Part shown: positions 1-34,944 of the stretch, one piece after another
Layout of the letters: every line of letters starts with the position of its first letter
How positions within the stretch are numbered: position 1 is the stretch's first letter
Program-made: the position numbers and the translations under genes
Assembly: GCA_021814085.1 (NCBI GenBank)
Contig: JAKAJA010000001.1
Coordinates: 1 to 34,944 of the forward strand
Direction of reading: 5' to 3'
Source of the DNA: Acidobacteriota bacterium
GTDB lineage: Bacteria; Acidobacteriota; UBA4820; DSQY01
DNA: 34,944 nucleotides
Notes under the pieces: generated by a model
The model's input: only the letters and a program-made list of their open reading frames with translations
What the model was told of the DNA's origin: nothing
The model's database searches: none

Positions 1-6
1 AGGACC

Positions 7-38
7 TGCTGTATCCGCGCAAAAAAGATTTGAAAAAG
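7..38. repeat. Terminal inverted repeat, Mu right-end equivalent (TGCTGTATCCGCGCAAAAAAGATTTGAAAAAG)
   Basis: Aligns without gaps to the reverse complement of 34886-34917 (TGATGTGAGGGCGCATGAAAGATTGGAACATG). Shared pattern is TG-N-TGT-N4-GCGCA-N2-AAAGATT-N-GAA; about 20 of 29 positions are identical from the TGT. Confidence 0.7.
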
Positions 39-39
39 T

Positions 40-51
40 CCCATTTGAAAT
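40..51. repeat. Subterminal repeat CCCATTTGAAAT (candidate second transposase-binding site, right-end equivalent)
   Basis: 11/12 identical to the reverse complement of 34710-34721 (CCCATTTTAAAT). ATTTGAAA occurs twice at this end (28-35 and 43-50). Confidence 0.5.
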
Positions 52-95
52 TGGAAAACATAATCAGCGCCAAGAGGGCATTATCGCACACACGT

Positions 96-118
96 AAACC
101 GGCAAGTTGCCGGTTTTT
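96..118. terminator. Stem-loop terminator between the fibre gene and the element end; possibly bidirectional
   Basis: AAACCGGCAA-g-TTGCCGGTTT followed by TT on the + strand, with an A-tract on the other side. Lies 50 nt downstream of the minus-strand stop at 168-170. The U-run is better on the + strand than on the minus strand. Confidence 0.6.
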
Positions 119-167
119 AAGTGGGGTTGTGATGGCCTTAAAGGCTTCCTTCAAGGGCCCTTTAGAA

Positions 168-3100
168 CTACGGCAACGCTTTGGCGTTATGGACGAGATA
201 CCACGTTACGCCGTCATTGCTAACCCAGTAATTGCCCGTGCCAGTTGTGAGGTTGTAGGCGTCAATAACGCCTGCATCTCCATCATTTACGGGCTCTTTC
301 CAGAACACCACCTTGTCCCGAAGGGCAACGAGTAGATTAGGCAAGGTAATCCCATCAGCGCCTATCCATCGCTGGCGAGGCCATTCATGCTCATCCGAAA
401 CGGCCCACAAGTGCGCTGCGGTCGTGGCTACGCCGTTGAGCCTGATCATAGGCTCAGCAGGGTGCAGCAGCACTTCCCACGCGGCTGTGACGCACCAGTC
501 ATGCGCACTACAGTCGTAGCCCATGACCGCAAGAGCCGCATCGGGCTCGGCGATTCGCTTACCCATCATCGCCTCATACTCAGCGCGGAGCTGCGCCATG
601 GTCATGGCACTCCAGTCGGCCATCAACACGAGCGTTTCAGGGCCGAAACATCCACCAGCAGGAGGGAGCGTGGGATCGGACGAGGACGTGGGGTCTGCGG
701 GCGTTGGGACCGTCTGCGCGTCCGTATCATTCGCCGTGGCAGCCTTGAAGATCCCCCATTTGTTCGCGTTCGGGGTGCTATTCAGGATGTTCGCCTGGTA
801 GTAGACGAAGATTTGGAACCAGTTCGGCGCGGTGCCGCTGGCGTTGAAAACGGGCACCATGAGCCCCGATCGAACCTCCGTGCCTGACGGCAGGGCGAAC
901 TGGACGCTTGAACTCCGTCCGATCACGGGTCTGTCCCATACGCGCCAACTGTCGATGTAGTATTTACTGGCGGTCTTCTTGATGAGGTTGCCCATGGCCT
1001 CAGCCAGCGTGCCGTCTTTGATTTCACTGTTCAGCACGTCCAGCCTCCCATCCACCTGATATTCAGCGAGAGGACTGGGGAGGAGCTGAGCGCTACCATA
1101 ATAGCCGTATGAACTCACCTGGTCGTAGCTATCTACCAGATAGAACAGCACATTGGGGATCGTACCGCCGGTGAGAGCGTACTTGAAATGGACCTTCACG
1201 CGCGTCGTCGTGATGCCCGCCTTGACCAAGCCCAACAGGTCTACTGGCTCGCATTCTTTGTAGGCCGAATCCTGATACTTCTGCACGCGCAGCGTCTTGA
1301 GGTAGGCGTTTGACGTCCACGAGATATCGAACTCGGCATGGTGCGGCCCGACCGACCCGGACACCAGGGCCACAGTCGGCGCGCTGGGGACGGCAGGCTT
1401 GCCACCACTTACTGTCCCAGATCCCGCCACGATGTTGGGGAGATATCCGGCATCCGTGTAGGCCGTCCCTCGAAAGGCACGCGCCTTGATAGTATTGATC
1501 GTGTTCCCAGCCTTGAGTTTGCGCTCGATCCAGAGCACCAGAGAGGTGTCCGTCGTCGCGCAGGTGCCCTCCACGGTGAACTTCCGCAGGGATGTGGTGT
1601 CCTGAAAAACCGCCTTCACCCTGTCGGCACCCGAGAAGTTGAAGGTCACCCCAAGGGACGCCTCCTTGCGCGTCGTGCCTGGGATGTCATCCAGGGGGCT
1701 CTCCAGGCTGATGGAACATGAGGCAGGCGGAGTATCGTCTGAGTCTGGGACCGTCCCGGCATCATAGACAGAAGACCACGCCGAAAAGACCGTGTGATCA
1801 TACCGGGAGCGAATGCGGCCGATGAGGGCCTTGCGCGCTATGCCGGGGCGGTTAATGGTGCAGGTCACGGTCCCGCGGCCAGCGGCCACGTCGTCCATGA
1901 CCTCCTTGTGGTCGATCTTGTTCCATGCAGACGGCGCGGAGTCCGGGTTGCTGGCGGTGCCGGTGACGGCCGCGAAGAGCTGGAGGACGCCCGCACCAGC
2001 GTCGTTCGGGATCGTCACATTGATGATCGTGGCCACCTTCGTATGGGTCACGCTGGAGATTGTAGGCGCCGTGGGCGCCGGGATAGCGCTCCCGCCCGCC
2101 GTTACAGACCCGGCATCATAGAGGGCCGTAAGGACACGTGGCCCGTTCTGGGCCTGCACCTTGACTCCGAGGGTTATGCCTCGTTTGAACCGCCGGTGGA
2201 AATGGCAGGTATATGGAGAGGCCTTCCCACTGACGTTAAAGGGCTTGTTGATGATTTTGCCATCGGGCTTGGTCACCTCAACATGCATGACGGAGGCCAT
2301 GCCCGTCCACGTCACCACAACATCCAGGTCGCATTCCTTGCCAGGGGTCCCGGGGATGTCATCAACCGCAGAGGCCAGCGCGACGCCTGTAATGACCGGT
2401 AGCGCATCATCTGAAGGTATGTCGTCTTCCGTGGAGGAGCTGTTCTCGTCAGAGGGCGTGCCCTCCTTGAGCGCTTCAGTCCGGGCTAGCACGTCCGCCC
2501 ACCAGAGTTTCCCCGCGGGCAAATAGAAGCCGCCGTAATAATAGCCGTCAGACTGGAGGTCCGGCTTGAAGCCCTTGGTCAGCCTGGGTTTGTCTCGGTC
2601 TTTGCCATCGGGCCAAACGGTCACTTCGAACCGCCAGATCAGATCTTTAATTTCATCATAGGGGTAGCGCCAGCGGCACTCCCAAAAGCGCCATAGGCGA
2701 TCCAGGTAAAGCGTCGCGCCGTTAGGGTAGGTCCCAACCTTCTCTCTACGTGGTTGGAGACGTGGGTAGATAGCCTCCGGGAAGACCGTGTCGAACATGG
2801 CGCTATAGGCCTTTGTGAACACGAAATCCACCGGCTCTGGCGGCTCTTCATCGTCCTCCAGCCAGGCATCCGTCCCCGCCGTGCCGGGGTCGGGCAGGGT
2901 GCCGTTCTCCTCGAGCAGGGCAAGCTCCACCACTCCGCCGTCGTCCAGACCCGTAGAAACGGACGTGACCAAGTAGACGACCCCGCCCAAGGAGACCGGC
3001 TGGCGCAGCTGGTAGGTGCTGCCATCGTCCGCCACCGTGCAAGTGTCAACTCCCTGGCGGTGTTGGGCCACCCAATTGTAAGTGCGATCCGCGATCTCCT

Positions 3101-4163
3101 GAAGTTTGGCCCGGTCGCGCGTGAATGGGAGATCGATCTCCAGCTTCTTCCCACCGTGGGGCATCCAGCCCCGCCGTGCCCAGCGGCCATCCATGCCCTT
3201 GATGACCACCTTGTCATAGCGGTCCGCCGCCACGGGCTTGACGGGCCCGCTGACGACCAGGTCATCGATGTTCTTGGGCAGTGAGCCATCGGCCGTTTCT
3301 GCCCGCTCGGCGAAATAGAGCACGCCCAGCTTCGTCCAGACCTGGGCATTGACCCACTTGCCCAGCTTCTCGCAGGCCTGGCCCGTCGTCAGCATGTCGA
3401 AGTTGGCCACATCCACGATGTCCGAATAGGTCACGGCATCGTAGAGGATGATTCGGTGGCCTGAATCGAACTGCCCCTCGGCGTCCAGCAATTTAGCCAG
3501 CAGCCAGGCCACCGTCTTCCCACGGAACCATGAGTCGAGGACGGTAATAGCATCCGTGGCCAAATAGTTGCACTTCAGCTTCTGCTTGAACGTGATGACG
3601 CTTCCCGCCACGGAGGCGACGGTCAGCTCCTGTTGAACGAGCTTGTTCCCGCCCGAAGACTGGGGCTTATAGTGTCCCAGTCGTATGATGTCACCGGCCA
3701 CGAGGGGCTCCCCGTTCGCGTCCAGGGCGCTGTTCACGGTGAGCTGCTTGGTCTGCTTCCCCCCAGTCACGATGGCGATCGCGCTATAGTCCCTTTTGAT
3801 CAGGCTCGCGTCGCCCTTATCGAGGCGCGCGAGCGGATCCAGAACCTGAACCGGCACGCGGTCTGTTTCGCTGTCAAGTTCCACCGAATCATAGGCAAGA
3901 TCCCCCTCCCACACTGGAACGCCGTCACGAAGCACCCTGAACCCATAGGCGGCGGGGGCGATGTCCAGCGTGCTAAGGTTCGATCTCGTGAAGATGCTAT
4001 TCCACGCAAGATCCGTGTTGTCCAGATCGATGCTTACATCGTCGGCTACGGCGAGACGGTCTGAGCCTTCAAGCCGCATGGAAAGTTGCGCGGACACGTC
4101 ATCCGGGAAGGGGATATCGGTATACACGCCAGCCTTGTCGCGCAGCTGGAGCCCATAGCTCAT
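168..4163 (-). CDS. Tail tip/host-specificity fibre protein, 1331 aa: N-terminal tail-tip region, two ~224-aa Ig-like super-repeats, putative receptor-binding domain, C-terminal Hint domain
   Basis: Last and largest gene of the tail module, ATGA-coupled to the preceding gene. Internal repeats each start with DDIPGT and contain a P/A/S linker (IPAPTAPT / VPSAPTV). The C-terminal 160 aa carry intein/Hedgehog blocks. Confidence 0.85.
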   Translation of the reverse strand: MSYGLQLRDKAGVYTDIPFPDDVSAQLSMRLEGSDRLAVADDVSIDLDNTDLAWNSIFTRSNLSTLDIAPAAYGFRVLRDGVPVWEGDLAYDSVELDSETDRVPVQVLDPLARLDKGDASLIKRDYSAIAIVTGGKQTKQLTVNSALDANGEPLVAGDIIRLGHYKPQSSGGNKLVQQELTVASVAGSVITFKQKLKCNYLATDAITVLDSWFRGKTVAWLLAKLLDAEGQFDSGHRIILYDAVTYSDIVDVANFDMLTTGQACEKLGKWVNAQVWTKLGVLYFAERAETADGSLPKNIDDLVVSGPVKPVAADRYDKVVIKGMDGRWARRGWMPHGGKKLEIDLPFTRDRAKLQEIADRTYNWVAQHRQGVDTCTVADDGSTYQLRQPVSLGGVVYLVTSVSTGLDDGGVVELALLEENGTLPDPGTAGTDAWLEDDEEPPEPVDFVFTKAYSAMFDTVFPEAIYPRLQPRREKVGTYPNGATLYLDRLWRFWECRWRYPYDEIKDLIWRFEVTVWPDGKDRDKPRLTKGFKPDLQSDGYYYGGFYLPAGKLWWADVLARTEALKEGTPSDENSSSTEDDIPSDDALPVITGVALASAVDDIPGTPGKECDLDVVVTWTGMASVMHVEVTKPDGKIINKPFNVSGKASPYTCHFHRRFKRGITLGVKVQAQNGPRVLTALYDAGSVTAGGSAIPAPTAPTISSVTHTKVATIINVTIPNDAGAGVLQLFAAVTGTASNPDSAPSAWNKIDHKEVMDDVAAGRGTVTCTINRPGIARKALIGRIRSRYDHTVFSAWSSVYDAGTVPDSDDTPPASCSISLESPLDDIPGTTRKEASLGVTFNFSGADRVKAVFQDTTSLRKFTVEGTCATTDTSLVLWIERKLKAGNTINTIKARAFRGTAYTDAGYLPNIVAGSGTVSGGKPAVPSAPTVALVSGSVGPHHAEFDISWTSNAYLKTLRVQKYQDSAYKECEPVDLLGLVKAGITTTRVKVHFKYALTGGTIPNVLFYLVDSYDQVSSYGYYGSAQLLPSPLAEYQVDGRLDVLNSEIKDGTLAEAMGNLIKKTASKYYIDSWRVWDRPVIGRSSSVQFALPSGTEVRSGLMVPVFNASGTAPNWFQIFVYYQANILNSTPNANKWGIFKAATANDTDAQTVPTPADPTSSSDPTLPPAGGCFGPETLVLMADWSAMTMAQLRAEYEAMMGKRIAEPDAALAVMGYDCSAHDWCVTAAWEVLLHPAEPMIRLNGVATTAAHLWAVSDEHEWPRQRWIGADGITLPNLLVALRDKVVFWKEPVNDGDAGVIDAYNLTTGTGNYWVSNDGVTWYLVHNAKALP
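171..650 (-). other. Hint (Hedgehog/intein-like, BIL-type) autoprocessing domain, the C-terminal 160 codons of the fibre gene
   Basis: GG|CFGPETLVLMADW (block A, Cys codon at 648-650), TTAAH (block B, TxxH), AYNLTTGTGNYWVSNDG (block F), WYLVHN (block G, HN at 186-191). Followed by AKALP and the stop. Confidence 0.75.
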
Positions 4164-4561
4164 GAAGTCGCCCCGAGGTGGACTGGGCTGGCCACGGCGG
4201 ACAGCCTGGTGGTGAACTCGAACTCCAGCGCTATTTCCACGGCCACGTTCACGCCGCCAAGGGATTTGGGGTCCGGATCATTGGACAGGGCGGCCCCGCG
4301 ATAGGTAACGCCCCCATCGAGAGAGAGGGTGAAGTTCGCCCCGTTCTCGGCGGCCAAAAGATTATCGAGAGAGGCCAGCTCCGAGGGCTCCAGCGTCCAT
4401 ATGATCTTACAACCGGCCCAGATGCCATGACGGTTCCGCCGGCGGGCCCCGCCCTTCGTCTTGACGACGTTCTCTTGGATGCGGTAAACGGGCACTACGG
4501 AGACGGGAGCCGGCATGGTCCCGCTATTGACCCCGGTCCATCGCACGTCATGACGAAACAT
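4160..4561 (-). CDS. Small minor tail protein (gpM/distal-tail-like by position), 133 aa from MFRHD
   Basis: ORF lies between the tape measure and the fibre gene. The ATG at 4561 overlaps the tape-measure stop region, and its stop overlaps the fibre ATG (ATGA at 4160-4163). Confidence 0.65.
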   Translation of the reverse strand: MFRHDVRWTGVNSGTMPAPVSVVPVYRIQENVVKTKGGARRRNRHGIWAGCKIIWTLEPSELASLDNLLAAENGANFTLSLDGGVTYRGAALSNDPDPKSLGGVNVAVEIALEFEFTTRLSAVASPVHLGATS

Positions 4562-7004
4562 CGCCGCCTCCGAAGGTAAGCCGCCTGTCCTCACGCGCCG
4601 CGCGGTCCAGCAGGCGCGCGGTCTGCCGGACGAAGCCCCGGCGGCCCGTGTCCATCATGGCGAAGCCGTGCAGGTGCATCTCGGAGCGGACATGGGCCCC
4701 CGCGCCAGCCAGCACGGCCGAAGGGCTGCTTGACTGCCCGGCCATGGCGGCCACGTCGCGCACCGTCTGCACGGTATCAACGAGCAGAGACTGAACGACG
4801 CTCTTAAAGTCGGACACCGGGGCGATGATTTCAGGGCCCGCCTCGCCCACCAGGCCGAACGTAGGCCGGTCCACCAGGCCGCCCGTGGCGAATGCCACGG
4901 AGGCACCCTTTGCCGCACCAGACAAGGCCGCCCACATGCTTTCGGCCATGATGGAAAAGCCCGTTGCAATCGCCACCCCTGCGAAGGGGATATAGCTGTG
5001 CGCGGCGAAGATTTCGGCGATTGCCGCACTCATGGCCGACGACGCTACCGCCTGGTTCGCCGCAATGGCAGGGGCAGCAGCAGCCGTTTGCGCGGCGGCA
5101 CCGGTAGCCGACGCCGTCGTCTTGGCGGTTTCACCGGTGACCCACGCCACGATGATCCCGGCCAAATAGGCAAGGAACTTGTTGACGAAAATCATAACGA
5201 AATCCACGATCATCGAGCGCAGGACCTGCGACCAGGACACGCGCATGCCCATGAGCATGGACCGAATGCCGTTGCTGACGGCGGTCATGGCCATCGTGAC
5301 GCGCTGGGCCAAGGCCGTGAGTGGTGCATTCATCTTCGTTTCGATTTCCTCGATGAATGCGCGGAAGGGCTCTGTCAGTTTCGTGAGGCGCTTCTGATAG
5401 GCGGCCTGTTGGCGCTGGAGCGCCTCATCTGACTTCCGCTGGGCCTCGTCCACGGCCTTCTGGTCGGCCATCTTCTCTTTGTCTAGGAACTCCTGCCGAA
5501 TCTCGGCGAGCCTGTTCTGCTTGTTCCTCTCGATCAGCCCCAGCATGTTCGCCAGTTCCGTGGCATCGGCGATCTGCTGCCGCGCCAGGCTCGCATCTTC
5601 GAAGGCCTGGATGCGCACCTTCGCTTCGGCCTGGTCCTGCGGCGCCAGGCTCTCCATCCGTATTCGCGCGGCCGCGTCAACCCAGGCCTGCTTGCCCTTC
5701 TCTACCTTGTCCAAGACACTCTTCCAAAAATCCTCCGCGGCCTTTTTGGCCTCTGCCATGGACTTCTTCCACGCGGCCTCGGCCTTGTTGGCCGCATCCA
5801 CCTCGGCCTGGCCCTTGAGTTTGGCCAACAGGACGTTCGCGGCGGCCACCTCCTCATCGATGGCCTTCTGGCGGGCGTTTGTCTGGGGCGCATCGTCGCC
5901 CTTAAATCTGGCCAGGATGGCCTGCGCCTTGGAGACGGCATTCAGGCGGTCTGCCATGTCCCGAAGGCGCATGAGGGCCAACTCGAAACCGCCGGTCGTC
6001 AGCACGTCAACGAACCCGCGGCCCAATGCAATGCCGGCCTTCGATGAATTTTCCCCGGCTTCCTGCATTACAGGCACCAGCGCATCAAGCGCCCCCCTCA
6101 TTGACTCGATCGCGGGCAGAAAAGCACCACCTACGCCCTTCTTGAAATCTCCGAGTGCGATGGTGAATTCGTTAATTTTTGCCTTGGCATCGGTGGTGCT
6201 CGCCGTGACGCCATCTTGCTTTTGCGTGAGCTGGGCGAGCGCCGAGGCGCACTGTTCCGTCACGGATCTGGTTCGGTCGATCTGAATACCGTATTCCGCC
6301 AGTGTCTTGGGCAGCAGCGCGCGCTGCGACCCGGCGATTAGCCCGATCATGAGGTCGAGCGTCTCGTTAAAGTCCTTGTTGTATTTGATGTTCCAGCCCA
6401 CCGCCACACGAACCGCATCTATGGCCTGCGTCAGATCGCCGGTCACGGGGAGCATGCGCATGATGGCGGCGCGGGTAAGGTCATCCTCGAACCCGGCCGC
6501 CTTCATGGCCGTGGTGAACTCTTCCACCTGGGCCTGGGCCAGCCCGGTCTTGAGGCCCATATCCTGAAACTGGGCCGCGAGGCCGTTGATCTCGCGCTGT
6601 TCCTGCGCCGCATCAATGATGCCGGTCTTAACGTACTCAATCGCCCGCCTAGCCGTCTCCGCGGTCAGGTAGAGGGCAACGAAGTTCTTGACCAAATCGG
6701 CGAGCGCCGCTTGCCCTTGCTTTCCGGCGCTTTCGACCTGCTTGCCCATGTCCCTGGAGGCCGATCCGGCCTTCTTCATGTCATTTTCGATCTCGCTGCG
6801 CCACCAATTACCCTTGGTAATCGCGGCATTGAGCGCGGACTCATAGGCCTTGGTTTCCGCCGACAGCTCTACCTTCGAGCCGGGCTCGCCCTTGAAGGCA
6901 TTGAGGCGCGCTTTAGCGGCCTCTAACCCCGCCTTTAATTGGTCCATGAGGGGCTGAAGGTTCGCGACCAGCTCTACCTGCATGGTTTCAATGGTGTCAG
7001 GCAT
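4548..7004 (-). CDS. Tail tape measure protein, 818 aa
   Basis: Long Ala/Gln/Lys-rich coiled-coil ORF with central hydrophobic segments, positioned after the two chaperone ORFs. GGAGGG RBS 4 nt upstream of the ATG. Confidence 0.9.
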   Translation of the reverse strand: MPDTIETMQVELVANLQPLMDQLKAGLEAAKARLNAFKGEPGSKVELSAETKAYESALNAAITKGNWWRSEIENDMKKAGSASRDMGKQVESAGKQGQAALADLVKNFVALYLTAETARRAIEYVKTGIIDAAQEQREINGLAAQFQDMGLKTGLAQAQVEEFTTAMKAAGFEDDLTRAAIMRMLPVTGDLTQAIDAVRVAVGWNIKYNKDFNETLDLMIGLIAGSQRALLPKTLAEYGIQIDRTRSVTEQCASALAQLTQKQDGVTASTTDAKAKINEFTIALGDFKKGVGGAFLPAIESMRGALDALVPVMQEAGENSSKAGIALGRGFVDVLTTGGFELALMRLRDMADRLNAVSKAQAILARFKGDDAPQTNARQKAIDEEVAAANVLLAKLKGQAEVDAANKAEAAWKKSMAEAKKAAEDFWKSVLDKVEKGKQAWVDAAARIRMESLAPQDQAEAKVRIQAFEDASLARQQIADATELANMLGLIERNKQNRLAEIRQEFLDKEKMADQKAVDEAQRKSDEALQRQQAAYQKRLTKLTEPFRAFIEEIETKMNAPLTALAQRVTMAMTAVSNGIRSMLMGMRVSWSQVLRSMIVDFVMIFVNKFLAYLAGIIVAWVTGETAKTTASATGAAAQTAAAAPAIAANQAVASSAMSAAIAEIFAAHSYIPFAGVAIATGFSIMAESMWAALSGAAKGASVAFATGGLVDRPTFGLVGEAGPEIIAPVSDFKSVVQSLLVDTVQTVRDVAAMAGQSSSPSAVLAGAGAHVRSEMHLHGFAMMDTGRRGFVRQTARLLDRAAREDRRLTFGGGDVSS

Positions 7005-7323
7005 TCAGCCCTCCGGCGAGGCGGCGGAACGTCTCGGGAACCTCCTGGCCGAGGCACTCGGCGAGTATCATCCAGTCCTGGGCTACCGTGTGGTCATTGG
7101 GTGCCGTCGCATCCTGTGGCATATCCAGCAGGCTCCTGTCGGCTGCATAATCCCCACCGGCGCTTCGGTTGACCACCTCATACAGCTTCTGCCGATTGAA
7201 CTCCTCCAACCGGGCCTCTCTGCCCAGCTCCCGCGCATAGAGCGCCGCCTCGAAGAGCGTCGCCCCGTGATAGACCTGGCGGTGGCGGGTGATATCCCCG
7301 CGGGAGAGCTGAGCGCAGAGCAC
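6997..7323 (-). CDS. Tail assembly chaperone, downstream (-1 frame) part, gpT-like
   Basis: ORF lies in the -1 frame relative to 7326..7700 and stays open for at least 25 codons upstream of that gene's stop. Position between tube and tape measure is canonical for G/GT. The only available own start is a GTG. Confidence 0.6.
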   Translation of the reverse strand: MLCAQLSRGDITRHRQVYHGATLFEAALYARELGREARLEEFNRQKLYEVVNRSAGGDYAADRSLLDMPQDATAPNDHTVAQDWMILAECLGQEVPETFRRLAGGLNA

Positions 7324-7325
7324 GG

Positions 7326-7700
7326 CTAGGCCTTCGGGCCCGCCGGGGCCGTCTTCGGAAGCTCGTCTTCCGCGAAGGCCCGCAATGCGCTGGCGGCTTG
7401 CCCGTTGCAGTCGAAAAAATCCCGCACCACCTGCCCCTGCTGGGTCAACGTGATGTGGTCCTTCAGGTGGGTCTCCACGGCGTCCAGGTCGCGCGTGGCC
7501 ACCGTCTGGCCCTCGGGAACGAGGATCACGGCCAGGGCCTTGCGCAGGGCGCCCTCGCGCAGCAACTTATCCACCAACACCTTCACGGAGGCGTCCCCCT
7601 CGGTCAAGAGCGGCCCTACCAGTTCCGAAAGGGCCTCCTCTTGGCTTAGCACCAGCTCATCCTGCGTGTACGTCATCTCTCCGATCTTGTAGGTCTTCAT
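7326..7700 (-). CDS. Tail assembly chaperone, gpG-like, 124 aa from MKTYKIGE
   Basis: Acidic small protein between the tube and tape-measure genes. GGAGGA RBS 4 nt before the ATG at 7700. Confidence 0.7.
   Translation of the reverse strand: MKTYKIGEMTYTQDELVLSQEEALSELVGPLLTEGDASVKVLVDKLLREGALRKALAVILVPEGQTVATRDLDAVETHLKDHITLTQQGQVVRDFFDCNGQAASALRAFAEDELPKTAPAGPKA
7335..7341 (-). promoter_or_regulatory. Candidate -1 programmed frameshift heptamer G_GGC_CCG
   Basis: Fits the X_XXY_YYZ pattern in the zero frame, 3 codons before the gpG-like stop. The -1 frame is open and continues into 6997..7323. Confidence 0.4.
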
Positions 7701-7740
7701 GCGTCCTCCGGGCTCTTCAGGGAGCACCCCATGCTCCGAA

Positions 7741-7767
7741 AGGGGCGGGCGGCGCTCGCCCGCCCCT
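7741..7767 (-). terminator. GC-rich hairpin downstream of the major tail gene (leaky terminator/attenuator)
   Basis: AGGGGCGGGC-ggcgctc-GCCCGCCCCT, a 10-bp perfect stem. It is followed on the minus strand by only UUU. Confidence 0.45.
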
Positions 7768-7787
7768 GTTTCGCCCTTGGCGAGGCC

Positions 7788-8342
7788 TTAGGCCAGATAC
7801 TTGAACTCGATGAGCCCCAGCTTCCCGCTGGTGACGCCCACGGCGTCGTCCACCATGGCTTCGAGTTTGACGGGAACGCCCGTGGGATCGCCCGGCTTCC
7901 ACTCCAGCTTGGTGCCACCCGAGAAGCGCGCCTTGAACAGCGTGATCCGGGCCCACAGGCCGGGCAGATCGAACATGTGCTGGAACTGGGCCGAGAAGTA
8001 GTTCGCCACGGTGTTGCCGCCCACGTAGAACGACTTGATGTGGTTGATCGCATCGTCCGTGATGTCCGAGTCCGCCAGGCCGAGGGCGCGCGCCACGTTC
8101 TGCGCGATGAGATCCTCGATCTCGCCTTCCAGGGTCAGCTCCTCGCCCGTGATGAAGATCTTCACGAGGCCGAGCTGGTTGCCCACCTTGTGCTTCTTCT
8201 CGTCCTGCTTGTAGGTGGCGACGACGCCCTTCTCCGAATGGAACCCAGGGGAAGAGAATCCAGAGGCGTAGGAACCGGCGACATAGGTCTTCAGGTACAA
8301 GTCACCGATACCCAGTTGGAGATTCGCAGCAGATCCGCTCAT
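7788..8342 (-). CDS. Major tail (tube) protein, 184 aa
   Basis: Size, composition and position immediately upstream of the chaperone pair. GAGGAGG RBS. Confidence 0.8.
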   Translation of the reverse strand: MSGSAANLQLGIGDLYLKTYVAGSYASGFSSPGFHSEKGVVATYKQDEKKHKVGNQLGLVKIFITGEELTLEGEIEDLIAQNVARALGLADSDITDDAINHIKSFYVGGNTVANYFSAQFQHMFDLPGLWARITLFKARFSGGTKLEWKPGDPTGVPVKLEAMVDDAVGVTSGKLGLIEFKYLA

Positions 8343-8352
8343 CGTGTCCTCC

Positions 8353-8718
8353 TCAGACCGAATAGGCCTTGATGGTGCCGGTGCCGGTGCCGGTAACGTC
8401 CAGGTAGATGTCGGCCAGTTCAGCGCCCTGGCCGTACAGATTCCTGGCGAAGGGGCCCAGGAAGGCCGTCAGGCCAGCGGCGACGGTTACGGCGCCATTG
8501 CCGGCGGGCTCGACCACGGCTCCGCAGGTGGGGCAGGCGGCCCGCACGGCCGTCACGGTGACGGCGGCGGACACATGGGTGTTGATGATCTCGAAATAGT
8601 AGAGATCGACCCCGCCGGCCATGATGTGGCCGCTGCCCGCACTGAGCGCAACGGGGGCCACTTGGGCAACCCCGGCGCGGCCCGGCCTGGTTTGAATGGG
8701 AATGGCTACTCGCGGCAT
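8353..8718 (-). CDS. Hypothetical protein, 121 aa, Ala/Val/Gly/Thr-rich
   Basis: AGGAGG RBS and tight spacing in the operon, directly upstream of the tube gene. No motif recognised. Confidence 0.6.
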   Translation of the reverse strand: MPRVAIPIQTRPGRAGVAQVAPVALSAGSGHIMAGGVDLYYFEIINTHVSAAVTVTAVRAACPTCGAVVEPAGNGAVTVAAGLTAFLGPFARNLYGQGAELADIYLDVTGTGTGTIKAYSV

Positions 8719-8727
8719 GATGTCCTC

Positions 8728-9150
8728 CTATCGGATGGAAGAGCCGTCAGGAGGTAGTTCCCCTGGACGGGATGCACCGTTGAATATGTCCACGGCCGCC
8801 GTCAGCTGCTCGGCATAGAGACGAAGCGCCTTTATGCCGGCGGCCAGTTCGTTGACCTGCTGTTGTGTCAGGCAGTACCGCCCCTCCCCGTCCTGCGCTG
8901 GCAGGACCACATGAGGCGCCTGCGGCTTCGCGGGCACGGGGATGTGCGGGCAGACGGTGACGACGGCGGGCACCGGAGAATGCTGCACCGCACATCCGTT
9001 CATGGAGAGTGCAATGAGCGCTAGGCCTAGGCCAAATGCGCTCGCCGCGGCCACGCGGAGCATGAAGAGCAGCAACGCGCGCCCGTGCTGGCCAGGATGC
9101 AGGGGGCCGCGGGTGGCGGCCTTAGTCGTGAAAGAGGTCTGTGCCTTCAT
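8728..9150 (-). CDS. Lipoprotein-like envelope protein, o-spanin candidate (atypically long, with a C-terminal helical region)
   Basis: Hydrophobic leader ending LSMNG-C, then a proline-rich stretch (PVPAVVTVCPHIPVPAKPQAP). Overlaps the preceding TM/coiled-coil gene by 29 nt, as many spanin pairs do. Confidence 0.55.
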   Translation of the reverse strand: MKAQTSFTTKAATRGPLHPGQHGRALLLFMLRVAAASAFGLGLALIALSMNGCAVQHSPVPAVVTVCPHIPVPAKPQAPHVVLPAQDGEGRYCLTQQQVNELAAGIKALRLYAEQLTAAVDIFNGASRPGELPPDGSSIR

Positions 9151-9388
9151 GGGGTGTCTCCATCGGAGGTCGGTTGGCCTGAACCTCGGTCTGGGCCTCC
9201 TGCATCCTGGTTTCCAGGTCCATGGCCTGCTTCTGCGCCAGGACCGCCTTTTCCGCCGCTTCCGCCCGCACTTCCTGCCGGCCGAGATCCCGCGCCATCT
9301 GCTCAGCGCGCTCTTCTTTGCTCTTGCTCTTGCCGACGCCGAAGAGCCCGAGGAGCAGCTTGCCGATCACCGCCAGGAATTCAAACAT
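9122..9388 (-). CDS. N-terminal TM plus coiled-coil protein, i-spanin candidate, 88 aa
   Basis: MFEFLAVIGKLLLGLFGV membrane anchor followed by a charged heptad-like region. Sits in the lysis cluster. Confidence 0.6.
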   Translation of the reverse strand: MFEFLAVIGKLLLGLFGVGKSKSKEERAEQMARDLGRQEVRAEAAEKAVLAQKQAMDLETRMQEAQTEVQANRPPMETPHEGTDLFHD

Positions 9389-9389
9389 C

Positions 9390-10250
9390 TCAGAACCTCA
9401 GCCCGACCATGAGCTTGGTTTCGGGGAACGTCTTGTTCACGCCCTGGTACTGGGCATAGCGCACGTCCGCGATGACGGAGGCATACCAGTTGGACGCGAA
9501 CCAGTAGCGGGTTTCGATGCCGAGGAAGTAGGTCGCGGTCAGGGGCGCCCCGGCGATATTCGTGAGGCCGATGCCACCGATGGTGTTGACCGTGATGCTC
9601 TTGGCGTGTTCGTTCAGGTACGTGACCCAGCTTGAAGGAACTTCCGGCAGCGTGCCCGTGGCGAACGTCTTGAGCGTGTAGAGACAAGCAAAATCGAAGC
9701 CCCACAGACTGTGGCTGGACTTGGGGAGCTGGGGCACGAGGGGCTCCAGGAAGAGCGTGTCGTGGTAGGCGGAGACGCCCAGGGCCGCGTGGTCCGAGAT
9801 CCAGTAGTAGATATCGGCCTGGCCCATCACGTCGGAAGTGCTGAGGTTGAAGCCGTTGGTATCCGTGGCCGTCCAGAACATCTTGCCGCCGCCGATGCGG
9901 AACTCCCACTTGCCTTTCTCTCCGACCGTGGCGGGCGGGGCGGAAGACGGCGCCACCACGGGGGGCGCCGTAGGAGGCGCCTGGGCAAAGATGAACCCGG
10001 ACGCCAGCATGGCGATCACGAGGACCACCAGCACGTCCAGCCGCACGAAGCCCTTGTCATCGCCGGACTGGCCGGGCGCGGTGGTCGTGATGGTCCGCAG
10101 GAACGCGAACAGCCCGCCGATGAGGGCCACGATGATCCCCATGATGCGCGGGGGAATCGCGGCGATGACAGCCGGATCAGCGAAGGCCGCCGCCAGGGCG
10201 GGGATGATGACGAGTGTCGCTGCGATGAACGTCTTCCAACCTTTGAACAT
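9390..10250 (-). CDS. Holin-like N-terminus (2 TMs) fused in frame to a signal-peptide-like segment and an outer-membrane beta-barrel-like domain, 286 aa
   Basis: TM1 (TFIAATLVIIPALAAAF) and TM2 (IMGIIVALIGGLFAFL), then RLDVLVVLVIAMLASGFIFAQA-PP with an AxA-like cleavage site. About 200 further residues are aromatic/Gly-rich with alternating pattern, ending KLMVGLRF (C-terminal Phe beta-signal). AAGGAGG RBS. Confidence 0.7.
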   Translation of the reverse strand: MFKGWKTFIAATLVIIPALAAAFADPAVIAAIPPRIMGIIVALIGGLFAFLRTITTTAPGQSGDDKGFVRLDVLVVLVIAMLASGFIFAQAPPTAPPVVAPSSAPPATVGEKGKWEFRIGGGKMFWTATDTNGFNLSTSDVMGQADIYYWISDHAALGVSAYHDTLFLEPLVPQLPKSSHSLWGFDFACLYTLKTFATGTLPEVPSSWVTYLNEHAKSITVNTIGGIGLTNIAGAPLTATYFLGIETRYWFASNWYASVIADVRYAQYQGVNKTFPETKLMVGLRF

Positions 10251-10261
10251 GGCTCGCCTCC

Positions 10262-10855
10262 TTATGGGGCCTCACCGATGCACAGGAACCGGGCATAGGT
10301 CACAACCCGGTCCACGTAATTAACGGTTTCCTGGGTGTTTGAGGCGCCGGTGATCGGGCCGAGGTAGGGCGCCACGCCAGCCCACTCCGAACATTTGCCG
10401 CCCGCCTTGTTGCACGCCAACCGCGCCCTGTTGATGTTCCCCTGTCCGGCGTTGTAACTCGCAAGGGCGAACCTCCAGCGCTCGTCCCAGGGGATGTCCA
10501 TGAAGAGGCGGCAATGCCCGAGGGCCTTGACCCCGCCGGTTGCGCGGGGCACGTTCACGGCGATGCCCATGAGGTAGGCCATCAGGGCCGTGCCATCCAT
10601 GACGTTGCCTTCGGGCTCGTAGGCGTCCACATCGTCGTCAATCCACTTGTCCGTCTCGGGCATGAGCTGCATCAGGCCCTTGGCGCCGCAGCGGGACCTC
10701 GCGTCGGGGTCGAGCCCGGACTCCTGGACGGCCTGCGCCTTGAGCCGCCGCCAGTCGAAGGAGAGCGAGCCAAAGAAGTCCGCGCGGGCCTGGACGAAGA
10801 GCTTGTCGAAGCGGCTGAAGTTCGGAAGCTGCATGATCTGTTCACGTGTGAGCAC
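10262..10855 (-). CDS. Endolysin, SLT-family lytic transglycosylase, 197 aa
   Basis: AVQESGLDP...AKGLMQLMPET...ALASYNAGQGN: catalytic Glu-Ser, GLMQ and AYNAG-type motifs of the SLT domain. Confidence 0.85.
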   Translation of the reverse strand: MLTREQIMQLPNFSRFDKLFVQARADFFGSLSFDWRRLKAQAVQESGLDPDARSRCGAKGLMQLMPETDKWIDDDVDAYEPEGNVMDGTALMAYLMGIAVNVPRATGGVKALGHCRLFMDIPWDERWRFALASYNAGQGNINRARLACNKAGGKCSEWAGVAPYLGPITGASNTQETVNYVDRVVTYARFLCIGEAP

Positions 10856-11175
10856 TAGCGCCTCCCCTGTTGGATCGTGAGCAGGGTTCGGATGTCGGCG
10901 TGGATGCTCTCCAGCTGCACCTGGATGTTATCGATGCGCTTGTCCTGGGCGGCATCGGCGGCCATATGGTCATCGCGGTCCACCTTGCGCACGCGAAGGT
11001 CGAAAACCTCGGCCTTCACCTCCTGGATGGTTTTCCCTTGGGCCTCGATCATCCGCTGCAATTCAGCCTGGCTGATCTTCGACCCGCCCCAGCCGCCGCC
11101 GGCCCCGGAGATCCCGCACATCATGATGAGTAATGTCTTGTAGAAGCTGTCCCGGCGGCGCTCCGGTGCTGTCAT
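10855..11175 (-). CDS. Membrane-anchored coiled-coil protein, 106 aa (holin-associated or second spanin-like)
   Basis: FYKTLLIMMCGISGAGGGWGG hydrophobic segment followed by a charged helical region. AAGGGGGAG RBS. Sits immediately upstream of the endolysin. Confidence 0.6.
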   Translation of the reverse strand: MTAPERRRDSFYKTLLIMMCGISGAGGGWGGSKISQAELQRMIEAQGKTIQEVKAEVFDLRVRKVDRDDHMAADAAQDKRIDNIQVQLESIHADIRTLLTIQQGRR

Positions 11176-11185
11176 GGACTCCCCC

Positions 11186-11869
11186 TTATTCCACGACCAC
11201 GCGCCAGGAGGCCCCGTGGGGGCTCACCTGCTTGTGGGTGGTATCGTTCAGATAAATGACCTGGATGGCGTAGTAATAGGTACCAGTTGTCTGCGTGTCC
11301 GTTGCGCTGCTAGCGCCGGATGCGTTGTCGCTGACAGTCGTCCAGGAGGCGAGCCCGTCGCTGGACCGCACCAGGCGATAACCCACGATTTCCGCTTGTG
11401 AGGGCAGCGGGGCCCACGAAACCTGGATGGCGCCAGCATTGTTGACGGCTACCGCGGGCGGCACCTCTCGCATGGTCGTCATGGAGATGGCCGGAGCCGG
11501 ATTGGTTGCGGCGAAGGACGCTGCGGCAACATAGGCCCGCTGGGTCACCAGGTTTGCTTCGGCGGTGTATTCCGCGACGACCACCAGCGTGGAACCATCT
11601 GGGGTAGAGAGGCCAAAGTCGCAAGGCGAATCAGCCACGCCGTATTGGGTGCCGTCCCAGTACAGCCGCCCGTGGTTAAACCCGCCGGTATAGGCAACCG
11701 TGCTGGCCGCCGCTTGCCACCCGCGCACCGAAGCAAACTGCCAGAGATTGCTGGGGAGTTCAGGCCCGCTTACGGTGAAGTGAAATCGGCCTGCCCCATT
11801 CTGGCAGTCTGCCCCCTTGAGAGGCAGGACGAGCGCCAACATGGCGAGCAGAAGTGCCGCGCGTCTCAC
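11186..11869 (-). CDS. Secreted protein with C-terminal FN3/Ig-like module, 227 aa
   Basis: Signal peptide MRRAALLLAMLALVLPLKGA. C-terminal IQVSWAPLP...VGYRLVRSSDG..W...GTYYYAIQVIY pattern. GTG start overlaps the upstream stop (GTGA). Confidence 0.7.
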   Translation of the reverse strand: MRRAALLLAMLALVLPLKGADCQNGAGRFHFTVSGPELPSNLWQFASVRGWQAAASTVAYTGGFNHGRLYWDGTQYGVADSPCDFGLSTPDGSTLVVVAEYTAEANLVTQRAYVAAASFAATNPAPAISMTTMREVPPAVAVNNAGAIQVSWAPLPSQAEIVGYRLVRSSDGLASWTTVSDNASGASSATDTQTTGTYYYAIQVIYLNDTTHKQVSPHGASWRVVVE

Positions 11870-12489
11870 GTCCTGTCTCCCAAATCGAAGGTAACTTCAG
11901 CGGCGTCGCTGAGAATGAAGTGATCCTTCGGGCCGCCCACCAACACCCCCCTCAGTAGGAACGTATGGGGCATCGCAGGCCCTGCCGTGGGGATAGACCC
12001 GGGCTGGCTCAGGATCACCTGCCCGTCACGGAGCATCTCGAACCGGACGATTGCGGATGGGTCCACGGCGGGGGCATCGATTGTAAGCGTGCTCAGCGTC
12101 TGGCCCTGGGCAAGGACGGGCTTGGGGAAGGGCACGGGCTGCAACTTCCCGATGGCACCGTCCGAAAGCTGAAACCTGAAGGCCACAACCTGGCCGGCGC
12201 CCTGGCCGTAGACGACCCAATCTCCAACCTGATACTGCGCGGGGATGGCCGCCTTGAACTGCCAGACATATACGTCTAGGTCTGCGAGATAGGAGACCTT
12301 CAGGGGCACCTCGAAATCGGAGGCGCCTACCGGGTAGGCCGTGAGTGCCGCCGAGCGGAATGCGAAGGAGGCGCTTGGCATCTGCCACGCCATCTTGACG
12401 ACCGGGGCCGCGGGCGCCTGGCCAAAGAGCGCGAGAACGGCCACCAGGCCGCAGGCCAGGCATAGAACGGGGATGAAGAGCTTGCGCAT
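11866..12489 (-). CDS. Secreted protein, 207 aa from MRKLFIPVLCLACGLVAVLALFGQA
   Basis: GGAGG RBS 5 nt before the ATG at 12489. Clear N-terminal signal peptide and a beta-rich mature part. The longer ORF-track start at 12579 overlaps the upstream gene and lacks an RBS. Confidence 0.7.
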   Translation of the reverse strand: MRKLFIPVLCLACGLVAVLALFGQAPAAPVVKMAWQMPSASFAFRSAALTAYPVGASDFEVPLKVSYLADLDVYVWQFKAAIPAQYQVGDWVVYGQGAGQVVAFRFQLSDGAIGKLQPVPFPKPVLAQGQTLSTLTIDAPAVDPSAIVRFEMLRDGQVILSQPGSIPTAGPAMPHTFLLRGVLVGGPKDHFILSDAAEVTFDLGDRT

Positions 12490-12491
12490 GA

Positions 12492-13472
12492 CTACCTCCG
12501 CAGGGGCGCCGATGAGGCGCTGAAATCGCTCGTGGTGCCGTCCGCGAACAAGAGGCGGATGGCATAGAAGCAATACCAATCGGGCGTGATGGCGGTGATG
12601 TTGTCGGTGCCCTGAAGCGCCGTCGCCGAATAGGTGCCCACCAGTGTGCCGAGGTCGCTGCCCACGCCCTGGTTGGAGCGGTACAGCTGGATGGCGGTCA
12701 CGTTTCCCGCCACATCCTCTGGGGGCGCCGTCCAGCCCACCGTCACCACCTGGTTGACTCTGCCAAGCACCGTTGGGGCGGGGATGGACCGGGCGGTTAA
12801 GGATGTGAGCGTTTGGTCCGCGCTCCCCACCGTGGCCACCAGCCCCGCATAGAAGCCCTCATGGTCCACCGTGGACGGGTAAAGCTCGCCAGGGTTGCCC
12901 TGGGTGACGAGAGACGTGCCGGCGGGGGGCCTATTGGTAGGGAAGTTATACAGGTCGAAGAGGAATTGGGTGGACGAGCTGCGCGCCGCAACCATGCGCC
13001 AGGTATCATCGCGGCCGAGGATCCTCGCCATCGGGGAGAGCGTGAACTGCTCGCCGTTATCGACCGTCATGAGGCAGATCTGCGATTGGTCTCTGGGGAC
13101 GGCGAGGTGCTCGTTTCGCCAGGCTCGCGGCTCGAGCGGATGGGGCGGCGTGCGCCATACGGCATAGACCCGATAGAACTCGTTCACGGGCACGCCGAGA
13201 ACGGTGCGCGTAATGGCGCCCACATCGGTCCATGTGAGGTTGTTGGTGATGGCCACGATCTTCTCCGCCCTGAATTCCGGCTGCAGCACGCCGCGCGTGA
13301 CGATGTAGCCATAGGTGGTGGACGGGGCGGTTGTCCAGTTGAGCACGACGTCGTTGGCCGCCCGGGTAAGCATGAGCGTGGTGACTGGACGCGCCGGGGC
13401 CGTCAGGGGCGGAAGCCCCGCCCACGTGGCGACGGCGCACAGCGCCAGAAGGAAAACCACGGCGCGGCGCAT
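12492..13472 (-). CDS. Secreted protein with two FN3/Ig-like modules, 326 aa
   Basis: Signal peptide MRRAVVFLLALCAVATWAG. VVLNWTTAP...YGYIVTRG...FYRVYAV near the N-terminus and VTVGWTAPP...IQLYRS...WYCFYAIRL near the C-terminus. Confidence 0.7.
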   Translation of the reverse strand: MRRAVVFLLALCAVATWAGLPPLTAPARPVTTLMLTRAANDVVLNWTTAPSTTYGYIVTRGVLQPEFRAEKIVAITNNLTWTDVGAITRTVLGVPVNEFYRVYAVWRTPPHPLEPRAWRNEHLAVPRDQSQICLMTVDNGEQFTLSPMARILGRDDTWRMVAARSSSTQFLFDLYNFPTNRPPAGTSLVTQGNPGELYPSTVDHEGFYAGLVATVGSADQTLTSLTARSIPAPTVLGRVNQVVTVGWTAPPEDVAGNVTAIQLYRSNQGVGSDLGTLVGTYSATALQGTDNITAITPDWYCFYAIRLLFADGTTSDFSASSAPLRR

Positions 13473-13473
13473 A

Positions 13474-13824
13474 TCAGTAGCTCGCCAGGATGCGAGGCGC
13501 GGAGCTGGACCCGGTAGCCTTCAGGTGCATCTTGCTCCACGGGATGTTGGTGGGTACTGACTCCGCCGGCTCCACAAAGAAGTCCGTGGCGGTGTCGATG
13601 GCAGTGTCCGTGAAATTCACGTAGAGCCTGCCCGTACCGTCGTTGACGATCATGGTCTGGCTGGCATGATAGCCCCCGGGGATGCTGAGCACCGTGTCCA
13701 CGGTCGTCAGCACCGTGGGGCGGAAGGCCACGCCCGTCAGCGGCGTGGTGCGGTAGGCGGCGGCCATCATGACCACCAGGAAAAGCACGAGGAGCGCGGC
13801 GAAGACCCAGGCACGGTTTCTCAT
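13474..13824 (-). CDS. Membrane-anchored or secreted small protein, 116 aa
   Basis: N-terminal hydrophobic segment WVFAALLVLFLVVMMAAA. AAGGAGG RBS embedded in the upstream gene's end. The ATG directly abuts the upstream stop. Confidence 0.7.
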   Translation of the reverse strand: MRNRAWVFAALLVLFLVVMMAAAYRTTPLTGVAFRPTVLTTVDTVLSIPGGYHASQTMIVNDGTGRLYVNFTDTAIDTATDFFVEPAESVPTNIPWSKMHLKATGSSSAPRILASY

Positions 13825-14214
13825 TCAAGCCTCCTTGACGACGCAGTGAAAGATCTGAACCAGGTGGAAATAATCCCCCTGGGGCATTTGCTGAGGAGGG
13901 TTACAGGTGATTCGGCGCAGGGGCTCGGGAAGGCCGTCCCGAATATCCTTCAGCCGCAGGCAATCCGTCACCTGGCCCTGGACGGAGAACGCCTCCTGCC
14001 AGCTCGTTGCGGAGTAGATGTCCACGGCCACGTCCGGTGTCGTAAAGGCCGGGTGGTTGGCATCCGATCCGCCGTTGAGCCGCAGGACGACGGCGGGCAC
14101 AAGGCCCGCCACATCGGCCCGGCTCACATAAATGCGCTCCCCCACTATCGCCGTCAGGCCCTCACTGGAGAGCAGCCGGGTACGTAGGGCGGCCAGGACG
14201 CGCCCGCTATCCAC
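13825..14214 (-). CDS. Tail completion/terminator-like protein (DUF3168-like), about 129 aa from a GTG
   Basis: VLAALRTRLLSSEGLTAIVGERIYVSRA...VPAVVLRL resembles the DUF3168 N-terminal signature. The Arg/Pro-rich N-terminal extension in the ORF track overlaps the upstream gene and looks non-coding. Confidence 0.6.
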   Translation of the reverse strand: MDSGRVLAALRTRLLSSEGLTAIVGERIYVSRADVAGLVPAVVLRLNGGSDANHPAFTTPDVAVDIYSATSWQEAFSVQGQVTDCLRLKDIRDGLPEPLRRITCNPPQQMPQGDYFHLVQIFHCVVKEA

Positions 14215-14680
14215 GGATCGCCTCCTTGATGGCGGCGCGGGCCGCGGCCTTGAGCGTATCGCGCCATTTCGGCGCGATGAGGTCATAGGCGGGCTTCATG
14301 AAAGGCTGGGGCCTGGTGCCCTTCATGTAGATCTTCCAGCGCACGGCCGCCTCGGCCTTGTCCAGCGCTTCCCCACTAAGGCCGAGCTTGCGCTGGAGAT
14401 ACTGGCGCAGCGCCCCGGGGGGCGGCATGTACTGCGCATGGCCAACCTCCGGGCCGGTGCCGTTCTCGATGTAGGGGCCATGCGGGGAGGTGCAGGTAAG
14501 GCGGGCGTGAAAGACCATGCCCTCCTGGATGCCCTGTCCATGGATCTGCGATTTGAGGCCGGGCGACGAGGCACCGTCAGGCGCCAGTTTCACGGCCTCC
14601 ACCTCCATGGCGAGGGCCGTCTTGTCGGCGGCGGCAAGAAAATGTGCTTCCATGGAGGCCTGAAGATTCGCCAGGCTCAT
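14207..14680 (-). CDS. HK97 gp10-family tail/neck component, 157 aa
   Basis: Central IENGTG... and ...GTRPQPFMKPA motif typical of the HK97 gp10 family. ATGA overlap with the upstream gene. Confidence 0.65.
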   Translation of the reverse strand: MSLANLQASMEAHFLAAADKTALAMEVEAVKLAPDGASSPGLKSQIHGQGIQEGMVFHARLTCTSPHGPYIENGTGPEVGHAQYMPPPGALRQYLQRKLGLSGEALDKAEAAVRWKIYMKGTRPQPFMKPAYDLIAPKWRDTLKAAARAAIKEAIRG

Positions 14681-15003
14681 GTAGCCTCCGCCCGGAGCAG
14701 CAGCCGCGTGAGCCCGTCGCCCATGAGGCTCGCTCGCCTGGATCGCGTCACGTTGCGGTAGACTTTCCCGCCGGCGGTGAGCGTCGCCGGGGGCACCAGG
14801 TCTTCGCAGGGGTCCGCCGTGAGGAAGACCGCCTCTACGTCCGTGCCGAGGCCCAGATCGCGCCAGCGGGAGATGGCTCGCACCGTGAGCAGGCCGGCGA
14901 TGGTGCGCGCGGCTTCCGTGTAGACGGGTTCACCGAGCGTGTTGGAGCTGCTCTGTGTGCGGGTGGCGATGATCGCCCGGTCGGTCATGTAATCCGCTTC
15001 CAT
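14677..15003 (-). CDS. Head-tail adaptor/head-closure protein, 108 aa from MEADYMTDR
   Basis: Position after the gp6-like connector, size, and an AGGTGA RBS. The upstream part of the ORF-track ORF overlaps the preceding gene. Confidence 0.55.
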   Translation of the reverse strand: MEADYMTDRAIIATRTQSSSNTLGEPVYTEAARTIAGLLTVRAISRWRDLGLGTDVEAVFLTADPCEDLVPPATLTAGGKVYRNVTRSRRASLMGDGLTRLLLRAEAT

Positions 15004-15011
15004 GCCGATGT

Positions 15012-15575
15012 TCACCTGGCGCCCCGCCTGTACCGGAGGGTATCCAGCATGAGGGCCACGTCGCGGTCCATCTCGATCGGATCCAGGCTGATCGCATAGC
15101 CTTCGATGCTCTCGGACCGCACGCCCTCGGCGATACGCTCCCGCACTTTGTTGTGCCGAACTTTCCGGGAAGCCAGGCGGAGACAGGCCTCTTTCGCTTT
15201 CGAGGGCGGATCGGCATAGCCCCAGTCCACGGTGAGAGTGAAGATTTTCCCGAACCCCCACGCCACGGGCCTGACGACCACGCCATGTGAACGGACGCAG
15301 AGGGCGGCCACCTGGTCCGTGGTCCAGGCAACGCCGTCCTCAATCACCGCCGTGACGGCCCGGAGCGGATACGAGGGCAGCAGCAGGTCAACCCTGCCGC
15401 TGCCCAGCACCGTGACCGCCTCTTGGGGGTGATCGGAAAAGTCGCGCCTGCAGAAGGTGTTGATGTCCTCAGTGGCCTCATCGAGCTTGATCTGAGCCAC
15501 TTCCGAGGCAGGCAGGGTGGTGGCCCCGTCCGCTGCGAGTCTGGCAAGAAGATGTTCGACCGTCTCATATGACAT
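15012..15575 (-). CDS. gp6-like head-tail connector protein, 187 aa
   Basis: N-terminal MSYETVEHLLARL... pattern, and position as the first gene of the head-completion block downstream of the capsid gene and the 66-aa ORF. Confidence 0.6.
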   Translation of the reverse strand: MSYETVEHLLARLAADGATTLPASEVAQIKLDEATEDINTFCRRDFSDHPQEAVTVLGSGRVDLLLPSYPLRAVTAVIEDGVAWTTDQVAALCVRSHGVVVRPVAWGFGKIFTLTVDWGYADPPSKAKEACLRLASRKVRHNKVRERIAEGVRSESIEGYAISLDPIEMDRDVALMLDTLRYRRGAR

Positions 15576-15604
15576 CTCGACCCCCTGCCGGACCCGCCTT
15601 TAAC

Positions 15605-15626
15605 CCCCTTCAAATCCCCTTCAAAT
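15605..15626. repeat. Perfect tandem duplication of the 11-mer CCCCTTCAAAT (minus strand ATTTGAAGGGG x2)
   Basis: Read directly. Lies in the 130-nt intergenic gap upstream of the connector gene. Shares the ATTTGAA core with the terminal repeats. Confidence 0.8.
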
Positions 15627-15660
15627 TCTTCCAAACGGGGTTGCCGGGGGTGTACTGGCC

Positions 15661-15680
15661 AAAAGCGCCACGCGTGGCTC
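15661..15680 (-). terminator. Weak hairpin plus T-run after the 66-aa gene
   Basis: Palindrome GCCACGCGTGGC (15667-15678), followed on the minus strand by GCTTTT. Confidence 0.35.
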
Positions 15681-15706
15681 TATGGCCTTCCTGGCGCGCC
15701 GGGGGC

Positions 15707-15907
15707 TCAACTGGCCCCCTGGCCCTCTTCGCCGTCCACTTCGGTGGGTTGCCCAACCACCACCCAGCGGCCATCCGCGCATGCCGCCTTGGCCGTCGCG
15801 GAGTCCACCTCCAGGGTATCGCCCTGGTTCATCTTCTTTTTGCCCGTCAGTTCGGACACTTCCCCGAGCGCTTTGAGCTTGATCGTAACCATCGTTTTCT
15901 TGGCCAT
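15707..15907 (-). CDS. Small protein, 66 aa from MAKKTMVTIKL, possible head accessory/decoration
   Basis: AAGGAG RBS. Lies between the capsid and connector genes. Confidence 0.6.
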   Translation of the reverse strand: MAKKTMVTIKLKALGEVSELTGKKKMNQGDTLEVDSATAKAACADGRWVVVGQPTEVDGEEGQGAS

Positions 15908-15927
15908 GGGACACTCCTTGAGAGGGC

Positions 15928-15949
15928 GGGGGGCCATGCCGGGCCCCCC
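15928..15949 (-). other. GC hairpin immediately downstream of the capsid gene
   Basis: GGGGGGCC-atgccg-GGCCCCCC, an 8-bp stem with no U-run. Likely an mRNA stabiliser or attenuator. Confidence 0.5.
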
Positions 15950-15969
15950 GCTTGTGGAGGAGATGACGG

Positions 15970-16932
15970 TTACGCGACGGTGCGCTCGCCGTATACGAGG
16001 TAGTTGAGCACCTCGGTATGGCCGACCCGCGCCGTGAGGGTGTACTCGATCATGCGTGCGCGGGGGTTCCGCAGCCGCTCAACCGAGATCACCCGCTTGA
16101 ATCCGGCGTACCAAGCCTTCTGGCGGCCGAAGAACCCGACGTGGGCGGGCATGGAAATCAGCTCCTTGACCGGCACGCCCCGATAGCGCAGGCTGCCCTG
16201 CTGGTCCTGCGTGATGGCCGCGTCGCCCAGGCCCGTGTTGCGGCTCTGGTAGGCGTCCCACAGGTCCGAGAAGTCCGTTGTGGAAACCCAGAAGGCGGTC
16301 TGCCCGCCCTTGCGCACCTGCGCGGGGGCGGCGTTGAACATCCCGGCCAGCCACTCCATGACCGTCTCCACGGCGCCGGGGGTGTACTTTGTCCCCGAGG
16401 CCTTGACGAGCTTGATGGCCCCGTTGAAGGTCTGGAGGAACGGGGTGCCAGACGCGGTGTCCCCGTTGATGACGAGATCCTCGAGGTCGTTGGCGACGGC
16501 TGCCATCGACAGGTCGCCGATGATCTGGTCCACCGCGGCGTTCGCCGCGATCTGCCCCGTCTCCTGGGCGGTCTTCCCGATGGCGTCTTCCAGCGCGTCG
16601 TAGGGGATGTTGATGGGGAGGATCACCTCGGTGGGCTCGATTTCGTTCTTCCCCGTGGAGAAGGTGGGGATGGTCGTAGGAGCGGCCCCCGCCACGGCCT
16701 TCTGGAGCTGCCTGGAGGCCATCCCGATGAGCGGGATCGTGCTCTTGTCGCCGCCGAAAATCACGAGGTTGCCGTTGCGCTCGATGTCCTTGAGCAGGAC
16801 GGAAACGTCCTCGGTGGTTTTGATGAACTCCCGGAACGCCTCGGCGGGCATGGTGGACCCAGAGGCCCAGCTAAGTGACGGATCGCCGGCGGCGCGGGCG
16901 AAGATGCGATTGAGGATCTGTTCGATGTCCAT
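15970..16932 (-). CDS. Major capsid protein, HK97-fold type, 320 aa
   Basis: Size, position after the protease/scaffold gene, AGGAGG RBS, and typical composition. Confidence 0.85.
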   Translation of the reverse strand: MDIEQILNRIFARAAGDPSLSWASGSTMPAEAFREFIKTTEDVSVLLKDIERNGNLVIFGGDKSTIPLIGMASRQLQKAVAGAAPTTIPTFSTGKNEIEPTEVILPINIPYDALEDAIGKTAQETGQIAANAAVDQIIGDLSMAAVANDLEDLVINGDTASGTPFLQTFNGAIKLVKASGTKYTPGAVETVMEWLAGMFNAAPAQVRKGGQTAFWVSTTDFSDLWDAYQSRNTGLGDAAITQDQQGSLRYRGVPVKELISMPAHVGFFGRQKAWYAGFKRVISVERLRNPRARMIEYTLTARVGHTEVLNYLVYGERTVA

Positions 16933-16948
16933 GCGCTTCCTCCTGGTG

Positions 16949-18286
16949 TCAGTGGCCGACGAACGCGCCGGCGTAGCGGCTCTTGTTGGGGGTCGGGCCG
17001 TCCACGTGATCCTTGGACTGGCGCTCGGTGGCCATCTCTTCCAGCTTGTCGGTCAAGGCCTTGATGGTGCGGCCCTGCTCGGCGATCTGGGCCTGGAGGG
17101 CCTCGTTGCCCGCGGAGGGAGGCGTGCCCTCGGCGGGTGCCTCGATGGCATCCATCAGGCCCTGGAGGGCGCGGACGGCGGGCTCCGCGACAGCCTTGAG
17201 CGCCTCGTTCCCCGCCACGGCCAAAACGGCCTTCTGCGCGGTTTCGAGCGCCAGGCGCGCCTCGGGGGCGACCGCGACGCGGGCGGGCGGAGGCTCGGGG
17301 ATGACGGGCGCCGGGGTCGGCGTCTCGGGCTTCTGGGGAGCGGTAGAGAGCCCCAGAACCCGCGCGAAGAGAGCCTTCAGGCCCTTTTCCACGCTCTGCT
17401 CAAGCTGTTTCTCGTCCATGGTGGTGTCCTCCTGTGCCCTGCGGCCAAGCGCGGGCGGGGTCTCGTTGAACTGCGCGTAGAGCGCCGCCAGCCGGTCATA
17501 GACTGCCTGGCGCTGGTCGTCTGGCACGGCCACGCCCTTGCGGCCGCCGTTCAGCGCGGCCATGGCCGCAACGAGGCCGTAGAAGTAGAGCGTCAGCTGC
17601 GCGTCTCCGGCGGCGGCCAGCTTGGCCACGGGGAGCGCATAGGCTGCCTTATCGTCGGGGTAGCCGTCCCCGTCCGGGTCTGGAGCGCTGGCGTCGAAAT
17701 AGGCGCAGGCATCAGAGAGCATCGCGCAACCGCCGGCCGCGATAATCCCGTCCGCGTCGGCCTGCCAGTCGAAAGTCCAGGGCGCTGCCTTATCCGCCAT
17801 CAGGTAGTCGCACATGGCGGACCGATAGAGCGTGAACGTACAGTCGGGGTTGCTGGGCCGGTCCACCAGGGAGATCTCAAGGAGGCGATACTTGGTGAAA
17901 ACGAAGACCTCGTGACCGCCGCGCACCTCAAAATGTCCGTCCAGCGGATCGAACCCAATGGAAAAGCCGCGATAGACGTTCTCGTCAACCTTCTTCCACT
18001 CCGCGTCGTCCACCACTCGTGCGCCGATATGCAGCGCCTGGTCATCCAGCTCGAGGATTGGCACCGTGCCGGCGGCCAGGTTGGCGTGCATGGCGCGGAG
18101 CGTGCGCCACTGCTCGTATTCGGCGAGGGCTTCGCGGGTTGCCGCTAGTGCAAAGATGGTGCCATACGAATCTTCGGCCTCGCTTGTGGCGGGGCCGAAT
18201 ACCATTCGCTGCGAGTCGTCTCGGGTGAAGGGGTAGAAGCGCTTGCCGGGTTGCAAAAGGGCCTTCGCGCGCGCGTCTGTTGCCAT
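16949..18286 (-). CDS. Prohead protease fused to a scaffold-like C-terminal coiled coil (Mu gpI/Z-like arrangement), 445 aa from MATDARAK
   Basis: The N-terminal half carries HK97-type protease-like motifs (GFSIGF..., EISLVDRPSNP). The C-terminal third is Ala/Glu/Lys/Gln-rich coiled coil. AGGAGG RBS before the ATG at 18286. Confidence 0.75.
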   Translation of the reverse strand: MATDARAKALLQPGKRFYPFTRDDSQRMVFGPATSEAEDSYGTIFALAATREALAEYEQWRTLRAMHANLAAGTVPILELDDQALHIGARVVDDAEWKKVDENVYRGFSIGFDPLDGHFEVRGGHEVFVFTKYRLLEISLVDRPSNPDCTFTLYRSAMCDYLMADKAAPWTFDWQADADGIIAAGGCAMLSDACAYFDASAPDPDGDGYPDDKAAYALPVAKLAAAGDAQLTLYFYGLVAAMAALNGGRKGVAVPDDQRQAVYDRLAALYAQFNETPPALGRRAQEDTTMDEKQLEQSVEKGLKALFARVLGLSTAPQKPETPTPAPVIPEPPPARVAVAPEARLALETAQKAVLAVAGNEALKAVAEPAVRALQGLMDAIEAPAEGTPPSAGNEALQAQIAEQGRTIKALTDKLEEMATERQSKDHVDGPTPNKSRYAGAFVGH

Positions 18287-18332
18287 GGATAGGCCCCTCC
18301 TATTCTGAGGGTTGCCTATCGGTCGTGCCCAT

Positions 18333-18351
18333 GCCAGCAAGAACGCGAGGA
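18333..18351. repeat. 19-mer GCCAGCAAGAACGCGAGGA, copy 1 (candidate late-promoter box upstream of the protease/scaffold gene)
   Basis: Identical to 22579-22597. Both copies lie in minus-strand intergenic regions, 44-46 nt upstream of a start codon. Confidence 0.8.
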
Positions 18352-18363
18352 ACAAGAAGAAAT

Positions 18364-19137
18364 CTACAGGTTGACCACGGCCACCCAGTAGCAATCGCAG
18401 TTGGGGTGCAGGGGCATCTGCAGCCGCTGGGCGTCCTCAACCGAATACTCCCCGGCGAGATCTCCGCAGGCGCAATTGCCGTTATAGGCCGGGCCCAGTA
18501 CCCACTCCACCTGGTCCACCCGCCCCTTGTAGCCGTCCAGGCGGGCGGCGTTCGCGGCCTTGGCCAACTCGGTGCGGCAGATGCGCTCTATCTCATAGTC
18601 GCTCAGGCTCGATATGCTTTTGATGCGCTCCATCGCCTGGTGCATGTTCTCACCGAGGCGCTGGGCCTCCAAAAGCTGGGCCTGGATGTCCCCGTGCACG
18701 CGGGCGGCCGTTTTGGCGCACAGCGAGACGGACTGCGCCTCGAGGTTCCCGACGATGGCCGGGTCCATCTTGGTGAACACGATATCTGGCTGGTGTAGGT
18801 CCTGGGCCACATCCGCCAGGCCGGCGTCGATCGCCTCCTCCATGGCCCTGATTAACTCGGCTTCAAGAGAGCGTTCAAACTCAGCGGCGGCGGCCTTTAG
18901 CCCGTAATCATCCCAGGCCACCACCCCGCCCTCCTCATGCAGGTCACTGGCGAGCGCCTCCTCGAGCGCGGCATAGATGGATTGGAAATTAACCACCGCC
19001 GCCTTCGTGGCGGCTTTCGGCGCGCCCCCCTTAGCGCGGCAGTGTTCGGGCCGCAACACCCCGAGCCCGGAGAGGCATTGCTCGACCAGACGAAGGACCG
19101 CCCCGCGGTCACTTCTTTGGCGGCAGCTCTCGCACAT
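18364..19137 (-). CDS. Mu F-like (SPP1 gp7 family) head morphogenesis protein
   Basis: C-terminal ...CACGDLAG...MPLHPNCDCYWV motif (HPNC-x-C) typical of the Phage_Mu_F family. Follows the portal gene. Confidence 0.8.
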   Translation of the reverse strand: MCESCRQRSDRGAVLRLVEQCLSGLGVLRPEHCRAKGGAPKAATKAAVVNFQSIYAALEEALASDLHEEGGVVAWDDYGLKAAAAEFERSLEAELIRAMEEAIDAGLADVAQDLHQPDIVFTKMDPAIVGNLEAQSVSLCAKTAARVHGDIQAQLLEAQRLGENMHQAMERIKSISSLSDYEIERICRTELAKAANAARLDGYKGRVDQVEWVLGPAYNGNCACGDLAGEYSVEDAQRLQMPLHPNCDCYWVAVVNL

Positions 19138-20473
19138 CCTGTACCTCAGAGATCATCCTGCGCAGTTGGAGCAGGGCGTCCATCATGCGGCCCGGCGTCG
19201 GCGGGAGGTTCCCCGCCACGAGGTCCTCCACGCGCACGGGGCCCTGGTTCGTGTAGGCGATGTGCGCGTCCCCGATGGGCCCCATGCCCTGGAACCCTAG
19301 GCGCGCCAGCACCTGGTTAGACGTGAGGTCCCCTTTCTCTTGGAGGGCGCAGAGGGCCATGACCAGCTGGTAGAAATCCTCCAGTGAAGACTGTTTGAAG
19401 GCATAGAAGTAGCCCGGGGGCGCGAACTCCCGGGCCACGGCGGTGAGCCTCCGCAGGAAGATGCGTAAGATAGGCTGCGTGACCTCGTTCTTGAAGGTCT
19501 GGTCCTCCTGGTAGGCCGTCGCGTAATTGCTCGCCCCGAGGCTCACCTTGGTGGGCGGCACGTGGGCCTTCGCCAAGATCCGCTGGCGCAAGACCTCCTC
19601 GGCCTTGACGAACGAGCTGTCCTCCTGGTCCTGGAGGAGCTTCTCCACCTTGCCTTCGCCCACCCCGTCTAACAGGCCGATGGCCGCATCCGGCCCCTGC
19701 TGGGCCAGCCCTTTTAGAAATGCCTCAAACCGCTTGGCGCTATCGTCGTCAAGGGCCTCCTTGAGGATCAGCAGGAAGGGCGGAATACCGCCCTTGTTGA
19801 GCAGGGTCCTGTTGTACGAATCCTGCGCGCTCAGACGGTCCGCCGTGCTGGCGAGGGTCTTGACCATGGAACTGCCCAAGCTGAGCGCCGAGGGGTCATA
19901 CTTTCGGATGAGCACCAACTCTGGCGACTTCGCCTTGTTCCCACCGGATGAATAGGGCACGAACTCGGAGACGGTCTGGCCCAGGTAGTTCACCTGAAGG
20001 AACGATTTCAGGTCCCGGCGGGCCCGGATGGTGGCCGCTGGCACATGGTACCAGGCCGCTGGGAGTCCATCCGTCCCACGAACGATCTCAAATCCGCAAT
20101 AGCCTTGAATCCTGTAGTCTGTCGTGAGCGCCTCTAGGCGCTCGCCAACCGTCTCCATGGTCCGCTGGGTATTGTCCAGAAAATCGGCCATCTTCCCGAG
20201 GATCTTTGGCTCCGCCTTCTGCTCCGGATCTGGGCCGATGAATGCCGGCGAGACCTCCGCGGTGCCTACGCCAGTAGCCACCGCGTCAACGGCCGCCGAA
20301 AACCACGGATCAAGATCATAGAGTTGGGCGGCGGAGAGCGGGTCAACCTGCGGCGGGAGATAGCTGGGCAGCGCCTCCTGCGCCACGGACCCATTCTCTT
20401 GGCCCGTGCGCGGATCGAGCACGCGCAGCCCATGCGCCCTGAATCGCCCTGCGGCCTTTTTCCTCTCACTCAT
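19109..20473 (-). CDS. Portal protein, 454 aa
   Basis: Size and position between the large terminase and the MuF-like gene. TAGGAG RBS. Confidence 0.8.
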   Translation of the reverse strand: MSERKKAAGRFRAHGLRVLDPRTGQENGSVAQEALPSYLPPQVDPLSAAQLYDLDPWFSAAVDAVATGVGTAEVSPAFIGPDPEQKAEPKILGKMADFLDNTQRTMETVGERLEALTTDYRIQGYCGFEIVRGTDGLPAAWYHVPAATIRARRDLKSFLQVNYLGQTVSEFVPYSSGGNKAKSPELVLIRKYDPSALSLGSSMVKTLASTADRLSAQDSYNRTLLNKGGIPPFLLILKEALDDDSAKRFEAFLKGLAQQGPDAAIGLLDGVGEGKVEKLLQDQEDSSFVKAEEVLRQRILAKAHVPPTKVSLGASNYATAYQEDQTFKNEVTQPILRIFLRRLTAVAREFAPPGYFYAFKQSSLEDFYQLVMALCALQEKGDLTSNQVLARLGFQGMGPIGDAHIAYTNQGPVRVEDLVAGNLPPTPGRMMDALLQLRRMISEVQDVRELPPKK

Positions 20474-20517
20474 TTTAATGCTCCTAAAGGCCGTCTGGCC
20501 TCACTTTGGGCCACGGG

Positions 20518-21987
20518 TTAAAGGCTTCTAAAACGCGCCTTGCGCCGCTTCCCGCGCCGGTAATCCATCGCGCCCGCAGCCCCATCCGGCCCATCATCGT
20601 GTTCCCGGCCGAGGGGCTCCCAGGCATAAAGTTGTTCGAGCAGGAGCGGCGTGTCGCCGATCTCCCGGCAGAAGAGGAGGTCTCCGGAGTCGTGAAGGGG
20701 TACGAGCCGCTCGATCCGCACGCCCTTGTTCTCTTTGCTGGTGACGGGAGCCAGCGGCAAGCAGTAACCATGGACCAGGGCCGCCCGGTCGAAGTCTCGC
20801 TTCAGGTGCTCCTGGAACCCGTTGCTCTCCAGCGCGAACACCTTCGGGTGCAGCTCCTCGTTGATTCGGTAACAGGCCTCCACCATGCTGTAGATGGTGG
20901 CGTGGCGGATCCAGCATGCGCAGAGGTACTCGCGGGGGTCGTCCTCCGCGGCGCGCCCGATGCCCACCACGGCCTTGTAGTCCCCTTGCCGGCTGGCGAG
21001 CACCGATGGGTCGATGAAGACGATCACGTCTTTCATGTCTCGCAGCTTGGAATGAGGAAAGGCCTGCGTCTTCTCGGGCTGGAAGTAGTGGCTGTCATCC
21101 ACCGGGGCGCACATCATCTCGCGGGCGAACCGCACGAAACCGAGGATGCGCTTGAGGGTGGACAGGACCTTGGTGGGGAACCGCTCGGGCCAGGTGGGCC
21201 GGCCCCGCTTGTCCATCGCCGGGAAGACTCGCCGCAGCCATTCCTTGTATTCGGGGTGGAACAGCAGGGTGCCGATCACGCCCGTACGGTTGATGACGTT
21301 GCCCACCAGGACCAGGCGCCAACCCCTGGCCTCGAGGCGCGGCAACACGGTGGCGAGGATCCACGTCAGCACCTTCTGCACCCGCCGCGGGCTCACGGCC
21401 AGGTCGTCATCCTCGATGTCATCCAGGAGGACCAGGGAGGGCCGGTACTGCCTCCAGCGCAGGCCCCTGAAGGCCTGCCCGGCGCCGCGCGCCTTCACTC
21501 GGACGCCCTGGCGCGTGGCAAAGTCGCCGTCCTCCCACTTCCACTTGCCCTTGAGGTGGCCGAAGTCCTGGAGAATGCGCTCGTTCTCCTCCAGCTCCAC
21601 CTTCACCATCGCGGTGGATTGCGCGGCCAGGTCCTCGGTCATGCCGCCGATGACGATGAAGGGCGCTGTCTTGAAGACCACGGCATGCAAGGCTTCCACA
21701 ATGGTTACGAGCGAAGACTTCCCGAAGCCGCCCGCGCTCGCGATGATCACGGGTCGCTCAGCGACCTGCGCCGCCTCGCTCATGGCCGGGTGGAACGGGG
21801 CGAAGCCTTCATAGAAGTAGTGCGGGAGGTAGGTCTTGGCGAAGTAGATGTGATCCTGCTTGGCTTTGGCCAGGCGCCTGGCCCGCGCTTCGGGTGACTT
21901 CCCTTCGAAGGGCCGGGCCTCCTCGCGCATGGCCTGAAGGGTCTCGCTGAGCTTGGCCTCGAATTCCCGCGGGGAGAGGCGGGGCAC
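20518..21987 (-). CDS. Terminase large subunit, about 489 aa from a GTG
   Basis: P-loop-like IIASAGGFGKSS and an acidic LVLLDDIEDDD Walker-B-like motif. GGAGG RBS 5 nt before the GTG at 21987, one nt after the TerS stop. Confidence 0.85.
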   Translation of the reverse strand: MPRLSPREFEAKLSETLQAMREEARPFEGKSPEARARRLAKAKQDHIYFAKTYLPHYFYEGFAPFHPAMSEAAQVAERPVIIASAGGFGKSSLVTIVEALHAVVFKTAPFIVIGGMTEDLAAQSTAMVKVELEENERILQDFGHLKGKWKWEDGDFATRQGVRVKARGAGQAFRGLRWRQYRPSLVLLDDIEDDDLAVSPRRVQKVLTWILATVLPRLEARGWRLVLVGNVINRTGVIGTLLFHPEYKEWLRRVFPAMDKRGRPTWPERFPTKVLSTLKRILGFVRFAREMMCAPVDDSHYFQPEKTQAFPHSKLRDMKDVIVFIDPSVLASRQGDYKAVVGIGRAAEDDPREYLCACWIRHATIYSMVEACYRINEELHPKVFALESNGFQEHLKRDFDRAALVHGYCLPLAPVTSKENKGVRIERLVPLHDSGDLLFCREIGDTPLLLEQLYAWEPLGREHDDGPDGAAGAMDYRRGKRRKARFRSL

Positions 21988-21988
21988 T

Positions 21989-22534
21989 TCAGCCTCCGGC
22001 CAGGGCGATCTTCCGCCGCGATTCCAGGAACGACTCCACGTGGGCCTCAAGCCTGGGGAGCAGGCTCGGCTCCCCGGCCTTCACATGCGCCACGAAGAGA
22101 TTGAGGATGGCGAAGATGGTGGTCACGGTGAGCTTCTCGCCCCGGAGCCTGTCCACCGCCGTGGTGATTTTCAGGATGGAATCGGCCAGGGGGGCGCTTA
22201 GCTCGCGCTTGCCCTCCTCGACCTCCATGAGCATCTGGAGGAGCTTGCGCTCCAGGATATCCGCCGCGCCGTCCTTGCTCGCAAGCATGGCCCGGCGTTT
22301 CGACTCCCAGCCGCCCTCTTGGGCCCACCGGCCCACCGTGGCGGCGGACCGGTCGAGCACCTTGGCGATGTCCATGATCTTCGCGCCCTCGCGGATGAAG
22401 GCGTGCTCGGCCTGCAACCTCTCTTGAAATTCTGAGTTGCCCTTGGAGACGGAGATAGGGATGGGCGGCGGCTTCTTGTCGTCGGCCTTGTGGTGCTTCC
22501 ACTTGCGTCCTACTATCCCGCCCTTGCGCGGCAT
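21989..22534 (-). CDS. Terminase small subunit, 181 aa from MPRKGG
   Basis: Basic N-terminus, HTH-like IMDIAKVLDRSAATVGRWAQEGGW. First gene after the terminator and immediately upstream of TerL. Confidence 0.7.
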   Translation of the reverse strand: MPRKGGIVGRKWKHHKADDKKPPPIPISVSKGNSEFQERLQAEHAFIREGAKIMDIAKVLDRSAATVGRWAQEGGWESKRRAMLASKDGAADILERKLLQMLMEVEEGKRELSAPLADSILKITTAVDRLRGEKLTVTTIFAILNLFVAHVKAGEPSLLPRLEAHVESFLESRRKIALAGG

Positions 22535-22578
22535 CTGCACCTCGCCGTAGACAGCATGGGAGGGCTGGAGAGCAAGAG

Positions 22579-22597
22579 GCCAGCAAGAACGCGAGGA
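22579..22597. repeat. 19-mer GCCAGCAAGAACGCGAGGA, copy 2 (candidate late-promoter box upstream of TerS)
   Basis: Identical to 18333-18351. The flanking A/G-rich sequence is also similar (AGAA-AAA-C). Confidence 0.8.
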
Positions 22598-22602
22598 GTG
22601 AG

Positions 22603-22631
22603 AAAAAAGCGGGCCCCACAAAGGGGCCCGC
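22603..22631 (-). terminator. Rho-independent terminator ending the middle transcription unit
   Basis: Minus strand reads GCGGGCCCC-tttgt-GGGGCCCGC followed by TTTTTT. Lies 31 nt downstream of the lipoprotein stop. Confidence 0.9.
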
Positions 22632-22661
22632 CTCGTGAACGGCGCGGAGACCAGCGCCCTC

Positions 22662-22961
22662 CTAATGCGTCTCGGTTTTTGATTGCGTCTTGTCGGTGAG
22701 TATGCCTTCCTGGTTGAAGGTGAGCACGACCATGGAGGCCTTCGCCCCTCCGAAGGCCGTGGCGTGGGTGTAGTGCCAGATGAGCACCGACCCGCTCGTG
22801 CTGTCCGTCACCGTGCCGGGCTTCCCGAACAGGGCAATGGCATCCGCCCGCGTGGAAGTCCCGACTGTGAGCTGGTCCGTTAGGGACGGGTCCACCCGCG
22901 AGCCGACTGTCACGCACGCGGCCATCACCAGGATGAGACTCAACACGCCGAACACCTTCAT
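22662..22961 (-). CDS. BamE/SmpA-OmlA-like outer-membrane lipoprotein, 99 aa
   Basis: Signal plus lipobox-like LILVMAA-C. LTVGTSTRADAIALFGKPG... motif typical of the SmpA_OmlA family. AAGGAGGTG RBS. Confidence 0.7.
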   Translation of the reverse strand: MKVFGVLSLILVMAACVTVGSRVDPSLTDQLTVGTSTRADAIALFGKPGTVTDSTSGSVLIWHYTHATAFGGAKASMVVLTFNQEGILTDKTQSKTETH

Positions 22962-23000
22962 CTCACACCTCCTTCTCTGCGTGTGGTTCAGTATAGCGCT

Positions 23001-23648
23001 TCATCGGCCAAAGGGTAGGCTGGGGCGGTGGCGGAAGAAATAGGAAAGTTGGGCTTCCGAGATGCCCGTGGTCAGGGCGATTTCGCGCAGGCTCTTTCGG
23101 GCGGCCCGTAGATCGTAGCACCGCGCGGCCAGCTCGTTCGTCATGTGGACGGGCGTTCCGTTCTTGCGGCGGCTGGGTTTCCAGCGCTCCTCCAGCACAG
23201 TCAACTTGAACCGCTGGAGGTTGATGACCTCGCCCTGAAGTTGGACTAGCCGCTCAAAGCTTACACCGCGTCCCGCCTCGTAAGCCCCCGAGGCGGCGCC
23301 AAGGATGTTCTTGAGGGTCTCCTCCATCTTGTTGAACGCCTTGATGTAGGCCAGCTTGAACCTAATGGCCTCCTTGCCCGTAAACCCCATGGCGAGAAGT
23401 GTGAATCCGTCCCTGGTGATCTCGGCCATGGGCCTGGTTTGCCCATGGTCGTCAAGGTAGGTGACGAGCGCAAAATTGCGCTCGTTGAATTCTGAGGGCA
23501 CATCCAGCTCCCGAATGGTCCTCAGCACATCTCTATGCCGCTTGCCGAAGACCTTGGCCACCTGTTGCGATGTGGTAATGGGGTGGCCTTCCTTCGCGGT
23601 GACGGCATCATGCGGGAGTTCCACCAGCGCTAACCCGTTCGTGGTCAT
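23001..23648 (-). CDS. Rha-family phage regulatory protein, 215 aa from MTTNG
   Basis: TTSQQVAKVFGKRHRDVLRTIREL...TRDGFTLLAMGFTGKEAIRFKLAYIKAFNKME matches the Phage_pRha signature. ATGA overlap with the upstream ORF. Confidence 0.8.
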   Translation of the reverse strand: MTTNGLALVELPHDAVTAKEGHPITTSQQVAKVFGKRHRDVLRTIRELDVPSEFNERNFALVTYLDDHGQTRPMAEITRDGFTLLAMGFTGKEAIRFKLAYIKAFNKMEETLKNILGAASGAYEAGRGVSFERLVQLQGEVINLQRFKLTVLEERWKPSRRKNGTPVHMTNELAARCYDLRAARKSLREIALTTGISEAQLSYFFRHRPSLPFGR

Positions 23649-23863
23649 GGGCAACCTCCTCTCACCATTTGGGTTTCAACGGCTTCGGCGCTCGCCTCGG
23701 CCTCTTCAAGCAGGGACAGGACGACGCCCCAAAGCAAAGGGGCGTCATTGGCGGGGGCCTCTGCGATCCGGGCCGTCACGGCGCGGGCTTGGCAGAGCGT
23801 GCTGTAGAGCTTGGGGAAGTCCTGGGGGTGTCGGAACGGGATGGGGCGGGGGTTGGGTGGCAT
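23645..23863 (-). CDS. Hypothetical protein, 72 aa
   Basis: AGGAGG RBS 5 nt upstream of the ATG. Translationally coupled to the Rha-like gene. Confidence 0.55.
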   Translation of the reverse strand: MPPNPRPIPFRHPQDFPKLYSTLCQARAVTARIAEAPANDAPLLWGVVLSLLEEAEASAEAVETQMVRGGCP

Positions 23864-23871
23864 GCGGGCCT

Positions 23872-24067
23872 CCTATCGTGGCGGTGCGTTTCCCGCCAAC
23901 CCCCTTGCAAAGGGGTGGGCGGAGCCTGCGGGTTGCAAGACCGGCGATAGGACCGGCGAGCCTTTCGGCTCCCCGCAGGACCCGCCCATAAGGAGAGGCC
24001 CTGCCGCGCAACAAAAATGGAGCGTTCTTGGCGCTCCGTCGCGCCTATCGTCCGGGCTTGCAAACCC
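23872..24067 (-). promoter_or_regulatory. Structured 5' leader: a 22-24 nt inverted repeat closing a three-hairpin junction, plus an RBS-proximal third copy of the repeat
   Basis: B (24044-24067) is complementary to A (23930-23951). Enclosed hairpins lie at 24013-24043 (core 24019-24037), 23975-24004 and 23958-23971 (GAAA loop on the minus strand). The CGATAGG of the B arm recurs in CGATAGGAGG at the RBS (23869-23878). Confidence 0.55.
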
Positions 24068-24093
24068 GATTGGGGTACGCCCCCAACAAGGTC

Positions 24094-24123
24094 AATATCG
24101 GTCCGGACGGGTGCGTTTGTCAA
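24094..24123 (-). promoter_or_regulatory. Candidate sigma70 promoter for the middle unit
   Basis: Minus strand reads TTGACA (24123-24118), an 18-nt spacer, then GATATT (24099-24094). Confidence 0.45.
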
Positions 24124-24206
24124 GTGCCTCTCCTCAAACAACCTACTGCGCCTAATCCTCGTTGTAGCTCACCGCTCCGCGGGAGCTAAACTCGGCATTG
24201 GGCTAC

Positions 24207-24464
24207 CTAAAAGCGTACATCCACAATTTCAGCCGTCCGCTCCTGAAAACTCGCGCACCTACGCCTGTAACCCCATTTCTCATCAATGGGGCTTCGGGGG
24301 CGAAGAAAGCGTATTCGAATCCCAAGACCGCATCTCCCCTGAATTGTTAGGGCAGGTTGATCCCATTTGATATTCTCGCAATCCTCACAGTTCCGCGTAG
24401 GTAGCCCAATAGGCCGTTCGAGCGGACGGTCCATGCTCTGCTTTTTCGTTTTACGCTCTGCCAT
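24207..24464 (-). CDS. Hypothetical 85-aa Cys-containing protein in a lower-GC island (coding status uncertain)
   Basis: Strong AAGGAGG RBS 5 nt before the ATG. CxxC (NCEDC) plus two further Cys. Third-position GC is clearly lower than in the neighbours. Confidence 0.4.
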   Translation of the reverse strand: MAERKTKKQSMDRPLERPIGLPTRNCEDCENIKWDQPALTIQGRCGLGIRIRFLRPRSPIDEKWGYRRRCASFQERTAEIVDVRF

Positions 24465-24516
24465 CTCTACCTCCTTGCCCGCCGCTCAACGGCGTGGCAT
24501 TATGTAGCCTCTCCCT

Positions 24517-24738
24517 TTACACCGCCTCTTGGAGCCGTTCGAGGTGGTCTCGCACTTCACTGCTGGGCACGAGCGTTTTATGGGGCCCCCGACGATCGCA
24601 CTTGATATGGCCTTCCGCGATCCACCGGTAGATGGTGGAGATGTGCACGTCGAGGAGCGCGGCCAGCTGGGACACGCACCAGGTTTGGCGCATGGCTAGG
24701 CGGCTCATGATCTCGTCTCGGCTCTTGGGGTCACCCAT
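24517..24738 (-). CDS. Small HTH DNA-binding protein (excisionase/MerR-like HTH), last gene of the early operon, 73 aa from MGDPKS
   Basis: CVSQLAALLDVHISTIYRWIAEGHI helix-turn-helix. Occupies the position of Mu mor, after the gemA-like gene. Confidence 0.65.
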   Translation of the reverse strand: MGDPKSRDEIMSRLAMRQTWCVSQLAALLDVHISTIYRWIAEGHIKCDRRGPHKTLVPSSEVRDHLERLQEAV

Positions 24739-25156
24739 GGGCAGTCTCCTTCCCGCCCGCCGGCGGGCCGGGGGCTCCATAGTTCCAGCGCCGCAGCGCC
24801 TGGATTAACTTTGATAGGTCGCGCCGGTCGCACCACTTGAGGGCGTCGCGCCCGGTGACGTGCCTGAGGATCCCATTGAACCGATGGTCGTCCACCTTGT
24901 GCTCACGGCAGAGCCGCTCAATCTCGCGCATCTGGCCGCGCGTTCCGCCCGCTGGTGTTGCGGGCTTGGCGGTTGGGATGAAGCCCAGCTGCGCGAAGAC
25001 CTTCATCATCTCGAAGTAGTGTACGGGCTGGAGGCACCTGTCCGTGCTCTTCTTCGCCCCGAACCTCGACAAGAGCGCCCGGTACGTATCCTCGTCCATG
25101 CTGACCTTGGACTTGGCCACATGGATGAGCTTGATCATGCGCGGAGAAAGGCTCAT
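24731..25156 (-). CDS. gemA: Mu gp16/GemA-like protein, 141 aa
   Basis: MIKLIHVAKSKVSMDEDTYRALLSRFGAKKSTDRC...MMKVFAQLGF resembles the DUF1018/GemA signature. ATGA coupling. Confidence 0.65.
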   Translation of the reverse strand: MSLSPRMIKLIHVAKSKVSMDEDTYRALLSRFGAKKSTDRCLQPVHYFEMMKVFAQLGFIPTAKPATPAGGTRGQMREIERLCREHKVDDHRFNGILRHVTGRDALKWCDRRDLSKLIQALRRWNYGAPGPPAGGKETAHG

Positions 25157-25377
25157 GGCCGGGCCGCCTGATCTCTGGCGTCGGCCGAGGTATAGACCAC
25201 CCAGCGGCGGTGCGCCTCGCACAGTCCCGCGCCGAGCGCGGCGCCCAGAAACGCCCATCCGTAGGGGGTGACGCCGGCCAATGAGTACCCAAGTGCGATG
25301 AAGGCCGCCGTGGCGGCCAATGTGCCCGCTCCGGCCCTCAGCCTGCTTTCGTCCACCAGCTTGGGATGGCGGCTCAT
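25153..25377 (-). CDS. Small two-TM membrane protein, 74 aa
   Basis: Two hydrophobic segments (TLAATAAFIALGYSLAGV and WAFLGAALGAGL). ATGA overlaps at both ends. Confidence 0.6.
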   Translation of the reverse strand: MSRHPKLVDESRLRAGAGTLAATAAFIALGYSLAGVTPYGWAFLGAALGAGLCEAHRRWVVYTSADARDQAARP

Positions 25378-25625
25378 ATCCCCTCCAGGTGGGCCTCGGT
25401 GACGGCCTTGCAAATGGCCAGGCCCAGCAGGTCGTCCAGGTCGCAGGGCGCTGGGCCGAACCGAGAGACGGCGAGGACGCGCTCGATGCACGGCTGGTGG
25501 CCGTTGGCGGCCCGCCTGGCCCAACTGAGCGCCTCCAGGGGTTCAGGGATGTGCGCCGCGGGGCCCGCGTGGCCGAGGGCCTCCCCTACTTCCTTCCATT
25601 TGGCGAGGATCTCGTCGCGGGTCAT
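25374..25625 (-). CDS. Hypothetical protein, 83 aa
   Basis: ATGA overlaps at both ends. Coding-like composition. Confidence 0.6.
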   Translation of the reverse strand: MTRDEILAKWKEVGEALGHAGPAAHIPEPLEALSWARRAANGHQPCIERVLAVSRFGPAPCDLDDLLGLAICKAVTEAHLEGI

Positions 25626-26821
25626 GCCGCCGCACCTTTCTCGGCGCGCATGCGCCGGTGGACGCGCAGGAGGACTAGATAGCCCATGAAGTCCTGCTCG
25701 GTGTCTTCTCCTGCGGCTTCGCCGCGCATGAGACGCGAGAGCTTGTCGTCCAGGCGCACCCGGATCTGTTCCTCGGGATCGGCCTTGCTGAAGACCCTCA
25801 CCGGGTCGAGGGCGCTGTTGCCGTAGGCCCGGTTCTTGGCCATGAGCATCTCGGCCAGGGCTTCGCACTCGTCCCAGATGGCCCGTTGGATCGGGTTCAT
25901 GGTTTCATCGGTGAGGACGAAGGACAGGTCCGCGTCTTCCCCGAGCGACAGGGCCAGGTGGCGGGTCTCCACGGCGTAGCCCTCCGTCTCGCAGCGCACG
26001 GCGTAGAGGCCCACGGGCAGGAAGGGGACGCAGAAGCGGCCGTCCTGGCCCGTCGCCGCCCCCTGGAAGCCTTGGAGCCGCGGGCCGGTCACCTTGATGA
26101 GGACATTCGGGAGGGCCGACCCGCCCTGATCCGTGACGCAGCCGTGGAGGCCAGCGCCCATGGCCCGGTCTTTCAACTCAAAGATCTCGGGCGCGGCTTG
26201 GATGGTGGCCGCGGCGCGCTCGCTCGCATTGTTGAAGCTGGACGTGGACGGGAGGTAGGGGTCTGGGCTGGGCTCGGCGGCCTTGGCCTGGTGCTTTCGG
26301 TCCGCTAATGCGTCGGCCTTGGCCTGGCGGGCCTTTTCCAGTTGGAGCGCCATGCGCCCGTCGGCCTTCCGCGCGGCCAGGGAACAGGCGCTGCAGGTTT
26401 TGGCCTTCCCGTACTGGTTCATCCAGCCCGTTTCACACGCGGGGCAGGGGATTTTGTGATTCGTGCCCACGACGACAGCGCCGAGGATCGTGACCGTGGC
26501 GCCTTCCGGCAGGGGCCTGTCCCCGTACTTGTGCTTCCTCTCCTCGGTTTTCGGCATGTTCATCTCCCGTTCAACGTGTTCAACGCCTGGGCGCGACGGC
26601 TTCGCGTCCGGCTTGGCGATGTAGTGATGGCAGGCCCCGCGCTCGCAGAGGCCCCTGGCGGGCTCCGCGCGGTCCTGCTCTTGGCGCTGGTGGCAGACGG
26701 GCGCCCCGATGACGAACCCCGCGGACAGGCACATGTGGCCGCCCCGCACCGGGAACTTGCGATCCACCCGCGCGACGGCCAGGTCGGCGCTCCCACATAG
26801 GCCTTCAAGGGGATGGCTCAT
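25622..26821 (-). CDS. Multidomain early protein, 399 aa: Cys-rich N-terminus, zinc-ribbon (CPAC...CSAC), carboxypeptidase-regulatory-like beta-sandwich, DUF1599-like C-terminus
   Basis: The ATG at 26821 overlaps the stop of the upstream micro-ORF (ATGA). GCVTDQGGSALPNVLIKV...GQDGRFCVPFLPVGLYAVRCETEGY fits CarboxypepD_reg. NPIQRAIWDE...KNRAYGNSA...RVRLDDKLSRL...DFMGYLVLL fits DUF1599. An alternative internal start exists at 26557 (GGGAG RBS). Confidence 0.6.
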   Translation of the reverse strand: MSHPLEGLCGSADLAVARVDRKFPVRGGHMCLSAGFVIGAPVCHQRQEQDRAEPARGLCERGACHHYIAKPDAKPSRPGVEHVEREMNMPKTEERKHKYGDRPLPEGATVTILGAVVVGTNHKIPCPACETGWMNQYGKAKTCSACSLAARKADGRMALQLEKARQAKADALADRKHQAKAAEPSPDPYLPSTSSFNNASERAAATIQAAPEIFELKDRAMGAGLHGCVTDQGGSALPNVLIKVTGPRLQGFQGAATGQDGRFCVPFLPVGLYAVRCETEGYAVETRHLALSLGEDADLSFVLTDETMNPIQRAIWDECEALAEMLMAKNRAYGNSALDPVRVFSKADPEEQIRVRLDDKLSRLMRGEAAGEDTEQDFMGYLVLLRVHRRMRAEKGAAA

Positions 26822-26901
26822 GGGTTTACGTCCCGGTTTCTGAGGCGCCAGAGCCAGGCCAGCGCGATGAACCAGGCGAGGAGCATGGCAGCGACTTTCA
26901 T
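26818..26901 (-). CDS. 27-aa hydrophobic micro-ORF (MKVAAMLLAWFIALAWLWRLRNRDVNP)
   Basis: GGAGA RBS. ATGA overlaps with both the HNH stop and the next gene's start. One predicted TM helix. Confidence 0.45.
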   Translation of the reverse strand: MKVAAMLLAWFIALAWLWRLRNRDVNP

Positions 26902-27263
26902 GAGGGATCTCCGAAAAGGGCCTGGAAGCCCTTGGTGCGCTCGCGGGTTTCGCGGGCGTGCTCCTGCCGCATGGGCATATCCAGGCGGTTGTGGCAGCCC
27001 TCGCAGAGGGCGAGCAGGTTCTCGGGGCGATGGTCCCAGGGCAACTGGTTGATGTGGTGGACGGTGAGGACCACGGCGCGCTTGCGCCAGTAGAGACGGT
27101 ACCCCTGAGTGAGATGGCACCGGCCAGGGTGGCCTCCGCCGCCGTCATGCTCCTCGCCGCATTGCCCGGTGCATTCGCAGCGCCACCCCGCGCGCTCCTT
27201 CACAGCGTAGGAGATCGCGTGCCAGTCCGGCCCGTAGACGCTCTGATCCTTTACGGGGCTCAC
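26898..27263 (-). CDS. HNH endonuclease, 121 aa from a GTG
   Basis: WRCECTGQCG...VLTVHHINQLPWDHRPENLLALCEGCHN (the H-N-H and Cys-pair pattern). GTGA overlap with the upstream stop. Confidence 0.8.
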   Translation of the reverse strand: MSPVKDQSVYGPDWHAISYAVKERAGWRCECTGQCGEEHDGGGGHPGRCHLTQGYRLYWRKRAVVLTVHHINQLPWDHRPENLLALCEGCHNRLDMPMRQEHARETRERTKGFQALFGDPS

Positions 27264-27451
27264 GGGGTTCCCCTGCGTCGGCGTTTTCTGGTTGTGTCTC
27301 TGCCCCCGGTGAGCTTCTTGAGGGCGCAGGAGAAGCAAATGCCGACCCGATACCCCTCTGGCGTGGAATCGTCGGGAATCCTTACTTGGCCCGGCTTCCC
27401 GCAGGACGGGCACTTCGCATCCATGTTGATGTGGATCTCGTAGGTGGTCAT
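27260..27451 (-). CDS. Zinc-ribbon small protein, 63 aa
   Basis: CPSCG...CFSC, with a basic C-terminus. ATGA coupling. Confidence 0.65.
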   Translation of the reverse strand: MTTYEIHINMDAKCPSCGKPGQVRIPDDSTPEGYRVGICFSCALKKLTGGRDTTRKRRRRGTP

Positions 27452-27813
27452 GCGACCACCTCAAAAGGCAGGGATTGCGCCTGGGATTGCGCCGGATATT
27501 GCATGCCGCTCTTCATTCGGCGCAATGTCTTAATGCGCTGGGACTCCGCGTTGACGGTCTTTTCGAGGATGCGGAGGCCCTTCTCAAATTGCTCCGGATT
27601 GCGCGCGATGAAGTAGCCCGCGCCCTCGTTCATGACCGGGATGTGGAGGACCATGACCAGGTGGTCCAGGGCCTCGCGGATGCGGCGCTCGGCGCTGGAG
27701 ATCTTCATGCCGTGGGGCCCGCACAGGTCCGCCAACTCGCGTCGTTTCAAGGGTTTGGGGGAGGACCGGAGGGTGGCCAGGATGCACAGGGCCAAGGGCT
27801 TAGCGTCGTTCAT
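27448..27813 (-). CDS. Winged-helix-like early protein, 121 aa from MNDAKPL
   Basis: ATGA overlap with the upstream stop. LKRRELADL...ISSAERRIREALDHLV pattern. Confidence 0.55.
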   Translation of the reverse strand: MNDAKPLALCILATLRSSPKPLKRRELADLCGPHGMKISSAERRIREALDHLVMVLHIPVMNEGAGYFIARNPEQFEKGLRILEKTVNAESQRIKTLRRMKSGMQYPAQSQAQSLPFEVVA

Positions 27814-28001
27814 GGGGCGTCCCATCCCACGGCCTTGCTGATGACAGGGTTCCATCCCCCGTAGGCCTCGAACCTTTTCATGATTTCCGAGAGGATCTCG
27901 CCAGTCTCGGGCGTCTCCGGCGACGGTAGAAATCGCATCCACCTGGCGAGTTGCAGCTTGTCGGCCTTTGAAACCTGGGCCAGGTCTGGATAAGGCATCA
28001 T
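27810..28001 (-). CDS. Hypothetical protein, 63 aa
   Basis: ATGA overlaps at both ends. Confidence 0.55.
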   Translation of the reverse strand: MMPYPDLAQVSKADKLQLARWMRFLPSPETPETGEILSEIMKRFEAYGGWNPVISKAVGWDAP

Positions 28002-28462
28002 GGCCTCACCTCCATGACGGTGACTTCGAGGAGGGCGACGCCACGCTTTTCGATGTGGAGCTGGCGGGCGGCCTCCTCGCTCAGGTCGAGATCCCGCCCG
28101 GCGACGTAGGGCCCCCGGTCCGTCACCCGCACGTCCACCCAGCGATGGGTCCTGGGGTCCACCAGGTGCAGCCAGGTGCCCTTCTTGATCGTCTTATGGG
28201 CGCAGGTGAAGCCCCAGCGGTCGAAGCGCTCCCCCGAGGCCGTGAGGCGCCCCTGGTGGTGCTCGCCATACCAGCTCGCCCGCATAAGCCGAGGGCCGCC
28301 GGCCGCCACTGGGAGGGCGAGCGCGACGAGGAGGGCCAGGGCGGACAGCGCGGGAATAAGGCAGCCACCGCCGCCTTCCCAGATCGTCTTCCCCGGCCCT
28401 GGTCGTGGTGCTGGAGCCGCAGACTTCGTGGACACGTGGGCTCTTGGGCTCATGGGCTCCAT
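27998..28462 (-). CDS. RlpA-like (double-psi beta-barrel) lytic transglycosylase-like protein with an N-terminal membrane/signal segment
   Basis: MRASWYGEHHQGRLTASGERFD...FTCAHKTIKKGTWLHLV...VDVRVTDRGPYVAGRDLDLSEEAARQL matches the RlpA/DPBB_1 signature. Preceded by CLIPALSALALLVALALPVAAG. Confidence 0.75.
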   Translation of the reverse strand: MEPMSPRAHVSTKSAAPAPRPGPGKTIWEGGGGCLIPALSALALLVALALPVAAGGPRLMRASWYGEHHQGRLTASGERFDRWGFTCAHKTIKKGTWLHLVDPRTHRWVDVRVTDRGPYVAGRDLDLSEEAARQLHIEKRGVALLEVTVMEVRP

Positions 28463-28488
28463 CCTTTCGGCCTCGTCAGCGCGGGCCT

Positions 28489-28565
28489 CACCCGCGGACA
28501 GGGGGAATCGAACCCCCTGTTTCGGCCTACCTTGCCGGCTAGGACGCGATTTCCTCCATGTCCAC
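28489..28565 (-). other. tRNA-like structure (not a canonical tRNA gene) overlapping the last 8 codons of the Gam-like gene
   Basis: Minus strand: acceptor GTGGACA/TGTCCGC (one G-U); D-arm AGGA-aatcgcg-TCCT; canonical T-arm GGGGG-TTCGATT-CCCCC (28501-28517). The anticodon arm is only 4 bp with loop AAGGTAG (no U33), there is no GG in the D-loop, and 3 nt lie between the acceptor and D stems. Confidence 0.45.
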
Positions 28566-29066
28566 GCTGGCGGGCTTGGCCCAGAAGGTCTCGTCCTGGA
28601 CGATCTCCAGGCCCTTGACGCCCTTGATCTGGCTGGGATCTTCGAGGACGGCCTTCTTGTTGATGTCCTCCTTGATGGCCACGAGCATCTCCAGGCCCTT
28701 GGCCTTGAGCAGCTCGAGGACCTTGGGGAGGCCCGTGACCTTGACCTTGGGCGGGTTGGTGCGCCAGCCCACCTCGCCGGTGCCCAAATTTACGGAGCGC
28801 TTGCCCTGGGCCGTGAGGTCGTCCTTGTTGGCTTCGGCCCACGTCTGGAGGCCGCCCACCAGGTCTTTCACCTGGGCGGCGAGGGCCTGGATCTTGGGTT
28901 GGAACTTGGCCGTCACCTCGGCCACGGCCTTGTCCAGGTCGGCCTGCAACTTCGCCCGGTCGGCCATGGCCGTGCCCAGCTCGCCCATTGCGTTGCTGGC
29001 CTCGGCCGCCGTCTGCGGCGTGGCGCGGTGGGCCTGGGTTGCGATTCGCATGGTGTTCTTCGCCAT
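28539..29066 (-). CDS. gam: Mu Gam-like host-nuclease inhibitor, 175 aa
   Basis: Size, N-terminal coiled coil (LQADLDKAVAEVTAKFQPKIQALAAQV) and position downstream of the B-like gene, as in Mu-like phages. AAAGGAGG RBS. Confidence 0.65.
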   Translation of the reverse strand: MAKNTMRIATQAHRATPQTAAEASNAMGELGTAMADRAKLQADLDKAVAEVTAKFQPKIQALAAQVKDLVGGLQTWAEANKDDLTAQGKRSVNLGTGEVGWRTNPPKVKVTGLPKVLELLKAKGLEMLVAIKEDINKKAVLEDPSQIKGVKGLEIVQDETFWAKPASVDMEEIAS

Positions 29067-29078
29067 CGTGTACCTCCT

Positions 29079-29330
29079 TTAAGCAATCCGGTTTTGTTGG
29101 GGCATGCGGAGCCGGTTGGCCGGGGGGACCATGGCGGCCTGGCCGGACCTGTCCAGCACATAGAAGTAGTGCCGGGCGCTCTGTGCGGCGTTCTCGTGCG
29201 CCATCATGGCCCGGCGCAGATCCTCGTCCCTGCCCGTGGCCTGCGCGATGCACAGCAGCTCGCTGGCGCGCTTCATGTCGTCCAGTGCTCCCGTCCTGTA
29301 CCCGTCCACGATCTTCTCGACTTCTGGCAT
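29079..29330 (-). CDS. Hypothetical early protein, 83 aa
   Basis: GAGGAG RBS. Coding-like composition. Confidence 0.55.
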   Translation of the reverse strand: MPEVEKIVDGYRTGALDDMKRASELLCIAQATGRDEDLRRAMMAHENAAQSARHYFYVLDRSGQAAMVPPANRLRMPQQNRIA

Positions 29331-29353
29331 GGTCGTCTCCTCTCTTGTTGCGG

Positions 29354-30268
29354 TTAGCTGGCCTTGAGCAGGATGATGCCGCTCGCCGCCCGTACGTGAT
29401 CCGCCGTCACTTCGCCTGCCTTGTTGAGCCGCGCCACGCGCTGGGCCTGCGCGGCCAGCTTGGAGGCCGCCCTGAAGCTCTGGGTATGGCCGACCTTGGT
29501 GATGGCGCGCCGGGCCGCCGTGTCATGGATGTTGAGCCGGTCAAGGTATTCGGCCAGATCTGGCTCGGTAGGGTTTCCCACGGTGATGAAATAATCGACC
29601 CGGCTATACAGCTGGGCCATGCTCTCTGAGGCATTTGGCCCACGGGTGAGGGTGCGCTGGAGCTGGGGGGCACCCGCGAGTAGGAGGCCCAGTTGCTTGG
29701 TATCGAGCAGGGTGCGCATCCCCTCGAGAGCGCGCCGGTTCAGGGCGTCCGCCTCATCCAGGATGAGCAGCTTACCCTTCAGGCGCTTCTTGGCCTGCTG
29801 CATCATGACGGCGGTGGTGGCCCCGCCGCCTTCCTCGCCGAGGATAGCCTGGAGCAGGTAGAAGAGCGTTGTGGTCACGTCGCAGCGGACGAGGACAACA
29901 CCATCGTTCTCCACGTAATATTTATTGAGCGCCTCGGTCTTTCCCACACCCGGCAGGCCGATGATGACGCCGAAACCCTTGTTTTCCTGACACTCGCGGC
30001 ACACCTCGTGGATCATTAGGAGGCCCTGAGTGTCCACCGGCCCCTGGCCGATCTGGGTAATCTCCGCAAGGAACTTCTCCACCCGCCTATTCATGGTCTC
30101 TGGCGTGCTGTACGTCCCATGCCGCCAAGACGACAGGCCAGAGTCCGCGATCCCCATCTTCCGGGCCACCTCGGCCCAGGGCCACCCTCTCTGCTGGCGG
30201 TAGGCCTCAAGTTTCGCCACCAGCGTCGGGTCCGTCGCTCCCGTTCTTTGTTCTTGGTTTACCGGCAT
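29354..30268 (-). CDS. MuB-like AAA+ DNA transposition ATPase, 304 aa from MPVNQ
   Basis: Walker A GLPGVGKT and Walker B LLILDEAD. N-terminal HTH-like WAEVARKMGIADSGLSSW. Immediately downstream of the transposase. GGAGG RBS 5 nt before the ATG at 30268. Confidence 0.85.
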   Translation of the reverse strand: MPVNQEQRTGATDPTLVAKLEAYRQQRGWPWAEVARKMGIADSGLSSWRHGTYSTPETMNRRVEKFLAEITQIGQGPVDTQGLLMIHEVCRECQENKGFGVIIGLPGVGKTEALNKYYVENDGVVLVRCDVTTTLFYLLQAILGEEGGGATTAVMMQQAKKRLKGKLLILDEADALNRRALEGMRTLLDTKQLGLLLAGAPQLQRTLTRGPNASESMAQLYSRVDYFITVGNPTEPDLAEYLDRLNIHDTAARRAITKVGHTQSFRAASKLAAQAQRVARLNKAGEVTADHVRAASGIILLKAS

Positions 30269-30352
30269 CGTCACCTCCTCTATCTCGCCCTCTCGATCAG
30301 CACTCAGCTCACATACCCGCCCGTGCGGGCTGTTCGCATGTCACAACAAGGT

Positions 30353-32335
30353 CTAGGGTCTCGTCTCCTTGCTCTCCGGTTCTGGTTGAAAGCCCCACAG
30401 CCTGAGCACCTGGCCGCTGACCGCCGCTGCCTGGGCGGCCGTAGGGGGTAGTGCGGGGGCCTCGGCGGCCTTCCTAGCGGCCCGGCTGAGACGCCCCGTC
30501 TGCTGGATTACTGGCTGTTCTTGGCCGTTGGTGTCGCATCTTGTGATGGGGGGCAGGTAGAGCGAGAACCGGCTCTGGCGGAGCCGCTCCTTAAAGGCCT
30601 TTTCCACTGCCTTTCGCTTCCGGATAACCTCGGCCACGAGGGCCTTCTCCTCTTCGGTCTCGGCCATGGCTGGCAACGACTCCACGAGGGCGGCCTTGCA
30701 TAGAAACTGCCCCTTGCGGATCACGGTCACCGTCGCGGGATCATTGGGGTTGTAGAAGACCTCCACCGGGCACTCCAGCCCGAGCATGTTGTCGTGGTCG
30801 TAGGCGTTCCCGTGGACGGTGATTCTGCCGCCTTTCTGGATGATCCTGTTCACCTTGGGGAAGCACAGGAGGTCGAGGAGTGTCTCGTGCGGCATGACCG
30901 CCGGGCGCGCGTTCCGCATCCAGGCCTGGCTAGGCGTTAGGCCCTTGAGCCCGCGATGCTTGTGGTTGTGGTAGTGCTCCATGGCCAGCTCGAAAATGGC
31001 GCTGAACTCGTACCACATGAGCAGGGGAGGGCGCTCGTCTTCCGGTTTCCCTGCCTTTATCCATTTCTGGGTCTGAGCCACTTGAATGCTTGCAGTCTCT
31101 GGCCGGTTGGACGGCTTGTTGCCGATGTAGCCCGGCAGAAGGTTCAGGACGAACGAATAGACCGTTCGGAAACCACGCTCGATGACCTTGGACTGGCCGT
31201 GATAGGGCTGGCAGAAATGCACCTTCGTGCCGATCTCGCCGAAAAACCCCGCGCCTATGGTCTCCTCGCTCTGGTGGTAGACGAGGTGGGTTTCCCCGTT
31301 CAGATGCTTGGAGCGGTAGTCCCTCCCGTTGTCCATGAGCACGTGGTCTGGTCGGCCGCACCAAGGGAGGCCCTCTTTCTTGATGATCCCATCCCGCATG
31401 GCGCGGGCGATGCTCATGGAGTTGGGCCCGAAGTTCAGGTCGTACCCGACGAGGGCGCGGGAGCACCAGTCCATCCACCCGGTCAACCAGGGTCGCTGAA
31501 TGGTGTCGTCGGGGGCGACCACAAGGACATCTATTTGGTGGTGGTCTCCCACCCAGATCTCATTGCAGTGCTCGGGCGCAAGCCGCTGGACGTAGGCCTC
31601 GTGCCGGTCTCGGTAGGCCTTCGAGCCCTGTCGCGCATAGGTGGCGTACGCCGGGTTATCCTCAATCGCCGTGGCGATCCACCGCGCCAGGGTGGAGTAG
31701 GGCGGCGCCTGGGGGCCGAATTCGGCCCGAAGGGCGTGGTGGACCTGGATTTTCATCGGGCGCTCAGGCTGGAAGTAGAGCCGTTCGCAAAAGGCCGCGA
31801 CTTCGGGGGGGAAGTTGGTGGTGCCCTTGGTCCGACCGCTTCTATTAAGTAAGGATGGGGATGCCCCGTCGAACCGCTTCTTCCAGTTATAGAGGGTCTG
31901 CATGGTGACCTTGTGGGCCTTGGCGAATACCGTCCGCTCCGTGGTGCTGCCGAGCGCGAGCCACTCCTCCAGTAGGCGCTTGCGCCTATCGGCATCTCTG
32001 CGCTTCGGGGCCGGTGCGGCCATGTAGGAGGCCTGGCTGCCGGAGGGGGCCGGGGTGGGCAACGCCATTTGCGCCTGCACCAGCCCATCGATATGGCTGG
32101 CCAGCAGCACGTCTGACTGCTCCTTGCGATACGCCATCTGCGCATCGAGTTGCAGACATGAAACATGGACCTGCCATTTCTCCCCGTTCCGGCATGGGGC
32201 CTTCCGGGTGGCCGCGTATGTCCCTTTTGTGAGTTTCCTTGAGACGGCTTGGCGCGAGATGCCCTCTAAGGTTGCAGTTCGATCGAGGTCAAGCCAGCCT
32301 GCTTCGTCAAGTTGATTCGTCGTGGTGTCAGGCAT
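30353..32335 (-). CDS. MuA-like DDE transposase, 660 aa
   Basis: WVGDHH (first D), VLMDNGRDYRS (second D, about 71 aa later), PYHGQSKVIERGF (E, about 51 aa later). N-terminal HTH-like region. Confidence 0.9.
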   Translation of the reverse strand: MPDTTTNQLDEAGWLDLDRTATLEGISRQAVSRKLTKGTYAATRKAPCRNGEKWQVHVSCLQLDAQMAYRKEQSDVLLASHIDGLVQAQMALPTPAPSGSQASYMAAPAPKRRDADRRKRLLEEWLALGSTTERTVFAKAHKVTMQTLYNWKKRFDGASPSLLNRSGRTKGTTNFPPEVAAFCERLYFQPERPMKIQVHHALRAEFGPQAPPYSTLARWIATAIEDNPAYATYARQGSKAYRDRHEAYVQRLAPEHCNEIWVGDHHQIDVLVVAPDDTIQRPWLTGWMDWCSRALVGYDLNFGPNSMSIARAMRDGIIKKEGLPWCGRPDHVLMDNGRDYRSKHLNGETHLVYHQSEETIGAGFFGEIGTKVHFCQPYHGQSKVIERGFRTVYSFVLNLLPGYIGNKPSNRPETASIQVAQTQKWIKAGKPEDERPPLLMWYEFSAIFELAMEHYHNHKHRGLKGLTPSQAWMRNARPAVMPHETLLDLLCFPKVNRIIQKGGRITVHGNAYDHDNMLGLECPVEVFYNPNDPATVTVIRKGQFLCKAALVESLPAMAETEEEKALVAEVIRKRKAVEKAFKERLRQSRFSLYLPPITRCDTNGQEQPVIQQTGRLSRAARKAAEAPALPPTAAQAAAVSGQVLRLWGFQPEPESKETRP

Positions 32336-32400
32336 TTAGCGCCTCATTGGTGTGGTTGCAGTTCGATCGATCAGAAGTTGCAGTTAAAGTTGCAGTTCGG
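32270..32400. repeat. Four copies of GTTGCAGTT, two within an identical 17-mer GGTTGCAGTTCGATCGA (32270-32286 and 32354-32370)
   Basis: Read directly. Further copies lie at 32377-32385 and 32389-32397. The 17-mer is read in different frames in the transposase N-terminus and in the upstream 85-aa ORF. Confidence 0.85.
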
Positions 32401-32585
32401 AGGCCGTTTACACAAAGCAGACAAGCCGCCGATTTAAGGTCCTTTTTAATGAAGGTCAGCGTCGCTTCTCGCCCGAACGCTCCCGGCATGCAGACAATGC
32501 AGATCCCGTGGCTCAGGCCGCTCCGAACGAGCCGTACCAGGTCCACGCTCTGGATGCTGCCGCACCACGCGCAACAGGTGGTCAT
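32328..32585 (-). CDS. Cys-rich small protein, 85 aa
   Basis: CCAWCG...HGICIVC motif. ATGA overlap upstream and an 8-nt overlap with the transposase start. Confidence 0.55.
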   Translation of the reverse strand: MTTCCAWCGSIQSVDLVRLVRSGLSHGICIVCMPGAFGREATLTFIKKDLKSAACLLCVNGLRTATLTATSDRSNCNHTNEALNA

Positions 32586-33031
32586 GCCTCGTCCTCAAAG
32601 AGGGTGGGAGCGTCATGGGAAAGGATGGCCTTCTGGAACCCTGCGGCCTTCTCCAGCTCCGCCTGGATGGCGGTGAGGGCGGCCTCGGCGCTCTGGCGGC
32701 CGTGGTAGAAGCCGCAGACGGCCTTCATGGCGGCGGCCTGGCTTGCCTGATACTCGGCCAGCTCGGCCTCGCGCGCCGCCCTCACGCGGGGCAGGCGCAC
32801 CATCACAAACCCGAGCCGTGCGGCCAGGTGCTTGAGGATGCTGTAATCGCGGGTCTTTTCCATGAGGGGGATGAGATGCTTCGAATTGATCCGGGCCTCT
32901 TCATCGAGCGGGTTGCTCAAGCGGTAGAGCGTTCCCGGCTTGACCCCGAGCGCATCCGCCAGCTCCTCGATGCCCTCGCCGCCCCTGTACCGGCGGACCG
33001 TCGCCGCAACGACCTGGTCCAATGTCTTCAC
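32582..33031 (-). CDS. Early regulatory protein with N-terminal HTH (CII/CP76-like guess), 149 aa from a GTG
   Basis: IEELADALGVKPGTLYRLSNP helix-turn-helix. GGAGGGGG RBS. Confidence 0.55.
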   Translation of the reverse strand: MKTLDQVVAATVRRYRGGEGIEELADALGVKPGTLYRLSNPLDEEARINSKHLIPLMEKTRDYSILKHLAARLGFVMVRLPRVRAAREAELAEYQASQAAAMKAVCGFYHGRQSAEAALTAIQAELEKAAGFQKAILSHDAPTLFEDEA

Positions 33032-33194
33032 GGGTCCCCCTCCACTACCGTCCGAGATGTCGGACGTTGATTAACTCCCTGATTCCACTAATTGACTGAC
33101 GCCCCTCCAGGCCCTAGACTGAAAAGAGTGGGGCCCCCAGGAGCGACCCAGGGACCCCGTTGAGGAATGGAGGGGGAAGCATAGCGAGAGCACG

Positions 33195-33467
33195 TCACGC
33201 GGCCTTCTCCTGTGAAGGGAAGAGGACCTGCATTGGGATACCTGTAAGGTGGGCCAGCGCGGTCTCAATGCGCGCTGACCGCCAGTGCCCGTTGAGTACG
33301 GCCGACACGGCCTGCCGAGACACACCGACGCGTGTGGAGAAGGCGAAGATGGTACCGTGTGAGCCCTTGATGGCTGCCAGGCAAACCCTTCGCCGGAACT
33401 CCTTGATGGAGAGATCGGCGGGGATCATGACCGACAGCGCCGAGGCGGTCTTGTTAGAAGGGGCCAT
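33195..33467 (-). CDS. ner: Ner-like DNA-binding protein, 90 aa
   Basis: IFAFSTRVGVSRQAVSAVLNGHWRSARIETALAHLTGIPMQVLFP resembles the Ner/HTH_35 family. It is the first gene of the early operon, divergent from the repressor. Confidence 0.7.
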   Translation of the reverse strand: MAPSNKTASALSVMIPADLSIKEFRRRVCLAAIKGSHGTIFAFSTRVGVSRQAVSAVLNGHWRSARIETALAHLTGIPMQVLFPSQEKAA

Positions 33468-33470
33468 CAC

Positions 33471-33558
33471 GAACGCTCCTAATGAAGTTCGTCACCGGCT
33501 CTCGTGAGCCGTAGTGATATATTAGGTTCTGCCTAACTAATTGTCAAGGGGGTTATTA
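33471..33558. promoter_or_regulatory. Divergent immunity control region: early promoter (minus), repressor promoter (plus) and operator-like dyads
   Basis: Minus strand: TTGACA (33547-33542), 17 nt, TAATAT (33524-33519). Plus strand: extended -10 TGATATATT (33515-33523). Dyad TTAGG-ttctg-CCTAA (33522-33536) lies in the early promoter spacer. Further dyad ACGAAC-N12-GTTCGT (33469-33492). Confidence 0.6.
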
Positions 33559-34266
33559 GTGAAACCGGAACGACTTGATTTATTAAAGGAGTTTGGCGAG
33601 CGGCTTCAGCTCTTCCGGCTTTCGCTGGGGCAGACCATGCGGGAGTTCTCGGATGTCGCCGGGATCAGCGCCCCCTCTTTGGCGGCCGTGGAAGCCGGGA
33701 AGAACTTCCTCTCCACTGAATACATCGTCCAACTCTTTCAGGCCTATGGGCTCAGCCCCACCTGGCTATTGACGGGGTACGGCCCGCGGATCGTCCAGCC
33801 GATTATCAACGGCCAGGTCGCCGAGCTGGCCGGCGAGTACAATGCCGGGTACCCATTGATCAGGGTTCCAATTCTGAGCAGCTTTCTCTCCTTGGGTGAA
33901 CCGGTTCCGCAACCCAAAGAGCGCATCAAAGATTGGGCCCAGGTGATCAAGCCCTTGGTCCCCCATCCACGTCACACCTACGGGCTGCATGCACGCGGAG
34001 ACTCGATGCACCCTATCATTCAAGATGGATGGCTTGTTTTAGTTGACACGCACGAAGATGCTATCCGCCCTTATGAGCAGCAGAGCGGCAAGCCTGTTGC
34101 CGTACGCCTTGGAGAGGGGGTGAGCATCAAGTGGATGGATGCTGGAAAGTCTGATTGGATCATTCACGCAGAGAACCAGGCCAGTGGGTTTAAGCCCCTT
34201 CGAATCCCGCGCCAGGTGGACCCGCCGGTGGTAGGCCGTGTCATTTGGTGGTGCCCTTCTATATAA
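33559..34266 (+). CDS. CI/LexA-like repressor: XRE HTH plus S24 peptidase domain, 235 aa from a GTG
   Basis: QTMREFSDVAGISAPSLAAVEAG HTH. GDSMHP Ser motif and a downstream SIKW Lys. AAGGGGG RBS 6 nt before the GTG at 33559. Confidence 0.85.
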   Translation: MKPERLDLLKEFGERLQLFRLSLGQTMREFSDVAGISAPSLAAVEAGKNFLSTEYIVQLFQAYGLSPTWLLTGYGPRIVQPIINGQVAELAGEYNAGYPLIRVPILSSFLSLGEPVPQPKERIKDWAQVIKPLVPHPRHTYGLHARGDSMHPIIQDGWLVLVDTHEDAIRPYEQQSGKPVAVRLGEGVSIKWMDAGKSDWIIHAENQASGFKPLRIPRQVDPPVVGRVIWWCPSI

Positions 34267-34288
34267 TAGAAGGTGCGGGAGGCTTCTT

Positions 34289-34699
34289 ATGGGCGAGAAG
34301 AAGGGGCTCAACTTATTCACGAAGTGTTCAATCGCCTTCTTGTTAATTACCTTCCCAACCATAATGGCTATGACTATCTTTCATATGGGGCCATTTGCAG
34401 ATGAGGGAGACACTACCCCGCCGCCAAGCAAACAGGGCGCATTCTCCAGGCATGACGCAGATGAACTCGTCTCCCGTTTTAGATCAACGGGCCTTTTAAT
34501 TCGTGATGACGGCTCCAGATTTTGGGTATCTCTCCCGCACTGGTCCTACATGAATGCCCAACAGAAGGAACAATTCGCTGTTCTTTTGGACGCGTGGAGG
34601 CGCCATCATGGGCCCGCTACAGTCATTGAGATTCTCGATGCACAGAGCGGGCGTCGCCTGGCTATGTATGATTCATGGAATGGGTTCGTTGTAAATTAG
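34289..34699 (+). CDS. Low-GC membrane-anchored accessory protein, 136 aa, downstream of the repressor
   Basis: GGGAGG RBS. N-terminal TM (CSIAFLLITFPTIMAMTIF). Visibly lower GC than the rest of the element. Confidence 0.7.
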   Translation: MGEKKGLNLFTKCSIAFLLITFPTIMAMTIFHMGPFADEGDTTPPPSKQGAFSRHDADELVSRFRSTGLLIRDDGSRFWVSLPHWSYMNAQQKEQFAVLLDAWRRHHGPATVIEILDAQSGRRLAMYDSWNGFVVN

Positions 34700-34709
34700 G
34701 GGTGAAGAT

Positions 34710-34763
34710 ATTTAAAATGGGGTGAAAGGGGCGTGGCCTTTTCAAATTACAAATGAGAATACA
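34710..34763. repeat. Subterminal repeat cluster at the c-end (candidate inner transposase-binding sites)
   Basis: The reverse complement contains CCCATTTTAAAT (34710-34721) and TGTATTCTCATTTGTAATTTGAAAAGG (34737-34763). GGGGTGAA direct repeats lie at 34699-34706 and 34719-34726. Confidence 0.5.
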
Positions 34764-34885
34764 GATACTCGCCCTCCAGGTTACTGCCTCCAATTCTCAT
34801 TTAAACTTGGAATGTCTTTTTCCCCAATAAACCACGCCACCGCAGTATGTTGCGCATCTCCTTTACCCCTCCTCCCGCACTCTTT

Positions 34886-34917
34886 CATGTTCCAATCTTT
34901 CATGCGCCCTCACATCA
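34886..34917. repeat. Terminal inverted repeat, Mu left-end (c-end) equivalent
   Basis: The reverse complement, TGATGTGAGGGCGCATGAAAGATTGGAACATG, aligns with 7-38. Confidence 0.7.
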
Positions 34918-34944
34918 GCCGGGCGAGGGCCTCCTGGCAACCCG

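Follow-up and report, generated by a model that had tools for sequence, protein, structure and literature searches.

A C-terminal Hint domain on the presumed tail fibre of a Mu-like phage, a possible self-removing maturation module

The last 160 residues of a 1331-aa phage protein encoded in DNA of an Acidobacteriota bacterium are a real intein/Hedgehog-type (Hint) domain. The window, i.e. the whole stretch of DNA analysed, comprises 34,944 nt (GCA_021814085.1, contig JAKAJA010000001.1, positions 1 to 34,944, forward strand). Three independent lines of evidence (conservation in a family of related modules, profile similarity to proteins in the PDB and the predicted fold) support a complete mini-Hint/BIL-type module. 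On the sequence and model evidence described below, we give a probability of roughly one half to the reading that this is a catalytically competent, type A BIL-like domain, serving as a self-removing maturation module of the fibre. The features are located as follows.

168..4163, minus strand: gene of the presumed tail-tip fibre or host-specificity protein, 1331 aa (ORF listing); last phage gene, carries the Hint module
2421..4163, minus strand: N-terminal ~581 aa, presumed tail-attachment or hub part, common to relatives with and without a Hint end
657..1463, minus strand: distal region of ~270 aa, presumed to bind the receptor, with the Thr/Pro/Ser linker at its end (pre-Hint comparisons with P0010 and P0005)
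651..728, minus strand: Thr/Pro/Ser-rich linker TDAQTVPTPADPTSSSDPTLPPAGG (sequence, and sequences of relatives)
186..650, minus strand: Hint domain proper, C1172-N1326, 155 aa, 17.2 kDa (family profile against the PDB, AF2, Foldseek)
645..650, minus strand: start of block A, Cys1172 (predicted nucleophile) and Phe1173, both invariant in alignment A1
411..422, minus strand: block B TxxH, T1248-A-A-H1251 (sequence, alignment A1), aligning to the TxxH of the TvoVMA intein
186..260, minus strand: blocks F and G, AYNLTTGTGNYWVSNDGVTWYLVHN (alignment A1), aligning to AYDLTVDGFHSYYVS..LVHN of UmbC
171..185, minus strand: C-flank AKALP (sequence, alignment A1), with the Lys1328 codon at 182-180
4160..4594, minus strand: 144-aa gene between tape measure and fibre, conserved in position, 133-155 aa in relatives
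4548..7004, minus strand: 818-aa tape-measure-like gene (size, position, 803-820 aa counterparts in relatives)
1..10, no strand: boundary of the phage right end (...GGATACA) with the flanking DNA (window compared with L007)

The codon of Cys1172 (650-648) is directly preceded by those of G1170-G1171 and directly followed by that of F1173. H1325 and N1326 are encoded at 191-186, and the stop codon (170-168) lies five codons past N1326. The initial annotation had described a complete Hint module in this place, with Gly-Gly before Cys1, a TAAH block B, a His-Asn end followed by Ala, and a tail of five residues. All these elements were verified in the ORF, the coordinates and the frame were correct, and the module was borne out by the profile comparison with the PDB and the Hint-like fold of the AF2 model. 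The Thr/Pro/Ser linker preceding the module was also found. G1171 is the predicted new C-terminus of the fibre. Plus-strand ORFs at 30-335, 313-519, 387-887 and 523-801 were taken as GC-rich shadow ORFs of the fibre gene. The idea of a foreign insert was rejected for want of a compositional signal of recent acquisition: at 0.54-0.64, the GC content of 171-650 does not leave the range seen in the remaining fibre gene.

At E<=10 neither the window protein nor its last 183 aa had a match in Pfam, NCBIfam or PHROGs; the search against curated Hint profiles, which the initial annotation had proposed as a check, was thus negative for the window sequence. No match was obtained with these two queries by phmmer against the PDB, or with the 183-aa query in a word-indexed protein search. 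A word-indexed search with the family alignment A1 was empty and missed even the query's own protein, making this null result uninformative. Only two relatives touched the Pfam Hint model PF01079, with 15-17 bits (cutoff 29.7) and over the first 30-48 residues only. When the profile of the seven family sequences was compared with the PDB, the top match was the pre-toxin Hint of UmbC (8w20, E=3.1e-7, 139-146 residues aligned), in an alignment that takes in CF... and ...LVHN. The NrdJ-1 (E=2.6e-4) and TvoVMA (E=7e-4) inteins came next; Hedgehog (HhC, 1at0, E ~0.2) and GyrA inteins were weaker. In these alignments TxxH and the terminal HN line up with the known Hint blocks.

The template-free AF2 model of the module had a pLDDT of 89 and a pTM of 0.87. 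Its last three residues (160-162) had pLDDT <50; Lys +2 is at position 159 (block average 84). Structure prediction was another check proposed initially, and here the outcome was positive: the Foldseek search of the PDB with the model gave 33 matches at E<=1e-3, and 33/33 were Hint folds. With TM 0.6-0.73 and probability 1.0 they include mini-inteins (DnaB, NrdJ-1), the C. thermocellum BIL, Tetrahymena BIL2 and Hedgehog HhC. The beta-fold, the Cys nucleophile as first residue and the block B TxxH characteristic of Hint domains at the fold level are all present, and fold and homology are regarded as established. The statement that all canonical blocks are present proved slightly generous: blocks A, B and G are there, but block F departs from the canonical form in having Asn for Asp at F:4 and Gly for the block F His.

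The module was found at the C-terminus of six metagenomic relatives, giving with the window protein a family of seven sequences, all metagenomic, on which the family support is based. Pairwise identity within the seven modules is 21-53%. Three of the true members were added by an exhaustive phmmer search with the 162-aa module; P0006 (ankyrin repeats) and P0009 (fibronectin-type repeats) were dropped as repeat-driven false positives of this search after reading their sequences. No further Hint-bearing members were found in IMG/VR (queried with the full protein, A3 and A4), GTDB genomes (A3) or JGI metagenomes (A3, A4), nor in GenBank phages, for which three different Hints of the family served as megablast and tblastn queries. 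Together these searches yielded only two relatives, L004 and L005, both without Hint. The UmbC Hint detected no fibre with a terminal Hint among GenBank phages; it found inteins of the classical type in genes for helicase, portal and terminase, and an internal Hint in a protein of a Ruminococcus phage. PHROGs, searched with the relatives' Hints and the UmbC Hint, contained no Hint-bearing tail family. In BFVD, phage proteins whose names refer to collagen or fibronectin repeats include some with Hint folds.

Nine columns of alignment A1 are invariant: G-2, C1, F2, two in block B including the His, a Trp and a Leu of blocks F/G, the terminal Asn (N1326, 7/7) and the Lys at +2. All nine are in Hint blocks A, B or G or no more than two residues from the junctions (hypergeometric P ~3e-5). 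The first position of block B is Thr in six members and Ser in one, and its His is found in 7/7. The penultimate His is conserved in 6/7, P0010 having Ser instead, and the F:4 position is Asn in 6/7 (Ser in P0005). On the N-terminal side an (E/D/T)PPxGG[GSA] motif is conserved, with a small residue (G, S or A) always at -1, so that the junction reads [GSA]|CF in 7/7. On the C-terminal side three to six residues follow the Asn in all seven proteins according to the pattern [AVLT]-K-x(1-4)-stop; residue +1 is A, V or L in 6/7 (Val or Leu in three) and Thr in P0010. The invariant Lys1328 (+2) had not been remarked upon in the initial annotation. The established conservation of the catalytic residues suggests that the chemistry is under purifying selection.

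In this Mu-like transposable phage the carrier gene comes last, after the tape-measure gene. Also on this strand, farther along, are terminase, portal, Mu F-like protein, head protease/major head protein and major tail protein. The gene order 818-aa tape-measure-like protein, 144-aa protein, 1331-aa protein is the same in four related contigs, including L001, L003 and that of P0002; searches gave no family match for the tape-measure-like protein and no matches for the 144-aa protein. A second contig with an identical fibre gene (L007) is identical to the window down to ~9-10 and divergent beyond. The stop codon of the fibre gene is 158 nt from this phage end, with no ORF in between; in L001 the fibre gene is followed by host genes on the opposite strand. 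Neither an immunity-like gene after the fibre gene nor a toxin domain after the Asn was found.

The homologues P0002-P0005 matched at E<=1e-184, and the N-terminal ~581 aa are 44-59% identical among relatives (alignments A3, A5). L004 and L005 have this N-terminal part and lack the Hint, and P0004 also has another C-terminus without Hint. The pre-Hint region of the window protein is 38% identical to that of P0010 (E=2e-43) and has no similarity to that of P0005. Judged by these comparisons the module is portable and dispensable, occurring on at least two unrelated distal domains and on two N-terminal scaffolds (P0010 having the second). Portability and absence from other C-termini are what one would expect if the module were an accessory maturation cassette moving together with receptor-binding tips.

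The carrier had been called a tail fibre. Its place as the last tail gene, after the tape measure and a small protein, is consistent with this; synteny and modular architecture are the basis for presuming that it is a tail fibre or tail-tip host-specificity protein. The AF2 model of residues 1-581 had a pLDDT of only 45. Profiles of the N-terminal 581 aa and of the middle 589 aa had no PDB match. The whole carrier had no match in Pfam, PHROGs or NCBIfam, Peptidase_S74 included, and its C-terminal fold is Hint.

For the proposed self-removal we infer the following course of thioester formation and cleavage, timing included. The fibre would fold in the reducing cytoplasm of the host. Cys1172, aided by Thr1248 and His1251 of block B, would attack the Gly1171 carbonyl in an N-S acyl shift, and the thioester would be resolved by water or a cellular thiol, giving a 17.7 kDa Hint fragment and a 127 kDa mature fibre ending in ...PPAGG. 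The Hint domain would fill the slot of the S74 intramolecular-chaperone autocleavage domain by unrelated chemistry; a chaperone or trimerisation role of the module would be pure analogy. Since the module has no cargo domain behind it and 6/7 members lack a +1 nucleophile, the N-junction appears to be the productive one, as in Hedgehog/Hog and BILs. Simple N-terminal cleavage leaves unexplained that conservation of the terminal Asn, the penultimate His (6/7) and Lys +2 equals that of the nucleophile. Hedgehog-type domains that cleave N-terminally only are without His-Asn. In BILs, cleavage dominates over ligation (PMC4031507).

The replacement of the class 1 intein block F Asp and His by Asn and Gly, and the scores below threshold with curated Hint models, speak against the proposed self-removal. 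The same two observations, the Ser in place of the penultimate His in P0010 and the location of the module where receptor-binding heads usually are would fit a non-catalytic knob, kept on the virion as a cap or receptor-binding tip and retaining its junction residues for folding. We consider this unlikely: the positions without any variation are precisely the nucleophile, the His of block B, the neighbours of the scissile bond and the terminal Asn, in modules with so little overall identity, whereas a binding domain would conserve or diversify its surface in patches. Moreover, flexible PT-rich, Gly-Gly linkers like the one here typically precede a leaving group, not an integrated tip.

The residues which N-terminal cleavage does not account for might be explained if the module completed a BIL-type reaction using both junctions. 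In one version Asn1326 would cyclise, AKALP would be freed, and its alpha-amine would attack the Gly1171 thioester to give a 127.55 kDa fibre ending in ...PPAGG-AKALP. In the other, the epsilon-amine of Lys1328 would attack the thioester, and the resulting isopeptide would give a branched end or leave the Hint tethered by its tail. The invariance of the terminal Asn and Lys +2 and the near-invariance of the penultimate His favour such a course, and both routes have precedents: type A BILs can ligate their flanks without a +1 nucleophile, by Asn cyclisation, after which the freed alpha-amine attacks the N-terminal thioester (PMC4031507), and in BUBL BIL2, which ranked second in Foldseek, a C-flank lysine forms a K(epsilon-NH2)-C-terminal isopeptide at the N-junction thioester (PMC8616854). 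The initial assertion that splicing is impossible was therefore too strong. Ligation is nevertheless improbable in our judgement, as there is no obvious gain in adding three to six poorly conserved residues that could be encoded directly, Val or Leu at +1 in three members is poor for aminolysis, and cleavage products dominate in BILs. The Lys could be structural, and the tail end of the AF2 model is uncertain.

A broader form of transfer, which from sequence and model we likewise hold to be improbable, would make the module a ligase-like virion device, the Gly1171 thioester being passed to Lys +2, to a Lys of a neighbouring fibre or virion protein, or to a host-envelope nucleophile. If so, the outcome would be a BUBL-like isopeptide or branched fibre end, a covalent lock of the trimer tip, or covalent adsorption. 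Phage tail assembly or host attachment would then, for the first time, be seen to use ATP-independent protein ligation by way of a thioester.

Very unlikely in our view is a latent warhead, in which the uncleaved precursor stays on the virion and discharges the Gly1171 thioester on an external nucleophile, either a host-envelope amine or hydroxyl or a Lys in a different virion protein, resulting in covalent, irreversible adsorption or cross-linking. The model for such a reaction is Hedgehog, which transfers its thioester to cholesterol, and Hint thioesters can stay stable until the nucleophile arrives. In favour are the Hedgehog-like GG|CF junction and the location of the domain at the extreme end of the adsorption organelle. 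However, a sterol- or substrate-recognition region is missing past the Hint, where only five residues follow, the thiol-rich cytoplasm should discharge the thioester before release, and we know of no precedent in phages. On the supporting side, BIL2 conjugates its own N-flank to other proteins (PMC8616854). A functionless remnant, i.e. a decaying intein or the toxin-less stump of a polymorphic toxin (tail-fibre stalk, Hint, toxin), is in our judgement the least likely reading: UmbC, an umbrella toxin, provides the top sequence match with its pre-toxin Hint and polymorphic toxins with Hint peptidases on tail-fibre-repeat stalks exist (PMC3482391), but the toxin-less architecture, the 3-6 aa tail and the intact catalytic residues recur in seven proteins down to 21% identity, no immunity-like gene comes next before the phage end, and the gene belongs to a bona fide phage tail module.

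Type A BIL domains reportedly go back to Amitai (2003) and Dassa (2004). They are defined as Hints with a C-terminal His-Asn and no +1 nucleophile (PMC4031507), and the phage module has both, together with the mini-Hint fold, Cys1, TxxH, a place in the variable region of a surface or extracellular protein, and expected junction cleavage with ligation possible. The C. thermocellum BIL (2lwy) was matched by Foldseek (E=2.5e-6) and not by HMMER from the family profile. The phage module differs in having only 3-6 aa past the Asn, an invariant Lys +2 and a phage virion protein as carrier. Tetrahymena BUBL BIL2 (6y75/6tmm, Foldseek E=7e-7) shares an N-flank ending in Gly-Gly, as in ubiquitin-like proteins, but is eukaryotic and lies between two folded ubiquitin-like domains.

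Among solved structures the best sequence match is the PT-HINT of Streptomyces UmbC (8w20). Stalks of polymorphic toxins can consist of phage tail-fibre repeats (PMC3482391). PT-HINT adjoins and releases a C-terminal toxin and has an immunity gene next to it, whereas the phage module has neither and is part of a structural gene. The likeness to Hedgehog stressed in the initial annotation held for the junction, Gly-Gly|Cys-Phe being common to both, but not for the sequence as a whole, in which the closest relatives are pre-toxin Hints and inteins. Hedgehog/Hog HhC (1at0, Foldseek E=2-4e-4) further shares the C-terminal placement and a functional N-terminal product; this eukaryotic domain has a sterol-recognition region and no terminal His-Asn, where the phage module has His-Asn and a 5-aa tail. 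Class 1 mini-inteins (Ssp DnaB, NrdJ-1) are the best structural matches (TM 0.71-0.73) and share blocks A, B and G and the C-terminal Asn. By its sequence features, however, the phage module is not a mobile intein: insertion in a host protein, a C-extein, a +1 Cys/Ser/Thr, the block F Asp and a homing endonuclease are all missing.

Phage fibres and spikes shed C-terminal S74 chaperone domains or depend on separate assembly chaperones. Peptidase S74 domains occur on phage tailspikes and fibres, e.g. endosialidase and T5 pb1. The resemblance to the phage module, by analogy and not by homology, is in the same extreme C-terminal place on a fibre or spike and the same presumed logic of a transient, then self-cutting domain. 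S74 has a Ser-Lys dyad, a trimer-dependent site and an unrelated fold, whereas the phage module would use a Cys thioester. MyRF ICA is another intramolecular chaperone autocleavage domain of the S74 type (PMC8326128).

Full-text literature searches turned up no report of a Hint or BIL domain on a phage fibre; the papers retrieved on Hint domains and phages deal with inteins in TerL, RNR or other enzymes. The fibre is probably matured, or possibly ligated, by a thioester chemistry so far undescribed for phage fibres. If this is true, the Hint/BIL domain would be a second, chemically unrelated solution in the S74 slot, with a Cys thioester in place of the Ser-Lys dyad. The putative 155-aa, naturally C-terminal and traceless self-cleaving tag on receptor-binding cassettes may be of practical interest for receptor-binding protein engineering and thioester-based ligation. 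The invariant Asn and Lys +2 pose the question whether the thioester is hydrolysed or transferred. Because Pfam, NCBIfam and PHROGs do not detect the family, annotation of similar modules in viral metagenomes is probably incomplete. If the proposed function is correct, the known range of Hint domains (inteins, Hedgehog, BILs and pre-toxin Hints) would be widened to virion maturation.

The initial annotation placed a complete Hint autoprocessing module at 171-650, at the end of the tail fibre gene. These coordinates are exact, the last 160 codons read as it described, and the Thr/Pro/Ser-rich linker claimed to precede the Cys is present. The following features were read from the ORF listing (first line) and the sequence.

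168..4163, minus strand: carrier ORF, 1331 codons
Upstream of Cys1172, minus strand: Thr/Pro/Ser-rich linker TDAQTVPTPADPTSSSDPTLPPAGG
650-648, minus strand: Cys codon of the N-junction, G1170-G1171/C1172-F1173
422-411, minus strand: block B, T1248-A-A-H1251
260-186, minus strand: AYNLTTGTGNYWVSNDGVTWYLVHN, ending in the terminal His-Asn
185-171, minus strand: C-flank A-K-A-L-P, followed by the stop codon (170-168)

The profile check suggested in the initial annotation came out negative when applied directly: searches with the whole protein or its last 183 aa gave no Pfam, NCBIfam or PHROGs match at E<=10, and a phmmer search of PDB sequences with the window protein was empty. Four metagenomic homologues of the whole protein were found, and an exhaustive phmmer search using the 162-aa module as query added three true members. 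Two other matches to the module proved on reading to be repeat artefacts and were discarded. The same C-terminal module is carried by six homologues (P0002, P0003, P0005, P0007, P0008 and P0010), which together with the window protein make a small family of seven, all metagenomic, from phages whose hosts were apparently Acidobacteriota-like. Pfam PF01079 was touched solely by P0010 and P0005, over the first 30-48 residues and with scores of 15-17 bits, where the cutoff is 29.7.

All seven members share the pattern (E/D/T)PPxGG[GSA]/CF ... T/S-x-x-H ... [LV][VA][HS]N-[AVLT]-K-x(1-4)-stop, and thus a conserved N-x-K end. In their alignment (A1) pairwise identity is 21-53% and only nine columns are invariant: G-2, C1, F2, G75, H82 (block B), W152, L154, N157 (the terminal Asn) and K159 (position +2). 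Each of these columns either belongs to Hint block A, B or G or is at most two residues away from a junction, a placement with a hypergeometric probability of ~3e-5.

When the A1 profile was compared with PDB sequences, almost exclusively Hint proteins were matched. The best match was UmbC (chain 8w20_A, E=3.1e-7), with 139-146 residues aligned including ...AYDLTVDG..YYVS..LVHN. UmbC is a Streptomyces umbrella-toxin protein (PMC11062931), and its Hint is therefore the pre-toxin Hint of a polymorphic toxin. The NrdJ-1 intein (E=2.6e-4) and the TvoVMA intein (E=7e-4) were also matched, the latter with its TxxH and HN correctly aligned, and the RadA and GyrA inteins, Tetrahymena BIL2 and Hedgehog more weakly. 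AlphaFold2 prediction from A1 without templates gave a mean pLDDT of 89 and a pTM of 0.87, and all 33 Foldseek matches of this model in the PDB at E<=1e-3 were Hint domains. Among them were NrdJ-1 (E=3e-7, TM 0.71), Tetrahymena BUBL BIL2 (E=7e-7, second-best), the Ssp DnaB mini-intein (TM 0.73), a Clostridium thermocellum BIL (E=2.5e-6), Hedgehog HhC (E=2-4e-4) and, lower in the list, a Vint domain. The profile matches and the predicted structure establish the Hint fold and homology of the module. The Hint identity first proposed is thus borne out by relatives, profile and predicted fold alike, and the family constitutes a divergent subfamily of Hint domains overlooked by curated models.

The carrier itself is modular. 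Its N-terminal 581 aa are 44-59% identical among the relatives, and the remainder varies. The homologue P0004 and the related locus L004 have a different C-terminus without Hint. L005 (L005:6001-10476), from an Acidobacteria MAG (JAJYLT010000017), still has the conserved 581 aa at its N-terminus, and long propeller repeats of BNR/sortilin-like type ('DGG.TW') take the place of the distal domain and the Hint. Conversely, P0010 has another N-terminus and shares with the window protein the distal 270 aa (38% identity, E=2e-43) plus the Hint, and in P0005 the Hint is attached to an unrelated distal region. P0008 and the middle regions of P0002, P0003 and P0007 contain a run of ~20-aa repeats (HYYSGDVDATLWLEARPDG / KYAGEV.ATLWL.A..RP); these are missing in the window protein, where a DDIPGT..KE(C/A) Ig-like module occurs twice instead, near residues 590 and 850. 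The differences between the window protein and its relatives suggest that cassettes have been exchanged along the shaft. For the N-terminal and middle parts, searches of profiles and PDB sequences gave no match, and AF2 modelling of residues 1-581 reached a pLDDT of only 45, too low to be usable. Judged by synteny and architecture, the carrier resembles a host-specificity or fibre protein of the tail tip whose receptor-binding cassettes are exchangeable.

The window corresponds to a Mu-like transposable phage and has the appearance of an almost complete siphophage genome of the transposable type; its DNA has no match among GenBank phages. The phage genes include the following.

29354-30274: MuB-like AAA ATPase with HTH
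30353-32335: MuA-type transposase
33541-34266, plus strand: HTH-S24 repressor (HTH + Peptidase_S24), divergently transcribed
Also in the window: terminase, portal, Mu F-like protein, head protease / major head protein, and major tail protein with an Ig-like domain

Transposase, ATPase and repressor make up an early region of Mu-like type (29354-34266). A 508-aa protein of the early/middle region (25622-27148) contains a CarboxypepD_reg (Ig-like) domain (E=3e-12), which is unusual outside the structural module. The tail module ends with an 818-aa tape-measure-like gene, a 144-aa gene and the 1331-aa gene, after which there is no gene. Related contigs show the same order (a ~800-aa tape-measure-like gene, a 133-155-aa gene, then the giant protein), and in an Acidobacteriota MAG host genes follow the giant gene directly on the opposite strand. 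A Pfam Gp80 (PF23140) gene of 267-281 aa follows the fibre gene in the related locus L003 (12538-13383) and in the P0002 contig. It is missing in the window and in the related locus L001, and is therefore no obligatory partner of the Hint module.

A second contig with an identical fibre gene (L007) matches the window down to coordinate ~9-10 (...GGATACA) and then diverges. The divergence point is the (right) end of a Mu-type transposon at two insertion sites, and the phage ends 158 nt from the fibre stop codon. The flank in the second contig (L007:6150-6294) contains short tandem repeats, CCCAAAT x4 and CTCTCCCG x3. A perfect hairpin, AAACCGGCAA(C/G)TTGCCGGTTT, lies at window 96-116, ~50 nt past the fibre stop, and is followed by a T-run on the plus strand alone. 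This hairpin may be a terminator, perhaps a bidirectional one, although the consensus scan made no call.

Cys1 and the Thr and His of block B, which polarise the scissile bond, are the residues for the first step of all Hint reactions. In the family they are strictly conserved, together with a small -1 residue and the flexible Gly-Gly linker. The N-junction is probably the productive one, because no cargo follows the Asn, because the +1 residue is a non-nucleophile in six of the seven sequences, and because Asn or Ser replaces the block F Asp (F:4), the residue that organises the formation of the branch in class 1 inteins. Our main reading, to which we assign a probability of about 0.5, is N-terminal self-cleavage that releases the Hint, in a role analogous to that of S74. 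Tailspikes use an S74 intramolecular-chaperone autocleavage mechanism; no S74 domain is present in the window protein, and the Hint module may be its functional stand-in. Cys1172 would attack the Gly1171 carbonyl (N-S acyl shift), and the thioester would be hydrolysed or thiolysed in the thiol-rich cytoplasm, where the fibre folds, to yield a 127.06 kDa fibre ending in ...PPAGG and a free 17.7 kDa Hint (calculated masses). Cleavage dominates in BIL domains (PMC4031507), and the S74 autocleavage domain is named in PMC8326128.

Plain N-cleavage does not explain the conservation at the C-terminal end. There the last Asn and the Lys at +2 vary as little as the nucleophile, and six of seven members retain the penultimate His; cleavage at the N-terminus only needs none of these residues. 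A retained non-catalytic knob would fit the absence of the block F residues and the low profile scores, but this reading is made rather unlikely by where the invariant residues are located. Ligation, by the alpha-amine after Asn cyclisation or as a Lys isopeptide, appears improbable but has precedents. Type A BILs, with His-Asn and no +1 nucleophile, can join their flanks through attack on the thioester by an alpha-amine released on Asn cyclisation (PMC4031507), so the earlier statement that splicing is impossible was too strong. In Tetrahymena BIL2 a C-flank lysine forms a K(epsilon)-C-terminal isopeptide (PMC8616854). A latent thioester spent on an external nucleophile is very unlikely. That the module is what is left of a toxin cassette or intein and has no function is hardly credible, as the same toxin-less end is conserved in seven proteins and no gene lies downstream.

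Under the self-cleavage reading, the predicted mode of action is most like that of a type A BIL domain. BIL domains and Hedgehog/Hog proteins provide the match for N-junction cleavage, and Hedgehog HhC resembles the phage module in topology (C-terminal position, GG/CF junction, functional N-terminal product). However, Hedgehog lacks the terminal Asn, penultimate His and +2 Lys kept in the phage module, which in turn has no recognition region past the Hint. Pre-toxin Hints are nearest by sequence but are accompanied by a toxin and an immunity gene, both absent here. Class 1 inteins differ in having a C-extein, a +1 nucleophile and the F:4 Asp, and S74 has another fold.

Hint peptidases on tail-fibre-repeat stalks are known from polymorphic toxins (PMC3482391). 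In BFVD, Hint folds occur in proteins of uncultured phages whose names refer to collagen triple-helix, fibronectin III, 'gp62' or PASTA domains (A0A6J5QMR4, A0A6J5MFV5, A0A218MKA3_1, A0A6J5NY54), which may be further cases on fibrous virion proteins. An association of Hint with fibrous phage-like proteins is therefore already in the databases. Full-text literature searches returned no report of a phage fibre that ends in a Hint, and no relative of the family was found among GenBank phages. There the UmbC Hint probe detected only helicase, portal and terminase inteins and one internal Hint in a Ruminococcus phage. The latter (NatCom_29429, PV036441.1, L006:5482-6780) is a pre-toxin-type Hint, 33% identical to that of UmbC, in the middle of a 432-aa hypothetical protein with ~125 aa after it, and recurs in two sister phages; this gut phage gene has a polymorphic toxin- or intein-like arrangement.

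The phage module represents a divergent Hint/BIL subfamily with predicted activity, terminal on a virion protein and with a conserved N-x-K end. Its placement is surprising for phage and intein specialists and has some engineering appeal; a new principle would be involved only if the thioester is transferred rather than hydrolysed.

Follow-up and report, generated by a model that had tools for sequence, protein, structure and literature searches.

Superinfection exclusion, receptor masking and lysogenic conversion have one of their main sources in phage accessory genes that are aimed at the cell envelope. To our knowledge, the described examples are nearly all single small proteins and come from phages of model hosts. 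The locus considered here raises the question of what a block of four consecutive genes (A-D), each encoding a protein with a hydrophobic leader, contributes to a phage in which it stands between tail and lysis genes. The window, i.e., the whole stretch of 34,944 nucleotides that has been analysed (contig JAKAJA010000001.1, Acidobacteriota bacterium), carries these genes at positions 11186-13824. A sequence-only reading had regarded Sec-exported proteins as unexpected at such a position, which has turned out to be too strong, as HK97 gp15 and the lambda genes lom and bor are envelope-targeted genes inside tail or late operons (PMC3594210). Our analysis indicates that A-B-C-D is very probably an exported, non-virion and non-enzymatic accessory cassette, and it tentatively favours the fuller reading of a mobile accessory cassette of exported binders that might act in receptor or entry masking during lytic growth.

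Gene order, junctions and predicted leaders

All four genes lie on the minus strand. Gene A (13474-13824) encodes 116 aa, in which an N-terminal hydrophobic stretch at residues 1-23 (nt 13756-13824), either a leader or an anchor, is followed by a beta-rich domain of ~90 aa, and the C-terminal residue of its product is aromatic. It is followed by gene B (12492-13472; 326 aa), in which a leader (residues 1-19) precedes three tandem FN3-like beta-sandwich domains, by gene C (11866-12489; 207 aa) with a leader (residues 1-25) and two tandem Ig/FN3-like domains, and by gene D (11186-11869; 227 aa), which starts with GTG and has its leader at residues 1-20. The ATG of gene A directly abuts the TGA of the upstream tail-completion gene (13825-14286, minus strand; Pfam Tail_completion_gp17, E 1.1e-5, above the curated cut-off), and an SD sequence (AAGGAGG) is located just 5' of it. 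Genes A and B are joined by TGA-t-ATG, gene B ends with CGGAGGTAG, to which tc and the ATG of gene C are attached, and the GTG of gene D, preceded by GGGAGA, overlaps the TGA of gene C. A promoter scan of the coding strand of the cassette has found no sigma-70-like promoter, terminator-like sites are fewer than the shuffle expectation, and the GC content of 0.63-0.65 is like that of the rest of the window. Judged from these junctions, the four genes appear to be tightly and translationally coupled to each other and to their neighbours.

Downstream of the cassette, a lysis-type block starts with a 106-aa protein containing a TM segment and a coiled coil (10855-11175, minus strand) and continues with an SLT-domain muramidase (10262-10855, minus strand; Pfam SLT E 1.6e-17, PHROG endolysin), while an Rz-like gene is found at 8728-9150; the earlier placement of the block directly upstream of lysis genes is thus correct for the window. 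The TM/coiled-coil and SLT genes (10262-11175) are outside the cassette and are not beside it in the MuB-linked loci described below. The major tail protein, chaperones and tape measure are likewise encoded downstream of the cassette in the window. Other envelope-type genes of this phage are DPBB_1, a gene for a CarboxypepD_reg protein and one for a 3-TM protein.

Each of the four window products shows basic residues near the N-terminus, followed by a hydrophobic stretch and small residues. We have scored leaders by a strict tripartite heuristic (basic n-region, h-region of 10-20 hydrophobic residues, small residues at -3/-1), which has been positive for five of the 35 window products, namely A-D and the 3-TM protein, so that the four consecutive leader-bearing proteins of the first reading have been recovered both as ORFs and by this measure. 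Among the cassette orthologues 32 of 40 have been positive, as compared with two of 410 in a control set of crude ORFs, taken from 78 other Mu-like contigs where they lie downstream of MuB, and the frequency of leaders in the cassette is far above chance. The misses comprise the A protein of locus L007, which has no leader, and several orthologues just under the thresholds. In window A the h-region extends over 19 residues and could consequently represent an uncleaved anchor. In the alignment of D orthologues, C22 and C83 are invariant; such a pair fits an oxidising compartment and provides indirect support for an extracytoplasmic location. All four cassette families carry predicted Sec-type leaders, and we infer that, during lytic growth, A-D reach the periplasm or cell envelope by export. 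Lipoproteins and type IV pilin-like leaders have been considered as well and rejected, as the canonical lipobox and the G/F-E motif, respectively, are absent from the sequences.

Folds and paralogy of the encoded proteins

A direct Pfam match to FN3 or Ig domains has been obtained for none of the four proteins at E <= 0.1, and PDB sequence profiles have returned FN3 for A-D at sub-threshold level only (E 0.66-1). The best PDB profiles for C (ebulin, E 0.044) and for A (a cNMP-binding beta-roll, E 1.3) have been sub-threshold, too, and are not relied on here. AlphaFold2 models have been made of B and C, with moderate confidence and from alignments of 6-9 sequences, and both are all-beta after the leader. 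For the B model (pLDDT 68.5), the best Foldseek matches in the PDB are triple-FN3 tandems of contactin, titin and fibronectin (E ~3e-7, probability 1.0), although domain 2 has a low pLDDT. The C model (pLDDT 72.8, pTM 0.65) matches the EPO receptor and RPTP Ig1-2 tandems in the PDB (E 4e-4 to 1e-2) and has yielded only generic FN3/Ig matches in BFVD. The TM-scores are low (0.2-0.3), as the domain orientations differ. As far as these predictions go, both proteins match the seven-stranded beta-sandwich FN3/Ig fold of solved structures.

Within B, domain 1 (residues 27-108, 13149-13394, minus strand) is FN3-like, with modelled strands at residues 30-106, and contains the motif VLNWTTAP...FYRVYAV. 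Domain 2 (residues 125-228, 12789-13100, minus strand) is a beta-sandwich predicted with low confidence (pLDDT 45-72), and the FN3-like domain 3 (residues 229-326, 12495-12788, minus strand) is the best-predicted part of the protein (pLDDT 73-92). Protein C consists of a conserved N-domain (residues 28-112, nt 12154-12408, minus strand) and a variable C-domain (residues 113-207, nt 11869-12153, minus strand). In D, an N-domain with the conserved Cys22/Cys83 (residues 20-126, nt 11492-11812, minus strand) is followed by a C-terminal fn3 domain (residues 127-227, nt 11189-11491, minus strand).

The suspicion that at least two of the proteins are paralogues has been confirmed for B and D, as residues 183-318 of B are paralogous to residues 90-211 of D (hhalign probability 95%, E 2.4e-8). 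Domain 3 of B is thereby homologous to the C-terminal fn3 domain of D, and the C-terminal half of B domain 2 aligns with D residues 90-126. A paralogy of protein C with B or D has been rejected in view of the low hhalign probabilities (6% and 0.5%). In a search with the D profile, positions ~115-210 have matched 868 proteins when E <= 1e-3 was required, and 126 with E <= 1e-10; Pfam fn3 (PF00041) is present in seven of ten sampled matches (E 1e-14 to 1e-75) and absent in the other three. Only ~7 full-length clusters are included, the remaining matches being fn3 repeats. By transitive homology, the C-terminal domain of D can be regarded as a true fn3 relative, and its nearest relatives in sequence are giant multi-FN3 surface proteins, some of them with T9SS sorting signals or dockerin. 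The three FN3-like motifs noted at the outset stand up to the triple-FN3 matches of B, the fn3 relationship of the D profile and the B/D homology; the original description has to be corrected insofar as C also is an Ig/FN3-type tandem, and the whole set is built of beta-sandwiches. B, C and D consist of beta-sandwich (FN3/Ig-like) domains and A of a small beta-rich domain. For A, no family or PDB match has been found (Pfam, PHROGs, PDB profiles), and homologues of B form only 9 clusters among 5.8 billion proteins.

No family match for A-D has been found in Pfam, PHROGs, NCBIfam or PADLOC, and these databases together with PDB sequences have revealed no enzyme domain, in agreement with the first impression that a catalytic motif is missing. 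Domain 2 of B has nonetheless been considered as an enzyme, as D173, E196 and H204 belong to its invariant residues (N139, D173, N176, E196, P199, H204), yet catalysis finds no support in any fold or family match, and the model is of low confidence here. The lack of an enzyme domain makes a role of A-D as modifying enzymes unlikely. The profile and Foldseek searches that had been proposed as a check have likewise led to no assignment to tail, decoration, lysis or defence families.

A conserved unit in different operons

The second proposed check, co-occurrence, has shown that A-B-C-D is conserved as one unit in about a dozen loci of phages or prophages, including two prophages in Acidobacteriota MAGs. 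The cassette belongs to transposable (Mu-like) and related phages, the window phage being Mu-like, and their hosts are probably Acidobacteriota; the hosts are uncultured. In eight loci (L001/L010, L002, L004/5, L006, L008/9, L015, L016, L018/19), the cassette is inserted in the early operon directly after MuA/MuB and before Gam/GemA/Mor, and in four of these eight the start of A overlaps the stop of MuB. A second arrangement, between a tail-completion gene and lysis genes, is found in the window, L003, L012+L017 and L020; the tail-completion gene also borders the cassette in L003, L012 and L020 and marks the insertion point of this late type, and the endolysin nearby is an SLT protein in the window and L003 and a glucosaminidase in L017. 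In the integrase phage L007, the cassette is flanked by the gene of an Rz-like spanin on one side and that of a small membrane protein on the other, and in contig L011 it lies upstream of MuA. Embedding in a late operon, as first described, accordingly applies to the window lineage, whereas the usual home of the cassette is the early operon after MuB.

The cassette has been found with two head modules (Phage_portal vs Portal_Mu/Mu_F) and in an integrase phage, and on the basis of this gene content it is not tied to the virion module. Since it stays intact and translationally coupled while occupying different operons, we regard it as horizontally mobile, as far as can be judged from the sequences. 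In keeping with an accessory nature, it is absent from 78 other MuB-bearing IMG/VR viral contigs. A megablast search with 11.5 kb and a tblastn search with B against 50,697 GenBank phages have given no match, and scans of IMG/VR with C and D profiles have given none either. A widened B profile has returned L011 again from IMG/VR and nothing further, and a search for phages of the window lineage without the cassette, by means of the capsid protein alone and then of a 3-sequence profile, has returned L012 only.

The dN/dS values of the cassette (0.13-0.23) are in the same range as those of MuA, MuB and Gam and show purifying selection. Domain 1 of B is the most conserved domain, with 42-76% identity across loci. 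Orthologues of A have been found in 10 loci and fall into two sequence types, the C-domain of C is mosaic between loci, and the domain types recombine independently of genomic position. Position-independent recombination of domains is typical of specificity determinants.

Possible function and relation to known systems

Among the superinfection-exclusion or receptor-masking proteins of the lytic cycle are T4 Imm and Spackle, P1 Sim, T5 Llp and Cor of phi80, N15 and T1. Such proteins work through envelope binding, their synthesis often falls in the early part of the lytic programme, and virions assemble without them. Like A-D, they are phage-encoded, leader-bearing or targeted to membrane or periplasm, and non-enzymatic. 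With its early-operon position in the majority of loci, the cassette is in line with exclusion proteins of the lytic cycle (e.g., T4 Imm/Sp, T5 Llp), and we tentatively propose that it may mask a phage receptor or entry route at the envelope. A-D would function together, through binding rather than catalysis. Of the domains, those that are conserved (B domain 1, C N-domain) would hold the set together or dock it to a conserved partner, and the target specificity would be set by the variable ones (A, B domain 2, C C-domain, D N-domain). The assembled set could cover or block an envelope structure that is used as phage receptor or entry route, by which the infected cell would be protected from superinfection and fewer progeny would be lost on cell debris.

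Several points count against masking. A-D have shown no sequence or profile similarity to known exclusion proteins (PADLOC at E <= 0.1; PHROGs). The latter are single small proteins or lipoproteins without FN3/Ig domains, whereas the cassette comprises four genes and eight domains and has no lipobox; we know of no four-protein exclusion system. The A protein of L007 without a leader speaks against export and masking alike. In the window lineage, with the cassette in the late operon only, expression would come late for protection of the infected cell but is still compatible with protection of the progeny. As the cassette has no promoter of its own, lysogens are probably not protected.

The main rival to masking is an accessory role in release, in which the exported set, at the end of the cycle and together with holin, endolysin and spanin, would help progeny to escape by loosening or bridging an additional envelope or surface layer of the host. 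The cassette is located directly 5' of lysis-type genes in the window lineage, it adjoins the Rz-like spanin and small membrane protein genes in the unrelated integrase phage L007, and late-only expression, as in the window, would suffice. The region beside lysis genes is, however, a common cargo site of phages, which makes adjacency weak evidence for release, and eight loci couple the cassette to MuB, far from lysis genes. Spanins (Rz/Rz1) are periplasmic and encoded beside endolysin genes, and the cassette adjoins such genes in three contexts; unlike spanins, A-D have neither a periplasmic coiled coil nor a lipobox-bearing outer-membrane lipoprotein partner. A-D have also been rejected as i- or o-spanin on the grounds of the all-beta models of B and C, the missing lipobox and the lack of an Rz-like PHROG match, and the Rz-like gene that the window already has is separate from them. 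With no enzyme domain in A-D, and no lytic activity known to us for FN3/Ig arrays, we regard a role in release as unlikely.

A similarly low likelihood is assigned to remodelling of the host surface for another purpose, be it adhesion, aggregation, binding of biofilm or matrix, or interference with a machine of the host envelope (pili, secretion systems, envelope-located defence). Exported arrays of FN3/Ig domains are modules of a generic kind, for binding or as spacers, the fn3 relatives of D are giant multi-FN3 surface proteins, and the window phage has the further envelope-type genes DPBB_1, CarboxypepD_reg and 3-TM. Against this reading, the location in lytic operons and the missing promoter make a long-term benefit for lysogens unlikely, and no specific target can be named. 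A separate and bolder reading, which we consider rather improbable, is that A-D form one ordered, Ig/FN3-only structure (a rod, a coat or a periplasm-spanning stack) with A as the membrane anchor, built by the phage in the envelope during lytic growth. Swappable domains (A, C C-domain, D N-domain) would then retarget the apparatus to other host structures, with the purpose of sealing the cell against competing phages or readying the envelope for release; if true, phages would thereby make a non-catalytic envelope apparatus of a new class.

That A-D are tail or head accessory or decoration proteins, with hydrophobic N-termini that are not export signals, is very unlikely: phage Ig/FN3 domains are usually borne on virion proteins, the window cassette lies between tail-completion and major-tail genes, and the fn3 domain of D has a weak PHROG match to an Ig-domain major tail protein (E 0.077), but in eight loci the cassette is coupled to MuB, within the early transposition operon, a major tail protein, chaperones and a tape measure are already encoded downstream by the window phage, the leaders of all four families and the Cys pair of D are conserved, the cassette accompanies head modules of two different kinds and is also found in an integrase phage, and no tail or decoration family has been matched (PHROG and Pfam at E <= 0.01; the BFVD hits are generic FN3). 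T4 Hoc, the C-terminus of lambda gpV and gpJ (Pfam fn3, Big_2, Ig_J_second) have the fold class in common with the cassette; in virions, however, such domains are appended to leaderless structural proteins, whereas A-D are free-standing, leader-bearing and mostly encoded in early operons.

With masking as the preferred reading, two further systems are to be compared. Morons resemble the cassette as non-structural, envelope-targeted genes among tail and late genes that move horizontally between phages. Their definition, in a source that also mentions Cor and SieA (PMC3594210), requires a promoter and a terminator of their own and a deviant GC content. Morons are expressed from the prophage, while the four genes of the cassette are translationally coupled to their neighbours, and a classical moron has been rejected, as the cassette lacks its own promoter and terminator, stops and starts abut or overlap on both sides, and the GC content is like that of the window. 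PapD-like and other periplasmic tandem-Ig proteins combine, as C does, a signal peptide with two Ig-like domains in ~200 aa, and pilin-type small beta-rich subunits with an aromatic end resemble A. C as a PapD-like chaperone has been rejected, however, as the 50 best Foldseek matches in the PDB include no chaperone-usher structure; Pfam has given no PapD or fimbrial match, and no usher-sized gene has been found in or beside the cassette in any context examined.

A described equivalent of the four-gene unit has not been found in the literature. The cassette can be regarded as an undescribed four-gene accessory module of exported binding domains that is pluggable into an early or a late operon, in phages that probably infect the poorly studied Acidobacteriota. 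If A-D indeed form an envelope-binding complex, phages would control the cell surface by an architecture that is new, and the cassette would be a naturally occurring collection of modular FN3 binders whose specificity domains can be swapped. For annotation, a position immediately behind head-tail joining genes does not suffice to make an FN3/Ig-like protein a tail or decoration protein.

The cassette and its phage

The window represents a transposable phage of the Mu-like kind, and the minus strand has been found to be the coding strand for every gene of its 34,944 bases. Genes A (13474-13824, 116 aa), B (12492-13472, 326 aa), C (11866-12489, 207 aa) and D (11186-11869, 227 aa, GTG start) follow one another on this strand with spacer-free packing and are referred to here as the cassette. 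The ATG of A comes immediately after the stop codon of the upstream tail-completion gene, with AAGGAGG shortly 5', a single base separates A from B, the pair of Arg codons that closes B makes the GGAGG site for C, D begins with a GTG overlapping the C stop (TGA), and the gene 3' of D carries a GGGGGAG site ahead of its start. Promoter-like sites have been looked for on the coding strand at the cassette and none has been found, terminator-like sites stay below the number given by shuffling, and the GC content is that of the remaining window. All four N-termini show one or two basic residues, then a hydrophobic run and a short small-residue stretch, and a strict leader heuristic has scored five of the 35 window products as positive, namely A-D and one three-TM protein. 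The four tightly packed, leader-bearing ORFs described in the sequence-only reading are indeed present.

Upstream of the cassette, all on the minus strand, lie a MuA-type transposase (30353-32335), a MuB-like AAA protein (29354-30274), GemA (24731-25258), portal (19109-20473), prohead protease fusion (16949-18394), capsid (15970-16932), head-tail adaptor (15012-15575), a Neck1-type protein (14207-14680) and, directly before A, a Tail_completion_gp17 protein (13825-14286). The gap between the tail-completion and tail tube genes holds A-D and a lysis-type block (8353-11175, minus strand), in which D is followed by a 106-aa TM plus coiled-coil protein, an SLT muramidase (10262-10855), a 286-aa 3-TM protein (9390-10250), an Rz-like protein (8728-9150) and a 121-aa protein. 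As this block sits between the tail-completion and major tail genes, the structural operon is split, a layout common to the window and the related loci L003 and L017. On the same strand, the major tail protein (7788-8342) is followed by two chaperone-sized genes, an 818-aa tape-measure-sized and a 1331-aa fibre-sized protein; the tail module is thus complete without A-D. A megablast of 11.5 kb has yielded no match, the best identity of the capsid to any GenBank phage is ∼30% at most, and the phage is distant from anything cultured.

Genomic contexts and mosaicism

Among 5.8 billion proteins, nine homologue clusters have been found for B, eight for D and six for C. Treating the four genes as one block has proved justified, as A-D always co-occur across the homologue contigs, in constant order and tight packing, with varying flanks. 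Four contexts have been distinguished. (i) In eight loci (L001/L010, L002, L004/5, L006, L008/9, L015, L016, L018/19) the cassette occupies the early operon, in the order MuA, MuB, cassette, Gam, GemA, Mor, and the MuB stop is overlapped by the A start in L001, L004, L008 and L015; the heads of these phages are of the Portal_Mu plus Mu_F kind, and L001/L010 and L015 are prophages of a Thermoanaerobaculia and an Acidobacteriota MAG, respectively. (ii) In the window, L003, L012+L017 and L020 it follows the tail-completion gene in the late operon, with a 105-107-aa protein and then an endolysin 3' of it, the latter being SLT in the window and L003 and glucosaminidase in L017. The swap has occurred at the same position (L017 1135-1611, PF01832, vs. 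window 10262-10855), and the window and L017 copies of the small protein just 5' of the endolysin have 82% identity, above any other shared protein. (iii) L007 is an integrase phage (tyrosine integrase and YqaJ) in which the cassette is flanked on one side by a 100-aa membrane protein and on the other by an Rz-like gene. This membrane protein has two or three TM segments and is encoded 10 nt upstream of A. In this stretch of L007 (639-1251) A is without leader, its first residue corresponding roughly to the mature N-termini of the orthologues. (iv) In L011/L013 the cassette has terminase, Mu portal and MuF on its upstream side and MuA-MuB on its downstream side. This stretch (L011, 2567-15851) runs on one strand through terminase, Mu-type portal, MuF, several small genes, the cassette and the gene of a 112-aa protein to MuA (843 aa) and MuB (299 aa), and its unusual order could reflect rearrangement of the element or a join made in assembly.

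The cassette is a mobile unit, independent of the virion module, with the early operon as its commonest home. The late-operon placement in the sequence-only reading is true of the window, but the site after MuB is the commoner one. HMMs of all four proteins have found no cassette in 78 other MuB-bearing IMG/VR contigs, and it is therefore sporadic cargo. Of the crude ORFs found up to 3 kb 3' of MuB in those contigs, only 2/410 are leader-positive, as opposed to 32/40 cassette proteins under the same strict heuristic, so the insertion slot does not account for the run of leaders.

A-D are real genes under purifying selection: comparison of the closely related L001 and L015 gives dN/dS values of 0.13 (A), 0.17 (B), 0.16 (C) and 0.23 (D), in the same range as MuA (0.19), MuB (0.07) and Gam (0.17). 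Per-domain identity matrices across loci have revealed a mosaic. Conservation is highest in B domain 1 and the C N-domain (∼45-78% identity among most loci). A falls into two types with 20-28% identity between them, type I in late and other contexts and type II after MuB. The D N-domain has two main types, and L008 and L018 pair a type II A with a window-type D N-domain; the C C-domain sorts into at least four groups, and these track neither A type nor genome position (window/L008 72% vs. window/L003 35%). A conserved core with exchangeable domains is the pattern expected of a binding apparatus with a variable target.

Protein architecture and candidate function

A-D have no match in Pfam, PHROGs, NCBIfam or PADLOC, and their profiles have given nothing above threshold against PDB sequences, with sub-threshold FN3/Ig hints only. 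The AlphaFold2 model of B (nine homologues, mean pLDDT 68.5, highest at residues 229-326 and lowest at 109-129 and 194-203) is all-beta beyond the leader, and its top PDB matches are triple tandem FN3 fragments of contactins, titin, fibronectin and neogenin (E ∼3e-7, probability 1.0). The C model (six homologues, pLDDT 72.8, pTM 0.65) matches two-domain FN3/Ig tandems, e.g., erythropoietin receptor and RPTP Ig1-2 (E 4e-4 and weaker), and among viral models generic FN3 proteins only. A HMMER search of 1.84 billion representative proteins with the D profile has retrieved ∼7 full-length relatives and further hundreds of giant repeat proteins matching positions ∼115-210 only; as these repeats carry Pfam fn3 in seven of ten sampled, the C-terminal domain of D is, on profile evidence, assigned as a true fn3. 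The paralogy suspected earlier has been confirmed for B 183-318 and D 90-211 (hhalign 95%, E 2.4e-8), and C has shown no detectable relationship to either. A is a beta-rich domain of ∼90 residues whose C-terminal residue is always Tyr or Phe. B, C and D together comprise seven beta-sandwich domains, A adds a small beta-rich one, and no enzyme has been found. The Cys22/Cys83 pair of the D N-domain is invariant. Most B homologues have a domain-1 pair (LRC...VCRG, positions 35 and 59), replaced by Met and Thr in window B and reduced to one Cys in two other homologues, so that this disulfide, if formed, is dispensable.

We infer that A-D would be exported and act jointly by binding. Tentatively ranked first is a candidate role in masking or blocking an envelope receptor or entry route, by which the infected cell and/or the progeny would be protected. 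Operon position, and hence expected timing, is not conserved, being early with transposition genes in most loci and late in the window lineage. In Mu, early-type transcripts last through the cycle, and a late or post-lysis function therefore fits both arrangements; an early-needed function is compatible only with the majority one. A non-enzymatic aid to release, ranked second, is suggested by the lysis genes adjoining the cassette in two independent backbones and is considered unlikely overall, as is other surface remodelling, placed third. Virion Ig-like domains have the fold in common with the cassette and differ in genomic context, and a virion component is ranked last as very improbable. 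Part of the probability is assigned to none of these four readings.

In proposed mode of action, T4 Imm/Sp, P1 Sim, T5 Llp and Cor, which act in lytic-cycle exclusion or receptor masking, come closest to this candidate masking role; the cassette falls outside these families because no homology has been found and the architecture differs. It resembles morons as envelope cargo within a structural operon, but morons are defined by their own promoter and terminator and a deviant GC content (PMC3594210), none of which the cassette has. Nor is it a spanin, a set of lipoproteins or a system of the chaperone-usher kind. Exported proteins had been regarded as not expected in late operons, yet precedent exists in HK97 gp15, envelope cargo inside a structural operon (PMC3594210). 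The earlier interpretation is partly supported: its description as an undescribed envelope-directed module stands, but the late operon is not the commonest home of this mobile cassette, and the lack of precedent does not hold. Phage envelope-targeted accessory genes are a known class, within which the multi-protein, all-FN3/Ig architecture of A-D is unusual; the cassette is striking for its clean anatomy and flexible position, in a rare family with uncultured hosts and inferred function.

Further window genes

The 286-aa protein (9390-10250), read earlier as an OMP-like domain, combines three TM segments at its N-terminus with a beta-rich C-terminal half ending ...MVGLRF, and it has no match in Pfam, PHROG, NCBIfam, PADLOC or PDB sequences. 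The ORF at 22047-22619, which sits where a small terminase would be expected, may be the reported BamE-like lipoprotein; in its provisionally called frame and start it begins MGPAFFSLLAFLLASC, with a lipobox-like LLASC, and has no match among PDB sequences. The post-MuB slot (25622-29253), the cassette site in other phages, is filled in the window by other genes, encoding a 267-aa protein, the RlpA-like DPBB_1 protein (27998-28462), a 164-aa protein and a 508-aa protein with CarboxypepD_reg. The DPBB_1 protein has an internal hydrophobic segment, and a DPBB_1 gene has also been observed in L018, after Mor.

Follow-up and report, generated by a model that had tools for sequence, protein, structure and literature searches.

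The immI region of phages P1 and P7 (c4, icd, ant1/ant2; Citron and Schuster 1990; RF01695) is the closest described counterpart of the locus analysed here. RNase P excises the P1 C4 RNA from its transcript, with GGW as the cleavage site (PMC5320573), and the RNA has an antisense function that extends to action in trans. The ribosome-binding site (RBS) is occluded by the b′ sequence of a C4-type RNA, and after processing the P1 and Acinetobacter homologues build up as RNAs of their own (PMC5320573). A passage in Additional file 1 of PMC2864571 attributes a model of competition by a1b1 in P1 c4 to Citron and Schuster (1990). The P1 record is annotated in the order promoters, a1, b1, c4, a2, b2, icd (73 aa) and an ATGA-coupled ant1.

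Three further systems are related by layout. In the isrK-orf45-anrP region of Gifsy-1 (RF01394), IsrK activates anrP translation and works in cis and in trans (PMC4825925). The c4-a1b1 motif (RF03163) comes from Weinberg et al. (2010), who reported it in gamma-Proteobacteria and phages. CI of P4 (seqA/seqB/seqC), in the comparison offered by the IsrK paper, is a processed RNA that lies inside its own target transcript between complementary flanking sites (PMC4825925).

We analysed a stretch of 34,944 nt, hereafter the window. An earlier note had described three related segments on its minus strand, and all of its coordinates were borne out. Segment B (24067-24044) comprises a1/b1, segment A (23951-23930) holds b′ and a′, and the split segment C, in which TTGCAAG occupies 23910-23904 and CGATAGGAGG occupies 23878-23869 ahead of the ATG at 23863, corresponds to a2/b2. 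Together the segments amount to what is known from P1: a C4 antisense RNA, decoy sites ahead of it and, behind it, a target on the RBS of an antirepressor operon. The feature is therefore real and of a kind already described. The locus as a whole is very probably a P1 immI-type immunity cassette, consisting of an a1b1 leader, the C4 RNA, an a2b2 target, a leader ORF and an antirepressor gene.

The window shares with P1/P7 immI the RNA fold and the order of parts. Upstream, both have a promoter, a hairpin, the a1 hairpin, b1, a terminator with its clamp, a leader and C4. Downstream, both have a2, a spacer, b2 on the Shine-Dalgarno (SD) sequence and a leader ORF of 72-73 aa, to which an antirepressor gene is joined by an ATGA overlap. 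The a′/b′ specificity sequences of the window differ from those of P1/P7, its leader ORF is unrelated to Icd, and its effector is a Rha-domain protein and not Ant1/2.

The C4 RNA and its fold

A match to Rfam RF01695 (C4 antisense RNA) covers positions 23911..23993 on the minus strand and model positions 1-87 of 87, with 63.8 bits against a gathering score of 45 and E=2.6e-10 for the whole window. The earlier note had recognised no known family here, which this match corrects. It had rightly placed a regulatory RNA with a GAAA loop on the transcribed minus strand. The only curated match to a known cis-regulatory leader or riboswitch was PreQ1-III on the opposite strand, at chance level (16.3 vs 63 bits).

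The predicted mature C4 (23987-23914, minus strand) is a 74-nt RNA of the sequence GGGCGGG...CCGCCCACC, with ends deduced from the P1 c4 annotation and the GGW site of RNase P. The predicted end contexts resemble those of P1: at the 5′ end UAU stands before the cut and GGG after it, and the 3′ end is CCACC. P1/P7 immI and the window agree there in UAU before GG and in a terminal CACC. Hairpin I (23971-23958) is GAGCC-GAAA-GGCUC. Hairpin II (23957-23940) is GCCGG-UCCUAUCG-CCGGU, with the b′ loop at 23952-23945. It is followed by the single-stranded a′ junction CUUGCAA (23939-23933, 7 nt). The closing stem forms 16 of its 17 pairs in the window, with a lone U·C mismatch, and the hairpins add 5 + 5 pairs.

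The earlier note had proposed a search for covariation in homologues. In an alignment of 81 homologues fitted to the covariance model, 98.7% of the cells in the C4 helices were paired, and compensatory changes were found at 22 of the 26 pairs. The model R1 of this work scores the window at 77.3 bits, a match that holds by construction because the R1 alignment includes the window. The fold supported by covariation is the compact C4, with a closing stem of 16-17 bp and two hairpins, and it leaves both halves of segment A exposed.

Leader, proposed target sites and Rha-type gene

The candidate promoter (24094..24123, minus strand) consists of TTGACA (24123-24118), 18 nt and GATATT (24099-24094), as the earlier note had it. 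It was the only such site in a consensus scan of 22900-24900, where 0.4 were expected. The predicted transcription start (approximately 24088-24086) lies immediately ahead of hairpin 1. The distance from the end of the −10 hexamer to hairpin 1 is 6 nt, and this relative placement is that of P1c4/P51b in the P1 record. The window differs from P1 in that it has one promoter-like site, where P1 has two annotated, and no operator was found in the window. A palindrome in the promoter spacer, GTCCGGAC, was considered as an operator; it occurs once only, at chance level, with no inverted repeats nearby.

The leader begins with hairpin 1 (24069..24087, minus strand; GUUGGGG-GCGUA-CCCCAAU), an a1b1/IsrK-type element within the match to the leader model R2. 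Its helix is 93-94% paired across 43 loci, and every pair shows compensatory changes. The a1 hairpin (24053..24068, CGGG-UUUGCAAG-CCCG) displays a1, UUGCAAG (24063-24057), which is the complement of the a′ junction. Its stem is 98% paired in the 43 loci; in the a1:a′ columns pairing holds in all 43, and each column has 4-16 double changes. The upstream copy of the b′ target, b1 (24044..24050, CGAUAGG), is an exact 7-nt complement of 23951-23945.

A terminator-like module follows (24006..24044, minus strand). It consists of a 5′ clamp GCGCGAC (24044-24038), a hairpin GGAGCG-CCAAGAA-CGCUCC (24037-24019), a U-run AUUUUUG (24018-24012) and a 3′ clamp GUUGCGC (24012-24006). The terminator scan picked out the hairpin and U-run. 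Of 66 loci, 54 have such a combination in the stretch from a1b1 to C4; among random segments it was seen in 17 of 314. In 46 of 56 cases the clamp strands form a better helix with their own partner than with one from another locus (p=1.6e-7); this and the other p-values given here overstate independence, because the compared loci are related to one another. The earlier note had labelled the region a middle-operon leader. We find no support for that label; the region has a promoter-like site of its own, a terminator-like hairpin and probable control of a Rha-type antirepressor.

A leader model that was constructed with the window left out matches 24088-23994 over model positions 1-98 (29.8 bits, E ~9e-8); the same model gives 55.5 bits in P1 and 71.3 bits in the IsrK region of phiV10. 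The a1 hairpin region itself has weak matches to two Rfam families, both below threshold. Where the gathering scores are 46.7 and 50 bits, respectively, the window reaches 16.9 bits with c4-a1b1 (RF03163; E=0.22, 1.2-kb search) and only 17.4 bits with isrK (RF01394; E=0.48, hairpin 1 unaligned). The window has the c4-a1b1 layout: two hairpins, the second with an a1 loop, adjoin b1 on its 5′ side and precede C4. The published motif is without the terminator and clamp of the window. The Gifsy-1 isrK region resembles 24088-24012 in its succession of hairpin, a1-type hairpin, b1 and terminator-like hairpin, in a short ORF coupled to a downstream antirepressor and in a possible alternative pairing of leader and downstream sequence; this link between the window and IsrK rests on the phiV10 and P1 sequences and not on the Gifsy-1 sequence. 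In phiV10, an isrK match (75.9 bits) precedes a C4 match (77.7 bits) by 25 nt, and a Bro-N gene also lies downstream of it. The C4 RNA, the c4-a1b1 motif and the IsrK sRNA stand apart in Rfam and the literature. In the comparison they emerge as components of a single conserved transcription unit, found in P1 and phiV10, in the window and in dozens of viral contigs.

On the other side of C4, the a2 hairpin (23901..23915, minus strand; CCCC-UUUGCAA-GGGG) displays a2, UUGCAAG (23910-23904), an exact complement of a′. It comes directly after the C4 3′ end, and across loci a2 starts 0-10 nt past C4; the hairpin is 81% paired, with compensatory changes. A spacer hairpin between a2 and b2 (23880..23897, GGCGG-GAAACGCA-CCGCC) appears in the minimum-free-energy folds, and the MAFFT alignment gives it only 47% pairing. 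The b2 site (23878-23871, CGAUAGGA) is an 8-nt complement of the b′ loop and overlaps the SD sequence AGGAGG (23874-23869). Across loci b2 lies 28-40 nt past C4, with the ATG next in nearly all of the 43 aligned loci.

The complementary stretches are each short (7-8 nt), and their recurrence was assessed in two ways. Three occurrences of the motif TTGCAAG-N(4-34)-CGATAGG were found in the window, two of them on the minus strand (segments B and C) and one as the complement (segment A); 100 shuffles gave none. For 73 a′/b′ types from other C4 loci, matches of at least 7 nt to the targets of the same locus were also compared with matches to the targets of different loci. Self and non-self rates were 83% vs 9.6% for b2, 87% vs 16% for a2 and, in the upstream flank, 64% vs 8% for b1 and 93% vs 20% for a1. 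Target positions are stereotyped across C4 loci. The window is typical of them, with a1/b1 at the distance usual for the family.

The leader ORF, orf72 (23645..23863, minus strand; ATG at 23863-23861), occupies the place of P1 icd (73 aa) or Gifsy-1 orf45. It is in the ORF list and was also called as a gene on the source contig, which is an ENA metagenome contig. It had no Pfam or PHROG match and no similarity to P1 Icd or to the leader ORFs of other loci. Its stop overlaps the next start in the sequence ATGA (23648-23645), and short first ORFs with such an overlap are frequent behind C4. The next gene (23001..23648, minus strand) encodes 215 aa from an ATG and matches Pfam Phage_pRha (E=1.8e-30); its PHROG matches are Rha-like regulators and anti-repressors. 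Genes at the same position in other C4 loci carry KilA-N, Rha, Bro-N, ORF6N, AntA or P22_AR_N domains. The Rha-type gene is likely the effector under C4 control.

Proposed regulation and the mode of target control

Transcription would start at the candidate promoter (24123-24094). Judging from the sequence and its homologues, many transcripts probably end at the hairpin and U-run (24037-24012), which would give an IsrK-like RNA of approximately 75 nt with a1 and b1. The read-through RNA contains C4. By analogy with P1, RNase P would cut 5′ of G23987, and the 3′ end would be trimmed to ...CCACC at 23914, releasing the compact C4 of approximately 74 nt. The fold shown by covariation exposes b′ (UCCUAUCG, the loop of hairpin II) and a′ (CUUGCAA, the junction). 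Both are complementary to a2/b2 on the orf72-rha message, and they may pair with it in the resident prophage or in a superinfecting phage of the same specificity. Translation of orf72 would then be prevented because b2 overlaps the SD sequence, and the antirepressor would not be made because rha is coupled to orf72 through the ATGA overlap. Lysogeny and immunity would be maintained while the antirepressor is absent. The a1/b1 sites may compete for a′/b′. In cis, this would take the form of the B:A helix of the unprocessed precursor; in trans, the competitor would be the short RNA that ends at the U-run. Such competition would leave less active C4 and permit antirepressor expression.

The earlier note had called the segments a translational switch or another regulatory RNA. 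The regulatory character stands, but the reading as a cis switch is too narrow, since the P1 RNA is excised by RNase P and acts in trans. The pairing of A with either B or C is likewise partly retained: A is complementary to both, which is essentially the 1990 model for P1, but the covariation-supported fold leaves A exposed.

We find it improbable that the locus is a purely cis-acting switch, in which an unprocessed leader toggles between the A:B junction and A:C at the RBS with no processed trans-acting RNA. Gifsy-1 offers a precedent, an inactive "structure A" formed by IsrK and a downstream segment of approximately 30 nt and supported by mutations and native gels (PMC4825925). However, a processed species of approximately 80 nt is also reported from Gifsy-1 (PMC4825925), in line with the separate RNAs of P1 and Acinetobacter (PMC5320573). 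The clamp helix and the helix between the leader and the C4 5′ strand are locus-specific, as such a switch would have it, but covariation follows the compact C4 fold, and that between a1/b1 and a′/b′ is blind to whether pairing occurs in cis or in trans. A:C pairing in cis appeared in none of the predicted minimum-free-energy folds of the window and in 1 of 54 loci.

The processed RNA might instead pair with both sites mainly to bring about premature transcription termination, as with CI of P4, and not a translational block. We regard this as very improbable. The site-RNA-site layout is that of seqA-CI-seqC of P4, which the relevant passage of the IsrK paper calls a structural homologue (PMC4825925). 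A terminator-like hairpin lies immediately past a1b1. In P1, the translational block of icd also reduces ant transcription by polarity. Against this, CI acts by transcription termination, whereas the 3′ site of the window covers the SD sequence. The overlap of b2 with the SD sequence and the ATG that follows it in most loci point to translational block as the primary event. The terminator scan gave no site between b2 and rha, and the family match is to C4.

The idea that the feature is a decayed tRNA-like remnant or a functionless set of GC-rich palindromes can practically be dismissed: the window is GC-rich and its shuffles also fold strongly (mean −103 kcal/mol), but the native fold has z = −5.75, the target motif occurs three times against none expected, every part is intact and canonically placed, the Rfam match has E=2.6e-10, and ARAGORN found no tRNA or tmRNA gene in the whole window.

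Precursor folds and the carrier element

The earlier note had proposed a four-way junction closed by the B:A helix. This junction is the minimum-free-energy fold of 24093-23860 (−129.6 kcal/mol, z = −5.75), but it is not robust: with 7-12 nt more at the 3′ end, the minimum flips to a C4-containing fold (−131.8 to −132.2 kcal/mol). It is a plausible conformer of the unprocessed precursor, one of two predicted folds of nearly equal energy. In transcripts ending at the C4 3′ end or the a2 hairpin, the best fold that includes the C4 stem falls approximately 9 kcal/mol short of the junction. The predicted thermodynamics favour the C4 fold in the uncleaved precursor only once the SD region is transcribed. 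When precursors ending at C4 were folded, a1 was paired with a′ in the minimum-free-energy fold of 33 of 54 loci.

The C4 precursor leader (23988..24005, minus strand; GGCAGGGCCUCUCCUUAU) has two possible partners: the C4 closing stem, whose 5′ strand it would pair with in the GCAGGGCC/GGGUCCUGC stem of the earlier note, and the SD region AGGAGGCCC, with duplex energies of −18.0 and −19.3 kcal/mol, respectively. Whole-precursor MAFFT alignment left the leader stem and the clamp 32-61% paired, with variable spacers misaligned; these helices were assessed by per-locus self vs non-self duplex energies instead of MAFFT covariation. Pairing of the leader with the C4 5′ strand was better within the locus in 41 of 48 cases (p=7e-7), and pairing with the SD region in 33 of 48 (p=0.002); the controls were not significant for either.

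A modest lead is an apparently conserved precursor fold in the C4 family. We tentatively speculate that the junction is a conserved second conformation of the C4 precursor that acts as a kinetic gate. In this conformation, a1/b1 may sequester a′/b′ while a helix clamps the terminator across its U-run, and the leader may sequester the 5′ strand of the closing stem together with the presumed RNase P site. If so, the gate would decide whether a read-through transcript becomes mature C4, with immunity kept, or stays unprocessed as a translatable antirepressor message. The proposal overlaps with the structure A/B model of IsrK. In the literature consulted, which lay outside the original P1 papers, we met no description of a gate-type second conformation for C4. 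These results leave the general view of how C4 cassettes work unchanged. They also yield a testable idea of how the precursor may be steered to processing or to translation.

For annotation, a 260-nt "unknown structured leader" becomes a defined immunity cassette, and the Rha-type gene is identified as the likely antirepressor of an uncultured Mu-like phage. The carrier element, which encodes GemA and DUF1804 proteins, is a new and very divergent Mu-like phage. A search of reference-genome contigs with its TerL gave a single distant match (27% identity) and no close relative, and tblastn identities of TerL to known phages were all below 30%. BLASTN of the region against phages gave only two matches of approximately 45 nt, both within C4-type loci. 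One of them is the APSE-7 locus, which is annotated as C4 with a′ and b′ regions.

C4 antisense RNA ahead of orf72 and rha

The Rfam scan of the whole window gave one match over threshold, the C4 antisense RNA (RF01695), at 23993-23911 on the minus strand, which covered model positions 1-87 and scored 63.8 bits (gathering score 45). The family had gone unrecognised in the earlier note. This kind of RNA is already known and curated; the new element here is its instance in a very divergent Mu-like phage. A tRNA was rejected, as ARAGORN finds none in the window.

The closing stem of C4 spans 17 positions, with 16 pairs and one U.C mismatch, and encloses hairpin I (GAGCC-GAAA-GGCUC) and hairpin II (GCCGG-UCCUAUCG-CCGGU), followed by a 7-nt single-stranded junction (CUUGCAA). 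In the nomenclature of the phage P1 record, the hairpin II loop is b′ and the junction is a′. Because the C4 fold places b′ in this loop and a′ in the junction, segment A (23951-23930) is not one helix strand paired with segment B, as had been proposed, and comprises the two antisense elements b′ and a′.

The consensus scan showed a promoter-like site, TTGACA-18-GATATT (24123-24094), which is the only one in 2 kb (0.4 expected). Segment B (24067-24044) contains the upstream sites a1, in a hairpin loop, and b1. Segment C is split. Its first half, TTGCAAG (23910-23904; UUGCAAG as RNA), is the downstream site a2, presented in a small hairpin's loop and beginning directly after the C4 3′-end. Its second half, CGATAGGAGG (23878-23869), precedes the ATG at 23863, and site b2 (CGAUAGGA) overlaps the Shine-Dalgarno (SD) sequence AGGAGG. 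The promoter-like site and the three segments all lie on the minus strand where the earlier note had placed them. The pattern TTGCAAG-N(4-34)-CGATAGG was found three times in the 34.9-kb window, twice on the minus strand (B and C) and once as its complement (A), with 0 expected from 100 shuffles.

The ATG at 23863 starts a 72-aa ORF (orf72), whose stop overlaps the next start in an ATGA at 23648-23645. The following gene, rha, encodes a 215-aa antirepressor-type protein with a Phage_pRha domain (E = 1.8e-30), and its PHROG matches were Rha-like regulators and anti-repressors. No genes were called between the HTH gene and orf72 on the source, an ENA metagenome contig.

Complementarity and covariation across C4 loci

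Related loci were collected by an IMG/VR pattern scan and a scan for Rha relatives, filtered by a C4 covariance model, which yielded 88 C4 matches with 73 distinct a′/b′ combinations. Complementarity was defined as a contiguous Watson-Crick match of at least 7 nt between a C4 element and the flank of its own locus (self) or of another locus (non-self). Downstream, b′ matched the next 200 nt (b2) in 83% of self and 9.6% of non-self comparisons, and a′ matched its flank (a2) in 87% and 16%. Upstream, the proportions were 64% and 8% for b′ (b1) and 93% and 20% for a′ (a1). The positions were stereotyped: a2 lay 0-10 nt and b2 28-40 nt after C4, a1 lay 55-100 nt upstream of C4, and b1 followed a1 by 13-16 nt. 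In the window, a2, b2, a1 and b1 were at +0, +32, -70 and -57.

Alignment of 43 whole precursors with MAFFT showed that the a1:a′ columns were paired in 43/43, with 4-16 double changes per column, and that an ATG followed b2 in nearly all. In 81 C4 sequences, aligned by fitting to the covariance model, 98.7% of cells of the C4 fold were paired, compared with 79.3% after shuffling and 35-49% when the partners were slid, and compensatory changes occurred at 22 of 26 pairs.

The genes behind C4 at other loci encode KilA-N, Rha, Bro-N, ORF6N, AntA or P22_AR_N domains; exceptions include an integrase, an HNH endonuclease and a T5orf172 protein. In about half of the loci, the first ORF behind C4 is a short one, often with an ATGA overlap. 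The leader ORFs that separate the antirepressor gene from the C4 target (30-120 aa, 29 loci) were mostly unrelated, with only three similar pairs, and orf72 had mostly no similarity to the short first ORFs of other C4 loci. By their sequences, such ORFs fit a role mainly in translational coupling, and less as conserved proteins.

Some contigs carry more than one C4. Two copies were present on each of L147, L002 and L090. Viral contig L153 (IMGVR_UViG_2806310672_000003, 2351-4994) has four C4 RNAs on the same strand, about 850 nt apart, which suggests C4-antirepressor cassettes arranged in tandem. Its three parsed C4s have distinct b′ loops, two of them share one a′, and a Rha-like ORF of ~177 aa comes after each; the a′/b′ parse of the fourth (4053-4140) was unsuccessful.

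The a1b1 leader and the four-way junction

In the P1 record, the order is operator Oc4, promoters P2c4 and P1c4, a1, b1, c4 (77 nt), a2, b2, icd and ant1. The a2/b2 sites are labelled 'repression of icd ant translation', icd encodes 73 aa, and ant1 overlaps it by 4 nt. The P1 sequence also has two unannotated features: a hairpin with a U-run between b1 and c4, with a clamp helix (GCGGACA...UGUCCGU) on its flanks, and a leader that could base-pair with the C4 stem's 5′ strand. P1 scored 68.8 bits for C4, 51 bits for c4-a1b1 and, below threshold, 35.1 bits for isrK (E = 8.5e-6), the last in its a1b1 region. Phage phiV10 has a full isrK match (75.9 bits, gathering score 50) that overlaps one to c4-a1b1. 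A C4 match (77.7 bits) follows the isrK match at a distance of 25 nt, and a Bro-N antirepressor gene comes next. In a C4 cassette, the IsrK-type RNA is therefore the a1b1 leader together with its terminator. In phiV10 (L204, 1488-1686) and P1 (L201, 3218-3423), the isrK (RF01394), c4-a1b1 (RF03163) and C4 (RF01695) regions belong to a single transcription unit, where they adjoin or overlap. The IsrK paper relates IsrK to P4 seqA/CI and does not mention P1 c4 (PMC4825925).

The a1b1 region of the window scored only 16.9 bits for c4-a1b1 and 17.4 bits for isrK in Rfam. A covariance model of this leader, made from 42 viral-contig loci that included none of the window, P1 and phiV10, matched the window over its full length (24088-23994, 29.8 bits, E about 9e-8), the a1b1 region of P1 (55.5 bits, E = 1.1e-15) and the IsrK region of phiV10 (71.3 bits, E = 1.5e-20).

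A terminator-like hairpin with a U-run was present between a1b1 and C4 in 54/66 loci, against 17/314 random segments. In the window, this hairpin and its clamp (CGCGAC/GUUGCG) span 24044-24006. Because the 3′ strand of the clamp begins directly behind the U-run, only read-through transcripts can form this helix. Clamp pairing was better within than between loci in 46/56 cases (p = 1.6e-7), and this helix, which brackets the terminator-like hairpin, appears to covary. The GCAGGGCCU stem of the earlier note is the C4 leader, the stretch just 5′ of C4, paired with the 5′ strand of the closing stem. This pairing was locus-specific (41/48, p = 7e-7); the controls, leader with 3′ strand and leader with spacer, were not significant. 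The leader GCAGGGCCUCU (24005-23988) gave -18.0 kcal/mol with the stem 5′ strand (23983-23975) and -19.3 kcal/mol with the SD/start region AGGAGGCCCGC (23878-23860), the latter pairing being weakly locus-specific (33/48, p = 0.002).

The four-way junction enclosed by segments B and A was recovered as the minimum-free-energy structure of 24093-23860 (-129.6 kcal/mol, z = -5.75), and its terminator-like hairpin, clamp and leader stem are real family features. The junction is not the fold that covariation marks as the conserved RNA. Its stems compete with the C4 fold in the energy models, and prediction cannot choose between them. For a transcript to the C4 3′-end, the junction-type fold had -102.4 kcal/mol and the best fold with the C4 stem -93.0 kcal/mol; to the a2 hairpin, these were -111.0 and -101.6 kcal/mol. 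For a transcript to ATG + 10, enforcing the a1:a′ and b1:b′ pairs gave -129.0 kcal/mol, whereas the overall minimum of -131.8 kcal/mol holds the C4 fold, with the leader now paired to the SD region. In the minimum-free-energy folds of 54 loci, a1 paired with a′ in 33 (ending at C4) and 23 (ending at the start codon), and the C4 stem formed in 21 and 23. The junction is plausible as a conformer of the unprocessed precursor on these predictions, and it is similar to 'structure A', a translationally inactive form demonstrated for Gifsy-1 isrK-orf45 (PMC4825925). We consider it rather unlikely that the precursor's alternative fold serves as a conserved gate controlling C4 maturation; if true, this would be of moderate interest.

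In homologues, RNase P cleavage at a GGW site frees C4 from a longer transcript, b′ occludes the ribosome-binding site, and a′ adds specificity (PMC5320573). The a1/b1 sites were proposed as competitors of a2/b2 (Additional file 1 of PMC2864571). Termination produces short IsrK, and this RNA activates orf45-anrP translation from the read-through message; processing of the same message gives a species of about 80 nt (PMC4825925). Transcription of the window cassette probably starts near 24087 and terminates partially near 24012, and mature C4 is predicted to be 23987-23914. C4 would repress orf72 and, via coupling, rha, and a1b1 would relieve this repression.

The phage carrying the cassette

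GemA, an HTH_17 protein and an 85-aa ORF are encoded upstream of the cassette, and a BamE-like lipoprotein, DUF1804 and the large terminase downstream. Judged by this gene set, the element is therefore a Mu-like phage. No phage in the collection reached 30% identity to its large terminase, and no close relative was found among the reference genomes. The 85-aa ORF (24207-24464, minus strand) lies directly upstream of the cassette, has cysteine pairs (CEDC...C...C), and is absent from the gene calls of the source contig; its sole match, below threshold, was to the Mcm10 zinc-binding motif. A small zinc-finger regulator is one possibility; another is that the ORF is no gene at all. The minus-strand genes of 20518-34944 look like most of a Mu-like phage, with GemA, DUF1804 and a portal gene, and a 660-aa ORF in this region may be a transposase. 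A CarboxypepD_reg-domain protein (25622-27148) sits among the early genes.
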